Shown here in pieces: positions 1-64,000 of a DNA stretch of 64,000 nucleotides. The translations under genes were made by a program, and so were the position numbers. The DNA is from Somniosus microcephalus (taxonomy: Eukaryota): NCBI GenBank assembly GCA_052327205.1, contig CM126203.1, positions 42,842,001 to 42,906,000 on the forward strand. Reading direction: 5' to 3'. The notes beneath the pieces are model-generated. The model searched no databases and was not told the origin of the DNA. It saw nothing but the letters and a program-made list of their open reading frames with translations. Positions within the stretch are counted from its first letter, which is position 1; each line of letters starts with the position of its first letter.

Positions 1-194
1 GCTGGAGTTATCCACACATTAGATTGTCTCATTTTCTGAGCCAGGAAGGAATAGCAGGGGTGGTGGGATAACAAAGAAAAGTAGAAAAAACATTGTTTTC
101 AAAATGTATCCCAAAATAATTAGCTGTCAATAAATCAATTGAAATAGAATCCTCTTTTACTGTGATATTAATCTTGATTTTTTTTCTTTAATAG

Positions 195-331
195 GTTGTG
201 GTTTGCATTTGGAGCCTCCTATTATTTTCATGTGCTTCTTGCAGTTTTTGCAGCTGTGATTTATGTTGTGGGAACTGTACACATCGATAGGGCACGAAAC
301 AGGGACAATGCAACTATCCTGTCACAGATTT
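195..331 (+). CDS. Candidate internal exon of an unidentified host membrane-protein gene
   Basis: Pyrimidine tract + AG at 193-194 and GTAAGT donor at 332. Only one frame is open: LWFAFGASYYFHVLLAVFAAVIYVVGTVHIDRARNRDNATILSQI (hydrophobic helix). Non-repetitive AT-rich context. Confidence 0.5.
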
Positions 332-627
332 GTAAGTGTTTTATTGCATAACAGTGATACTTTCAGAATTTTACACAAAAATGACTTAAAACAATTCTGA
401 ATTTTTCTGAAACATGCAGAGGGAAAGACTCTAGCAATGAAGAGCAGCCATTAATAATTCAACCTATACTGAAACATTTAGCTCGTGAAAGTGCACATAG
501 TGCGTAATGAAATCAAGAATAACTCAGTGCAGCTGAATTAGAGTTTATTTCAAGTGTGTGAAAGATCACGGTCAATTAATTATCTGCCTTTTACAGCGAG
601 AGAAAGAAACTTCCGTATATATGATAT

Positions 628-895
628 TGTTGGAGTCGCTAGAAATCAACAGGCTCTGAGACTTTTGTTGCAGCAAAGGCAAAACGCGTGTTACTTTATT
701 CACTCTCCATGAGGACTGAGGATCTCAGCCTTGTTGCAGGGCTATGATGTCATCACGCTACCGACGCATGACGTCATCACGCTACCGACGCTCTTAAAGG
801 GACCCTGCCCTAATAACCCAACCAAGTACGTACATATAACCACATTGGCTATACATTGTGAATTGTGTTATTGTCCCTATGTGGTCTCCGCCACA
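628..895 (-). repeat. 3' LTR of Gypsy element 628-5012
   Basis: Near-identical to 4702-5012, which carries an extra ~43-bp internal duplication. Confidence 0.95.
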
Positions 896-3800
896 TACGA
901 ACCCCCAGAGTTCACTAGCAATGGCAATGTCAGTCGTTGGGAGGGCCGGATCACACGGTCAGAACGGCTCCTCAATTCCGGGGCAGGGACCGGGGGGTTC
1001 GTTGGAGGGACCTCGGGCGCTCGGTGGTGGACTGAGGGTGCAGAAACCGGAGGTCGGCCCCGCCTCGGTGGCTGTGCCAACTCAACGGGTCGGTCCAGAT
1101 CCAGGTGGGCCGGCTTAAGACGGTCCACGGAAATGCAGTCCGGCTTACCGCCGACATCCACTACAAAGGTCTTGTCCCTGGTTTCCAGGACGCGGAATGG
1201 TCCATCGTAGGATGGCTGAAGAGGTCCCCGGTGGGCATCATGGCGGACGAAAACGTACTCCGCCGCACGAAGGTCGAGTGGAACGTGGGACTGCGGGAGG
1301 CCGTGCTGCGACGTGGGCACCGGCGTGAAAACCTTGGCGTTGTCCAGAAGGTCGGACCGCTGACGGGTTGCGGACCAAGGTTCCGTTGCGTTGGGGACAA
1401 AATCCCCGGGAACCCGCAGCGGCTGTCCGTAGACGAGCTCGGCAGACGAGGACTGGAGGTCCTCCTTGGGGGCGGTCCTGAGTCCCAGCATGACCCACAG
1501 GAGTCTGTCGATCCAACTGTCATCCCGGTGGCTGGCCCGGAGCGCGGCCTTCATGGAGCGATGAAACCGTTCGCACAGTCCGTTAGCCTGAGGGTGGTAT
1601 GCTGTGGTGCGGTGGAGTCTCAACCTGAGGCCTCGGACGACAGCGTTCCAGAGCTCCGACGTGAACTGGGGCCCCTGGTCGGAGGAAATGTCAGATGGGG
1701 CGCCGAACCGGGCGACCCAAATACTGATGAACGCCCAAGCCACATCGGCGGGCGTCATTGAAGACAGCGGGATGGCTTCCGGCCATCGGGTGGTTCTGTC
1801 GACCATTGTGAGGAGGTGGGTGAACCCGCGGGAGGGCGGCAGGGGCCCCACCAGGTCCACGTTAACATGGTCGAACCGCCTCTCGGGCACCGCGAAAGGC
1901 GCCAACGGGGCCTTAGTATGGCGATGCACTTTCGAGCGTTGGCATACCACGCAGGTGCTGGCCCAGTCGCGAACGTGCTTCCTAAGCCCGTGCCAGACGA
2001 ACTTAGCTGCCACCAGCTTCTGTGACAGCTTCCTGCCCGGGTGGGAAAGATTATGGATGGCGTCGAAAACTTGCCATCTCCACCCGTCAGGAGTGTGGTG
2101 CCGGCATTGTCGAACGTGGCGTCGGCTAGTTGAAGGCCCATGACCACCGTCCTGCAGGCCTGGACGTCCGGGTCGGAGGCCTGGTCGGCTGCCATGCGGG
2201 TGTAGTCGATGCCGAGGTGTACGGCACTGGTGACGGCTCGGGAGAGACAGTCGGCGACGGGGTTGTCCTTCCCAGCCACATGCTGGATGTCCGTTGTAAA
2301 CTCTGAGATGAAGGCCAGCTGGCGTTGCTGACGGGCCGACCATGGCTCAGAAGCTTTGGCTATGGCGAAGGTCAATGGTATGTGGTCCACGAACGCTGTG
2401 AACGGGCGAGCCTCCAGTAGGAAACGAAAGTGTCGGACGGCGAGGTAGAGGCTGAGAAGCTCGCGATCGAAGGTGCTGTACTTCCGCTCGTTGGGGCGGA
2501 GCTGCCGGCTGAAGAAGGCGAGTGGCTGCTAGATGCCGTTGACCCACTGTTCATGGACGGCGCCGACCACATAGCCCGAGGCGCCGGTGGTGAGAGCGAT
2601 CGGTGCATCTGGTAACGGATGCGCCAGCATGGTCGCATTAGCCAGGGCCCTTGTCGTGTCCGTGAAAGAATTGGCCATCTCCTCGGACCAGTCGACGGCG
2701 AGCTTGTCGGGCTTGCCTTTGAGGGCCTCGTCAAGGGGCCGCATAAGCTGGGCTGCTCGGGGGACGAAGCGATGGTAAAAGTTCACCATGCCCAAAAACT
2801 CCTGCAGGGCCTTCACGGTGAGGGGTCGCAGGAAGTCCATCATGGCCTCCACTTTCGATGGCAGTGGCACCGCCCCGTCCTTCGTGATGCGGTGCCCGAG
2901 AAAGTTGATCGAGGACAGCCCGAACTGGCACTTGGCCGGGTTGACGATTAGGCCGTGCTGGCTGAGGCGTTGGAAGAGAGTCCGAAGGTGCGACACATGC
3001 TCCGTCTTGGAGGCGCTGGCGATGAGGATGTTGTCCAGGTATATGAACAGGAATGTCAGGTCCCGTAACACGGTGTCCATTAGGCGTTGAAAAGCCTGGG
3101 TGGCGTTTTTGAGGCCGAATGGCATGCAGAGGAATTCGAACAGCCCGAACGGGGTGATCACCGCGGTTTTCGGGACGTCCTGCGGCCGGACAGGGACCTG
3201 GTGGTAACCCCGGATGAGGTCCACTTTCGAGAATACCACTTTCCTGGCCAGGCGGGCGGAAAAGTCCTGGATGTGTGGAATCGGGTAGTGGTCGGGGGTC
3301 GTAGCATCATTGAGGCGCCGGTAATCGTCGCACAGGCGCCACCCGCCACCTGGTTTCGGAGCGATGTGGAGGGGCGAGGCCCACGGACGGTTCGACCGGC
3401 GGATGATGCCGAGGTGCTCCATGGTGTCGAACTCGGCTTTAGCGATGGAGAGTTTCCCCGGGTCGAGGCGCCGAGCACGGGCGTAGACGGGTGGACCGGT
3501 GGTCGAGATGTGGTGTTCTACCCCGTGTTCGGTGGCGGCGGACGAGAACATGGGTTTCGTGAGGTCCGCGAACTTGGCGAGGAGGCGGGAAAACTCGTCT
3601 GAGGCCGAGAGTGCGCTGGACAACTTCGTCGTGCTGGACCCGCTAAGGGAACACGGGAGCGAGCTGAAAGTCTCAGCGTTGATGAGACGTCGGTTCTTGA
3701 CGTCCACCAAAAGGCCATTGTCGCAGAGGAAGTCAGCGCCGAGAAGGTGGGGTGGACACTTTTGCTGTGACAAAGTCCCAGGTGAACCGCTGCCCGCCAA

Positions 3801-4002
3801 AATAAAGCGCCATGCTCCGTTTGGCGAAGGTGCGGATGGAACTGCCGTTGGCAGCTTCGAGGACGGGGCCGTGGTTCCCCCCTTGCATGTCTATGGTTGA
3901 CGCGGGCAGGACGCTCACCTGGGCACCCGTGTCGCAAAGAAAACGACGTCCGGAGTCGGTGTCCGTAATAAATAACAAACTGCCTGAACGGCCGACAGCC
4001 AT
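877..4002 (-). pseudogene. pol: Gypsy pol (protease, RT, RNase H, integrase), frameshifted
   Basis: Protease FLCDTGAQVS (3733-4002). RT DYRRLN, MPFGLKNA, IYLDNIL (2529-3800). RNase H fragments. Integrase HVNVDLVGPLP, SDQGPQF, GLCERFHR and GPF module (877-2343). Domains are split across frames. Confidence 0.92.
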
Positions 4003-4245
4003 AGCAGCCGACGAGTGGTCTTTCGTTTGTTTCGACGCGGGAAAACTGCACGGGGGCCGGCACTTCCTGGCTTTGGGGCCGAACTGCGCGTGGTAGAAGC
4101 AGAGGCTTGGGGGCTGCCGCCGTTGGGCTGTATCGGTGGGGGCAGGGCTCCACGTGGCCGTGCAGTACTGTTGCCCGGCAGAGAAAAATTTGACGGCCTC
4201 CTTGGCCAGGTCACGGAAATCGGTAATGGAAGAGTTGGCTAAAGC

Positions 4246-4653
4246 CTACTGTACCTGACCTGGCAGCTGTTGAAGGAACAGTTCCTTGAAGAGGAAGCAC
4301 AGCCTGTGTGTGCCCAGGAGGGCCAGCATGTGGTCCATCAGCTCCGAGGGCTTGGAGTCGCCAAGCCCGGGTAGAGAGAGAAGCCGGCGTGCGCGCTCGG
4401 CTTCAGTGAGTCCAAAAGTTTCTAAGAGATGCGTTTTCAGCGTTTTGAATTTGTTGAGCTCCGGGGGGGTTCTGAGCAGGCTCATGACTCTGGCCGCGGT
4501 GGAGCTGATGAGAGCAGAGACGACGTAGTAGTACCTCGTGTCATCCGTGGTGATGCCCCGGAGTGCAAATTGAGCCTCGGCCTGGGCGAACCAAGCGACA
4601 GCCTGTCGTTCCCAAAACTCGGGTAATTTGATGGAAACACCGTTCGTCGCCAT
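4246..4653 (-). pseudogene. gag: Gypsy gag N-terminal part with premature stop
   Basis: MATNGVSIKLPEFWERQAVAWFAQAEAQF, starting ~47 nt after the PBS. TAG at 4246; gag-like sequence continues toward the protease. Confidence 0.85.
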
Positions 4654-4701
4654 TTCAGATGCGGTCTTTGGAATCGTCCAAAAGAGCAGCGGGGTCACCA
4701 A

Positions 4702-5012
4702 TGTTGGAGTTGCTAGAAATCAACAGGCTCTGAGACTTTTGTTGCAGCAAAGGCAAAACGCGTGTTACTTTATTCACTCTCCATGAGGACTGAGGTTCTC
4801 AGCCTCGTTGCAGGGCTATGACGTCATCGCGCTACCGACGCATGACGTCATCACGCTACCGACGCTCTTAAAGGGACCCTGCCCCGATAACCCAACCAAG
4901 TACGTACATATAACAACATTGGCTATACATAGTGAATTGTGTTTAGGTACATATAACCACATTGGCTATACATTGTGAATTGTGTTATTGTCCCTATGTG
5001 GTCTCCGCCACA
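4702..5012 (-). repeat. 5' LTR of Gypsy element 628-5012
   Basis: Adjacent to the PBS (4690-4700). Contains two TGACGTCA palindromes. Confidence 0.95.
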
Positions 5013-5424
5013 ATATAATAAGGAGTTATTCTTTTCAGTATATGTGTATTATAAATGTGTCTGAGGCATAAGGGTAACTTTCAACTTCGGCAGGGGCAGA
5101 AAACTGGAGGTATCCGATCGGTCGCCTGTTATACACCCCGCCTGATTTTCCTTTTCATTGGGTGGGTGCATTGTGGTGCAGTAGCAGTGCAACTCTGTAT
5201 ATGCTTCACTCCCCAGGTATCCAGTTTTAATATTAAAGTGAACATACAAGTTTCCACCACCTTGTAATATTAAAAAGGTTTCCAACAAAATTTTTAAACT
5301 TCCCTGGTGCAATTTCAAACCTCACCTTTGCACTAGCCTGGAATTATACTGCAGCTGTTGCAAATCCAAAGCACAATGAGATGGCCTCTTGGCAAGAATA
5401 TCACTTGTGTTCGGTGCGCAATCG

Positions 5425-6240
5425 CTCTGCAGCCTTTGACACGGGTGACTACATCATCCTCCTCCAATGCCTCTCCACTGTCATCCAGCTGAGTGAGACT
5501 ACCCTCACCTGGTTCTACATTTACCTATCCAGTCGTAGTCAGAGAATTTCCTGCCATGTCTTCACTTCCCGCCCCTGCACCATTACCTTTGGAGTTCCCC
5601 AAGGATCTGTCCTTGACCCCCTTCCTATTTAGCTATGTGCTACCCCTTGGTGACATCAACCAAAGACATGACATCAGGTTCCGCATGTACGCTGCGACAC
5701 TGGCTCTACCTCACCACAATCTCTATCGACCCCTCCACAGTCTCTGCGTTGTCAGACTGCTTGTCCGACCTTTAGTCCTGGATGAGCTGCAATTTCCTCC
5801 AATTAAACATTGAGAAGACCAAAGCCATTGTCTTCCGCCCCTGCCACAGACTCACTTCCCTCACCACCAATTCTATCCTCTTTCCTGGTCACTGTCTCAG
5901 ACGGAAACAGATTTTTTGCATCTTATTTGACCCCAAGCTGAGCTTCTGACTCCATGTCCTCTCCATCACAAAGACCGCCTACTTCCACCTTCGCAGCATC
6001 ACTGGTCTCCGCCTTTGCCTCAGCTTATCTGCTGCTGAAACCCTCATCCATGCCTTTGTTAACTCCAGACTCAACTATTCCAAAATACTTCTGGCCAGCC
6101 TCCCATCTTCGACCCTCCATAAACTTGAGCTCATAAAAAAAACTCTGCTGCCCATATTCTAAAACGCATCAAGCCCCACTCATCCATCACCCCTGTGTTC
6201 GCTGAACTACATTGGCTTCCGGTCCACCAACGCCTCAATT
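5425..6240 (+). mobile_element. L2/CR1-group LINE RT fragment, decayed
   Basis: SAAFDT...LTWF..YLSSRSQ...FGVPQGSVLDP motifs in ORF 5381-5632; downstream frames are broken. Confidence 0.8.
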
Positions 6241-6354
6241 GTAAGCTGTTGAGAGTGACAAATAGAGCGGAGTTATTTTGGGTATTCCCATTCTTCCACC
6301 ATCTCAGCTTCTGCTCTTGTTTGCAATGAGATTTAATTACCAAGAGATTTCTAG

Positions 6355-6770
6355 AACTTGTATTTATATAGCGCCTTTCACGACTTCAGGATGTCCCAAA
6401 ATGCTTTACAGCCAACAAAGTACTTTTGAAGTGTAGTCACTGTTGTACTGTAGGAAAGGCAGCAGCCAAAATTGCCCACAGCAATGAATAAATGATAAGA
6501 TCATAATTTTTTAGGTGTTGGTTGAGGGATAAATATTGGCCAGGACACTGGGTAAACTCCCTTGCTCTTCTTCAAATCGTCCCATCCGTTCTTTTATAGA
6601 GAGGGCAGACAGGGCCTCGATTTAATGGCACCTCTGACGAGTGCAGTATTGAGGGAATGCTGCACTAAGTGCCAGTCTAGATTATGGGCTCAAGTCTCTG
6701 GAGTGAAGCTTGAACCTACAACCTTCTGACTCAGAAGACAAGAGTGCTATCATTGAGCCAAGGCTGACAC
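6355..6770 (-). mobile_element. tRNA-derived SINE (DeuSINE/SacSINE1-like)
   Basis: Minus strand starts GTGTCAGCCTTGGCTCA (A box), with GGTTCAAGC B box and an L2-like tail AAAGGCGCTATATAAA. Second copy at 41772-42230. Confidence 0.8.
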
Positions 6771-7261
6771 TATAGAACATGCAAGAGAAAATAAAGATGG
6801 AAATTGATTTCTTCGCCTGCAAAATGTTCCTTTTCAACATTATTATATTAAAACTGTGAACTGTTTAATAAAAATTAGACTTCCGTTTATAGTCCCAGTG
6901 ATGCAGCACACTGGTGCAGTAATGTGCAACACTACAAAATTATCTTTGGTGTTCCTGATCTCAGCTGGAGCATTTATTGGAATTGGCAACGGGAGTAAGG
7001 TGTTACCCCATAGGGAAGGAAGAAAAATAGTTGGAGGAGACAAACTAGTCCTTTCTCACATAGTTCCTATTCGTTGGTTGCAGAAGAAGATTATCAGAGA
7101 CCCAGAAACAGGCTCTCTCAAACAGGGACTAGTGAATTGAATGAGAGTGTTTGTGCAGTGGGAGAGGAGGAATAGTGAACCTACCAAAATGAAGACAAAG
7201 ATGGCGAATAAACCTAAATGATTGTTGGTGCGCTAATGTAATTCAGATTCTCTGGAACAAT

Positions 7262-8968
7262 GGCCCAGATTTTGCATAGATAATAACGGTGAGGCTAACA
7301 GCGCTCACTGTTATAACAAAGTAAATCGGACAGCAACTTCTGACATCCACACATGTGCAGTAAAACACGGAAATCCGTAACTTGCTGTCAGAGATACCCT
7401 GCTCCTCCATAGGGTGCGCTATAACAATCCTCGCCAATAGACTCGGCACTGAAATCAATGCAATGATGTGAAGTTAGGGTGCTTGCCCACTAGTTCCCCA
7501 CTAAAGATGCCAGGAAGCATTAGGACTGGTACATTCAGGAGTAAGTAAATTTTTAACGGCGTGTTAAGATACAATTACTGCCAAACAATCTCTCTGGTCC
7601 TGAAAATTTAACTTTACAAGTATGGAGTCTCATTCCTTCAGAAGTTAATAATGTTGGAGATTTTTTTTAAAAATTAAATTTAAATTAATTTTTTTCTGTC
7701 TCTCTTTTATCGCTCTTTCTTAATCCCATATGTCTTTCCCAGTCTTTACTTTGCTTTCTGTACATGTATAATGTAGGGGGTATGATTAAGAAGTTTGCAG
7801 ATGATACAAAAATTGGCCGTGTGGTTGATAGTGAGGAAGAAAGCTGTAGACTGCAGGAAGATATCAATGGACTGGTCAGGTGGGCAGAAAGGTGGCAAAT
7901 GGAATTCAATCTGGAGAAGTGTGAAGTAATGCATTTGGGAAGGGCTAACAAGGCAAGGGAATACACAATAAATGGTAGGATACTGAGAATTGTAGAGGAA
8001 CAGAGAGACCTTGGAATGAATGTCAACAGATCCCTGAAAGTAGCAGGACAGGTAGAAGGTGTTTAAGAAGGCATATGGGATACTTTCCTTTATTAGCCAA
8101 GGCATAGAATATAAGAGCATGCTTGAACTGCATAAAACACTAGTTAGGCCACAGCTAGAGTACTGCGTACAGTTCTGGTCAGCACATTACAGGAAAGATG
8201 CGATTGCCCTAGAGAGAATACAGAAGAGAGTTACAAGGATGTTGCCAGGACTAGAGAATTTTAGCTATGAGGAAAGATTGGATAGGTTGGAGTTGTTTTC
8301 TTTGGAACAGTGGAGGCTGAGGGGAGATTTAATTGAGGTGTATAAAATTATGAGGGGCCTAGATAGAGTGGATAGGAAGGACCTATTTCTCTTAGCAAAG
8401 AGGTCAATAACCAGGAGGCATAGATTTAAAGTAATTGGTAGAAGGATTAGAGGTGAGTTGAGGAGAACTTTTTTCACCCAAAGGGTGGTGGGTGTCTGGA
8501 ACTCACTGCTTGAAAGGGTGGTAGAGGAAGAAACTCTCATCACATTTAAAAAGTACTTGGATATGCACTTGAAGTGCCGTAACCTACAAAGCTACGGACC
8601 AAGAGCTGGAAAGTGGGATTAGGCTGGATAGCTCTTTTTCGGCCGGCACAGACACGATGAGCCGAATGGCCTCCTTCTGTACTGTAAATTTCTATGATTT
8701 TATGATTTAAATCTAATTTATACTTCCTGATTTAGACTCTGTGTGGCTCAGTGAGGATTCTTCAATCTGATTGGTTGAAGAGACTGCTCACAAACACCTC
8801 AGATCCCCTGTGATTGGTTGAAGAGACTGCTCACAGACACCTCAGATCCCCTGCAAAGGGCACTGTGCTGGATCAGACACCAGATTAGAGCAGGTCTCCA
8901 CTCAAAAGCCTGAGAAAACCTTGTGGGCAGCTTGTCGTTCCTTCGCCGCTGACCACATAATCTGGGCC
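7262..8968. mobile_element. Non-autonomous Harbinger-like TIR element interrupted by a CR1 fragment
   Basis: TIR GGCCCAGATT...AATCTGGGCC. Internal sequence is shared in reverse orientation with 36063-36740 and 39087-39752. Confidence 0.7.
7770..8708 (+). mobile_element. 5'-truncated CR1 LINE (RT C-terminal part + 3' tail)
   Basis: KFADDTK, WQMEFN..KCEVMH, VRPQLEYCVQFW motifs. 3' UTR ends in (TTCTATGA)n-like tail. Confidence 0.92.
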
Positions 8969-9980
8969 ATTCTCTCTGGATAACATTCAATGTAAGAGGA
9001 GACCCAGGATTGTAATTATTACAGTATGCTTGGTCACATCAGGTGGCCCTCTAGTGTTCAATTACCAATCTGCAAGTACAATATTATATATATATATATA
9101 TCAGATTTAATATTTCTATGATAAATTGAAGATGACATCATGCAAAATTAGCCACACAACTGCACAGAAACTGCTGTTTAAAGAGTGTTCTGGTAGGTGA
9201 TACAATTTTGACCTGTTGGACTGTTGGCGTGAAGGCTTGGCAACTGCTGGAAAAGTCTGTGTTTTTTTTCTTATTAGAGCAATCCCAGAGGAACCAAAGA
9301 ATTTGCTTTCAGTATAATCTTTCTAATCTAAGGTTTCACTTCATCCTGCTGCCTCTGAAACGTGTGGGTGAGAGGAAGACTATGACACAAGAGCAGTAAG
9401 TTCCAATATGAAATAGTAGTGAATAGATGATCTTAAAGCCATCACTTAATATTAATGTCCACAGCTTATTCAGCAAGTAAGCTTTTAATTACTGGGTGCT
9501 TGCTGTTATTTAATTACTGGGTGTTTGCTGTTATTTTAATTGTTACACGGCATGCATTATAAATGCTCATGATTTTGTATTTTGAAAATTTTAACAATGT
9601 CACAGACTCAAATTTATTGAGGTCATTGTTTGGTGCAAATAATTAAGTTTGCTTTTTGACCTTTTACGCACCAAAGGTAAGCTGAGCCCTTAGACTGGAA
9701 ACTGCAGGACTGGTGTATAAATGGTCAGCGTAGTTGTCTGAAATTCCTCTCTCTATTTTTGTAGAGGCATTAGTCAATTTAAAAATAAGTATGTTACGTC
9801 CTCTATAATTAAGTTGAGAGGAATTTCAGATGAACATGATAAGTTTCGACATGCTTTATCCCATACTGTTAATCAAGGTCAATTTTTACTATGGCCTTTT
9901 ATCAAGGCCCTTTGTGTTTTGAATGATCAGATTGTTGTGTTTATGAAGATTGCCACTGCGAGTGATTTTAAGAAATCATG

Positions 9981-10721
9981 GGCCGGATATTCCGATCCCT
10001 ACGGGTGGGTACGCGCTGAGTACCCACCCATAGGGACATCGGAAATGCCGGTTTTAGGCATGCACTGTGCATGCGCTGGAAACCAGCATTTCCGATCTGT
10101 CAAGAAAGTTCTTGACAGATCCTCCGGCTGCGCTGGAGCAGGGGCTCTGCGGGCGGAGAGTTCCGCTTTTTGGAGACCCTCCACCCACAGAAAACTCTTA
10201 CAATTCTTGCTTTTACCAGGCGTAAGGCCTGCTTTTACCAGGATAAGAGTTGAAAAAAAGTTTGAAAAAAAATAATTTTTCCACTGATTTATCATTTAAA
10301 AATACTTTAAAAAAAGGTAAGTTTATTTTTAGCCCCGTAAAAAACTTTAATTATTTGTTTTGTTTAAAATAGTTAATTTATCGTACTTTCAAGTCATTTT
10401 AAAAATGTGATTTTTTTCCAAATTTATTTAATGCTTTACTATGTTTTGGGGGTGATCTCCATTCATATATTTGACAGGTCTTCTTGTCAAAATGTATGAA
10501 GGGAGATTCCCTTCCGTGATTGGTTCCCCATGGCCCACGTAATCCCAGGGACGCTGCAAGCTACCTGCGCCTCTGGGATACGTGGGCCCTGCGCACCGGC
10601 AGTTTGGAGAGGCCCAGCATCGGAACTGTGCGTCTCCCGGGAGCCCTCAGGTAAGGGTGCAGATTTTTCCAGATCGCAGCCCTCCGCCCGCGGGAGGCTT
10701 GCGATCGGAATATCTGGGCCC
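9981..10721. mobile_element. Harbinger-type MITE
   Basis: TIR core GATATTCCGATC / GATCGGAATATC; 3-bp TSD ATG; GC-rich ends, AT-rich core. Confidence 0.8.
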
Positions 10722-11079
10722 ATGTAATTTGTCAGTAACAAAGGAGATGGTATTGGTTAATCGATTTTGGAAATGGAGGATGCAAATGATCATTGGAGCG
10801 ATTGACAAAAGCAATGTAATTTCATACACTGGATATGTAGCAACGTAACTGGAGGCAGTATAGAACCCGGATAGGGAGAATGTTGTTTTGTCAGTCCTTC
10901 TCCTCTTGACCCCCCACCTCAATATATTACATGAAGTGGTGCTCATACAAGATGATTTCACAACAGTTCTCAGCCAATAAGAAACATTCTTTACATTTGC
11001 ATAGCATCAAAAAAGACCAAAATCAACCGAGAAATCAGCTTTCTGTGCCACCTTTATTCCAGCCAGACCGCCAAGTTAC

Positions 11080-11450
11080 AGGCTGGCTACTGGGCCACAA
11101 GGCTATGCCCTCCAAACATGGTTCATGACTCCGGTCAGGAACCTGGGCACAGCTGCAGAGCTAGTCTACAATGAGAGCCATGCCACCACAAGGAACGTGA
11201 TCGAGCAATCAATGGCCGTGCTCAAGCAATGCTTCTGTTGTCTGGACCGTTTGGGACTACACCCGAGCGGGCATCCAGATTTGTGGCCAGCTGCTGTGTG
11301 CATCATATATTCCATCATGAACGACCAGCTCTTATCACTGCCTGGGCAACAAGAAGTGCAGCAGGAGGAGGAGCAGGAGCGGCATCGACCACCAGTGCCC
11401 CTAGCTGCCAGAGCTCTCGTGACCAGCTCATCAAAGAGCGCTTCACATGA
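11080..11450 (+). pseudogene. Harbinger transposase C-terminal remnant
   Basis: GWLLGHKGY, MTPVRN...YNESHATTRNVIEQ...LKQCFCCLDR align with the intact transposase at 51341-52522. Confidence 0.85.
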
Positions 11451-11859
11451 ACCATTCATCCTTTCACCAATACAACAAGTCCCACAATCCTTACCTCAGC
11501 CCTTACTATCACCATCCGATGGCCTTCCTTCTGTCCAGACTTATGGGTCTTGACCTTGTAGTGTATGTACTTTGAAGAAGGAACTATATTCTGCAGCCCC
11601 TGTGTACTGCAGTACCAGTAGTGACCACCCCTGTATATAAGCCTGTGTAGTAACTTTGTATAGTAGTTCCAGTTTTGTCTCCATTCAGTAAACACCTGTT
11701 ATAACCAACTCCTGCAGTCCGTGTCTCAATTACACATGGACGTTACAGACCTCACTTCACTACAAAGACCAACACCAAATCCAGAACAAAAAATAAATTT
11801 ATCAAACAGCTCAATTCCATCTCTAGCTGTTAACAGAAATAATTATGAATCATCCTTGA

Positions 11860-12128
11860 ACCTAGAAGGACAAGAGCAGCAGGCGCAAGGGAACACCACC
11901 ACCTCCAAGTTCCCCGCCAAGTCACACACCATCCTGACTTGGAAGTATATCACCGTTCCTTCATCGTCACCGGGTCAAAATTCTGGAACTCCCTCCCTAA
12001 CAGCACTGTGGGAGTTCCTTCACCACATGGACTGCAGCGGTTCAAGAAGGCGGCTCACCACCACCTTCTCAAGGGCAACAAATGCTGGCCTTGCCAGTGA
12101 CGCCCACATCCCATAAACGAATAAAAAA
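11860..12128 (+). mobile_element. 3' end of a CR1-superfamily LINE
   Basis: Nearly identical to 59930-60205; ends CCCACATCCCATAAACGAATAAAAAA. Confidence 0.75.
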
Positions 12129-12257
12129 GAAAATCAAATTGAGACAAATGTACAAGAGCAATATAAAGTTATGGGACAACATTAAAGCAATGCAATAAAA
12201 ACAGAAAATGCTGGAGATACTCAGCAGGCCAGGCAGCATCTGTGAAGAGAGAAAAAG

Positions 12258-12294
12258 AGTTAACGTTTCAGGTCGATGACCTTTCGTCAGAACT
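12258..12294 (-). ncRNA. Minimal hammerhead ribozyme (copy 1)
   Basis: Reverse complement of 12393-12429. Confidence 0.7.
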
Positions 12295-12392
12295 GGAAAA
12301 AAGCAGGAAATGGAACAGATTTTTAAGCAAGTGTAGGGGCTGGGAAAGGGGGGAGGGGATGAAAGAACAAAAGGGAAGGTCTGCTTTTTTCC

Positions 12393-12429
12393 AGTTCTGA
12401 CGAAAGGTCATCGACCTGAAACGTTAACT
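12393..12429 (+). ncRNA. Minimal hammerhead ribozyme (copy 2)
   Basis: AGTT-CTGACGA-A-AGGTC-ATC-GACCT-GAAA-CGTT-AACT: conserved CUGANGA/GAAA core, 5-bp stem II, stem I AGTT/AACT, palindromic stem III. Confidence 0.75.
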
Positions 12430-13614
12430 CTGTTTTTCTCTTCACAGGTGTTGCCTGACCTGCTGAGTATCTCCAGCATTTTCTGTTTTTATTTCAGATT
12501 TCCAGCATCTGCAGTATTTTCTTTTTGTATTAAAGCAATGCAATACTGCCTCAATTTCTGTTCACTGTAACTTTAATATTTTATGAATGGAGACTAATAC
12601 AAATTTCAAGTCTACCCTCTCAGGTAATTGTTACTGGTCTTTCCCACAGGGGACCCTGCATCCTTTACAACAAGGAGTTTGCATTAACTACCCAATATCT
12701 AGGTGTGCAGTAGAGTGGTTCAGGGCCTGTAACAAAGAGATGCTCTTGCTATAGGGACTGGATACCTTAATCCTCTGCACATGTTCTCACAAGCACTGCT
12801 TCAATCTTCTGAAAGGCAGACTGATTAACAATTCGGTGAGCTGAAGGCAGGTACAAATCACTAAGCAGTTTTATTTCCCAGTCAATAAATGAACACATGG
12901 AATAACAGTTAGAGCAAATCTCACCTTACTTCAACATAACTTCTTATAATAAAGAACACGTTCATGCTGACCTGTTTAACTGGCTAAATAATGTTTGATT
13001 TTGATCAGCCCCATTACTGAATCAGACCAGGCTTGTCATAGGCCTGGTCAGCTCTCTTAAGGTAGACTGGCCAAGGTCCTACTTTGCCTCTCCCAGCTGA
13101 AATTACCAATTGACCTTGACTGTGAATTTGCCCATTTCCTTTGTCTTGTCTCTGGACAAGAAGTTTGGCAGTTTGACCTCTGCCTCCTTCCCTGTCCAGG
13201 GGTTGGTCAGTTGATCTGCCATTTAATCCTGCTACCATTGCCCCGTTGCTGCCCCAGATGTGGGCTCCTTAAAAATAATTCCTGCTATTGCCACAATGAA
13301 TAGTGATACCCCAACACAATGGGGGAGAAATTCGTGTTTGTGAGCTAAAGTTGCCTGTGATAAGCTAATGGCCACAACGCTAACAGAGCAAAATTGGTCT
13401 GGGGGGCATGGAGATTGGTGGCGCAGTGCTTGCCTTCCGTGCAACGCCAGCCAGGTGGCATTGCTGGAGGTTTCCAAGGCAAAGTTTCTGTGCAGAAGTG
13501 GCGTTCGAGCTTCCCACAGCCTCTGGTATTAAGGCTGTGGAACTAGCAAGGAATTGTGGGTAATGAAGAGGTCTGAGAATTAAAGGGGCCATGCACACTG
13601 ATGCAATACATATT

Positions 13615-14377
13615 GGGCCAGAAATTCGGGTCCAAATGCGTGAGTATGGTCTGGGTACTCACGCATCTGGCCGGATGAAATGCCGGCGTTCAGGAAACAT
13701 CGCGCATGCGGGGAACGCCGGCATTTCCAGTCCTCTGAACGAAGGGGTTCAGAGGCACAGCGCGCGCGACTGCACAGGCAGTGCGTGCGCAGTGAAATTC
13801 CCTTTTTTTTTCAGAGTTGCGCGTGTGTAAAGGCCTCCGGTTTTTACGCGAGGAAAAAACAAGTGTAAGTACTTAGTTTTACAGGTAAGTGGGCTTTTAG
13901 TACAATTTAGAATTTTTTTCCCCACAGGTTTGTTATTTTTAAAGAATTTACAGCAAGGTAAGTTTAGTTTTAGCCCCGATTTTTTATAAAAAAAATTTTT
14001 TCAAATTTTAAAATTGTTTAAAATAGTTTTTCATAGTTATTTATGGTTCATTTAAGTATTGCAATGTTTTTTTTAATTTTCTTTCAGGTTTAAGTAGTGT
14101 TTTGGGGCCAGCAGTTTTCATGAGTTTGACAGCTCTCCCTGTCAAACTTATGAATGAACTTTTGCAACCTCCCATTGGTTGCCCAGTGCCCACGTGATCC
14201 CAGCCGGCTCATCGCACTAAGTACGCCGCTGGGTCACGCACGCACAGCGCGGCAGGACCTCAAGCTGGCCAGTGAGGGGAAATGCATTGCGGGCCAGGAT
14301 TTAAATGTCAGCGCGCCGGGTAAGTGCTCATTGGGGGCTTGCACGCGCGGCAAGCACCCGACCCGAATTTCTGGCCC
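13615..14377. mobile_element. Harbinger-type MITE
   Basis: Perfect 18-bp TIR GGGCCAGAAATTCGGGTC; TSD ATT; internally related to 9981-10721. Confidence 0.88.
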
Positions 14378-14519
14378 ATTAAAATGAAGTGAAACAATGC
14401 AGCTTTCAGCCCTTTCTGCCTTTTAAAAAATATTTAACATTAAAAAGAAGTCCCAAATGTGAATATTCAGCTCTTAAAGCTGAATTACCTTCCTAACCTC
14501 AACAAATGGAAAAACTGCC

Positions 14520-16210
14520 TCAGCACTAACACAAATGGCTCAGTAAGCCAGGGAAGGGGCACCCAGGGTCTCGCACACAGCACTCCAGCTTTGTGCAGGG
14601 GGTCAACACTGCAAGACAGGCCCTCTATCCACAAGGGCCAGGAGGTCCTCCAGAAAGAAGGATGTGAGAGTACATCACCAAGGCCGTCACTGCCAGCAGT
14701 GTCACCCCCACCACCTGGCTCCAGTGCCCAAAGAAGCTTCATGACCTGAGACCACTGGTCAAGGTCAGTGAATGCATCTTCAAAAGCCGTCTCCTACCAA
14801 GTGCACCACTAGCCTCACACACTGCTCAATGTACAACCCCCCCAATCACTTACCTACCAACAATATGCACCAATCACGAGGCACATCTCTCATTCCTAGC
14901 CTTACCTCACCCCCTTGGAGGAGACGGTGCAGGCCATTCTTGGCAGGGGCATAGCTGAGCCCTTGGCCAGCGGTGGGGCTGAAAGGATACAAGATGCTGG
15001 TATCCTCATATGTTATTCTCCTTCTGGCATGCACCTCAGACTTTCCCACCCTCCCCTCACCACAACTCCACCCTTGTGCCTTCCTCATTTCACACACCCA
15101 AGAAATGCAGCCTGCCCAGCCAGTGGGTGACCAAGAAGAGGGAGAGGCGAGTAAAGAAGAACAAGAACAGAAGATTGATTTGACACTTCCAGCCAGCAAC
15201 TCCTCAAGGTCAACCAGCAAGGACATTTGCAGTGTCCCCCACTGAAGGTCAGCAGCCTTCCACCAGACACGCTGCAGCCACTGGGGCAGCACTGCATGAC
15301 ATCAGTAGGATAGGCAAAGGCACACATAAGACAGTCACTAAGGAATGCATATGGGTAATGATTTGATTTCTTGACATCACATTGGATGGCTAGACATATA
15401 TAGGTGGATTGGAAAGTTTGTTTTGTGGTGGCTTTTACTTCAGCATCGTGACCAAGAGGACGCTGTGATGGTCAGTAACAGATGGAAGGTAAGATATGGG
15501 ACTTATTTTGAAAGGGGAATTGGGGTTGTAGTCACTGGGACCGCAGGTGGATGATTCCATCCCAGCTATCATGGCCACAAAGGAGCTGTCTGGGTTGCAT
15601 CCTTCCTTTTGCTTCCTCCTCTTCTGCTTCCTCCTCTTCTGTGCCTTCCTCTTCCCTCTGCAAGCGGATGCTGTAAATGTGAAATGACAGCATAAAATGC
15701 TGGAAATACTCAGCTGGTCAGGCAGCATCTCGACCTGAGACCTTGTGAACTCTGTTTTTCTTTCCACAGACATTGCATGACCTGCTGAGTATTCACAGCA
15801 TGTTTTGTCTTCTCAAAGGCCTTCATTTACCATCCGAGCCCTTGCAAGCTTCCAGCAGCACACACTACACACTTAAAAACCTTTCACATCTATTGCAGCA
15901 AGCCACCACTTCAATAAAATCAAAAAAAAAAGTTAAAAACAGGTTAACTGGCATGCTTAGGACCCAGTGCTGAATTCAATGCTAGGGTCGAAGTTCGCGT
16001 TGGTGACGTTAAGTCGGCGTTGCACACCAATTGACGTCACCAGGCTGCCATTTTTTCTTTCAGGGTGCTACCAGTTACCAGCAGCGCAAAAGGGGACATA
16101 AATATGGCGGCCGCCGCGGGACCCACCAGTTGGCGAAAGAGTGGCCGCCGCCGTTGTATTGCCATTTCATCACACTACAGAGTGGCAGTAAGTAGATAAA
16201 TTTCTAGCCC
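14520..16210 (+). mobile_element. Decayed Harbinger derivative with Myb/SANT gene remnant
   Basis: Broken trihelix-like reading ...TWLQCPKKLHDL followed by acidic exon remnants. Right terminus AAATTTCTAGCCC. A Penelope remnant is inserted at ~15692-15806. Confidence 0.55.
15692..15806. mobile_element. Collapsed Penelope-like inverted remnant
   Basis: AAAATGCTGGAAATACTCAGC...GCTGAGTATTCACAGCAT matches the arms of 12198-12528; ribozyme core lost. Confidence 0.6.
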
Positions 16211-16443
16211 AATGAGCCTGAATGGCTCACAGGAAAGGCTTAACCACTCCCTCCTCTTTTGTTAGATCAGAAGACTGGTAATATTCCAGCCACCATCCTT
16301 TTGGCCGAACTATGCATCCCATCCCTTCTCCAGCTCTGCTTGCAAACTGAATTTTAAAGATTCACTTTAACTTAAATTTAACATTTCAACATAGATCATA
16401 CCCAAATCCTTATATGATAAAATAGTTGAAAATCCAAAAACAT

Positions 16444-18800
16444 GAGACTTCCGCAGTAGTAAAAGCAACGGGAGCGGCTGGAGAGCGCGAGACTTCGGCA
16501 GTAGTAAAAGCAGCGAGAGCGGCTGGAGAGCGCGAGACTTCGGCGATAGTAAAGCAGCGGGAGCGGCTGGAGAGCGCGAGACTTCGGCGATAGTAAAGCA
16601 GCGGGAGCGGCTGGAGAGCGCGAGACTTCGGTGGTAGTAAAGCAGCGGGAGCAGCTGGAGAGCGCGAGACTTCGGCGATAGTAAAGCAGCGGGAGCGGCT
16701 GGAGAGCGCGAGACTTCGGCGGTCGTAACAGCAGCGAGAGCGGCTGGAGAGCGCGAGACTTCGGCGGTAGTAAAGCAGCGGGAACGGCTGGCGAGCACGA
16801 GACTTCGGCGGTAGTAAAACAGCGGGAGCGGCTGGAGAGCGCGAGACTTCAGCGGTAGTAAAAGCAGCGAGAGCAGCTGGAGAGCGCGAGACTTCGGCGG
16901 TAGTAAAACAGCGGGAGCGGCTGGAGAGCGCGAGACTTTGGCGGTAGTAAAAGCAGCGAGAGCGGCTGGAGAGCGCGAGACTTCGGCGGTAATAGAAACA
17001 GCGGGAACGGCTGGAGAGCGTGAGACTTCGGCGGTAGTAGAAACAGCGAGAGTGGCTGGAGAGCGCGAGACTTCGGTGGTAGTAAAAGCAGCGAGAGCGG
17101 CTGGAGAGCACGAGTCTTCGGCGGCAGTAAAAGCAGCGGGAGCGGCTGGAGAGCGCGAGACTTCGGCGGTAATAGAAACAGCGGGAGCGGCTGGATAGCG
17201 CAAGACTTTGGAGGTAATAGAAACAGCGGGAGCAGCTGGAGAGCGCGAGACTTCGGCGGTAGTAAAAGCAGCGAGAGTGGCTGGAGAGCGCGAGACTTCG
17301 GCGGTAATAGAAACAGCGGGAACGGCTGGAGAGCGCGAGACTTCGGCGGTAATAGAAACAGCGGGAACGGCTGGAGAGCGCGAGACTTCGGCGGTAGTAG
17401 AAACAGCGAGAGCGGCTGGAGAGCGCGAGACTTCGGTGGTAGTAAAAGCAGCGAGAGCGGCTGGAGAGCACGAGTCTTCGGCGGCAGTAAAAGCAGCGGG
17501 AGTGGCTGGAGAGCGCGAGACTTCGGCGGTAATAGAAACAGCGGGAGCGGCTGGAGAGTGCGAGACTTCGGCGGTAGTAGAAACAGCGAGAGCGGCTGGA
17601 GAGCACGAGACTTCGGTGGTAGTAAAAGCAGCGAGAGCGGCTGGAGAGCACGAGTCTTCGGCGGCAGTAAAAGCAGCGAGAGCGGCTGGAGAGCACGAGT
17701 CTTCGGCGGCAGTAAAAGCAGCGGGAGTGGCTGGAGAGCGCGAGAGTTCGGCGGTAATAGAAACAGCGGGAACGGCTGGAGAGCGCGAGACTTCGGCGGT
17801 AGTAGAAACAGCGAGAGCGGCTGGAGAGCGCGAGACTTCGGTGGTAGTAAAGCAGCGGAAGCGGCTGGAGAGCGCAAGACTTCGGCGGTAGTAAAGCAGC
17901 GGGAGCGGCTGGAGAGCGCAAGACTTCGGTGGTAGTAAAGCAGTGGGAGCGGCTGGAGAGCGCGAGTCTTTAGCGGCAGTAAAAGCAGCGGGAGCAGCTG
18001 GAGAGCGCGAGACTTCGGCGGTATTAAAGCAGCGGGAGCGGCTGGAGAGCGCGAGTCTTCGGCGGCAGTAAAAGCAGCGGGAGCAGCTGGAGAGCGCGAG
18101 TCTTCGACGGCAGTAAAAGCAGCGGGAGCGGCTGGAGAGCGCGAGACTTCGGCGGTAGTAAAGCAGCGGGAGCGGCTGGAGAGCGCAAGACTTCAGCGGT
18201 AGTAAAGCAGCAGGAGCGGCTGGAGAGCGCAAGACTTCGGTGGTAGTAAAGCAGCGAGAGCGGCTGGAGAGCGCGAGACTTCAGCGGCAGTAAAAGCAGC
18301 AAGAGCTGCTGGAGAGCGCAAGACTTCGGCGGTAGTAAAGCAGCGGGAGCGGCTGGAGAGCGCGAGACTTCAGCGGCAGTAAAAGCAGCAAGAGCTGCTG
18401 GAGAGCGCAAGACTTCGGCGGTAGTAAAGCAGCGGGAGCGGCTGGAGAGCGCGAGACTTCAGCGGTAGTAAAGCGGCGGGAGCGGCTGGAGAGTGCGAGA
18501 CTTCAGCGGTAGTAAAAGCAGCGAGAGCGGCTGGAGAGCGCGAGACTTCGGCGGTAGTAAAGCAGCGGGAGCGGCTGGAGAGCGTGAGTCTTCGGCGGCA
18601 GTAAAAGCAGCGGGAGCGGCTGGAGAGCGCGAGACTTCGGCGGTAGTAAAGCAGCGGGAGCGGCTGGAGAGCGCAAAACTTCGGCGGTAGTAAAAGCAGC
18701 GAGAGCGGCTGGAGAGCGCGAGACTTCGGCGGTAATAGAAACAGCGGGAGCGGCTGGAGAGCGTGAGACCTCGGCGGTAGTAAAGCAACGGGAGCGGCTG
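16444..18800 (+). repeat. GC/CpG-rich minisatellite, 44-45 bp unit, about 52 copies
   Basis: Unit GAGCGGCTGGAGAGCGCGAGACTTCGGCGGTAGTAAA(A)GCAGCGG; runs directly into a CR1 5' UTR. Confidence 0.97.
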
Positions 18801-19206
18801 AGATACAAAGGACAGGTGAGTGTAAAGAACTAAAAAGTAATCGAAGTGTTACGTCACCAGAAAGCAGGTTGTGATTGGTTGGTTGGTGAGTATTTCTCTA
18901 TTTCTTGCTTTTTTCCAAACTTGGGCATCTAAATTTAAGTGTCTTGGTGTAGATTAAAAGATATACGTGTTCCAAAGTGATGCCGGTGTAGGGGAAGAAG
19001 TTGATTGGTGAGTAGTGTGTGAGTGCCTTTTTTTTCTTCAATTTTAAGTCTATTTCTTTTAAGGTAGTTCATAGTTAAGGTAGTTCGGGAGAGCGAGAAT
19101 CGGAGAGTTTAAATTTGAGGTAAGAGTTTTTTAATTAAAAGTATGTCAGGGGACCTCAGTCCCATGCGTTGCATGGCCTGCAGCATGTGGGAATTCCGAG
19201 ATGCTT

Positions 19207-21480
19207 ACATAAGAAATAGGAAATAGGAGCAGGAGTAGGCCATACGGCCCCTCGGGCCTGCTCCGCCATTCAATAGGATCATGGCTGATCTGAATCTAGA
19301 CTCATGTCCACTTCCCTGCCCTGTCCCCGTAACCCCTAATTCCCTTATCTGCTAGGAAAATGTCTATCTCCATTTTAAATTTATTTAATGTTGCAGCTTC
19401 CACAGCTCTCTGGGGTAGCAAATTCCATACATTTACTACCCTCTGAGTGAAGAAGTTTCTCCTCATCTCAGTTTTGAAAAGGCAGCCCCTTATTCTAAGA
19501 TTATGCCCCCTAGTTCTAATCTCACCCATCAGTGGAAACATCCTCACCGCATCCACCCGATCAAGCCCCCTCACAATTCCTCTCATTCTTCTGAACTCCA
19601 ATGAGTAGAGTCCCAACCTACTCAACCTTTCCTCATACGTCAACCCCCTCATCTCTGGAATCAACCGAGTGAACCTTTTCTGAACCGCCTCGAGAGCAAG
19701 TATATCTTTTCTTAAATATGGAAACCAAAACTGCACGCAGTATTCCAGGTGTGGCCTCACCAATACCCTGTATAACTGCAGCAAGACTTCCCTGTTTTTA
19801 TACTCCATCCCCCTTGCAATAAAAGCCAAGATTCCATTGGCCTTCCTGATCACCTACTGCACCTGCATACTAACTTTTTGTGTTTCATGCACCAGGACTC
19901 CCAGATCCCTTTGTACTGTAGCACTTTGCAGTTTCTCTCCATTTAGATAATAACTTGCTCTTTGATTTTTTCTGCCAAAGTGCATAACCTCACACTTTCC
20001 AACATTATATTGCATCTGCCAAATCTCTGCCCACTCACTTAGCCTGTCTATGTCCTTTTGCAAGTTTTTTATGTCCTCCTCACTCACTGCTTTCCCTCCC
20101 ATCTTTGTATCGTCGGCAAACTTGGATATGTTGCACTCGGTCCCTTCCTCCAAATCGTTAATATAGATTGTAAAGAGTTGGAGTCCCAGCACTGACCCCT
20201 GCGGAACACCACTAGTTACTGATTGCCAGCCCGAGAACGAACCATTTATCCCAACTCTTTGTTTTCTGTTAGATAGCCAATCTTCCACCCATGCCAGTAT
20301 ATTACCCCCAATCCCGTGATATTTTATCTTGATCAGTAATCTTTTGTGTGGAACCTTGTCAAATGCCTTTTGGAAGTCCAAATACACTACATCCACTGGT
20401 TCCCCTTTATCCACCCTGTATGTTACATCCTCAAAGAATTCGAGCAAATTTGTCAAACATGACTTCCCCTTCGTAAAACCATGCTGACTCTGTCCTATTA
20501 AATTATGTTTATCCAAATGCTCTGTTACTGTATCCTTAATAATGGACTCCAACATTTTGCCAACCACAGATGTTAGGCTAACTGGTCTATAGTTTCCAGC
20601 TTTTTGTCTACTTCCCTTCTTAAATAAGTAAATAAGGGTGTTACATTAGCAGTTTTCCAATCTGCCGGGACCTTTCCTGAGTCCAGGGAGTTCTGGAAAA
20701 TGATCACCAATGCATCCACAATCCCTACCGCCACTTCTCTCAAGACCCTAGGATGTAGGCCATCAGGTCCGAGGGATTTATCCACCTTAAGTCCCATTAT
20801 TTTACTGAGTACCATCTCCTTAGTGATTTTAATCGTGTTTAGCTCCTCCCCCCCCCCACCCCCATTGCCCCCTGTTTGTCCAGTGTTGGGATATTTTTAG
20901 TGTCCTCTACTGTAAAGACTGATACAAAATATTTGTTCAGTGTCTTTGCCATCTCCATGTTCCCCACCACTAGTTTCCCAGTCCCATCCTCTAAGGGACC
21001 AACGTTCACTTTAGCCACCCTTTTTCTTTTTATATAGCTGTAGAAACTCTTGCTATCTGTTTTTATATTTTTTGCTAGTTTACTTTCATAATCTATCTTC
21101 CCTTTCTCAATTAATCTTTTAGTTATTGTTTGCTGGCTTTTAAATGCTTCCCAATCTTCTATCCTCCCACTAGATTTGGCTAATTTATATGCCCTTGTTT
21201 TCAGTCGAATACTATCCTTTATTACTTTACTAAGCCACGGATGGCTGTCTTTTCTTTTACTCCCCTTTTTCCTCAGTGGAATATATTTATCTTGAAAGAT
21301 GTGAAATATCTCCTTGAATGTAGACCACTGCTCTTGTACCGTCTTGCACTTTAATCTGTTTTCCCAGTCCGCTTTAGTCAATTCTACTCTCATACCTTCA
21401 TAGTTTCCTTTATTTAAGCTTAGTACGCTGGTTTGAGATCCAACTCTCTCACCTTCAAGCTGAATTTGGAATTCAACCAT
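19207..21480 (-). mobile_element. 5'-truncated CR1 inserted antisense in ORF1 of the host CR1
   Basis: RT ORFs 19302-19853, 19854-20567, 20573-20815, 20839-21480; 3' tail at 19207-19230. Host ORF1 rejoins in frame across it; possible CTT TSD. Confidence 0.92.
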
Positions 21481-23568
21481 CTTGCAGTCAAGAAGACCAC
21501 ATGTGTGGTAAGTGCCAATGGTTTCGCCAACTTGAGATCCAGTTTTCGGAGCTCGAGCGTCAGCTGGAGGCACTGCGGTGTATCCGCGAGGCTGAGAGCT
21601 ACGTGGATAGCACGTTTTTTAGACGTGGTCACCCCACAGCTTAAGAAAGTGCAGTCAGAGAGGGAATGGGAAACCACCAGTCAGAAGAAGGGGGGGGCAG
21701 GCAGGTAGTTAGGAAAGCCCCAGAGTGCATCTCACTCAACAACCGGTTTTCTGTGTTGGAAAATGGTGACAGTAACGGTTCCTCTGGGGAGTGCAGCCAG
21801 AGCCGTGTTCACGGCACTGTGGGTGGCTCAGCTGCACAAGGGGGGAGGAGTAAGAGTGGAAGGGCAATTGTAGTAGCAGACTCAATAGTGAGGAGTGCAG
21901 ACAGGCGTTTCTGCGGCCGCAGACGTGACTCCAGGATGGTATGTTACCGCCCTTGCCAGGGTCAAGGATGTCACTGAACAGCTACAGGGCATTCTGAAGG
22001 GGGAGGGTGAACAGTCAGAGGTTGTGGTTCACATTGGTACCAACGACATAGGTAGAAAGAGGGATGAGGTCCTGCAACAAGAATTTAGGTAGCAGATTAA
22101 AAAGCAGGACCTCAAAGGTTGTAATCTCTGGATTACTCCCGGTGCCACGTGCTAGTGAGTATAGGAATAGGAGGATAGAGCAGATGAATGCGTGGCTAAA
22201 GAGTTGGTGCAGGAGGGAGGGCTTTAGTTTCCTGGATTGCTGGGTCTGCTTCTGGGGAAGGTGGGACCTGTACAAGTCGGACGGGTTGCACCTGAACCGG
22301 AACGGGACCAACATCCTTGCGGGGAGGTTTGCTAGTGCTGTTGGGGGGGGGTTTAAACTAACTTGGCAGGGGGATGGGATACGGAGTGGAGCTATAGTAG
22401 GGGGTGATGCACAGCCAAATATAGAGGGAAAAAAACAAGTCAGTCTGGAAGGCAGAGCAAATATGTAATAGTACAAGGGAGTATGGCAAGGCTGGATGGC
22501 ATTTATTTTAATGCAAGGAGTCTTGCGAGTAAGGCAGATGAATTGAAGGTGTTAATGAACATATGGGAGTATTATCTTATTGCTATCACAGAGACATGGT
22601 TGAGGGAGGGGCAGGACTGGCAGCTCAATATTCCAGGGTATAGAATCTTCAGGTGAGACAGAGGCGGGTGTAAAAGAGGAGGGGGTGTCGCAATATTAAT
22701 CAAGGAGTCAATTACTGCAGTAAGGAGGGATGATATCTTAGCAGGTTCCTCTAATGAGGCCAGATGGGTAGAACTTAAAAACAAAAAGGGGGCAAGCACT
22801 TTGCTGCAAGTGTACTATAGGCCCTCAAACAGTCAGGGGGAGATAGAGGAACAGATATGTAGACAAATCTCAGAGAAGTGTAGAAATAATAGGGTAATAA
22901 TAGTAGGTGATTTCAACTTCCCCAATATTAACTGGGATAGTCAGAGTGTGAAAGTCTTAGAGGGTGCAGAATTCTTAAAGTGCATCCAGGAGAGCTTTTT
23001 GAGCTAGCATGTAGAAAGTCCTACAAGAGAGGGGGCGATACTGGACCTAATTCTAGGGAATGTAGCCGGGCAAGTGGTAGAAGTGTTAGTAGGAGAGCAT
23101 TTTGGTGACAGTGACCATAATTCGGTGAGATTTAAAGTAGTCGTGGAAAAGGACAAAGATGGACCGGAAATAAAGGTTCTAAATTGGGGGAAGGCCGATT
23201 TTAATATGATAAGGCAGGACCTGGCCAAAGTGGACTGGGATCAGCTACTTGTAGGAAAATCTACATCAGAGCAGTGGGAGTCATTCAGAAAGGAAATATA
23301 GAGAGCACAACGCCAACATGTTCCCGTAAAGGTCAAGGGTGGGACCAACAAGCCCAGGGAACCCTGGATGTCAAGGGATATACAAGAATGGATTAGGAAA
23401 TAAAGGGAGGCTTTTGGCAGATACAAAGGACTAAAAACAGTGGAAGCCCTAGAGGAGTATAGAAAGTGCAGGGGGGTACTTAAAAAAGAAATTAGGAGAG
23501 CGAAGAGGGGGCATGAAAAAACACTGGCGGGCAAAATAAAGGAAAATCCCAAGGTGTTTTATAAGTAT

Positions 23569-26500
23569 TGACATAAGAAAACTACGAAGCACTTGGTTTG
23601 AGTATAAAACAAGGCTTTAATCAACTGTTTCACAACCATGAGCTCTAGTTACATCACTAGTTCCTGGTTACAAAAACGTCCTGAGCAAGCTGGGCCCACG
23701 CCCGAGTATTTATACTTTCCTTGGACGGCGCCACCAGCTGGCCGCCCAGTGTTATCTCATGAGTCATTTCTACATGAATGGTAAGATTAATGACATTCTT
23801 CCCACCTGAAAGATTTGGAAGTCCCGCGACTTCCTTCTAGAGGATATAACGGACCATGAAGAGCCGCAGTCATTTCGATTTCTGTTTGTGGCTGGAAGGC
23901 ACATCTCCTTGGACCGTGTCTTGGTCCCTGGATCGCTTGATTCGTACAGGTAGGTTGACCGGGCCTGTGTCGCCTTGATCGATCTGAGGGGGACTGGGGA
24001 GATCATCACTCTGGGTACGGGTCCCCACAGGCGCAGAGCTGGCTTCATCTTGCTTGGTAGCTGGTGATTGTCCGGCGTCCTGGCTTCGGGTGGCCATCCC
24101 GTGGGGAGCGCTCTGCTCCCCGAGTTGATTCAGTGAAGTAGCCGGCAGATCCCTTGATGTCCCGGGTAGGGTGTCATCCTCAAAGGAGCGCAGAGTGTCA
24201 GCATCATTATTATGGATCCCTCTATCGGTGGGGTCCGTGGGACTGGTTGGACAGGGAGCCAGATCTCGGAGTGAAATGGTGGACTGCCGGCCATCAGGGT
24301 ACCGCACGTGCGCATATGTGGGATTAACGTCTGTTAGTTCCACCACGTCGATGGTATCATTCTTGGAAGAGCGAACGAATCTTCGGAGCAGCACAGGGCC
24401 GGGAGCTGCCAACCATGATGGTAGGGACGTCCCATGAGCGGTGCAACACTGGAACCCGAAGAATCGTTCGTGAGGAGTAACTTTGGTGGACATAGAAAGA
24501 AGAGACCTGATGGAATGCAACATGTCAGGGAGCACAGTTTCCCACTGCTGGTCTGGTAGATTGCGTGACCTCAGTGCAAGACAAACAGCGTTCCAAATGA
24601 TAGCGTTGTATCTCTCAACCTGTCCGTTACCGATGGGATGATACGATGTCATTTTACTTGTGGCGATTCCCCGTTGAGAAAGATAACTTTTGAGTTCGCT
24701 TGACATGAAGGAGGGACCCCGATCAGAGTGGATGAAATTGGCCGTACCGCAAAGGGGAAAGACCTGATCGAGGCATTTGATCACTGTGGAAGTAAGCATA
24801 TTGGTACAGGGGAAAGCAAAGGGAAAGCATGAATATTCGTCCACCATAGTAAGCAAGTAGGTGTTTCGCGTTAAGGAGGGCAATGGCCCTTTAAAGTCAA
24901 TACTGAGTCACTGCATAGCGTGTATGAGCGAGCCATCCGACGGACGGAAGAATTGCGGTTTAAATTCCGCGCAAATTCTACAAGTGGAACATGTTCTTTT
25001 CACGTCTTCCGTAGAAAATAGGAGATTTTTAGATCACACAAAGTGCAACATACGGGTAACGCCAGGATGGCATAAGTCAGTATGAAGATCCGCAAGAGTC
25101 GAAGTTGACATCGAAGAGCAGAATGCATGCGTGAGGGTATCCGGGGCCACATTCTTTTTGCCTGGTCGATAATGTATGGTGTAGCCAAAGGCAGCCAATT
25201 CCATCCTCCAGAGCTGTATTTTGTTATTCTTGATCTTATTGCGTTTCCGGTTATCCAGCATAAAGGCCACGGAGCGCTGATCGATTATAAGCGTGAAATG
25301 GCGACAAGCGAGAAAATGACTCCATTTACGTACTGCTTCGATGATAGCCATAGCCTCCTCGGAGGAGGATAATGGAGCTTGCTACCCTGCAAAGTTCTGG
25401 ACAGAAATGCAACGGGTCAACCACCTTGATTCAAGGTAGCCGAGGTCGCCACCTCCGATGCATCGCACTCGCCCACGAAAGGGAAATTTTCATTGATGGA
25501 ACGAAGCGTGGCCTTTTCCAGTTGTCGCTTGAGGAGGTTAAAAGCTGAAATAACCGTTGCCTCCAACGGAAATGACTTCGCGTGAAGCAGGGGCTGGACC
25601 TTGTCGGAGAAGTGGGGTATCCACTTCGTATAATAGGTGAACATGCCGAGTGCCCGACGAATAGAGCCGAGATTCGTAGGGGGAGCGAGCTCCTGAAGTG
25701 GACGAAGTCGCTCCGGATTCAGTTTGATGACACCATTGCCCACCCAGTAGCCAAGAATGTTGACTGATGGTACTCATTTCACAGATTTGGACTCATTTAA
25801 GGTTAAGTTGCGACGACGGAGAACGTCAAAAAATTTCTGGAGGTTGGCATCATGCTCCTTCTGGTTATGACCAGCAATGGTGATATTATCCAGATATGGA
25901 AAAGTGTCCGTTAAGTTCTCCTGTTTGACTAGGCTATCCATTGCCCATTGAAAGATGGCCACCCCATTGGTGACCCCAACTGGAAGGAGACAAAACTGGT
26001 AAAGCCGATCATTGGCCTCAAAGGCCGTATACTTTTTGTCAGAGTCTTTTAATGGTACTTGATGGTACGTGCTCTTTAAGTCAAAAGTTGAAAATACCTT
26101 GTAGTTGGCAAGGTTATTGACCATGTCATCGATGCGTGGTAGTGGGTAGGCATCCAGGTCGGTATACTGGTTAATAGTTTGTGAGTAATCGATGCAAAGA
26201 TGTTTCATGTGTTGCTTCAGACGATTTTTAACAATGACGACTTGAGCCAGCCAGGGAGATGAACATGGCTCAATGATACCGTCAGCTAGAAGGCGAGAGA
26301 TCTCTGCCTCATTGAAGGATAGATCATCTTGGCTGAAACGTCGTGATTTAGTGACTATGGGCTTACATCGAGGGGAAAGATTGGCAAACAAGGAGGGCTC
26401 GTCGAACGAAGTCGCCGAAAGCGCACAAACCGGTACTTTGGAAACAGTAAGCTCCGGCTTTGACCCTCCAAACTCGAAAGTGAGTCTTTTGTGTTGTTTC

Positions 26501-28341
26501 TGGAAATCCTGTCCCAGGAGCACATCACTGCATAGGTTTTTGAGCACCCCGAGCCGGGTGGAGAAATATGTGTGGCCATTGAGAATAAGGTCAACAAGAC
26601 AAAAGCCGGAAGAGTTGGTGGTCAATGTCGTCAGAGCCATTGCAATTTCCCTGTCCGAGGGGTAAATACGCAGTTTTAACTTACTGACAGCCCACTCACT
26701 AATGAAGCTGTCAGAGCTGCATAGTCGATTAGTGCACTTAAAATGTGTCAATTTACCGAAACCTTCGTGGCTGCATGGGACAGACTTTGGGGAAAAACAG
26801 CTGTGATGGGAGGAGGAGCAGTTTTACCCTTGACAGCTGTAACCTTAGTAGTGGATCTTGGGGGCGGAGCAGTTTTATAGATAGTAGCTGCAAAACTAAC
26901 AGGGGCTTTTGACCGGTATACCTTAGAAAAGTGGCCTTTCTTACTAACAGAGGCTCTTGACTGGCATACTTTAGAAAAGTGACCTTTCTTACTGCAATGA
27001 TTGCAGGTTGCGTTAGGAGCAGGACAAAATTTCCTGTAGTGGAATGTACCTCCATAGAAGAAACACTTCCTTCCAGATTGCCAAGATGCCGCTAGGGCAG
27101 GGTTATCATCAGTGAAGGCTTCTAGGGTAGGGTTGTCATCAGCTAGGTGATGCGCTATCAACAATACCAAAGACTACGAGATGGACTTAAATGAAGTAGG
27201 CTTTTATTGACTAAGAACTAGAGCATGCCTCTGCTAGTGAATCCATCCTAAGAGCTCTCGGGGGAAGGGTGGTGAGTCACCTTTATACCCAGGCTTAGGG
27301 GTGGAGCCAGGGGCTGAGACATGCCTGGACTTGTACAGGGTTAACAGTGGTTTACCACACAGGCATGTACAGGTTAACAGTGGTTTACCACACTAGGTTA
27401 GAGTCATCATCAGTGAGGGCTTCCACCTGATGCCTATCGAAGGAGTCACTAAAAGTGATAGCAGCAGCCCATGCACGTGGTAAAAGATAGGTATCTGCAT
27501 TCCTTTTTGCTAAGTCCAGAGAACATGCCTGGTCATAGGCAGCCTGTAACTCGAGGGTTTTATTCTCCAACAGACGCTGGCGTACGAAGGGAGACGCAAT
27601 CCCATTAATAAAGGAATCACGAATTAACTCCTTCTGGTACTGCTCAGCTGTGACAGCTTTAAGATTACAATCCTTGCTGAGCCTGCGAAACTTTGAAGGA
27701 ATTCGTTAAGTGATTCCCCGGGTTGTTGTCGAGTTGTGGCCAGTAGATGCCGAGCAAAAATTTTGTTTGGAGCCTTAACACATAGTCGCTGTAATATTAG
27801 GATAGTGGAGTCATAGTCTACACAGTCTTTGATATAGTCAAACACATGAGGAGATACATAATTGGCAAGTATCTCTAATTTATCAGGAACATTCTCACCA
27901 CACACCCTGAGGAAGTTGCTGAAGGTGCGATACCAGTGTTTCCATACCTTAGCTGTTGTAGGTGAATTCGGGTCCTGGTCAAGATGGGCAGGTCTGAGTA
28001 GTTTGTCCATGATGGATTGATTACTACGTCGGAGTTCCCTTCTACAGTTGAAGTCGTAGCTGGCTGTTCCCGAAATCACTCAGAGCGTGGAGCCGATACA
28101 CAGTTGATTAAATTGGCGTAAGAAAACTACTGAGCACTTGGTTTGAGTATAAAACAAGGCTTTAATCAACTGTTTCACAACCATGAGTTTCTAGTTACAT
28201 CACTAGTTCCTGGTTACAAAAATGTCCTGAGCAAGCTGGGCCCATGCCCGAGTATTTATACTTTCCTTGGACGGCGCCACTAGCTGGCCGCCCAGTGTTA
28301 TCTCATGAGTCATTTCTACATGAATGGTAAGATTCATGACA
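23569..28341 (-). mobile_element. Full-length Gypsy LTR retrotransposon (second lineage), decayed, inserted in CR1 ORF2
   Basis: LTRs 23569-23795 and 28114-28341 (TG..CA); 5-bp TSD AGTAT; PPT AGGTGGGAAGAA. gag MDKLLRP..WKHW with CNHCSKKGHFSKVC knuckle; RT YPLPRID/YLDNI; RNase H ECDAS; integrase HSDRGPSF/GQVERYN. Confidence 0.95.
27148..27392 (-). mobile_element. Solo LTR of another LTR family inserted in gag
   Basis: TG...CA ends; TSD CTAGG (27143-27147, 27393-27397). Removing it restores gag frame DDDSNLADDNPTL. Short internal duplication near the right end. Confidence 0.88.
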
Positions 28342-29752
28342 AGTATATTAAGGGCAAGAGGACAACCAGGGAAAGAGTAGGGCCCATCAGGGACCAAAGT
28401 GGCAATCTGTGTGTAGAGCCGGACGATGTAGGTGAGGTTTTAAATGAATATTTTGCATCTGTGTTCACTATGGAGAAGGACAAAGTAGGCATAGAAATCA
28501 GGCAGGGGGATTGTGATATACTTAAACAAATTAGCATTGAGAGGGAGGAGGTACTAGCGGTTTTAGCGGGCTTAAGAGTGGATAAATCCCCAGGCCCAGA
28601 TGAAATGTATCCCAGGCTGCTGTGTGAGGCAAGGGAGGAGATTGCAGGGGCTCTGACACAAATTTTCAGAACCTCTCTGGCCACAGGGGAGGTGCCAGAG
28701 GACTGGAGGACAGCTAACGTAGTACCATTATTCAAGAAGTGTAGTAGGGATAAACCAGGGAATTACAGGCCAGTGAGCCTAACATCAGTGGTAGGGAAAT
28801 TATTGGAAAAATTCTGAGGGACAGAATTAGTCTCCACTTGGAGAGGCAAGGATTAACCAAGAATAGTCAGCATAGCTTTGTCAGGTGGAGATCATGTCTA
28901 ACCAATTTGATTGAATTTTTCGAGGGGGTGACTAGGTGTGTGGATGAGAGTAGTGCAGTCGATGTAGTCTACATGGACTTCAGTAAGGCTTTTGACAAAG
29001 TCCCGCATGGGAGACTGGTCAAGAAGGTAAGAGCCCATGGGATCCAGGGCAATTTGGCACATTGGATCCAAAATTGGCTTAGTGGCAGGAGGCAGAGGGT
29101 GATGGTCAAAGGTTGTTTTTGTGACTGGAAGCCTGTGTCCAGTGGTATACCGCAGGGATCGGTGCTGGGTCCTTTGCTGTTTGTAGTGTACATTAATGAT
29201 TTAGATATGAATGTAGGAGGTATGACCAGTAAGTTCGCAGATGACACGAAAATTGGTGGAGCGGTAAGTAGTGAGGAGGGAAGCCTCAGGCTACAGGACA
29301 ATATAGATGGGTTGGTCAGATGGGCAGAACAGTGGCAAATGGAATTTAACCCTGAAAAGTGTGAGATGATGCATTTTGGGAGGAATAACAAGGCAAGGGA
29401 ATACACAATGAATGGTAGGACCCTAGGAAGGACAGAGGATCAGAGAGACCTTGGTGTGCATGTACATAGACCCCTGAAGGCAGCAGGACAGGTAGATAAG
29501 GTGGTTAAAAAAGCATATGGGATACTTGCCTTCATTAGCTGAGGCATAGAATATAAGAGCAGGGAGGTTTTGATGGAGCTGTACAAAACGCTAGTTAGGC
29601 CGCAGCTGGAATACTGTGTGCAGTTCTGGTCGCCTCACTATAGGAAGGATGTGATTTCATTGGAGAGGGTGCAGAGGAGCTTCATCAGGATGTTACCTGG
29701 GCTGGAGCGCTTCAGCTCTGAGGAGAGACTGGACAGGCTGGTGTTGTTTTCC

Positions 29753-30361
29753 TCTGTGAAGCTGTCAAACACTGACATTCTCTTGAGTTTGATTCGTTTT
29801 TGTGGTGAGGACTGAAAAAACATTGTAAAAAAGTAAATTTCAGATGTCTGATGGATCGGAGGGTCCATCAGCCATTACCTGAAATTGACAAAGTGGATGT
29901 CCGCTCTCCCGATCCAGCACAGCTAAAGGCTACAGAAGTAAAAAAAGGTAAGTGAACACTTTTTTAAACTTATCAGTCACCTTGCATACTTACCACTCCA
30001 CACTTGCACCCATCACTCACCTCTACACCTTACTTCCAGGTGCCTCCGACCGCCGCAGACCTCTCCACGTCTCTTCCAATCCGGCGGGGTTCTCCGAGGT
30101 CGGGAATCCTTCACCTGTGAAGGTAAAATGACACTAATCCCTTTTTCTGCCTGTTAGCTACCTGTTAACAGGCAGTTAAAAGGATTAAAAGCCTTTCCCG
30201 CCTCCAGGAGACGGGACCCGAAGCTGCACCTCTTCCCGCTTCCTGGCAAAAGGGCACGGAGGCGGGATGGGGGCGGGTTTGCCACCCGCCCCCAATTTCT
30301 CCGATTTTACGTGCTGTCCCGCCTCCATGCCCGCCTCCTCGGGGCTTAGAAAATCGAGCCC
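29753..30361 (-). mobile_element. Truncated Harbinger-type MITE (family of 37926-38768 and 58206-59029)
   Basis: Reverse-complement similarity to 58206-58815; one terminus AAAATCGAGCCC. Confidence 0.75.
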
Positions 30362-31599
30362 TATGACTCTATGAAAAAGTCTTAGCTACAATACGCTTTC
30401 CACTCAGTGGTGTCTAAGAGGATTGCAACCTCCAACTTCATCTTTGATATGAGCTTTACAGTAACTTTCATTTTTTAAAGCTCGATTTCTGGAGAGAAAG
30501 CTACTCTTAAACTCTTCAGAAATTAAATTATTAAAAGGAATGCTAGCAACAGTTTCATATTCGACTACAATCTTCAGTACTGGTGATTGGGACTCAGTGC
30601 TGCTGGTATCAGTTCCTGCTGTTCGAAACTTTCACCCCAAGCACCTTTACCTCAACAAAAATGAAATATTGAAAATTGTAAAATGCCTTGTCATATTGTT
30701 GTAATGTCTCCACTTCATACAATGATTTACTTTTGATATGCAGTGACTGTTATTTTGTAGCAAAGCCATGAATCATCTTTAGCTTTTCAATCCCTTTAGT
30801 CTCAGGCCTTAACAGCTTAAAATGCTCATTTTAAATTCAGAATTGCAATCTATCAAATGCATGAATTTTGTTAATTCTTGTCTGGGACACCAGGTGGCAG
30901 ATCATAGCAACTAAAGGATTGGCTCAATACAGACCAGTGATGTGAAGCAACTGAATGTAAACTTGAGAATCACAAGCTACAACACTATGCACATGACAAT
31001 TGCAATTTATTATTCATCACAGGATATCTGTAAAGGTGATTTTGTTGTTACTTAAATTATTAAGTACCTCATATAAAGATACCGCACTGCCTAGACATTA
31101 ATTTCAAGTGTATGAGATGGCAGGGCTGCCAGTTGGTTCCTAGGACACCGTGGCAGGGCCAGCAGCCAGAAGCCATGCAAGAGCAGCCCAGAGGTGATTT
31201 CTGATCCATCCAACACCTCCTCTCAGCAATTGAGATTGGAAAGACAACAGAACAGGCAATTGAACCAGCATTGCTCCATTCCGTGGTACCATATGTTGGC
31301 ACTAAAAAGCACTGTGCTCCTATCTGTACATGCATTTTTAGTCCATTTTCTCATGCATGCAATCATTAACCAGCTGTTCTAAAGTTTCTGCTAATGCAGA
31401 CTATTACAGGTAACTGAGGGCCAAGCAGGAAATCACTCTTCAGGTTTCCTGCTACACCTACAACTTCTCAGCAATTTGGAACAGAGAGAAGGCCCTGAAG
31501 AGAGTGCCCGGGGTCAGTGGAGTGAGATGGGCCTGGAATATCTGTGGGAGTTCGCCTAATTTCTCCCATAATTTTTGTGCAAGATCGGCACACCACCTG

Positions 31600-32434
31600 G
31601 AGAAACAGCGCTATTTACACCTCCTCTTCCTCCTCCTCCTCATCACCCTCCTCCTTCACGATGACCACCTTGACTGACCTGTGTGAAAAAAAACCCAGAG
31701 GGTTAGAATGGCTGCCTTTGTCAGTGCTGAGAAGCCCCACATAGTTTGGATGCCTGGTTCCCTGTCCTGTCCTGGAGTATTGAGAAATAGCAAGTGGACA
31801 GGTACTCACCTGGTTCGGAACACTCTCCCCCTCCCCCCACCTCAGCCTCCGCCATGGCCACAGTGGTGTGATAGCTCAGCAGCTTCACCGCCTTCTCCTC
31901 AAGGGGGTTCAGAGCACAGAGGTTTGAGTCGTTTTCCTGCCCCTCCACCCCCACACGCACACTCTTTGCCCTGTCCTGGGCATTCTGACCCTGTAGAGAC
32001 AAAAAGAGTGAAAGATTAGGCTTGGAGTTATTTGAATGAGTGGAACAATTGAAGGAGTTACTAGTCCGCATCTTTCCAGAGGTTTTTGCTGAAAGGTCAC
32101 TGATCAACTAGTTTCACCTCAGACTTGAGTGTGGTGCCCACAGTGGACAAGGGAGAAAGGGAGAGTATGCTGAGTGTTTTACCTTCCCTGCTCTGTTCCT
32201 GTCATTGAATTTCCTGCGGCACTGCTCTGCCGTCCTGCGCACTATAGCTGTGACACTCAGTGCCTCTGCCACCTCTGTCCACGCCCGCCCCCTGACCGCA
32301 TGTGAGGACTGGGATGGGGAGGAGCTGAAGAGCCGGTCATGCCTTTCTTCTATCACCTCCAGGAGGGCCTGCAGATCTGCATCAGCAAAGAGAAAGGCCT
32401 TCTTCCTGGCAGCCTTCTTCTGTGAATCAGTCAT
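31600..32434 (-). pseudogene. Harbinger Myb/SANT-like gene remnant (3 exons)
   Basis: Exon 1 32434-32183 MTDSQKKAARKKAFLFADADLQALL...AWTEVA...QCRRKFND; exon 2 31990-31810. Intron phases 0 and 1 match the intact copy; the acidic exon 3 is out of frame. Confidence 0.75.
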
Positions 32435-33040
32435 CTGTGAGAAGGGGAAGATTTGAGGCGATTGAAACTCTCTAACAGAGCAATTTAAATGAATTAATTT
32501 AAAAATCTTTATGACAGAGAGCTGTCTGCCGCTTGCAATCCCCAGCCTCACACTGAAGGGAAACCTTTTTTTCTCCCACTTTTATAGTCCTCCAACCTAA
32601 CAACTTGAGGCCCCATTGGTTCTGTTCCAATTATGTTTAAACTGCACTGGACAATTACACTGATTTACACCATTTTATGGTCGGGTGTATTCTAATGTGA
32701 TTGGCAGGATATTTGAGCGTAACTTGACATCGGACAAATGGGCACATTTTCAGGTTCAACTTCTAGGACTGCCCACAGAGGAAATTCCGGGCTAAGCAGG
32801 ATGCCACTCAGTTACTCCTACTAATGTCCTCCTGCCTCATCCAGGACTAAGGCTAAATTGTTTGTCCAATGTTGTCTTTCCCATTCGGTGGTACCACCTT
32901 TCTATTTCCTTCTCCCTTCTCTTTGTTCCTCTTTTGGTCATCTGTCCTGACATCTCCTGCTGTGGCTCAGAGTCCAGAATGTTTTTCTTGATATTGCTGT
33001 TGTTAAGCGCCTTGGGACATTTTGCTACGTTAAAGGCACT

Positions 33041-33740
33041 GGCCTAGAAATTGAGTGGGGTTAGCGCCCAATTAGCGGCGCTGGAGGGCATTGCGCTGGA
33101 ATTATAGCCGTTTCTGAAATTGACTTGGGCCTTACCATCGGCGTTAGCCGGTAGCGCTGCGCCGGCACCGATGACGTCATCGGTGTGCGCAGCGTCCCGG
33201 TTGCCGTGGTAACCCGGCCCCAAGCCCAAATTCAGTTGCGCCCGCCTCGCCCGTGGCAGGCGCAACCAACAATTGTGGAAAGGGTTCTTACACGCCTTTG
33301 CGCCGGCGCATAAAGGTGAAGCAGCAGCCGGCCGCGTTCCCGGCGGCCGCCTGCCCGCACCTCCCTTCCCGGACTCCTGCATCACCCCCCCCCCGCGGCC
33401 CTGATGTGTGTGTGCTGCGAGCCCGGCACTTCCCCGAGGTGCCGGGCTCAGATGTCGGGGGAATCCGCCGGTCAGTTGTCGGCTGCAGGCAGCTCCTCCT
33501 TAACAGAAGGAGGAGGCCTGCAGTTCCCCAGCCTGCCGCACCGCATCGGGTGCCGCAGCGGGGGATTAGCGCCGGAAAACCCAATTGAACGCCCGTTTAG
33601 AGGCGCTAACACCCTCCTTTAGCGCCCGCCGCCGTCTGGGCCCGGCGCAACCGAATTTTCGTCGGGCGCTGCCGCATTAACGCTGGCGCAAAATTTCTGG
33701 CGCTACAGCCCTGGCGAACCCACAACCCAATTTCTAGGGC
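33041..33740. mobile_element. Harbinger MITE with TIRs matching the autonomous copy
   Basis: GGCCTAGAAATTG...CAATTTCTAGGGC; TSD ACT; inserted in an L2-type tail (TAAAGGC|ACTATATAAACGCAAGTTGTTG). Confidence 0.88.
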
Positions 33741-34704
33741 ACTATATAAACGCAAGTTGTTGTTGTTCCCCGTTGTGACTACATTTTCTTTCCATTTAGT
33801 TCTTTTCCATTCTTTAAAAAAATACACCATTTATTAGTTGGGGAAAAGGGGTGGTGGGGGGTGTTCAAACACCAGAAATATTTCCTACCAGAAGATTTAT
33901 AAGGATGGAACTTAATGTGCTTGTACTATGTTCCTGTGGGTGCTATTTTTACACAGGCATTAGCTCATTTATACTTTGCTCAAAATAGGGAATTGATAAA
34001 TTGTTACACCACTAACAAAGGTTTCAAAATGAATCGCTGGCGCAAAGTGCAAAGTAGTAAGTGGACCATAAAATTCCACAGCACTAGCATTAGCACTGAT
34101 GCCGTCATCCTTCTGGTTCTATTACAGCATTCCGACCATTCCCTGGAGCAGTGTGAGTGGACAGTGCCAGGTTATACTATTCGCATATATCACCCTTTAA
34201 ACTGGGAAATCAGGGCTCTACACACATGTACTTGAACACTGTACAGCATTCTGCTCACTAACCTCCAGCTGAGAGTCATTTTGTTTCAAAAGATAGAAAA
34301 GAGCTGATTTCTATGTGCTGTATTATTCTATGATTCTATGATTCTCATCCCCAGAATGTAAGATTCTAGCTAACGCCTTGTCTTCTTAGTTTAAGATTCT
34401 GGCTAACTTATCAATAGACACATGCTGTACCTACTATACTAGTTAACCCATGGTGATTTATGCTCATAATCAAGTTATCCTAACATAAGTAAATGTTCTA
34501 CTATTATCCCTGAAACCTACACAGTACAGCTACTTCTGATTCTATTGGAAGACAACCCAGGGTGTAGCCATATGGACCCAATCCTACTACTGAGCCAGGC
34601 TTCTGCCGGTTTGCATATTCATGTAACAGTAAGACATTAGCAAGAAGGCCAGTTCGCCATCCATCATGAGCAAGTGGCTCTCTATCACCATTGACATTAT
34701 CAGC

Positions 34705-34915
34705 ATAAAACTCTGCTGCCCATATCCTAACTCGCACCAAGTCCCGTTCACCCATCGCCCCTGTGCTCACTAAGATACATTGGGCTCCTGATCCGGCAAA
34801 GCCTCAATTTTAAAATTCTCGCCCTTGTTTTCAAATCCCTCCATGGCATTGCTCCTCCCTATCTCTGTAACCTCCTCCAGCCCTACAACCCTCTGAGGTC
34901 TCTGCACTCCTCCAC
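34705..34915 (+). mobile_element. L2-type LINE 3' fragment
   Basis: AAAACTCTGCTGCCCATAT...CCCTGTG matches 6139-6240. Confidence 0.65.
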
Positions 34916-36062
34916 TTTGTACGATGCTGTAAAAGGGGCAATAGCGAGTCCGCAGCTCGATTTTTATTTCCATTGACTTCATTGGCTCCACCAAACAAAT
35001 AAATTAAAGAAAGTTGGCAATGATGGGGATAAATGAATTAAATCAACTGGGGAGAAAGTTGACTAAATCAACTAAATCAAGATGAAATAAATTGAAAGGC
35101 CCCTTACACATCAGCGACATTAATTAAATAAAGACCTGGGCTTCAGTCAACAAGATCAATTAAAGATCGGGGCTTCACTGGGGGAAATTAATTAAATGAG
35201 ACCGATCTGCACGGATGGGGAGAAGCAATGCTGGCAACTGGCTTTTCCCTCTGGTTATTACAGGGGTATCAGAGACATTAGAAGTGAGGGGCAGGGCTGC
35301 AGTACTGCAAGGCCAGTGAGGCAGGTGGGCAGACTGGCCGGTGAGTGATCGAGCGAAGGCAGCTAAGTGTCAGCAGGCACAATGGCCCAGCGGATGGGGT
35401 GGCCATTTAACAGCTGCAGGAAGATAGACATAGCAGAAGTGGCAATATTGCCGCTGAACAGAAGGGACTGGCAGAGGGAGTGAGCCCCAGGAGCTGGACC
35501 CACACTACTCAGCATAAACAGGAGTTGGGGGGGGGGGACACACGGAAACACAGATTTCTGTAGAGCCTGAGTTGTGTACAACTGACTTACCTTTACATAC
35601 CTTCAGCGCAATATCTGCCATTCTCTGACACATGACCTACTACAGGACCACCCTGTGGTGCATGTTAATTATGGCAGCTAGAACTGACATAAAGAACTCA
35701 AATTCAGTTGCTTGTTGGTCGCGCAATGTTAGATGGCGTAACATTACATTCATAGCACCACCTAAAGGTGAAATTCGATTAGCATTCTGGGACCACTGAG
35801 CGTTTTTAATATATAATAGACATATTAGGTGCACACATTTGGGTAGAATTCTATTCTATTTTAGAGACTATTCTGTCTTTTGGCACCTGTTTCTGTTCTG
35901 TGAAATGTCGCATGCCATAAAATGGATACATCACATTGCCATTAACTTGGATATAACATCACACCAACATTAAAATGGACACATCACACTGCCATTAACA
36001 TGGATACATCACATCTCCATTAATATTCAAACAAGGCAATGACAGGGCATTTACTGAACAAT

Positions 36063-36740
36063 GGCCCAGATTTTCTGTCAGCGGTGAAGGAACGGTGCTC
36101 ACTATTGACCTTGAAAAAGCTGCCCACAATTTTTAATGGGCTCCAGAGTGCTCTTTTCGACAACAGTTTGAATTTGGCATCTTCTACGGGGAATCTATGG
36201 TGTCCAGCAACAGGCAAGCAGGAGGCAGGCTGATGAGCCAATCAAATTGAAGAATTCTCACAGATGGCAAACCAGGAAGTAAAAAGCAAGGAATATAAAT
36301 CACATTTAAATCATTGTACAGAATGCAAAATAAAGATTGGGACATACACATGGGATTAAGGGAGAAACTTAAATATCAGAACAAACTTATAAAATTATTT
36401 TTATTTTTAAATGTTCTTCTGAGGGAATGAGACTCCACACTTATAAAATTAGTTGTTTAGGACCAGAGAGGTTGTTAAGCTGTAATTATGACTTAGTACG
36501 CCATTAAAAACTCAGTTACCCCTGCTTGAACAAGTCTTAACTCTTTCTTACAGCGAGAATAGTGGCTAAATAGTTTAAGTTCATGACAAATCAGTGATTT
36601 CTATTTTGATTCCATTTGCGAAGACTGCAACAGAACACCCTGTGGAGGAGCAGGATATCACTGACAGCAACTCCCAGATTTCTGCGTTTAACTGCGCATG
36701 TGTGGACGCCAGAAGTTGCTGTCAGTTTTACCCAGTGAAA
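36063..36740. mobile_element. Truncated non-autonomous TIR element (family of 7262-8968)
   Basis: Starts GGCCCAGATTTT; shares GGAATGAGACTCCACAC and other blocks with the family. Confidence 0.6.
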
Positions 36741-37925
36741 TCCGTGTGTTTTCTTCAATTCACCTAGAATATGCCACACATCAATCAGTTGATTGAAAAT
36801 GAGAATGTGGCACCCTTATTATTGAATGCAATCTCAAGCTGTTGGAGGTTCACCAATATTTTCTCACTGCGGCTCACAAATACCACAAGTATCAAAGTGG
36901 CTGTGATGTCTACCACCTCACCCACCTGCCTTATGTGAGCATTTGAAAACAAGTGTTAATTTCCAGTCATGTGGTTTAACAACTAGACTCCTCTTAGTCC
37001 AAATAATTCAAAGCAAAGAGAAAAAATCTTGCCTTTTGCCAGTTTGTAACTAAACTATTGGCTGCTGACCTTCTCTGTCTATTATTAACACAGCAACATG
37101 GTACAATTACATTTCTTTATATATATTACCAGTAGATCTCCTGTGATGAGTCAAGCGATACGTCAGAAGCATTATACTATGTAATTCATAATGCTGCCGG
37201 AAAAAAATGCTTCTCCGATCCTACAATTGTCTCATTCTTTTAAGCTCTCATGACTTCTGTATAGCACTCTCTGTCTTTCTGTTTGTCCTCTCCTTTTCCT
37301 TTCTCTGTGCAGCTGTTGCAACACCTTTGCCATTATGTCCACCTCTTTATTTATCTTCAATGCTGTTTCTCACTCTTTCCCTCATACTTTGTGTAAGTGT
37401 CCTCTTCCCTTTGTCACTTCTATATGTCTCACAGTCTCTTTGTACGGGTCTGACACATATTCCTTCATTGATGTATTCATTTCTATCTCATACTTTGTAT
37501 GCAGGAAATGGTAGCCAATGTGCAGCAGGTAGCTGGTTACCTGGCTCAGGCAGGCAGAGGTCATCCACAAACTACTGGACCATGCGAGGATGAGAAAGAA
37601 AATGGAGAATTGGGAGTTCAGGCCAGAAAGGGGTTGGAGTGGGACTGAAGCAGGTAGAAATAAAGGTAGGCTGGGTTTGGTATATTGAAGGCAGTAAGTC
37701 GAGGGTTGGGACCAAGAAAGGAGTTGGGAGAATGGAGTTGGTGGGGCCTTATAGTACTCAAAAGGAATAAAGTCACCTGGGGGAGGCAGACTGGTCCATG
37801 GCTGCCAGGGGGAGGAAAAGTAGTCTGTGGCCACTGGGTTTACAGCGTGATTGAAATTTAGTGAGCTCAGCCAAGGAAGAGTCCAAGAAATTAAAGATGC
37901 ATCAGTAGCTGTGTATGGAGACATG

Positions 37926-38768
37926 GGGCTGGATTTTCATTGGGTCGTGGAGTCGGGATTGGAGGCATGTGGGGGTTTAAAATCCTGAAATCGGGGATCC
38001 CAACCCCATCCCGCCCCCAACCCACCTCCATGCCAGTTTCAAAGGAGGCGGGTACCCGCCCCGCACTGGGACCTGCCTCCCCGGGGCGGGAAGGGGATTA
38101 GTGCCAATTAACTTCCTGTTAACAGGTAGTTAACAGGCAGTTTTTAGCCTAATCCCTATTTTCATTGTTGAAATGTGGGATTCCCGATGGCTCCAAACCA
38201 TGCCAAGTTAGCGAGGCGAGCCGTCGGGATGAAGGGCTTGGAGGGGTCGAGATGTCCGGTGTTCAGGTGAGTGATGGGTGCATGAGTGCAGAGGTAAGTG
38301 TGTTTGGTCTGTGTAAAGTGTTTAACGAAGTTCTACTAACCTTTACTTACCTTTACCTCCTTCCTTCCTTCAGGTCTCGGGAGTCCCTCATCTCACCGGC
38401 ACAGAAAGCAGAATGGCCGCCAGCTGTCAAAATCTGCAGCCTCTGCTTTCTGTTCTGGGACGATCTCTAAATCATCCTGAGAGGAAGGAATTAACCTGGA
38501 GTACAGATTGTCAATGTTTGACAGCTTCAAACAGCTGTGAAACGCTGATATTTCATCTGTCAAAAGGTCTTGACAGATGAAATTTCAATCTGTGATGTCA
38601 CCTGTTGCCAGGTGGCCCTTAATTGGCCTGCTGAGCCCACTGGGTGGGCTCAACAAGGTCAATCAAGTCTAAATCACGTGGGTTGGCTAGAACTTGATGG
38701 AGGCAGGAGTACAACCCCGAAAGTTGTAGTCCCGCCTCCTACCCGCCCCCTCAATGAAAATCCAGCCC
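37926..38768 (+). mobile_element. Harbinger-type MITE
   Basis: 17-bp TIR GGGCTGGATTTTCATTG; TSD ATG; colinear with 58206-59029. Confidence 0.88.
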
Positions 38769-39086
38769 ATGGCCATGCGGTGGCTCCTGCGAATTGAAAT
38801 TTAGCTGTTTGACATAATCCCTACGGTCTGAAGCAGGCTCTTTTGAAATGGGGCTAGAACTCCCCCTGGCAGCTGAGCAGCAGTAATAAGACGGTGCATT
38901 CTGCAGAGGGCATCAAGGAAGGGTCAGATGAATGACCCAAGATACAGAAAGGAAGCCAACCCAAGCTACAGTTTCAGAAAAAAGGCAGGCCTGTGGTGAG
39001 AAAATTGTGGAAGAAATTTATAACAGTCCACGGGTAAGCTTATGGCTCAATTTAGTTGAATTGTATCCATTGTTTACATTTTTATT

Positions 39087-39752
39087 GGTCCAGATTTTGC
39101 TGGAAGTGCGAGCTAATAACGGCGCAGCGAGGGCAACAGGGCATCGGGGACCTTGGTGAACAACGGGACAAACAGTGCATCTCCTTAACCAATGAGATTA
39201 AAAGATTGAGAAATAAACAGTGCAAGGACTGAGAAGGAGGGTGAATTGGAGTGGGTGAATTCAATGCCAAATTAGGTACAGAAAGAAAAATAAAGAGAGG
39301 GAAAGAAAGATTGGAGTAAGAGAGGGAAAAAAGAGAGAAAAGAAAAGTAAGAAAAAAAAAGGATATTTAAAAATTTGACATTTTAAAAATCTCCAACAAC
39401 AACTCACAACATGAAGGAATGAGATTCCACACTTTTAAATGTTCACTTTCAGGGCAAGAGAGGTTCTTTGGCAGTCAATAACAATTAGCTCATTGTTAAA
39501 AGGGTACTTGCACTGTTAATTACAAGACTTAACTGTCTGTGGTGAGTTTAATGGGCAATTAATGTGCAAATGCAGCAACTTCAAGAAACTCACGGGGAGG
39601 TTAAGGGTGAGATGCTGTTTTCGCGGAGCTAATGGCGGAGCGGCGGAAATCAGCCAGCAACATGTGGCGATTCACAATTCACGGGTTCTCTCTTCCTGGC
39701 TACAAGTTGCTGGCCGATTATCTACATTAATTTTTTCTGCAAAGTCTGGGCC
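39087..39752. mobile_element. Non-autonomous TIR element (family of 7262-8968)
   Basis: GGTCCAGATTTTGC...GCAAAGTCTGGGCC termini; flanks ATT/ACT. Confidence 0.7.
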
Positions 39753-41274
39753 ACTGTTTTATGAATTTGATTTTTGGTTGTACACATTGGCATTGGTGTG
39801 CAATCAACATGGCCGCTCAAAAAGTTCGGGAAAAAATTGAGCAATTTGATTGGCTGGTTTTATGGCAGTTGGTTCATAAATGATAGCTATGAAAAAAATG
39901 ATGATGCATTTTTCAGGTGGTTTCTGGTTGTTGGTTGGTAGCTTTTCCTACCTGTCTAGTGAATGGAACTTTTCTTTAATTGATTTGCATTTAGCGAATG
40001 CTTAACTTAATAGATAGTCATTTGATCATCTGGAAATTCATTTGGAGATGAAAACCAAGCCATGCCTATAACGGGTAACCAATCGGCAGTGCCAGTTTTA
40101 TGCCCGGGCGGCAATTTGAAAATCTACCACTATGATTTTTTTGCCAGACGTATGTGACATGTACCAGACGCCAGATTTTTAATAATACAGATAGATGCTG
40201 TGTAATTTTAATATTTATTTATTTTAAATGGTCTGTAAAATGTTAATAGTTTTAAAAGCAGTTTAAATCATTTGCATGAACTGTTATTTACGCACGTTGG
40301 GGTACAGCTAAGAGCCTTTTGATTGAACAGTGCTGATGTTATGGATTAAAAATAAAACAGTGACACTGTCGTGGTGCACAGAGAAATGAATGGCACAGAA
40401 CAGAATTTTACAAATGCACTGAGGCAGGGAGACTCTGCCTGTGAATCATTCACATTACCTCATCATGGTACCTCACCATACTCTGAGCACCAATAACTCT
40501 TACTGGAGGACACGTCATCCTCTCACAGGAACATTGGGAGCTGAGCCTCGACGTTCTATTAATTCTTAAAAAGATTTTGGAGAATGTTTTCAATCAACAA
40601 CAACAACGTGTATTTATATAGCGCCATTAACATAGTAAAACGTCCCAAGGCGCTGCACAGGAGTATTTTAAGACAAAATATTTGAAAAAAGTGAAACAAC
40701 TGGGAATTGGTTGATAACCGCAGGTTCTGAATTGTTCCTTCTTACTAGGAGAACAGTGACATCACGGTTTTGCCGACAGCATGATTCACTGTCAATAAAC
40801 ACCATTTGAAACAAGATTGGGACTGAGTTTGCAGCCTTTTGTTGTCAGACCCAGTCGAGCGTAACATTGATAATGCCCTTAGCAACATCTGTTGACAGCA
40901 GAGCTATCTGACTGTGAATGTGATTGTAACAGTTTATTTTCTTGCATTTTTACAAATGATGTCGTTATTGACAACTGACTTCCTGGAGCGGTTTTCCCCG
41001 ATATCCTGCCATCATTTTGGTGGGAGAACCCCTGGAGAAATGGCATCAAAAGCTGGAAACGGCCGTTTACACAATTTTTACACAGAAATTACAGCACAGA
41101 AACAAGCCACCTCCCACCCTATTTCATTTAACCCTATTTTCCAGGGAGGTTCACTGATCTCTCATTCAAGTTATGGCAGGATACCGGAGAACCTCTGTGG
41201 ATATTCAGGACCAATACCTTTGAGGAATGCCAGAGCAAGAATGCTTTTCCATCTTCCCCCACTCCCTTCCCCCG

Positions 41275-41525
41275 CCCTCTCTCTATCCCAGGGTTAGTGG
41301 GTAGGGACCAGGAGCAAGGACCCTGGCTGGTGTTCCCTCTCTCTATCCCAGGGTTAGTGGGTAGGGACCAGGAGCAAGGACCCTGGCTGGTATTCCCTCT
41401 CTCTATTCCAGGGTTAGTGGGTAGGGACCAGGAGTAGGAATGGTGGCTGATATTCCCTCTCTCTATCCCAAGTCAATGGGTAATGATCAGGAGCTGGGAC
41501 TCAGGCTAATGTTCCTTCTCTGTAT
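41275..41525. repeat. ~60-bp tandem repeat, about 4 copies, decaying rightward
   Basis: CCCTCTCTCTATCCCAGGGTTAGTGGGTAGGGACCAGGAGCAAGGACCCTGGCTGGTGTT repeated. Confidence 0.9.
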
Positions 41526-41771
41526 CCCGGAGCAAGTATGCTTTTCTATCCTCCCCCCTCCCCTGCCCATTTTTTGTTCCTTCTCCTAAAGGTGTTGACT
41601 CTTGCTGGAGTAGAGTTCCACAAGCACCAGCTTCCCTCCGTGCGAAGTTGCACAGCAGGTTTTGTCAGACTGTGCAACTGTCGAGAGTATCACAGCCAAA
41701 CCAGATCTTTGTGCTCACCCAACATCTGCAAACACACACATTGAAGGGGGGCGGGGGGGGTAATGAAAGTA

Positions 41772-42230
41772 TTGCATTTATATAGCACCTTTCACGACCA
41801 CTGGATGTCTCAAAGTGCTTTACAGCCAATTAAGTACTTTTGAAGTGTAGTCACTGTTGTAATGTGGGAAATGCGGCAGCCAAGTTGCGCACAGCAAGGT
41901 CCCACAAACAGCAATGTAATAATGACAGATAATCTGTTTTTGTTATGTTGGTTGAGGGATAAATATTGGCCAGGATACTGGGGATAACTCCCCAGCTCTT
42001 CTTCAAAATAGTGCCATGGATCTTTTACGTCCACCTGAGAGAGCGGATGGGGCCTCGGTTTAATGTCTCATCCGAAAGACGGCACCTTTGACAGTGCAGC
42101 ACTCCCTCAGCACTACACTTGAGTGTCAGCCTAGCTTTTTTATGTGCTCAAGTCCCATGGAGTGGGATTTGAACCCACAACCTGCTCACGTCAGAGGCAA
42201 GTGTGCTACCAACTGAGCCACAGCTGACAC
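41772..42230 (-). mobile_element. tRNA-derived SINE (DeuSINE/SacSINE1-like)
   Basis: Full-length homolog of 6355-6770, with TGGCTCAGTTGG A box and GGTTCAAATCCC B box. Confidence 0.85.
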
Positions 42231-42361
42231 TCAAAAAGAGGGGACGAACCACTGGATACAAATCAGGAACAGAAACCTGGCTGATTTTTGCCTCCATAGC
42301 AGGGGTACCAAAGCCAATTGTTGCTGTCCCGGCTGAGATCAGCAAAGTCAGCAAAGACCAA

Positions 42362-44119
42362 GGGCTGGATTTTGCGGGTGGCCAGCGGGTGCGATCGGTG
42401 GCAGGTCGGGTGGGAAAGTGTTTCTTTTTCTCCAGCAGGTCAGGACCCCGCTGTGAACCCGCCGCCATGTGCCTTTACAAAATGTCAGGTCTATCAGCGC
42501 TGAGCAGACCCAACATGCAGCGGCGGGGGAGGCAATTAAAATCCTCAGTGGTTTGTTTACCGCCACTTATCAATTTTTTTTCCCAGCTTTTTGGATTTGA
42601 TAGGTTACCCACTGGTTTCCGGCTGTGCCTAGAGCTCGTCTGTGAAGCTGAGGCGGGAGGTCACTGGCCAGTGAATCAGCTGATGAGTTGACAGCTTCAA
42701 ATGTCCAGTCAAAGCTCCCAGCTGATTGAAAAATGTTCCCTTAACCACTAGCTTCTCTAAACTACATTTCCACTACAGATTCAGGATGCAGTAAGTCTTT
42801 ACACAAGTTTCCATCCAGTCTGACCTGATTACATCTTCCACCATTGACAGATTGCTTCTGTCATCTCTACTTCACCTGCCATCTATTCCACCAGCATGGG
42901 TGCTCTTGAAACTCTCTTACCTTGGTCCTAAGAATCCCACCACGATCAGCCCCAACACCAGCATGACCAGGCACACCAGCAGCACCAACAACAACACCAA
43001 CCTTCTCCGTAATCAACTGATACTGCACAAGACACAGGGCATCAGCAGCCAAACACTTTGCTACCCAGAAGGCCAGGGATGGCCTCACCATGGCCAGATT
43101 TACTTCATTTGACGCCATACACCCTGGCTGCCACATGATGTGGCAGGTTGACACCACCCAACACCAACACCATAAAGCATCCCTACAATGCCCAAGCCAT
43201 TCCTTTCACACTCATCACCATTGCGGGTGGTACCGTTATGTTTCATCATTCACTGCAACTCACTAAGCCACTTCCAAAGGTGCACACAAATCTGTCCAAG
43301 AACGCAAAGTGTTGAAAATAGTTTCAATGTCTGACATCACATTAACAGAAACTTTACATGAACATTGCATAAAACACCCAAGTGCCTACCCTTGTGTGTT
43401 GTTAGTTGGTATGATTGCACTAGGCTGAGGGTGAATGTGAGGGGTGGCTAGTGAGATGGGGATGTGATAATGTAGATAGAGAGGGATGGGCGGAGGTGCA
43501 AGGTAAGTTGGTGTGAGTAAGGATGTGCAGGGGTAGGGTAGGGAAGGCAAAGTGATGGGGATGTGATGAGAGGTCCAGCAGGATGAGGTTGAGTGTGGCT
43601 TTGTATTAATGTTTCGTGGTCTACTGAGATCATTGAAACGTTTGCAGCACTGCACCCAGATCCTCCTGACCACATCCCTGCTTGTGCCCTCCTGTGCAAT
43701 GTGCAACCAGGCTGTGTTGATCTCCTAGGGAGGTCTCTTCCACCCATGGGAAGGGAGGAAGACCTCCCTGTGTGATGTGACTCCCTCCATAAACATATGA
43801 CGGGAGTCATGGGAGAGCCTGGGTGCAGCCCTGCACCTCTGTGCAGTGCTTGTCAGTGTTTGCAGCACCTCAATGCTGTAGAACACTGACAGCACAAATG
43901 TCAAAAGAAAGTTGGCCATGGTCCCTTTAAGGAAACCAGCTACTGACGCGTCATCAAATGATGTCACCAGACCTGCTTCCTCTAATTGGCCGGGAACCAC
44001 ACTGGGCAGGCTTAACAATCCCAGTCAGGGGAAATTAATTTCAGAGGCCGGGATGGAGCCAGCAGCGGGGTCGGAACCCACCACCGACATCGCCCGCCGA
44101 GGTTTGTAAAATCCAGCCC
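42362..44119. mobile_element. Non-autonomous Harbinger deletion derivative with decayed Myb exon
   Basis: TIR GGGCTGGATTTT. Minus-strand remnant AAPRLSHD...AWLHIA...QCCKRFNDL (~43600-43840). Colinear with 62596-63712. Confidence 0.8.
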
Positions 44120-44864
44120 AAAGGATCAATCCTGGCACCTTCTGGCCTGTATGACTTAGTACCACACCAGAGATTGATTTATTTACTGGGTCACTAGGGA
44201 GATGCTACCATTAGTGATATGATAATCAGTAGTAGTGAATCATTCTTTCATAAGTCTATTACTTTTCGGAGTTTTTCATTGGTTTAGATATGAGTGGAGT
44301 CATTGAGGTCTAAACTTAACACAGTTGCACCCTTTTTTTGGGCCTAAAACGAGCACAACATTAACCAATTTAGAACTGCAAAAGCATCTGCACGGGGGTT
44401 TGGGCCACTGCTAAATTGATTGGTGCCTTTTTTAGCGGCCCTGGCACGACACAAGTTTCGAATGGAATTTTAGGGACTTAAGCCGCCTTAAAGTGACCAC
44501 TGGAGGCTGCTCAAAATAGGCCCAAAAACTTGGAATGTGTACAAGTGTTGTTCCTGGTTCCACAGAACAACTGTGGACCACCTCCCTGTCATTGGAGACA
44601 CCGGCAGCGGCGGAGCATAAAACAGCAGGGGAAACAGCTCCGACCTGATTGGAGACACCAGCGGTGGCGGAGCATAAAACAGCGGGGGAAACAGCTCCGA
44701 CCTGATTGGAGACACCAACGGCGGCCGAACCATCACCGATTTCCAAAAAAAACGAAGAGTGATGTCACAGGACAGCAGGTAGATGATTGGTTCGTGAGTA
44801 TTAAGTATTATTTTCTCTCTAACCTAGGACAGTGGTTTAAATTAGGTGCGGGAAACTATATCGT

Positions 44865-47443
44865 TGTAGCGGTTCGTGTAGATCGCCACTAAATAAGAGA
44901 GTTTGACTTCGACGAACTATTAACAAGTTGTTTATTTACAGGAACAGACTAATTACATCAGGTAAGATGGCAGGTAAGATGGCTGACTGTAGGAGCACCG
45001 TGGTATAGGTCTTGTCCCATCGGGAACTCCACGAGGACTGAGTTCGCAGTCCTGTGGGGAGCGTGATGACGTCATCGCATTTGTGTTGTGACGTCATCAC
45101 GTTGTTCGCGTTTCCCATGCTTAGGGCGTCACGTGATGCGCGTCATTGCGTCGCTGGCCGTTGAGGCCGAGGTCGCGAGGCCGGGCTGTGCCGGTGCTTG
45201 CTGCAGGAGCGGAAGATCGCGTCGCTCCCGTCGGCTGGCTGTTGAGGCCGAAGACGCTGGGCCGGGCTGTGCCGGCGCATGCACATCACGTCGTATGTGA
45301 CGTGAGGTCAGCGCGCTAGGGCGCGTCTTAAAGGGGCAATGGCCCCAACAGGTAAGTTAAAAGGGCAACGGCCCCAAAAGGTAAGTTAAAGGGAATTATG
45401 TGTCTTTATGTAAGTTACAACCGGTGGTACCGCCACATGGGCCCCCCCAGAATTCGCTTTAACGAAAATCCAAGGATGAGATGGTCTGACGAGCTGGTGG
45501 TCACGGCAGTCGTGCTGTCTCGACTTGGTAGGCGAGGTATGAAGATGCTGCTCGTGAGCGGATCCTTACGCGCGTCGTGGCGAATAAAACGTATCCATCA
45601 GGCAAAGGACCGTGGAGACGTGCGAAACAGCAGGCCTTGTCAGAGTGACGGGCAGGTTGGGCGGACGCGGGCAATGTCTCCGTTGATGTTGAAACAAGTC
45701 CTTGTTCCGACGAACTCTGTAGGAACGCCAAACGAGCGATCCAGAAGGACTTGACAGGCGAGGTCGGTGAACTCGCCGACAGGTGAGCAAAACCTTCGGG
45801 AGGCTGGAACGCACGGAACGGTGCGTGCCATAGTGCTACGATGATAACACAACGGAGGGTGAAGAGTTGCTGCGTTGATCAGTGATCGGTGAGGCCAGCA
45901 ACTTTCACGTGGCTGATCGCGGCCGCAGGATGCCCGTTGGACCCGTCCTCGATGTGTGCAGCTTCAGTAGACGTTTGCGTTTGCTAAAGGGAAAACTGGA
46001 TAAAGGGCAGCAACGGTCCAGGTTGTTGTTGCTTTCGGGCAGGGTAAACTCTGCCTGGAGGGTGGCAACACTTGAAACTGTTGTAGATTTAGGAGAAAAT
46101 AGCCGGGAGGGCGGTACGCTTTTGTTCACGCCGAATTGTGTAGTAGGTAACACAACCAGCAGGCTGAAGGGCTGGTGCGTCGGCGGCGGAGAAGGGGTCG
46201 TCGTTTCGCATGAGGGATGGGTCGTCGTGGTTCGCGAGGGATGGGTCCTCGTGCGCGAGGAGTGCGTCCTCGTGTTTCGCGGGGGTGAGTCCTTGTGGTA
46301 TCCCTGCGGGGCGCGCTCCAATCTTGTGGGCCCGAACATGCTGTACCCCGCGCTTGGAGAGATGTATACTTGCTGTTGCTTTGGACGTAGAGGCGGACGA
46401 TCCATGTGGCGGTAGAAGAGTCGAATACGGAGACCATGAGCAAGTGCGTGGTCTGTGCCGCATCGATGTTCTCGGCGAACAGGGCTTCTACCTTCATAAA
46501 GCACGAGGGAGACCGTGGCTCCCTGGATTGCGGTAGCGACAACGGAACGGCTGATGCTTCCATAGCGTGCTTCGTTTGTGAAAGACGTTCACAAACCCAC
46601 CAATTGTAGCACTGGTGGACGACGGTTGCCGTTGGTCGTGCTCTACCTCTGTGAGATCGTTTGTGAAAAACGGGCTCACCTCCAAGCTGCGCTTCCGTTG
46701 CGAATACGTACGCAAAGACGGGGTCGCTTTTGGTGGAATCGATGTTAGGCGGTTGCTGTTCCGTGGTTGTTCGTCAGTTGTGTGTTGGTCATCTTGAGGG
46801 AAGACGAGGTTCAGGCGAAGGACCATGGAAATCGTTCACGGATATGGGGTCACCAATTGTAGTGTAGGAATTGATGAACTCCCGTACTCACGTTGTTGGG
46901 TCACCAATGTAGCGGTTCGTGTAGATCGCCACTAAATAAGAGAGTTTGATTTCGACGAACTATTAACAAGTTGTTTATTTACAGGAACAGACTAATTACA
47001 TCAGGTAAGATGGCTGACTGTAGGAGCACCATGGTATAGGTCTTGTCCCAGCGGGGACTCCACGAGGACTGAGTTCGCAGTCCTGTGGGGAGCGTGATGA
47101 CGTCATCGCATTTGTGTTGTGACGTCATCACGTTGTTCGCGTTTCCCGCACTTAGGGCGTCACGTGATGCGCGTCGTTGCGTCGCTGGCTGTTGAGGCCG
47201 AGGTCGCGAGGCCGGGCTGTGCTCGCGTCGCTCCCATCAGCTGGCCGTTGAGGCCGAAGACACTGGGCCAGGCTGTGCCGGCGCACGCACATCACGTCGT
47301 ACGTGACGTGACGTCAGCGCGCTAGGGCGCGTCTTAAAGGGGCAATGGCCCCAACAGGTAAGTTAAAAGGGCAACGGCCCCAACAGGTAAGTTAAAGGGA
47401 ATTATGTGTCTTTATGTAAGGTACAACCGGTGGTACCGCCACA
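44865..47443 (-). mobile_element. Non-autonomous Gypsy-derived LTR element (no pol)
   Basis: LTRs 44865-45437 and 46908-47443; flanks TCGT/ACGT; PBS TGGTGACCC; PPT GAATTCTGGGGGGG. Internal 1.47 kb has a decayed gag (MEASAVPLSLP..F.KVEALF, 46563) aligning with gag at 4653, and an integrase-tail remnant. Confidence 0.9.
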
Positions 47444-48994
47444 ACGTATTGTATTAAATTTATAGCTTAATTAGTTAAACTATTTAATATAACTATAAAT
47501 AATCATTGAATAAAGACTTTAATTAAATAAATAAAATAAGGCTAGTCTAAGATGTGGCAGGGCAGATTGTGTGTCTGGACTGCAGTATGTGGGAGTTTGT
47601 GGACGGTGAGACTGTCCCAAGCAAATACGTCTGCAGGAGATGTCTCTGTCTCGAATCTCTCCGGCTCAGAGTCATTAAGCTGGAGTGCGAGTTGGAGACA
47701 CTCTGACACATCAGGGAGGGGTAGGAATTTCTGGACAGTTTTATCCAGAATACAGTCACAATCCCAGAGGAAAGCACGGGTTCAGGAAGGGGAGGGTGTG
47801 ACTGCTAGGGAGATGGATAGCGGGGATTTAGGAGAGGTTGAGAAGGAGGTCTCACAGACACTGGTCCTGTCCAACAGGTGCGATGTACTTGCTACCTGTG
47901 AGGACAAAGAGAAAGACTGTGGGGAGGACAGCCACAATGCAGACCAAGGCACCGTCGCTCAGAAGGCTGTCCAAGGGGGGGAAGAGCAGAATAGAAATGT
48001 GATAGTAATAGGGGACTCTATAATTAGGGGGGATAGATAGTGTCCTCTGCAGTCATGAACGAGAATCCCGGTGCCAGGGTAAGGGATATCTCACGGCGGC
48101 TGGAGAGGAACTTGGAAAGGGAGGGGTAAATCCAGTTGTTGTGGGCCATGTTGGAACAAACGACATAGGTAGGAACAGGGAGGAGGTCCTGCTGAAAGAG
48201 TTTCAGGAGTTAGGCTCTAAATTAAAATGTAGGACCTCGAGGGTAATAATCTCTGGATTATTGCCCAAGCCACGTGCAAACTGGCATAGAAGCAGACAGA
48301 CCAGGACAATTAACACATGGCTAAAGGGCTGGTGCGGGAAAGAGGGGTTCCTTTTCATGGGACACTGTCCCAGTTCTGGGACAGGAAGGAACTGTACCGA
48401 TGGGCTCACGCTGAATTGGGATGGGACCCATGTCCTAGCGGAGAGGGTAATTAGGGAGGTGGCAAAGGCTTTAAACTAGTAAGAAGGGGGGAGGGATCTA
48501 CAAGAAATGTAACCAGCCTAAATATAAACAAAACATGAAAAGTGAGCATGGGAAAGAATAAAGTAAGGGAGGACATTGACGGCAAAGGAGCAAATAGAGT
48601 TATAGAATAGGCATCTAAAAAGATGGTTAAACATAAAGGCCTAGAAATTCAGTCTGGACACTTTTTGGGCGCTAAAGTCGGGCGTTCGCTAAAGTTAGCG
48701 CCCGCCGGAAAGTGTAGGCCACAACGCCGAAATTCAGTAGAGTTGGCCAAGAGTTTGGCCGAGCGCTGAAACTGGCGTTGCAATGCTCTCTTCATGCGCT
48801 AAGCCGGCGATGCGGCCTGATAACGCCGAGGCCGGGCGCAGCGCAGGTGCGGTCATGTTTTGATTGACAGCAGACACCCTGACGCCGGCCAGCTCTTAAA
48901 GGGGGAAGGGTCGACTTTGCTGCCACGCCCTGCATACTGGAGCCCTGCAGCTAGGCCTCAACACTGCTGGTGGGCCAAAATAGCGCCTGGAGCC

Positions 48995-50965
48995 ATGGAG
49001 AGGGCCCGTGAACGAGCGCAGCGCTTCTCAGAGCATGCTCTGAGGGTGCTGATTAATGGTGTCGAAAACAAAAGAGAGATCTTGTGCCCGGACAGTGGCA
49101 AGAAGGCTCCCAGGAGCCAGTACAGGAAAGCCTGGAGGAAAATCGCCCGCAGGGTGTCATCCACCTGCGATGTCCCCAGGAGTGCGGACCAATGCCGCAA
49201 GAAGTACAACGACCTCACTCGGATGGTGAAGGTGAGTACCCTTTCCAGTGTCCTCCTCATCCTTGCATGTGCACCTCACATTATGGGCAAAGGGACCTCA
49301 AAGGACTAATGGGCAGCCCTCCTCCCGCAGCAATGGCACTGGCATGATCATCAATAGCACTTTCTGCACTTAACACACTGGCCAAGCTATTCGACCATGG
49401 GAGGCAGTGCACACAGCAACAGGGCACCACACTGGCCAAGCTATTCGACCATGGGAGGCAGTGCACACAGCAACAGGGCACCACACTGGCCAAGCTATTC
49501 GACCATGGGAGGCAGTGCACACAGCAACAGGGCACCACACTGGCCAAGCTATTCGACCATGGGAGGCAGTGCACACAGCAACAGGGCACCACACTGTACT
49601 TAGAGGCCGTCCTTTCTCTTGCAGGCCAAGCTGGCGCGGAATTTGAGGAGCCAGTCTGCCACCGGGGGAGGCCGTCCCCAGTACCAGGCGCTCAGTGAGC
49701 TGGAGGAGAGCGTGGCTCGACTCATGCGTGCCCGGGTGACTGGCCCTGTTGCGATCGGAGATGCGGACCCTGTACTGGGACCCACTGGTAAGGGCATGAC
49801 CGGTTGGACCTCTGTCGTTGCCCTTGCGCTTCAGATCTACATCCTTTCGCACTGACCGACAAATGCGCATAATGCCACCACTCAGGCCTCCCTCGCTGAC
49901 GCCCTGTCCTCACTCTAAAGCTACTCTTGTGCCTTCCTGCTTTCAGCTGGTGAGGAGGAGGTGGTCCCTGAAGCTCAGAGTGCCAGGCCCTTGGAGGAGG
50001 AAGACGACGAGGACCAGGAGGAAGGCGGCACATCGGGGGAACCCTCATCCGCGCCAGGGGATGGCAATGGAGGGGAGACGTCTGGCCTGCAGGAGAGCCA
50101 GGGGGAAGTGTTGCAGGGGAGGGCAGATCCTGGGCCCAGTGGGCTCGAGGCACGCGGGAAGGGTCCGGCAGCACGCCGGCCTTCTCCCCAGAGGGAGAGT
50201 CCGCCCTCCAGTCCGGAGACGGTCCTCGCCCAGGAGGTGCGCCTCCTCGATGAGATGTCGGCGGCATCTGAGCGGCGCCACCAGGAGTTCATGGGGGTTG
50301 TGCAACAGATGCCTCAGGCCATTGAGTCCCTGGCTCATAGTGTGGTCGCTATAGGGGAATCACAGGCCAGGGGGGTCGAACAACTCGCGGCAGCGCACGA
50401 CAGGGGTGTCCAGCAACTCGCGGCAGCCCAGGACGCGACTCGCGAGATGAGTGGTGCCGTCCAGGCACTGGCAGAGCTGATGCGGGCACATACCAGGGCA
50501 GTTCGGGCACTCACTTCTGCCACACTCGCTGTGGCGCGGAAGCATCGCCAGGGCACCCGCCGCCCTGCTGCAGCACAGTGGTCTGGCCTCCACCAGATTG
50601 CTGCGCTTGCTGCACTGCCAGCCCGGCCGAGTGCCAGTGTCTCTGGCGAGCAGCGCGCGCCTGCCATCAGCCAGCTTGCCCCCATTGGTGCAGCCGACAC
50701 TGCCACTCCCCCAGCCAAGGTGCGACGAGCTGCTGCTGAGACTGATGCTGGCCAGCCACAGCTGCAGCAGTCAGCAGCCGGCCCCTCCCGGGCCGGGCCT
50801 CGTCTAGGCCGACCCCCAAGGGCATCTGCCGACACGCATTGTGGCCCTCATGAGCCTTCCCCCAGCCTTGCCACACCCGCAGGGCCCAGGTTGAGGCGGA
50901 GCAGCAGGTCGGGCAGGGGCCAGAAAAGCCTGTCTAAGGACTCGCCCTCTCGGCACACCCATTAG
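48995..50965 (+). CDS. Harbinger Myb/SANT (trihelix) DNA-binding protein, 3 exons, ~472 aa
   Basis: Exons 48995-49231, 49625-49787, 49947-50965 with GT-AG introns in phases 0 and 1. Splicing gives one uninterrupted ORF: RFSEHAL...AWRKIA...QCRKKYNDL, TGGG motif, acidic tract, coiled coil. Confidence 0.85.
49374..49596. repeat. Four perfect 54-bp tandem units in Myb intron 1
   Basis: CACACTGGCCAAGCTATTCGACCATGGGAGGCAGTGCACACAGCAACAGGGCAC x4. Confidence 0.95.
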
Positions 50966-51238
50966 AGTGTGGTGATAGCGGTTTTTTTTATATTGGGGGG
51001 CTTGTGTTCTGGGGGGGCATTATTTTGGTAAGTCCGAGGATCAAGGCATTTTTTGTTTTTATGGGGGTGTTTGTGTTGTGGAGGGGGGGGCTTATTTTTG
51101 TAAGGCCGATGATGAAGGCCATTTGGATGGGCAAGTTTTGTTAGTCCTCCCCAGGTTTTGGGAGTGACAGATGTTTTTGACTTTTTTGGGGGTCTTGTCT
51201 GTTTTTCTGTTTCATGTGGGAAGGGCCCTGAGTTTGTG

Positions 51239-51259
51239 AAATAAAGCTTTTTATTTATT
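51239..51259. terminator. Bidirectional poly(A) signals between the convergent Harbinger genes
   Basis: AAATAAAGCTTTTTATTTATT has AATAAA on both strands. Confidence 0.55.
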
Positions 51260-51340
51260 CAGCATGTCCACGTCTCAGGTTTCAAGTGGTTGTTGCGTTA
51301 ACCGGCTGAGGGCTTGCGGTGCGGCTGCCTTCAGGTGCGT

Positions 51341-52522
51341 TCATTGCCACAGCCCATTCCCTGACAGGGGGGCCGAGAAGTGTCGATCAATAAGCCCCCG
51401 GCGGATGGCCCTTGGACCTTGTGGCTCCCTCCTGGGCTGGTACTCCTCCTCCTCCTCCTCCTCCTCATGGTCCTCCTGCTCGTCCTCCTGAGGTGGTGGT
51501 GCAATGTCAGGTGGCAGTGCCTGAGTCCTGCAGATAGCCAGGTTGTGCAGCATGCAGCACACGACGACGAACTGGGAGACTCTATCCGGCGAATACTGTA
51601 GAGATCCGCCGGAACGATCCAGGCAGCGGAACCGTTGCTTGAGGACGCCTATCATTTGCTCTATGATGTTCCTTGTGGCTTGATGGCTTTCGTTGTATGC
51701 CTCCTCCGCTGGGGTCCTGGGCGCGCGGAGCGGGGTCATGAGCCATGTACACAAAGGGTAGCCCTTGTCCCCGATAAGCCATCCCCTTGGTGGAGGCTGT
51801 GCCTCGAACATGTCAGCCACAGTAGTCTGGCGCAGGATAAATGCATCGTGGCTGCTTCCTGGGAAGCGGGCATTGACAGCTAGGATGCGCTGCCTGTGGT
51901 CACACACCAGCTGTACATTTAGGGAATGGTAGCCCTTCCGGTTGCGGTAATCCTCGGCATTGTGGATAGGTGCCCGCATAGCCACATGCGTGCAGTCAAT
52001 GGCGCCCTGCACCATGGGGAAGCGCGCGATCCTGGCAAATCCGACTGCACGCTGCTCCTGCCTCTGTCGGGTCATGGGGAAGGAGATGAATTGGTGTCTC
52101 CTCGCGAAAAGTGCATCGGTGACCTGCCAGATGCAGCGATGCGCGGCGAACTGGGAGATGTTCGCTATGTCCCCAGCAGCGGCTTGGAAGGAGCCGCTTG
52201 CATAAAAGTTCAGAGCCACCGTGACCTTCACTTCCACCGAGAGAGACGTCCTGCACATCAGCTGTGGACGCAGATCTCTGTGAAGCAGCTGGCAGATCTC
52301 TGCAAACACCTCCCTTCTGAAGCGCAGCCTCTTAACACAATGCGCCGCAGTCATGGTGAGATAGGACACCTGCTGCCGGTATTGCCTGAGTGGGTAAGGC
52401 CTACGTTGCCGACGCCTGATGGCCCCTCTGCGTCTAGGCATGGCTGGCCCTCTCTCACAGCGTCTGTGAGCCCTTCGCACATAATGCTGCAACTGAGGGT
52501 TGGACCCCCATACAGCCCCCAT
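51341..52522 (-). CDS. Harbinger DDE transposase (HARBI1-like), ~393 aa
   Basis: Uninterrupted ORF with ALNFYASGSFQ, GAIDCTH (D), NRKGYHSLNVQ, PGSSHDA, IGDKGY (D), RNIIEQMIGVLKQRFRCL (E), CCMLHN. Confidence 0.93.
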   Translation of the reverse strand: MGAVWGSNPQLQHYVRRAHRRCERGPAMPRRRGAIRRRQRRPYPLRQYRQQVSYLTMTAAHCVKRLRFRREVFAEICQLLHRDLRPQLMCRTSLSVEVKVTVALNFYASGSFQAAAGDIANISQFAAHRCIWQVTDALFARRHQFISFPMTRQRQEQRAVGFARIARFPMVQGAIDCTHVAMRAPIHNAEDYRNRKGYHSLNVQLVCDHRQRILAVNARFPGSSHDAFILRQTTVADMFEAQPPPRGWLIGDKGYPLCTWLMTPLRAPRTPAEEAYNESHQATRNIIEQMIGVLKQRFRCLDRSGGSLQYSPDRVSQFVVVCCMLHNLAICRTQALPPDIAPPPQEDEQEDHEEEEEEEEYQPRREPQGPRAIRRGLIDRHFSAPLSGNGLWQ

Positions 52523-54850
52523 AATAAAGTTGAAAACAGTGAAATCAAATGAATCAAATGTCAAAGCACTGGCCAGAAGCCAAAAATACCTCTCCTATGT
52601 TGTCCCAAATCAGTAAGCTCTGTCCCTTGGTCTCTGTCCAGAAATCCAAAGCAGTAAAGTCATTGCAGCAAAATGGCTGGGTTCTTTAGGTCAGTGTAAG
52701 TGCCCTTTAATTAGCGCTCCCCGAGGCCCACAGGGCCTCTGTTGCGTTCCACTTCACAGTTCTTAGCAGCGCCACGCCCACATTGGGCGGGCGCCACTGA
52801 ATTTCCGGTTTGGGGCGCACAAACAGCATTGCACGACGAGATGACGTCATAAGCTGCGCGCGCAGCTGAGCGGGCGCAAACACTTTGCGCCGGCGCTAAA
52901 TGTCAACTGAATTTGGGCGTTGGCGCAGATCGGTCTGCGCCCGGGCGCTAAGTGCCTAGCGCTGGAAATATACCCCTCTTATGGCGTTACCGGCTGGTGC
53001 AACCAACTGAATTTCTAGGCCAAAGTGAAAGGAAATCCTATTAAAAATGAATTAAACTGTCTGTGCAGCAATGCACACAGTGTCCGTAATAAAACAGGGG
53101 AGCTGGAGGCAATCATGTACTGGGAGGAACCAGACCGAGTAGGGATTACTGAGACATGGCTACAGAAAAATCAGGACTGGGAATTAAGCATTGCAGGGTA
53201 TAACATATTTAGAAAAGATAGAGAGAGAGAAAGGGGAGGTGGAGTAGCTGTACTTATTCGGGATAACATAATTGCAGTAGAAAAAAGGGACATAGCTATC
53301 AGCAAAACAAAAATAGAAACCACATGGCTAGAGATAAATGATCAATCACACTAATAGGCGTAGTCTACAGACCACCTAATAGTGGAAGGGAGGTGGAGGA
53401 AGAAATATACAGACAAATTAGAGAAATTAGTAAAAAAAAACATAGAATAATAATCATGGGGGATTTTAACTACCCTGATATTAATTGGACAGAAGAGGTA
53501 GGTAAAGGGGCTAAGAGAATGGATTTCCTACAATGTCTACAGGACACCTTTCTAACCCAATATGTAAAAAGCCCAACAAGGGAGGATTCACTATTGGAAC
53601 TACTTTTGTGGAATGAGCCAGAGTAGATAAGAGAAGTAAAAGTAGGGGAACATATAGGCAATAGTGACCATAATATATTACACTTTAAGATGATAATAGA
53701 GAAGGACATAAGTATGGCAAAAACCAGGCTAATAGATTGGAGAAAAGCTGATTTTGAGGGTCTGAGAATAAAATGGGCAGCAATATTGGCAAACAGTGAT
53801 GTAGAACGACAATGGGAAACATTTAAAAGGGCGTTCAATAGAGTGCAGGAAAAATGTATTCCACTAAAAGGAAACAACAAACTAAACACTAATGGGACTC
53901 CATGGATAAATAAAGACACAAGGGTACAATTGAGGGTAAGGAAAGAGGCATACATTAAGTACATAGACAGCAGAGGAATGCATGATAAGAGAGAATATGA
54001 AGGGATTAGGTAAGAAGTCAAAGAAACAATTAGGAAGGCAAAGAGGAACTATGAAATTAAATTATCAAGGAACATAAAACTAAATAGTAAAATATTTTAC
54101 AGACTAATGAATAAGGTCAGAGAATGCGGAGTCAGGGGACAACTAGCAGAATGGATTGCTAGCTGGCTTCAAGAGAGAAAGCAGAGAGTGGGAGTAAAGG
54201 GTAGCTATTCACAGTGGCAGATCGTGGGTAGTGGTGTTCCACAAGGAGCCATTTGTGCAGCTAATTCATCCACCTTATTGCGAATGCTCCTCGCATTAAG
54301 ACACACAGCCTTCAGGCTTGTTTATTTAACACTCTTAGACCTTTTAGAATTATTATTTACTGTGGCCCTGTTTGATTTACACCCTTGAATTCTCTGCCTT
54401 CCACTTTTGCTTTTCTCCTTCCTGACTTTTGCTTCTATCCTTGCTTCCCTTTCCTATGTCTCCCTGGGCCTTGGTGCCGGCCAAAATCCTCATCAGAGTA
54501 AATCAGGCAAGCTGCATTGGGGTGCTTCATTGGCGCCTGCAACTCACCTGATTTATTCTGATGAGGCTTGAGGATGAATTTACTTCGGTCCTTGGGCTTC
54601 TCCATTCCAAAATCAGGCCCAGTTTGGGGCACTAAGGAAAGTAGACCCCAATTTTGGCACAAGCCCCCAGATGTTAGTGCGGAGAACTTTGCATGGTCTT
54701 TTGTCGTGTCCAAATCCGATGCCAAGTGGTCCATCCGGTTTTATTCTTATTGCAATGTTTTGTCGGGGCTTGCTAACCCATTCCAGAGGGCAGTTAAGAG
54801 TCAACCACATTGCTGTGGATCTGGAGTCACATATAGGCCAGACCGGGTAA

Positions 54851-57800
54851 ACATAGAAACATAGAAACATAGAGATAGGAACAGGAGTAGGCCATTCGGC
54901 CCTTCGAGCCTGCTCCGCCATTCAATGAGATCATGGCTGATCTTCGTCTGAGATCATAGCTGATCTTACCAGTTCAGTACCCCGTCCCCGCCTTTTCTCC
55001 GTAACCCTTAATCCCCTTAGCCTTCAGAAATATATCCAATTCTCTCTTGAAAATATTTATTGAATTAGCCTTCACAGCCCTCTGTGGCAGGGAATTCCAC
55101 AGGCTCACCACTCTTTGAGTGAAGAAATTCTTCCTCATCTCTGTTTTAAATGATTTGCCCGCTATTTTTAGACTGTGGCCCCTGGTTCTGTGCTCCCCGG
55201 CCATTGGAAACATTCTCTCTGAATTCAGCCTGTCCAGGCCTGCCATAATTTTATATGTTTCGATGAGATCCCCTCTCAATCTTCTAAACTCCAGTGAGTA
55301 CAAGCCCAAACTATTTAATCTCTCTTCGTAGGTCATTCCCGCCATTCCAGGTATCAGCCTGGTGAATCGCCGTTGCACTCTTTCCATGGCAAGAACATCC
55401 TTCCGCAGATGGGGCGACCAAAACTGTACACAATACTCCAGATGCGGTCTCACCAGCACCTTGTACAGCTGTAGTAAGGTATCCCTATTCCTATACTCGA
55501 ACCCCCTTGATATGAAGGCCAACATACCATTTGCCTTCTTAATCGCCTGTTGCACCTGCATGCTCTCCTTCAGTGACTGGTGCACAAGAACACCCAGGTC
55601 CCTCTGCACTTCCCCATCTCCCAATCTATTGCCATTTAGATAATAATCTACCCTCCTGTTTTTACCCCCAAAGTGGATAACCTCGCATTTATCCACATTA
55701 TAGTGCATCTGTCACGTATCCGCCCATTCCCCCAACCTGTCCAAATCGCACTGTAGCCTCCTGACATCCTCATCAGAGCCCACCCCTCCTCCTAGTTTAG
55801 TGTCGTCAGCGAATTTGGAAATATTGCATCCAATTCCCTGATCCAGATCATTTATATATATTGTGAACAGCTGGGGTCCCAGGACAGATCCTTGCGGCAC
55901 CCCGCTGGTCACTGCCTGCCACTCCGAAAACGAGCCGTTTATTCCAACTCTCTGTTTTCTATCCGCCAGCCAGTTCTCTATCCACGTTAATACTTTGCCC
56001 CCAATCCCATGAGCCTTAATTTTGCATGATAATCTTTTGTGTGGAACCTTATCGAAGGCTTTCTGGAAGTCAAGGTACACCACATCCACTGGCTCTCCCC
56101 CATCTATTTTACCAGTTACTTCCTCAAAAAATTCCAGCAGATTAGTCAAACACGATTTACCCTTTGTAAATCCATGTTGACTCTGTCCGATCCTTTCCCC
56201 ATTTGTCAAGTGCTCCGCTATTTTATCCTTAATAATGGACTCTAGCATTTTGCCCACAACCGATGTAAGGCTTACTGGTCTATAATTCCCTGCTTTCTCT
56301 CTACCCCCCTTTTTAAATATTGGGGTAACATTAGCTACCCTCCAATCCACGGGTACTGTTCCCGAGTCAATGGAGTTCCGGAAGATGATCCTTAGAGCGT
56401 CTGCTATCTCCAGGGCCACCTCCTTAAGTACCCTAGGATGTAGTTTATCAGGCCCCGGGGATTTGTCGGCCTTCAGTCCCCTCAACTTACCCAACACCAT
56501 ATCCCTAGAGATACTAATTTCTGTCAGCTCCTCCCTCTCATTAGTCCCTATGTTTGCCGATATTCCTGGGAGGTTATTTGTGTCCTCCTTTGTGAATACA
56601 GAACCAAAGTATGAGTTTAATTGGTCTGCCATTTCCTTATTCTCCATTATATATTCTCCCGAATCGGACTGCAAGGGACCGACTTGGGATTTTACCAGTC
56701 TTTTCCTCCTGATATACCGATAAAAGCTTTTGCAGTCTGTCTTTATGTTTGCTGCAAGTTTACTTTCGTATTCTATTTTCCCCTTCCTGATTAATCCCTT
56801 TGTCCTCTTTTGCTGTATCCTGTACTGCCCCCAATCTTCCGGTCTGGTGCTTTTTTTTGCCAGTTGATATGCCCTTTTTTTTTAATTTTATGCTGTCCCT
56901 AATTTCCCTCGTTATCCACGGTTGAGTCACCTTTTTAGGTTTATTTTTATGCCAAACCGGTATAAACATGTTCTGGAATTCTTCCATTCTATCTTTGAAT
57001 GCTTGCCATTGTCTATCCACTGTCAATCCCCCCAGAAACACCACCCAATCAATCTTACCCAATTCCCGTCTCATACCCTCGTAATTCCCTTTATTTAAGT
57101 TCTGGACCTTAGTCTCTGATTCAATTTCCTCACTCTCCATCTCGACTGAGAGCTCGATCATATTATGATCGCTCTGACCCAAGGGGCCTCGTACAAGAAG
57201 ATTGCTGATAAGTCCCTTCTCATTGCACAATACCCAGTCTAAAATGGCCTGATCTCGAGTCGGCTCCTCGACATATTGGTCCAGATAACCGTCCCGAAAA
57301 CATTCCAGGAATTCCTCCTCCTCAGAATTTTTACTAATTTGGGTAGTCCAATCAATATGTAAATTAAAGTCACCCATGATGACAGCTGTGCTCTTATCGC
57401 ACGCTTCTCTAATTTCCCTTTTTATGCCTTCCCTCACCTCCATATTACTATTTGGAGGCCTATATATCACACCCACTAACGTTTTCCTCCCCTTGCTATT
57501 TCTCATTTCTACCCATACAGATTCCGTTTCATCCGAGTTAATATCCTTCCTTTCCATTGCATTAATCCCCTCCTTTACCAGCAATGCTACCCCACCTCCC
57601 CTACCTTTTTGCCGATCCTTCCTAAATATTGTATATCCCTGGATGTTAAGTTCCCAGCCTTGCCCACCCTGCAGCCACGTTTCTGTAATCCCAATCAAAT
57701 CATACTTGTTTACCTCTATTTCCACAACTAATTCATCCACCTTGTTCCTAATGCTTCTAGCATTAAGATACAAAGCCTTCAGGCTTGCTTTTTTCACACT

Positions 57801-58038
57801 CTCATTATGAATTAGTTTGGCCCTTTGTGTTTCTCTCCTTTGCTTATTGCTTCTCACCTTTCTACCATCTATTTCTGACTTCATATGACTTCCCTCTTTT
57901 CCACTACCTAGGTTCCCATCCCCCTGCCAAATTAGTTTAAATCCTCCCGAACCGCCCTAGAAAATATTACCCCGAGGACATCGGCTCCCTCACAGTTCAG
58001 GTGTAGACCGTCCCCTTGGTACAGGTCACTCCTCCCCA
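54851..58038 (-). mobile_element. CR1 LINE, ORF1 end + nearly intact ORF2
   Basis: Endonuclease 56760-57884 (NARSI, ITETWL, MGDFN, SDH). RT 55712-56674 and 54974-55708, separated by one stop. (ATAGAAAC)n tail at 54851-54875. Confidence 0.95.
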
Positions 58039-58205
58039 AGGGCGGCAGATTTCCTTTCCTTAAAGGACATTAGTGAACCTGTTGGGTTTTTACGACAATC
58101 CAATAGTTGCATGGCCACCATTACTGATACTAGCTTTTTATTCCAGATTTATTTAATTAATTGAATTCAAATTCACAAACTGCTGTGGTGGGATTTGAAC
58201 TCACG

Positions 58206-59029
58206 GGGGCGATTTTGCCAGCCCTGGAGAGGCGAGTTTGGAGGCGGGACTGCTGGGAAAATGGCAGAATCTGGGGGCGGGTACTCATCCCGCCCCCAAC
58301 CCGCCTCCGTGCCATCTTCCCAGGAGGCGGGTACCCGACCCGCGCTGGGAGCCGCCTCCCCGAGGCGGGAAGGGGATTAGTGCCAATGAACTGCCTGTTA
58401 ACAGGTAGTTAACAGGCAGTTTTTGGAGAATCCCTATTTTCAGCCCTAAAGTTCGGGCTTCCCGACGGCTCCGAACCACACCAGGGTCAGCGAGGTGGGC
58501 CGTCGGTCTGCGGGGGTCGGAGGGGTCGAGATGTCCGGTGTGCAGGTGAGTGATGGGTGCATGTGTGCAGAGGTAAGTGTGTGAGGTGAGTGTAAAGTGT
58601 TTTAATAAGTTTTACTTACCTTTACCTCTTCCTCCAGGCTTCATCACTTCAGGTCTCGGGAGGCCCTCATCTCATTGGCACAGAAAACAGAATGGCCGCT
58701 GAACTGTCAAAAGCTGCAGCCTTCTGCTTTCTGCTCAGGAGAGATTTCTATGAGTCTGAGTGGAAGGACTCAAGTTAGAGGACAGATTGTCAGTGTTTGA
58801 CAGCTTCACAGAGCCGTCAAACGATGACATTTCATCTGTCAAAAGCTCTTGACAGATGAAACGTCACTCGCTGACATCACCTGTAACCGGCTTTCCCTGC
58901 TGAGCGGGCTTAACAAGGTCAATCAAGGGAAAATAGCGCGAGATGGCCAGAAGTCGATGGAGGCGGGACTAAAACCCGACAAGTGGGAGTCCCGCCTCCA
59001 AAAGCTCCCCATTGACAAAATCCAGCCCC
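58206..59029 (+). mobile_element. Harbinger-type MITE
   Basis: GGGGCGATTTTG...CAAAATCCAGCCCC; TSD ACG; colinear with 37926-38768. Confidence 0.85.
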
Positions 59030-59664
59030 ACGTCTCTGGATTACTAGTCCAGTAACATAACTACTGTGTGGCTGTACCCATATATGAAACTGACCGATTG
59101 GAATACTAAATGAAACCAAATATAAAGTGTTGTCAGATGCTGTCTTGGTAAAGTTATGGGAATTCTACTTTCACTTGTTGAAATAGCACACTGGAGAAAA
59201 CCAGAGCGACATTTTTAGTCAGGATTTCAGGAAGTGTTCTGTATGACCAACAAAGAAAACTTCTGCATTTTTACCAACACTGCTTCTTTCTTTATGGTTT
59301 CAATGGTAGTTGAGAAATCACAGGAGTGAATGGCAATCGCATTGATAGAACTAAATCACGTTAGATATTTTTCTCCCTTTATATTATTAAACATACAGAT
59401 GCAGGAATGGAGTTAAAAAGGCATATACACAATGATAATACCCCTTTGGTATTAAGGCACATGGAAAATACATTTTGGTTTCACCTCCTGCTAAAGAGGC
59501 TGGCTGAGAGGACTCACCTATTCCCCAAGAGTGTCCCCTCTTAAGTATCTACTACATTAGGTATTTCTGGTTGTCTGACTTTGCAATGGATGTCGGAACA
59601 TCAGAGCATATCAATGGGTGTCCATTCCTATGCGGTCACACAGCACGGTGCTATTAGTGTTAAA

Positions 59665-60205
59665 TTTCCACCATCTACAAGGCACAAGTAAGGAGTGTGA
59701 TGGAATACTCTCCACTTGCCTGGATGAGTGCAGCTCCAACAACACTCAAGAAGCTCGACACCATCCAGGACAAAGCAGCCCACTTGATTGGCACCCCGTC
59801 CACCACCTTAAACATTCACTCCCTCCACCACCGGCGCACCGTGGCTGCAGTGTGTACCATCTACAAGATGCACTGCAGCAACTCGCCAAGGCTTCTTCGG
59901 CAGCACCTCCCAAACCCGTGACCTCTACTACCTAGAAGGACAAGGGCAGCAGGCGCATGGGAACACCACCACCTCCAAGTTCCCCTCTAAGTCACAAACC
60001 ATCCTGACTTGGAAGTATATCGCCGATCCTTCATCGTCGCTGGGTCAAAATCCCTACTTAACAGCACTGTGGGAGTACCTTCACCACACGGATTGCAGCG
60101 GTTCAAGGCGGCGGCTCACCGCCACCTTCTCAAGGGCAATTAGAGATGGGCAATAAATGCTGGCCTTGCTAGTGATGCTCACATCCCATAAAAAACGAAT
60201 AACAA
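59665..60205 (+). mobile_element. 3' part of a CR1-superfamily LINE
   Basis: IYKAQVRSVMEYSPLAW..LDTIQDKA post-RT motif; 3' end shared with 11860-12128. Confidence 0.8.
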
Positions 60206-60846
60206 AATAAGATCTACTGACAATAATTCTGGAGCTATCCTCAAACATGGTATAGATTTCAATATCAGATGGTCTTCATATGTTTCTAGAAGTAATAACT
60301 GGAAACTCAATAAGGTGTGCCTTACAGGGACTAAACTATGTTATAAATCACCCCCCTACCCACCCCTGCGCCCCCCCATCCCCACCACCACCACCTTGTG
60401 TAAGATGGATATTTGGAATAGCAACAGAAAATGTAAATACAAATAAGCCACAAACTAACTGTGACTGTAATATAAGTAGGATTAAGTTGTATTTTTGCAT
60501 AAGGTAATTCGACATGTTCAACCCTCATTTAAGGGTGTCTCAAGTGTGGAGCCCTGATGTTCGATCAGCACAAACTATGTGCATTATGTAGGGACTTGAC
60601 ACTGATGGTGCATTTCTTCCTGATCAATATTGTTTCAGCAAAGCAGGGTCTAATATTGCAATCAATAACTTGGCTGGATTTCCTTTATACTTTCTTATCC
60701 ATGTGATGAGCAGTTTTAGCTGGATCAGACAAGTCATCAGCTCTCCTGCAGGTACATGTGTATACCTCTATTGCTCAACATTTTTATATCACATTGAAGT
60801 ACAGCTGAGCACTATTAGACGTATCATTAGATCGCTAAGAAACCTT

Positions 60847-61741
60847 GGGGCAAAAATTCAGTTGGTTTGCGCCTCCCGTTAGCGCCTTAAGAGGGCGCTA
60901 ATGGGGCACAAACAACTAGCGCCCATGCGCGGCGATGTTTGCACCGCTCATGAAATTAACTAGACATTTTGTGGCAGCGCTAAACACTACCGCCACGATC
61001 TCCTGCGCCGACAGATCGTGACGTCAGTCGAGTGTGCAATGTCCCGGTTGCACCCCGGACCGGATATTGAGTAGCGCCCCCTGCATTACCGCCTGCCGCT
61101 AACAATGACAGGTTGAGGGGAGCATTTTGCAGTCAGGAAGGGACTGGGGGAGCGCTATTTAAAGGCGACCACTTCCTGCCATTTTTTGTTGGTGACATTT
61201 TTGCACCACGCATTCTAAGAGAGAGAGAGAGAGACTTCTGGAGAGATTCAACGCTGTGTGAAGGAGTTTTGGGTACTGAGCAGCACTTTGCAGGTTCATT
61301 TTGATTTGCCCTTCCTTGTATCGATTTAGAAGAGACTATGAGGGCTGCACTCTGAGCTCTTTCCCTGGGCCTCTCCATTGTTCTTTCCAGCAGATTTGAT
61401 GTACAGGTCTCTCCAGGCCAAGATTCAAGGCTGCAATGAGCAGGGTGTGGATGGAGAACAAGATTAATCCTCGTCTTTAAGAACTGGCCGGCGCCATTGT
61501 GTCTGTGTTCCATTGCTGACTGACATCACATGAGCTTCGCCAGTGCTCTGAGGTAGTGCCTCGCTCCTCGGCCTTTGCGCCTTAAGACAGGTGTGTAGCG
61601 CCTGATTTAGCGCTCCAATCACCTCCAGGGGGGCGATAAAAGCCAAGTTTGCAGTCGGAGGCGATAATTAGCGCCAGGCGCTAATCTTTGCACCCGGCCG
61701 ATAATTGCACCCCAAATGGGGCGATACTGAATTTCTCCCCC
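60847..61741 (-). mobile_element. Harbinger deletion derivative related to 48638-53021
   Basis: TIR core AAATTCAGT; TSD CTT. Retains GCCGGCCAGTTCTTAAAG and the Myb start MERPRERAQ on the minus strand. Confidence 0.8.
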
Positions 61742-62595
61742 CTTATATTTTAATGAGCATTGCTCGATGACATTGATATTATTTTTACAGCTTCCAAGAT
61801 TGATGTTCACACCAGTGAAAATTACAGTATTATTCCATGTCTGAACTGATCAACCACCCATCCCTCCCATACCTAACTCTTCAGCGATATTGCAGGAACA
61901 GTTGGAAACCAATGAGGGAGCAGTCCCTCAGGCCTCTGTACCCTTGGAAATTGGTCATTCTGCTCACTTTCGGCAAAATTTTATTTTCTAAATGCTTATT
62001 TTGGGACAGTGGTTGGTGCAGTGAGTTGGAGTTCCATCGTGTGTTGTGTGAGGTAATAAGCCACAGATTTACATGGTGAAACCCCGAGTTCAAATGCACC
62101 ATCGCACAGCGATGGCAAGCAGGGGCAAGGTGCTTCTGCACAGGGAGAGAGGGAGAGAGGAATAGAAAACTCTGGTTTATATGGGCCTTAGTTCATTCTT
62201 TTTCATTTTCAACTTTAAGAGAAAAAAAACGATTGTTTTCATTTTTTCTCTTCTGTCTCCAGGGATATTGCTAACGTAGAAACATGTATTTACAAAGAAA
62301 TCCCTCCTTCTTTAATACTAGTGGGACAAGACTTGGGTAGAACTGCTGTAATTCACAAAGCAACGAGAAATCCCATCCACTCAGTGGCTGGCCTCGTTAC
62401 AATTGATGTAATAGGCAGTAATAAATATGTTCCTCTTCATTGCTGAAAAGATGCTGTCAAATGTTGTATTTGCCTCCTGTTAGAAGATTAGCTCACAATG
62501 TTTGTGAAGAACCACTTTTAAAGCTATCTCACTGGCACTAATACAAATAAGCCTACAGTACGCAAATATTAGATGGCATTAGTTTCAGACATTCA

Positions 62596-63712
62596 GGCCG
62601 CAATTTTGCCAGCGTTCAGAGTATAGGTTTGGAGGCGGGTCCGTTGTCAAAACTGAAATGATTGACAGCGGGTTGAAAACCCGCTGCGAACCCCCCTCCA
62701 TGTAAGTTTCCAAAGTGTCGGGTCTGCGATTTCAGAACAGACCCGACACCAAGCGGTGGGAGAGGCATTTAAGATAGTTAACTGCTTGTTAAGTGTTTGT
62801 TAACTACTATTTTGCCAGCCTTTTTACAATTTTCCCACATTTTTATTGGGGTTCACATCATTCAGAGATCACGTCAGGTAAGTAGGTCGGGTTCTCTAAG
62901 TCTCCCCATTGCTGTGAATAGTTGACAACTGTAAAAGTGATATGAAAGCTACCATTTCACAGCTGGTCACTTTCCAATGTCAGAAACTTGAGCCTTCAGG
63001 ACTTGGAAGACACTTTTGAGCTTTATGCAGTTTGAAAGTGTTTGGAGTAAACTCTCTATCCACTGTCACTGCCTTGGAGCAAGCTCTCTCACCATTGACA
63101 GATCGCTTCTGTCATCTCAACTTCAGCTGCCATCTATTCCAGCAACATCGGTGCCCTTGAAAAAATCTCATCTTGGTCCTCTAAATCCCTCCATGATCAG
63201 CCCCAACACCAACATCACCAGGCATACCAACATCACCAACAACAACACTAACATTCTCCGCAATCGCCTGATGCTGCACAGGACACAGGGTATCAGCACC
63301 CGACAACATTGCTGCCCGGGAGGCCAGCAATGGCATCACCATGGACAGATTTACTTCACTTGATGCTGTACACCCTGGCTGCCACATGGTGCACCAGGTT
63401 AACACCACCCCACACCATCACCATAAAGCATTCCTACAATGACCATCCTTTCACGCTCAGTACCATTGCGGGGATACCGTTATGTCTCACCATTCACTGC
63501 AACTCACTAAGACACTTCCAAAGATGAGCACAGATCTGTCCAATAAGGCAAAGTGTTGAAAATAAAAATTTTAATGTTTGAAAACACATTAACAGAAACT
63601 TTATATGAACATTGCATAAGACACCCAAGTGCCTACCCTTGTGTGTTGTTAATTGGTATGATTGCACTAGGATGAGGGCTAGTGTGAGGGGTGGCTAGTG
63701 AAATGGGGATGT
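62596..63712. mobile_element. Non-autonomous Harbinger derivative (family of 42362-44119), interrupted by an LTR
   Basis: 63090-63712 aligns with 42840-43465. Confidence 0.75.
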
Positions 63713-64000
63713 TGTGGCGGAGCCACTAAGGGACTCCGATCAAATGTATATAATTCCCTTTAACAATATGTTAACTACAGCCTGAGTCTGTATCTTTGTA
63801 TATACTGTTTGCATGTACAGAGCGCGGTCCCTTTAAGAGTGCGGGCAAACGCGATGATGTCACGCCGTTCATCACGTGATCCCCCATCGGCGGGAAAAAC
63901 GTGATGACGTCATGACGCCAGCCACGGGACCGTCCAAGCAGTCCTCATGGAGCTTCCGAACTGACTAGACCTGTATTCGTAGCTTTCTTGCATCTGTTTG
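63713..64000 (+). mobile_element. LTR of a related Gypsy element running off the window
   Basis: Starts TGTGGCGG like the other two Trp-primed LTRs. Shares TAATTCCCTTTAAC, TTTAAGAG, TGACGTCA and CAGTCCTCATGGAG blocks. Confidence 0.8.

Follow-up and report, generated by a model that had tools for sequence, protein, structure and literature searches.

The Gypsy retrotransposons of the clade represented in the window (the 64,000-nt stretch of Somniosus microcephalus DNA that was analysed) likely use Tf1-like self-priming, as judged from sequence comparison. This reading was adopted because the pairing between the primer-binding site and the LTR was found clade-wide with two-sided changes, no TGG was present, the stem was nearly pure Watson-Crick, and it ended sharply. 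Exact complementarity was observed at an offset of one base from the LTR end and in the same pairing polarity as in Tf1/sushi, and it was conserved with different letters in 26 families. Self-priming had been claimed for the window element in a first-pass annotation, and covariation across the 26 families strongly supported this claim. The best full explanation, which we consider highly probable, is self-priming in which the LTR arm is the RNA 5' end, is released by RNase H, and is recopied as the primer.

The window element and its primer-binding site

The element was located on the minus strand at 23569..28341 (4773 nt), as were all of its features described below, and showed the order gag-PR-RT-RH-IN. 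Three-frame translation gave many stops and frameshifts, and the copy is dead. The 5' LTR (28114..28341, 228 nt, TG...CA) and the 3' LTR (23569..23795, 227 nt) were 96.4% identical over 223 nt. A 5-bp target-site duplication, ATACT, was found upstream (28342..28346) and downstream (23564..23568). The insertion point was confirmed by empty-site reads, and the target was another high-copy repeat. The limits of the LTRs were supported because the second LTR, the ATACT duplication, and the empty-site reads agreed. A polypurine tract (23796..23806) preceded the 3' LTR. The N-terminal part of gag was read over 106 codons (27693..28010), after which the frame broke. Protease and RT were found in an open frame at 25777..26823 (Pfam RVT_1, YLDNITI motif), and the integrase core and tail were identified with Pfam at 23873..24907. 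The TG...CA LTRs, the target duplication, the polypurine tract, and the PR-RT-RH-IN order were those of Ty3/gypsy elements, and the closest relative of solved structure was the Ty3 RT. Two short tandem duplications were also seen, one in gag (27395-27330, two near-identical units of ~33 nt) and another close to 26990-26900, where the zinc-knuckle region lies.

The primer-binding site TTTAATCAACTGT (28100..28112) was the exact 13-nt complement of an LTR arm, ACAGTTGATTAAA (28161..28173), and contained no TGG. It was separated from the LTR-terminal CA by one spacer base (28113), which was A in 22 of the 26 families. The two arms were 48 nt apart. The LTR arm, which is the predicted self-primer and the predicted RNA 5' end, had ATTAAA as its 3' end (28161..28166), likely the poly(A) signal. 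TATAAA (28255..28260) lay 87 nt upstream of the arm. A short hairpin starting with GCC was predicted directly after the arm (28134..28160); it adjoined the predicted cut and was the counterpart of the RCCT...AGGY stem of the relatives. The 13-nt complementarity, its coordinates and letters, the 48-nt loop, the ATTAAA in the arm, and the upstream TATAAA were all as first annotated. The absence of TGG after the 5' LTR was also confirmed, and the other Gypsy element of the window (628-5012) had a TGG-type site. In the duplex, the arm pairs by its 3' end with the side of the site nearest the LTR, so that extension of the arm would copy U5. The hairpin had been described as possible only at the 5' LTR. 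This was true of the local hairpin but not of the arm, of which an identical copy without a local partner is present in the 3' LTR (23616..23628) and would also be part of the transcript.

The 13-nt match with a 1-nt spacer lay within the range used to predict self-priming in plant elements, at least 10 nt of own-LTR complementarity 0-5 nt after the LTR, with no tRNA site. When the internal region was compared in the same way, none of 4278 20-mer windows matched the LTR beyond 9 nt. Shuffling of the LTR reached a 13-nt match in 4 of 20000 trials. A chance origin of the match was ruled out by these two results. The fold of the entire 221-nt region was unexceptional (z −1.47); what stands out is one stem, by its place and its perfect pairing, and not the 221-nt fold. 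An Rfam search of 27900-28400 gave no match. No tRNA was called in the window by ARAGORN, and its single call among 29 loci was doubtful.

Conservation and covariation in the clade

The RT query gave 488 relatives, and the gag query gave 1193 relatives at E ≤ 0.001. The few named relatives came from a fluke, a sea anemone, spiders, a crab, and a mantis shrimp, where they were known from protein matches alone. No relative was found in viral_contigs, and the ESM Atlas search gave only unnamed arthropod gag-like clusters. Loci were retrieved through an RT alignment. Of 545 confirmed metagenome matches, the best 80 were taken, and genome contigs contributed 10 more loci, which were evidently eukaryotic DNA inside prokaryote bins. 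Loci L081-L090 were animal-type Gypsy elements, several with both LTRs, in contigs labelled as bacterial MAGs, and this was likely host DNA contamination. A gag N-terminus match was present in 51 sequences including the window, and 47 could be scored after four with <120 nt upstream were removed. Clustering of the 44 stem-bearing copies at 80% identity over gag gave 26 families. Several loci were drawn from one assembly, and L016 and L017 shared flanks and were apparently the same insertion. Family-level counts therefore used one copy per family.

A perfect inverted repeat of at least 9 nt was found directly before gag in 44 of the 47 scorable copies. The other three were L050, a decayed member of the L022 family, and L004 and L009, which had no LTR before the called gag start. 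The LTR end obtained by self-BLAST of LTR pairs was within 3 nt of the CA anchor at 18 of 23 loci, and two of the five discordant loci had a 3' LTR truncated at the contig end. The site started one base after CA in 36 of 44 copies, as placed by the best stem. All 26 families had different primer-site 12-mers, and TGG at the site start was found in none of the 26. Family representatives matched their own LTRs over 10-18 nt (mean 14.3; 26/26 with at least 10). Matches across families showed a mean of 6.1 nt and a maximum of 12 (650 pairs, 26 of which reached at least 10).

Pairing was then counted by register position. At positions 1-10 of the 26 families, 255 of 260 pairs were Watson-Crick, 1 was G-U, and 4 were mismatches; here the best perfect stem defined the register, a choice biased toward Watson-Crick counts. 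Positions 11-13 were paired in 25, 25, and 23 families and positions 14-16 in 18, 17, and 15; from position 17 onward, pairing was seen in at most 9 of 26. Over the 8 positions past the first break, 56 of 208 were paired (27%), which was the cross-family level (1395/5200). Stems were longer (median 14-15) and more variable than the 11 of Tf1. Three or four Watson-Crick pair types occurred at nine of positions 4-13. G was present at position 10 in 24/26 families, and HAGTY with A at position 11 in 9/26.

Compensatory substitutions had been proposed as a check, and two-sided changes were indeed found within families, in addition to the pairing conserved across all 26. L026 differed from 8 family members on both sides at position 7, and L013 differed from L010 and L020 on both sides at position 9. 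In each case, the changed arm was present in both LTRs of the copy. One-sided breaks were seen in single copies (L015, L022, L040, and L083). In reads of the window family, about half varied at 28099-28101 among the differences listed (40 of 232), and a one-base insertion behind 28171 was present in 136 and 381 reads of two RNA runs. Together, these changes would restore a 13-bp stem, the reads being unphased.

The local hairpin directly 3' of the arm was also conserved. Its mean length was 4.1 bp against 2.8 in shuffled sequences, and 0 of 300 shuffles equalled it. The first bases past the predicted cut were GCCT in 15/26 families and ACCT in 4/26. Unlike the primer stem, this hairpin contained 18 G-U among 107 pairs in a search that permitted G-U.

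Several arrangements of the leader were observed. The longest leader was that of the window element (103 nt), and the clade leader to ATG was often <30 nt. In L003, L022, L025, L046, L061, and the L016 family, the primer site ended 0-2 nt before the gag ATG. The post-LTR leader of these families is therefore only 16-19 nt long, and the stem may extend over the surroundings of the start codon. L063 (138-246) carried the primer site twice in tandem, 56 nt apart, with both copies complementary to one LTR arm. At L015 (1169-11366), a clade member was nested within an LTR element bearing long repeats of ~1.4-1.9 kb.

Start site, poly(A) signal, and alternative explanations

According to the accessible text of PMC7175516, the PBS duplex of Tf1 is formed by the first 11 bases, and the RNase H cut falls between bases 11 and 12. 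In the clade, transcription would start with the AGTT of the arm 5' end or a few bases upstream of it, giving a primer of 11-17 nt. The element RNase H would cut between AAA and RCC, between the primer duplex and the small conserved hairpin; an RNase H domain was present in the intact relatives. The primer would remain on the cDNA and be copied back into the site during plus-strand synthesis. The Tf1 primer is reportedly retained on the cDNA and recopied as well. The match would stay perfectly Watson-Crick because the retained primer is recopied into the site. The far stem end would mark the RNA 5' end, because a recopied primer yields a near-pure stem that breaks off abruptly. Since pairing stopped sharply at 13-17 nt, the RNA 5' end is probably at the arm itself.

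This placement differed from the first-pass annotation, in which the partner arm lay ~85 nt past the TATA box instead of at the start site. That view was not upheld, because the TATA position was scattered and the pairing ended sharply. Of the 26 families, 8 had a TATA-like motif in the 140 nt upstream, at positions −18 to −131 and near −30 in only 3; for two families in this count, just 52-62 nt of upstream sequence were available. This result spoke against a conserved TATA position, which was rejected. The TATAAA at 28260 is unlikely to set the start site of the clade because TATA-like motifs were rare and scattered. Excerpts of PMC3601003 describe Mag A LTRs without a conserved TATA box and very short R regions in several groups. 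The G at position 10 and the HAGTY sequences described above lend indirect support to a start at the arm, but the strict initiator T[CT]AGT[TC] (Drosophila-type consensus, from the same excerpts) was present at position 11 in only 1/26 families. A splice-acceptor-like motif upstream of the arm was rejected, as it was not enriched (3/26 against a shuffled mean of 1.5 and maximum of 7).

A start ~30 nt after TATAAA (28260) would place the arm inside a long R. A single cut would then leave a primer that carries a long 5' tail, and concealment of the 5' poly(A) signal would depend on the hairpin. We consider this arrangement unlikely. The window LTR does contain a good TATAAA, and the hexamer was predicted to be paired in the 5' context, with a mean unpaired probability of 0.04 compared to 0.24-0.59 in the 3' context. 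A 5' poly(A) stem-loop has also been proposed for HIV-1 (PMC12789967, in part of its text). However, the rarity and scatter of the TATA-like motifs described above counted against it, and pairing was at background past 13-17 nt. In the standard scheme, a long-tailed primer would also be copied past the site, and an unmatched 3' end would be present at the second strand transfer.

RNA evidence came from two raw RNA runs chosen by species label, with reads placed at 80% likeness. Reads were found on both strands of the LTR, and gag reads were strand-skewed in one of the two runs. No pile-up of read ends inside the LTR was seen in the two runs, and no start site was obtained from them. Among the loose read ends listed for these runs, there was no poly(A) tail and hence no poly(A) site. 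RNA reads over the LTR were more abundant than those over the leader.

AATAAA or ATTAAA ended the arm in 16 of 26 families. The other 10 had no canonical hexamer in the arm, and 8 of these had none nearby. The alternation between AATAAA and ATTAAA, the two commonest signals, suggests a real signal. With self-priming from the arm as the RNA 5' end, R would be short and the hexamer would lie inside the primer, so that the overlap of primer and signal would result from the short R. Burial at the 5' LTR would follow from this layout and may help. In 15 loci with both LTRs, the predicted unpaired probability of the hexamer was 0.08 in the 5' context and 0.53 in the 3' context, similar to the trend of the window element. 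Burial of the signal by the hairpin at the 5' LTR is thus geometrically possible in the predicted structures.

A promoter or cap located nearby can silence a poly(A) signal. A cap located ~5-10 nt upstream of the hexamer may be close enough to silence the signal by itself, and no hairpin would be needed. A dual role of the stem, priming and poly(A) suppression, is possible, but in our estimate it is the less probable case. Where the signal lies in R, a retrovirus has to keep it silent at the 5' end, for which the HIV-1 stem-loop is one proposed means (PMC12789967 and PMC3694450, each in the text accessible). The clade resembled the HIV-1 polyA hairpin in having a poly(A) hexamer in a stem near the RNA 5' end. 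The HIV-1 hairpin is found at both ends, according to a portion of PMC2645353, whereas the local stem of the clade is predicted to be 5'-specific because its partner strand is outside the LTR.

Priming in trans was weighed against a local primer. The primer could be the arm copy of the 3' LTR, or short capped RNAs, from solo LTRs or terminated at the 5' LTR, that are trimmed to the hexamer. The arm ended in or at a poly(A) hexamer, canonical in the 16 families given above, the 3' LTR copy of the arm was identical, and the excess of LTR reads over leader reads is expected with many solo LTRs. Nevertheless, we regard priming in trans as quite improbable. The local partner was 24-87 nt away and should win kinetically, and the conserved hairpin next to the cut is in keeping with a structure in cis.

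It is more doubtful still that the hairpin regulates only 3'-end processing or translation while another RNA primes. Such a role would agree with burial of the hexamer being predicted solely at the 5' end, and with the stem of several families ending 0-2 nt before the gag ATG. However, the 3' arm began where a primer site must be, one base past CA (36/44 copies), and no other primer site was present. A regulatory stem tolerates G-U, as the neighbouring hairpin did (18/107), yet G-U was nearly absent from the primer stem, which was also kept in the 10/26 families without a canonical hexamer. Priming by a host tRNA or half-tRNA, with an incidental LTR match, is scarcely credible: half-tRNA priming is known in some copia lineages (PMC6317226, in part), but TGG was absent from 26/26 families, the 26 different sites each matched and covaried with their own LTR, and two-sided changes occurred within families, which argued for rejecting tRNA priming from sequence. 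The first-pass annotation had named two refuting outcomes, a leader matching a host tRNA and pairing that is not kept among family copies; as judged from the family sequences, both checks favoured self-priming.

Relation to known systems and other features of the window

The clade was similar to Tf1, Tf2, Tj1, Tosmo1-3, and Tf1/sushi in having an LTR-complementary site just past the 5' LTR and no tRNA site. The pairing polarity and the Gypsy domain order were also those of Tf1/sushi. The accessible part of 10.1101/2022.12.06.519325 places these elements among the chromoviruses and describes for them a chromodomain on the integrase and a pretzel of three duplexes. Six intact relatives in the clade had single frames of 950-1234 aa with protease, RT, RNase H, and integrase. 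No chromodomain match (E ≤ 0.01) was found in any of the six or in the window integrase frame. The duplexes that flank the primer:PBS helix in the pretzel, and that Tf1 requires, were not found: pairing of U5 with the leader was 5.85 against 5.83 in shuffles, and that of the loop with the LTR end was 4.54 against 4.81. The Tf1 pretzel was rejected for the clade because neither flanking duplex exceeded shuffles. Unlike Tf1/sushi, the clade had the small RCCT...AGGY hairpin at the predicted cut, stems of 10-18 nt, a primer ending in the poly(A) hexamer, arms 24-87 nt apart, and the short leader. The clade is probably not a Tf1/sushi element, because the six intact relatives had no chromodomain and no pretzel duplexes were found. 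Kinship with Tf1/sushi had been implied earlier; with chromodomain and pretzel missing, the likeness is one of mechanism only. In an RT tree of the window element, 26 relatives, and three other Gypsy RTs, which had no Tf1, sushi, or Mag rows, the window element and its relatives formed one group (100/99).

Other known systems showed partial likeness. Plant Tcn1 (gypsy) and TAR, Houba, and Osr-1 (copia) have at least 10 nt of LTR complementarity 0-5 nt past the 5' LTR, and their self-priming is a prediction only, according to excerpts of PMC6317226. They differ from the clade in lineage and host; Tcn1 sits with Tf1/sushi, and TAR is a copia element. In form, the clade resembled Mag A/B/C, CsRn1, and MolGy, short non-chromovirus Gypsy clades of metazoans, with which it shared a length of ~4-4.8 kb, LTRs of ~150-290 nt, and 5-bp duplications (PMC11117352, in the text accessible). 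It shared with Mag-type clades a single gag-pol frame of ~1200 aa (sizes from the same partial text) and no chromodomain. Mosquito Mag elements have tRNA-Leu, -Ser, and -Arg sites in the portion available of PMC3286476, whereas the clade had 0/26 with TGG.

To our knowledge, the Tf elements of fission yeast are the only ones in which self-priming has been demonstrated; for their chromovirus relatives and for some copia lineages of plants, it is a prediction. Repbase Reports has reportedly noted self-primed Gypsy families in fish and frogs. In the accessible text of the literature covered, with most subscription journals, Repbase Reports, and supplements outside its scope, no animal Gypsy clade other than chromoviruses was described as self-priming. 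The accessible parts of PMC4600332, PMC8220671, PMC6238403, PMC4131045, PMC2864245, and PMC5341516 likewise contained no such report. The present clade may be a large non-chromovirus animal Gypsy clade with self-priming independent of Tf1/sushi. In it, one 11-17-nt segment would be the start, the primer, and the poly(A) signal. Only at the 5' LTR would the duplex hide the signal, and the RNase H cut would fall right after the hexamer, at the junction with the small hairpin. This combined reading is tentative, and we give it somewhat less than an even chance.

If true, a widespread clade in animals that lacks both chromodomain and pretzel would add another case, probably of independent origin, in which tRNA priming has been escaped, and this might also be an escape from control by tRNA fragments. 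The hairpin of ~60-110 nt, with 26 natural variants, is tractable as a short RNA. It makes RNase H recognition in an RNA-RNA duplex testable, together with the primer site as a switch of the 5' poly(A) signal. Annotation pipelines that require a tRNA site miss or misannotate such elements.

Several other elements were observed in the window. The second Gypsy element, at 628-5012 on the minus strand, had two LTRs, the TGG-type primer site, and a 43-nt internal duplication in its 5' LTR. Its RT was distant, with at most 35% to the other tree rows. A 417-aa open frame with a DDE_Tnp_4 domain was found at 51341-52594 on the minus strand, which we take to be a Harbinger-type transposase. It was faced by a 348-aa open frame without a Pfam match at 49919-50965 on the plus strand. 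Pieces of non-LTR retrotransposons were present at 54974-57956, with endonuclease and RT at 55712-57956, and at about 19300-21600; a related non-LTR copy (about 70-73%) lay near 19579-20394. A tandem array of 44-45-nt units (16400-18800) extended over ~2.4 kb and contained long minus-strand open frames.

Follow-up and report, generated by a model that had tools for sequence, protein, structure and literature searches.

Stacked LTR-end/PBS modules in the leader of a pol-less LTR retrotransposon

LTR retrotransposons are already known to exchange LTRs, to reshuffle their modules, to form multi-LTR arrays and to have second tRNA sites. CsRn1, PwRn1 and AgCR of the CsRn1 clade are described as having a tRNA-Trp PBS, a 4-bp target duplication and a CHCC gag (PMC2582038). 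The element analyzed here, located on the minus strand at 47443-44865 of a 64-kb window (the whole stretch of DNA that was analyzed), likewise has a tRNA-Trp PBS and keeps the CHCC spacing, but it differs in that pol is missing, the gag is decayed with one knuckle ligand lost, and the 343-nt leader carries stacked junctions. Since a CHCC ligand is lost, the element is filed as a decayed CsRn1 derivative and not as a full member of the clade.

LTR exchange between dependent and autonomous elements was reportedly described by Du et al. in 2010. Host switches by LTR transfer have been proposed for wheat Angela (PMC9744471), and modular reshuffling has been described for the modular families of sugar beet (PMC13570524). 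The likeness that we propose is that a dependent element takes terminal cis signals from its relatives via recombination during reverse transcription. In the LTR-exchange cases, the swap was read from trees or chimeras, and retained old junctions go unmentioned in the available parts of the accounts, whereas here old U5 end-PBS-hairpin modules persist in the leader.

The multi-LTR arrays of Cassandra/TRIM elements (PMC4079214) also have internal LTR-end/PBS junctions in one mobile unit with one target duplication. However, these arrays contain whole internal LTRs flanked by a PPT and a PBS, compared to ~15-20 nt of U5-like sequence and no inner PPT in the present element. TRIMs are defined as non-coding and under 1 kb, and the maintenance of their dependence is stated to be not known (PMC10886601); at 2579 nt and with a gag remnant, the present element is not a TRIM. 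Drosophila Gypsy and Ty3, with their two-site primer binding (PMC1635307), resemble it in having more than one tRNA-binding site per RNA, but their second site is reported to lie close to the 3' end and to pair with a different part of the tRNA, whereas the sites described here are in tandem, match the same tRNA 3' end and come with LTR ends. A Copia cluster with two PBS types has been mentioned in a text that, in its available part, gives no structure (PMC3212995). Retained, stacked U5-end/PBS modules found no description in the literature searched, with subscription journals and repeat databases outside the search. In laboratory systems, Mikkelsen (1998) reportedly obtained rescue of MLV through extended minus strands, and Li (1997) is said to have studied a dual-PBS HIV-1, from which minus strands running past an unprimed PBS and stable two-PBS genomes would both seem possible. 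Those cases are engineered mutants, whereas the present stack is natural and multi-step.

The element and the two related sequences in the window comprise the following features.

47443-44865, minus strand: whole element, 2579 nt, with an LTR pair and a gag remnant
46908-47443, minus strand: 5' LTR, 536 nt, TG...CA, differing from the 3' LTR in 19 of the 536 ungapped columns
44865-45437, minus strand: 3' LTR, 573 nt, distinguished from the 5' LTR by indels of 25 nt and 12 nt, with an end of the J1 type (see below)
47444-47447, minus strand: left target-site copy ACGT; the right copy, ACGA, is at 44864-44861
46126-46563, minus strand: gag remnant, frame open for 145 codons
45847-45900, minus strand: decayed gag CHCC knuckle, spacing kept and one ligand lost
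45547-45588, minus strand: decayed integrase C-terminal remnant, beside the PPT
45438-45450, minus strand: single polypurine tract (PPT)
628-5012, minus strand: sister full-length element with a DUF7041 gag with CHCC, a pol with stops and one junction, used as an independent comparator
63713-64000, plus strand: third LTR, of the same TGTGGCGG group, ending at the window edge before its U5

The two LTRs are 96.5% identical over the 536 ungapped columns, and by this divergence of 3.5% the insertion is young. The target duplication matches at three of its 4 bp, compared to 4/4 in 628-5012. Of coding sequence, the internal region of 1470 nt retains no more than remnants of gag and of the integrase tail, and no protease, RT, RNase H or integrase core was detected in it. 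With the LTR pair, PBS and PPT all retained and the enzymes for movement absent, the evidence supports a pol-less, dependent (non-autonomous) LTR retrotransposon. The LTRs contain 29-nt and 12-nt tandem units, in addition to a 9-nt word complementary to the T arm of tRNA-Trp as printed in 10.1101/400127, spotted by eye at ~47300-47290 and 45294 on the minus strand, which could be a Ty3-like 3' tRNA site or merely a transcription-factor motif. The surrounding 64 kb of eukaryotic DNA is rich in repeats and contains remains of LINEs, transposases and Gypsy elements, including a Gypsy element of a different type at 23567-28341 (minus strand), which has a non-Trp PBS region and, by eye, an apparent inserted stretch at ~27400-27150, and a long array of 44-45-nt repeats at 16400-18800. 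No tRNA genes were found in the 64-kb window; Rfam gave three matches, all far under gathering scores, and the plasmid collection gave none.

A search of the six frames of the window with the gag family profile matched 46563-46351 (i-E 1.3e-4), the remnant starting at an ATG at 46563; the ORF at 45905-46588, also considered, is not the gag frame. The remnant retains 14 of the first 30 near-invariant residues, compared to 97% in family members. This hand count over the first 30 near-invariant columns, a rough clock, gives an estimated decay of ~0.3 substitutions per site, which is far above the LTR divergence of 3.5%, and the element may well have kept moving long after losing its genes. The matched part has only in-frame gaps with about half of the conserved residues gone, and the 145-codon frame that stays open despite this decay may hint at selection for translation. 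A 24-nt tandem repeat of 3.9 copies lies within the remnant at 46285-46195; together with the 29-nt and 12-nt units, it indicates that the element duplicates short stretches readily. Searched with the gag frame, the clustered protein set gave no relative, Pfam no family at E<=0.1 and the Atlas no match, whereas two matches among representative proteins were dismissed as repeat proteins; a second family copy was absent from all three protein searches.

Across the 64-kb window, with both strands searched, there are exactly three occurrences of the junction motif CTACA(A)TTGGTG, each on the minus strand within the leader of the element, at 46912-46902 (J1), 46862-46851 (J2) and 46609-46598 (J3), with PBS starts at 46906, 46855 and 46602, respectively. 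Among 20,000 dinucleotide-shuffled leaders, the motif appeared once in a single shuffle and never twice. Together with a fourth and a partial fifth copy, the leader contains the following modules.

46872-46912, minus strand: J1, live module; LTR end, 1-nt gap, 9-nt tRNA-Trp PBS (46906-46898), weak ACG-loop hairpin
46823-46877, minus strand: J2, intact spare module; ~15-20 nt of U5-like end, CTACA, 2-nt gap, 10-nt PBS (46855-46846), hairpin (46841-46823)
46682-46765, minus strand: Jb, fourth module; PBS 3' half (46727-46719), ACG-loop hairpin (46715-46698)
46657-46680, minus strand: Jc, partial fifth piece; J3 hairpin 3' arm plus downstream bases, 15/16 match
46574-46620, minus strand: J3, innermost module; CTACA, 2-nt gap, first 5 PBS bases only, then a 9-bp ACG-loop hairpin

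The leader holds at least three spare or broken start-site modules behind the live J1, each unit of the stack being U5 end-PBS-hairpin. The 12 bases with which the 5' LTR terminates at 46908 also form the end of the 3' LTR at 44865, where the target-site copy follows; since the 3' LTR ends like J1, J1 primed this copy. The PBS matches the tRNA-Trp 3' complement, as printed in 10.1101/400127, over 9 nt in J1 and 10 nt in J2. Preservation of the internal modules improves towards the LTR. Jb keeps the 3' half of its PBS and J3 the 5' half. In Jc, the 16-nt stretch 46672-46657 repeats the J3 hairpin arm; a PBS reading of this site at ~46686-46671 was weakened, in that the bases at its beginning correspond in the alignment to the start of gag behind J3, and no ACG hairpin follows. 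J3 lies 39 nt before the gag ATG, a distance that is 47 nt in 628-5012 and 24-68 nt in 8/10 relatives (the measurable ones). The preliminary description of this DNA had reported the three motifs, the first of them as the live junction, the similar spacing to the gag ATG in 628-5012, and a pol-less parasite with a gag remnant downstream of J3, all of which held. Its count of three, in contrast, is right for the motifs but not for the modules, as it lacked Jb (core at 46737-46698) and the partial Jc.

The comparator 628-5012 has a CX2HX9CX3C gag, a tRNA-Trp PBS and a 4-bp duplication; this gag motif is found in 45/50 aligned gag matches and is not intact in the 47443-44865 element. The LTRs of the two elements have no more in common than their first 8 nt and a core block. 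With 63713-64000, three related LTR families lie in the same 64-kb window. The LTR at 63713-64000 (plus strand) is nearer to that of the element than the 628-5012 LTR is, and it is the first candidate donor. In addition, a 51-sequence gag alignment and one scan of genome contigs yielded 12 loci (L001-L012) in prokaryotic species-representative assemblies, all with a CsRn1-like gag and several with LTR pairs, which are likely eukaryotic contigs within prokaryotic assemblies, that is, host contamination. A PBS upstream of gag was found in 11 of the 12. A second PBS word (at most one mismatch, within 400 nt behind the PBS) is present in one of these 11 (L011, at +57, without an LTR end) and absent from 628-5012, compared to an exact copy in the 47443-44865 element; the 11 relatives and 628-5012 have one junction each. 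Two of the loci, L006 (1.9 kb) and L009 (2.6 kb), hold elements shortened by deletion, each with one junction, and the proteins P0052 and P0113 have N-terminal extensions that appear to be read from an LTR end and a PBS onward into gag, here too with a single junction.

A junction profile was built from 10 of the loci and 628-5012 (11 live junctions), leaving out the 47443-44865 element itself, L003 (near-identical to L002) and L012 (PBS not found). Among 127,920 sites, this profile ranked J2 second, J1 third, Jb (46729) 22nd and J3 105th. The model search with the same junctions reported J2 (E 0.0036), J1 (E 0.0063) and an unrelated site at 25961-25980 (E 0.013), and missed both Jb and J3, the latter being absent at E<=10. 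With the 628-5012 junction as the query, J2 and Jb both scored 35 (p 0.0012 against random windows), J1 had p 0.004 and J3 p 0.10, whereas the post-PBS segment of 628-5012 alone gave p 0.69 (J1), 0.075 (J2) and 0.099 (J3). The alignment of Jb with the 628-5012 junction continues through the start of gag and has 47 identities and 12 mismatches (p 0.003-0.13, depending on the scheme). The gap of the live junctions is 1 nt in 8/11 and a 2-nt AT in 3/11, and the live junction of L001 has the same 12-mer as J2 and J3; this 12-mer is a natural junction form and therefore not by itself proof of duplication.

In 628-5012, the PBS is followed by a hairpin with ACG in its loop. Three of the 13 ACG words in the leader lie in hairpins of this type, at a distance behind the junction of 20 nt for both J2 and Jb and of 14 nt for J3, and the five-pair stems of J2, Jb, J3 and 628-5012 differ in sequence, yet all pair. 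Three such hairpins arose in 1/2000 shuffles, and 0.3-0.5% of window positions have one so placed. The J1 hairpin, 21 nt behind, is weak and needs two G-U pairs. As the hairpin rule was fixed after the units had been seen, this evidence is supporting rather than decisive; over the whole element, whose own LTRs are ACG-rich, 8 of 75 ACG words lie in such hairpins. A post-PBS hairpin common to the clade was unsupported, being clear in one of the nine distant relatives folded (L001) and weak in L002 and L006. Altogether, the profile ranks, the hairpins and the likeness to 628-5012 support the earlier claim that the internal motifs are old LTR-end/PBS ends; they are former junction modules and not chance occurrences. 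J3 is weak by its sequence alone, and it counts as a module because of where it lies, the hairpin that follows it and the paralogy to Jb.

Predicted pairing with a 16-nt tRNA proxy amounts to -23.7 kcal/mol for J2, -23.4 for J1, -17.2 for Jb and -13.1 for J3. In the predicted folds, J2 forms a 9-bp stem (46877-46869 paired with 46858-46850), and the PBS bases of J3 sit in a 10-bp stem (46620-46611 with 46604-46595). The predicted cost of opening is 5.8-6.3 kcal/mol for J2 and 6.4-12.7 kcal/mol for J3, compared to maxima of 3.8-5.8 kcal/mol for 12 live junctions, none of which is predicted to be as hard to open; against shuffles of the upstream sequence, the excess is significant for J3 (p 0.003) but not for J2 (p 0.087). 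The inner sites are decayed or are predicted to fold shut. J2 pairs with the tRNA proxy as well as J1 does in this model and may occasionally be used.

The nature of the spacers bears on what was stacked. Spacer 1 (35 nt) consists mostly of the J1 PBS tail and hairpin, which leaves ~15-20 nt of U5-like sequence before J2. Two measured parts of spacer 2 have 16% and 10% T, compared to 30-48% in 12/12 U5 regions and 10-28% behind the PBS of 10 relatives; by this composition, most of the long spacer is leader-like and T-poor, not U5-like. Comparison of the spacers against the element's own LTR, the LTR and U5 of 628-5012, the LTR at 63713 and the 11 distant loci gave no match bar one, in which 46897-46883 of spacer 1 agrees with the own LTR at ~47137-47123 (minus strand) in 13/15 bases (p 0.007-0.047); as one of 13 comparisons under three schemes, it is marginal after multiple tests. 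No stacked PPTs or LTR starts were found at the 3' end or internally in the element, and the single PPT, with its decayed integrase neighbor, gives no indication that the U3 was replaced. The preliminary description had proposed serial LTR replacement through repeated capture of new LTR+PBS modules, with old U5/PBS ends left behind. Given the leader-like long spacer, serial replacement of whole LTRs is overstated, and neither the lone PPT nor the absence of LTR starts inside the element gives any sign of it. The spacers matched no U5 sequence in the LTRs compared and no LTR except for that marginal 15 nt.

The modules differ in their likeness to each other. The alignment of Jb with J3 begins ~40 nt upstream and reaches the start of gag, with 56 identities, 17 mismatches and 19 gaps (p 0.0003 with the motif masked, p 0.002 anchored), so that at least one stacking event was a local duplication. 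As they differ at 17/73 aligned bases in addition to the gaps, compared to 3.5% between the LTRs, this duplication is older than the insertion. Outside the motif, J1-J2, J2-J3 and J1-J3 gave p 0.18, 0.065 and 0.85, respectively, with the motif masked, and 0.16, 0.28 and 0.93 when anchored. By contrast, a gapped alignment of J1 and J2 that includes the motif has 34 identities, 4 mismatches and 13 gaps (p 0.0007; the windows overlap by 11 nt), and therefore J1 may have arisen as a copy of J2 that has since diverged. No base is lost over 17 nt of J2, and an unselected 17-mer at 0.3 per site would stay intact with a probability of <0.01; being intact despite the gag decay, J2 was therefore live until late or under selection. 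A late self-duplicate should closely resemble J2, which J1 does not, and for this reason J1 is likely, though unproven, to be a recent graft from a sister family; J2 over Jb is perhaps another such swap. Simple local duplication, which the preliminary description had named as a refutation of its view, applies in part: J3 was duplicated as Jb, whereas J1, J2 and J3 are not simple recent copies. Its idea of serial capture was also half sustained, by the sister families in the window and the unlikeness of J1, J2 and J3 outside the motif, with no donor LTR found among the own LTR, 628-5012, the truncated LTR at 63713 and the 11 distant loci.

We propose, with a rough probability of 0.55 for the whole explanation, that the element derives from a CsRn1-like Ty3/Gypsy retrotransposon, lacks pol and carries in its leader four or more module copies, stacked by out-of-register template switches during minus-strand synthesis, with one pair self-duplicated and the outermost grafted from a sister family. 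Template-switch recombination between co-packaged RNAs, also across families, is reported as established (PMC6894440). In the proposed course of events, two RNAs would be packaged by a helper and priming would occur on RNA 1, whereas the minus strand would be completed on RNA 2, whose 5' end would have escaped degradation. The strand would cross the PBS of RNA 2, enter a short way into its U5 and then jump to RNA 1, landing at least ~30 nt downstream of the PBS on that RNA and giving a product of the order U5(1)-PBS(1)-hairpin(1)-short U5 end(2)-PBS(2)-leader(2). If both RNAs were the element's own copies, a tandem duplication would result (Jb/J3, with the Jc piece); if the partner came from a sister family, the R-U5-PBS-hairpin would be swapped (J1 over J2, perhaps J2 over Jb). 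In this copy, priming took place at the outermost site alone, as the 3' LTR end shows. The anatomy, the likeness of the modules and the paralogy of Jb and J3 are observed; the switch itself, the order of events and the foreign origin of J1 are what we infer.

A different account, unlikely but to be taken seriously, traces every module to ancient duplication of the junction that the element itself had; the copies would have diverged beyond recognition while selection kept the PBS and/or the hairpins, for example if extra tRNA-binding or packaging signals help the parasite to compete for helper Gag. Jb/J3 and Jc are indeed duplicates, J1 and J2 align when the motif is counted, the stems pair though their sequences differ, and J2 is predicted to bind the tRNA proxy as well as J1; moreover, a natural 23-nt insertion beside the HIV-1 PBS has been reported (PMC11181671). 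Yet self-duplication leaves unexplained the integrase-type CTACA end of J2 with its natural 2-nt gap, which is unlike that of J1, and the modules J1, J2 and J3 show no likeness outside the motif in the masked or anchored tests. In addition, J3 and Jb each lost half of the PBS, so tRNA binding was not what was kept there.

Modules of unlike sequence would also arise by a genomic route, in which tandem or nested elements (LTR-internal-LTR-internal-LTR) were co-transcribed and deletions spared only the inner U5 ends and PBSs. Multi-LTR elements that still transpose are known from pear Cassandra (PMC4079214). However, no internal PPT or LTR start remains, and repeated deletions would be required, each with one breakpoint ~30 nt past a PBS and the other 15-20 nt ahead of the following PBS, which makes this route improbable. 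Somewhat more doubtful again is the idea that the stack could be a working adaptor, in which J1 (1-nt gap) and J2 (2-nt gap) would serve as alternative priming/integrase junctions for two helper families. Priming at either would then regenerate the same RNA, J2 would be kept intact by use, and family copies would occur with LTRs 50 nt longer, ending at the CTACA of J2. The predicted primer binding of J2, equal to that of J1, speaks for this idea, and its high predicted opening cost speaks against it, although that cost is by itself not significant.

That the stack is private to this insertion and formed after integration is consistent with the single copy examined but very improbable, given LTRs 3.5% apart and Jb and J3 differing at far more of their aligned bases. 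Finally, the notion that J3 and Jb are chance or leader-structure look-alikes, with J2 the only true second junction, has their weakness on the junction profiles in its favor, but is hardly credible when J3 sits at the PBS-to-ATG distance of the clade, Jb aligns with the 628-5012 junction through the gag start and both come with the hairpin.

The short post-PBS hairpin is a candidate cis signal in CsRn1-like elements. If duplication alone was at work, the stack is a modest structural curiosity. If it was partly borrowed, the refitting of such parasites could be read from the front end of the element, and a leader that keeps earlier junctions in order would allow helper switches to be read from one sequence.
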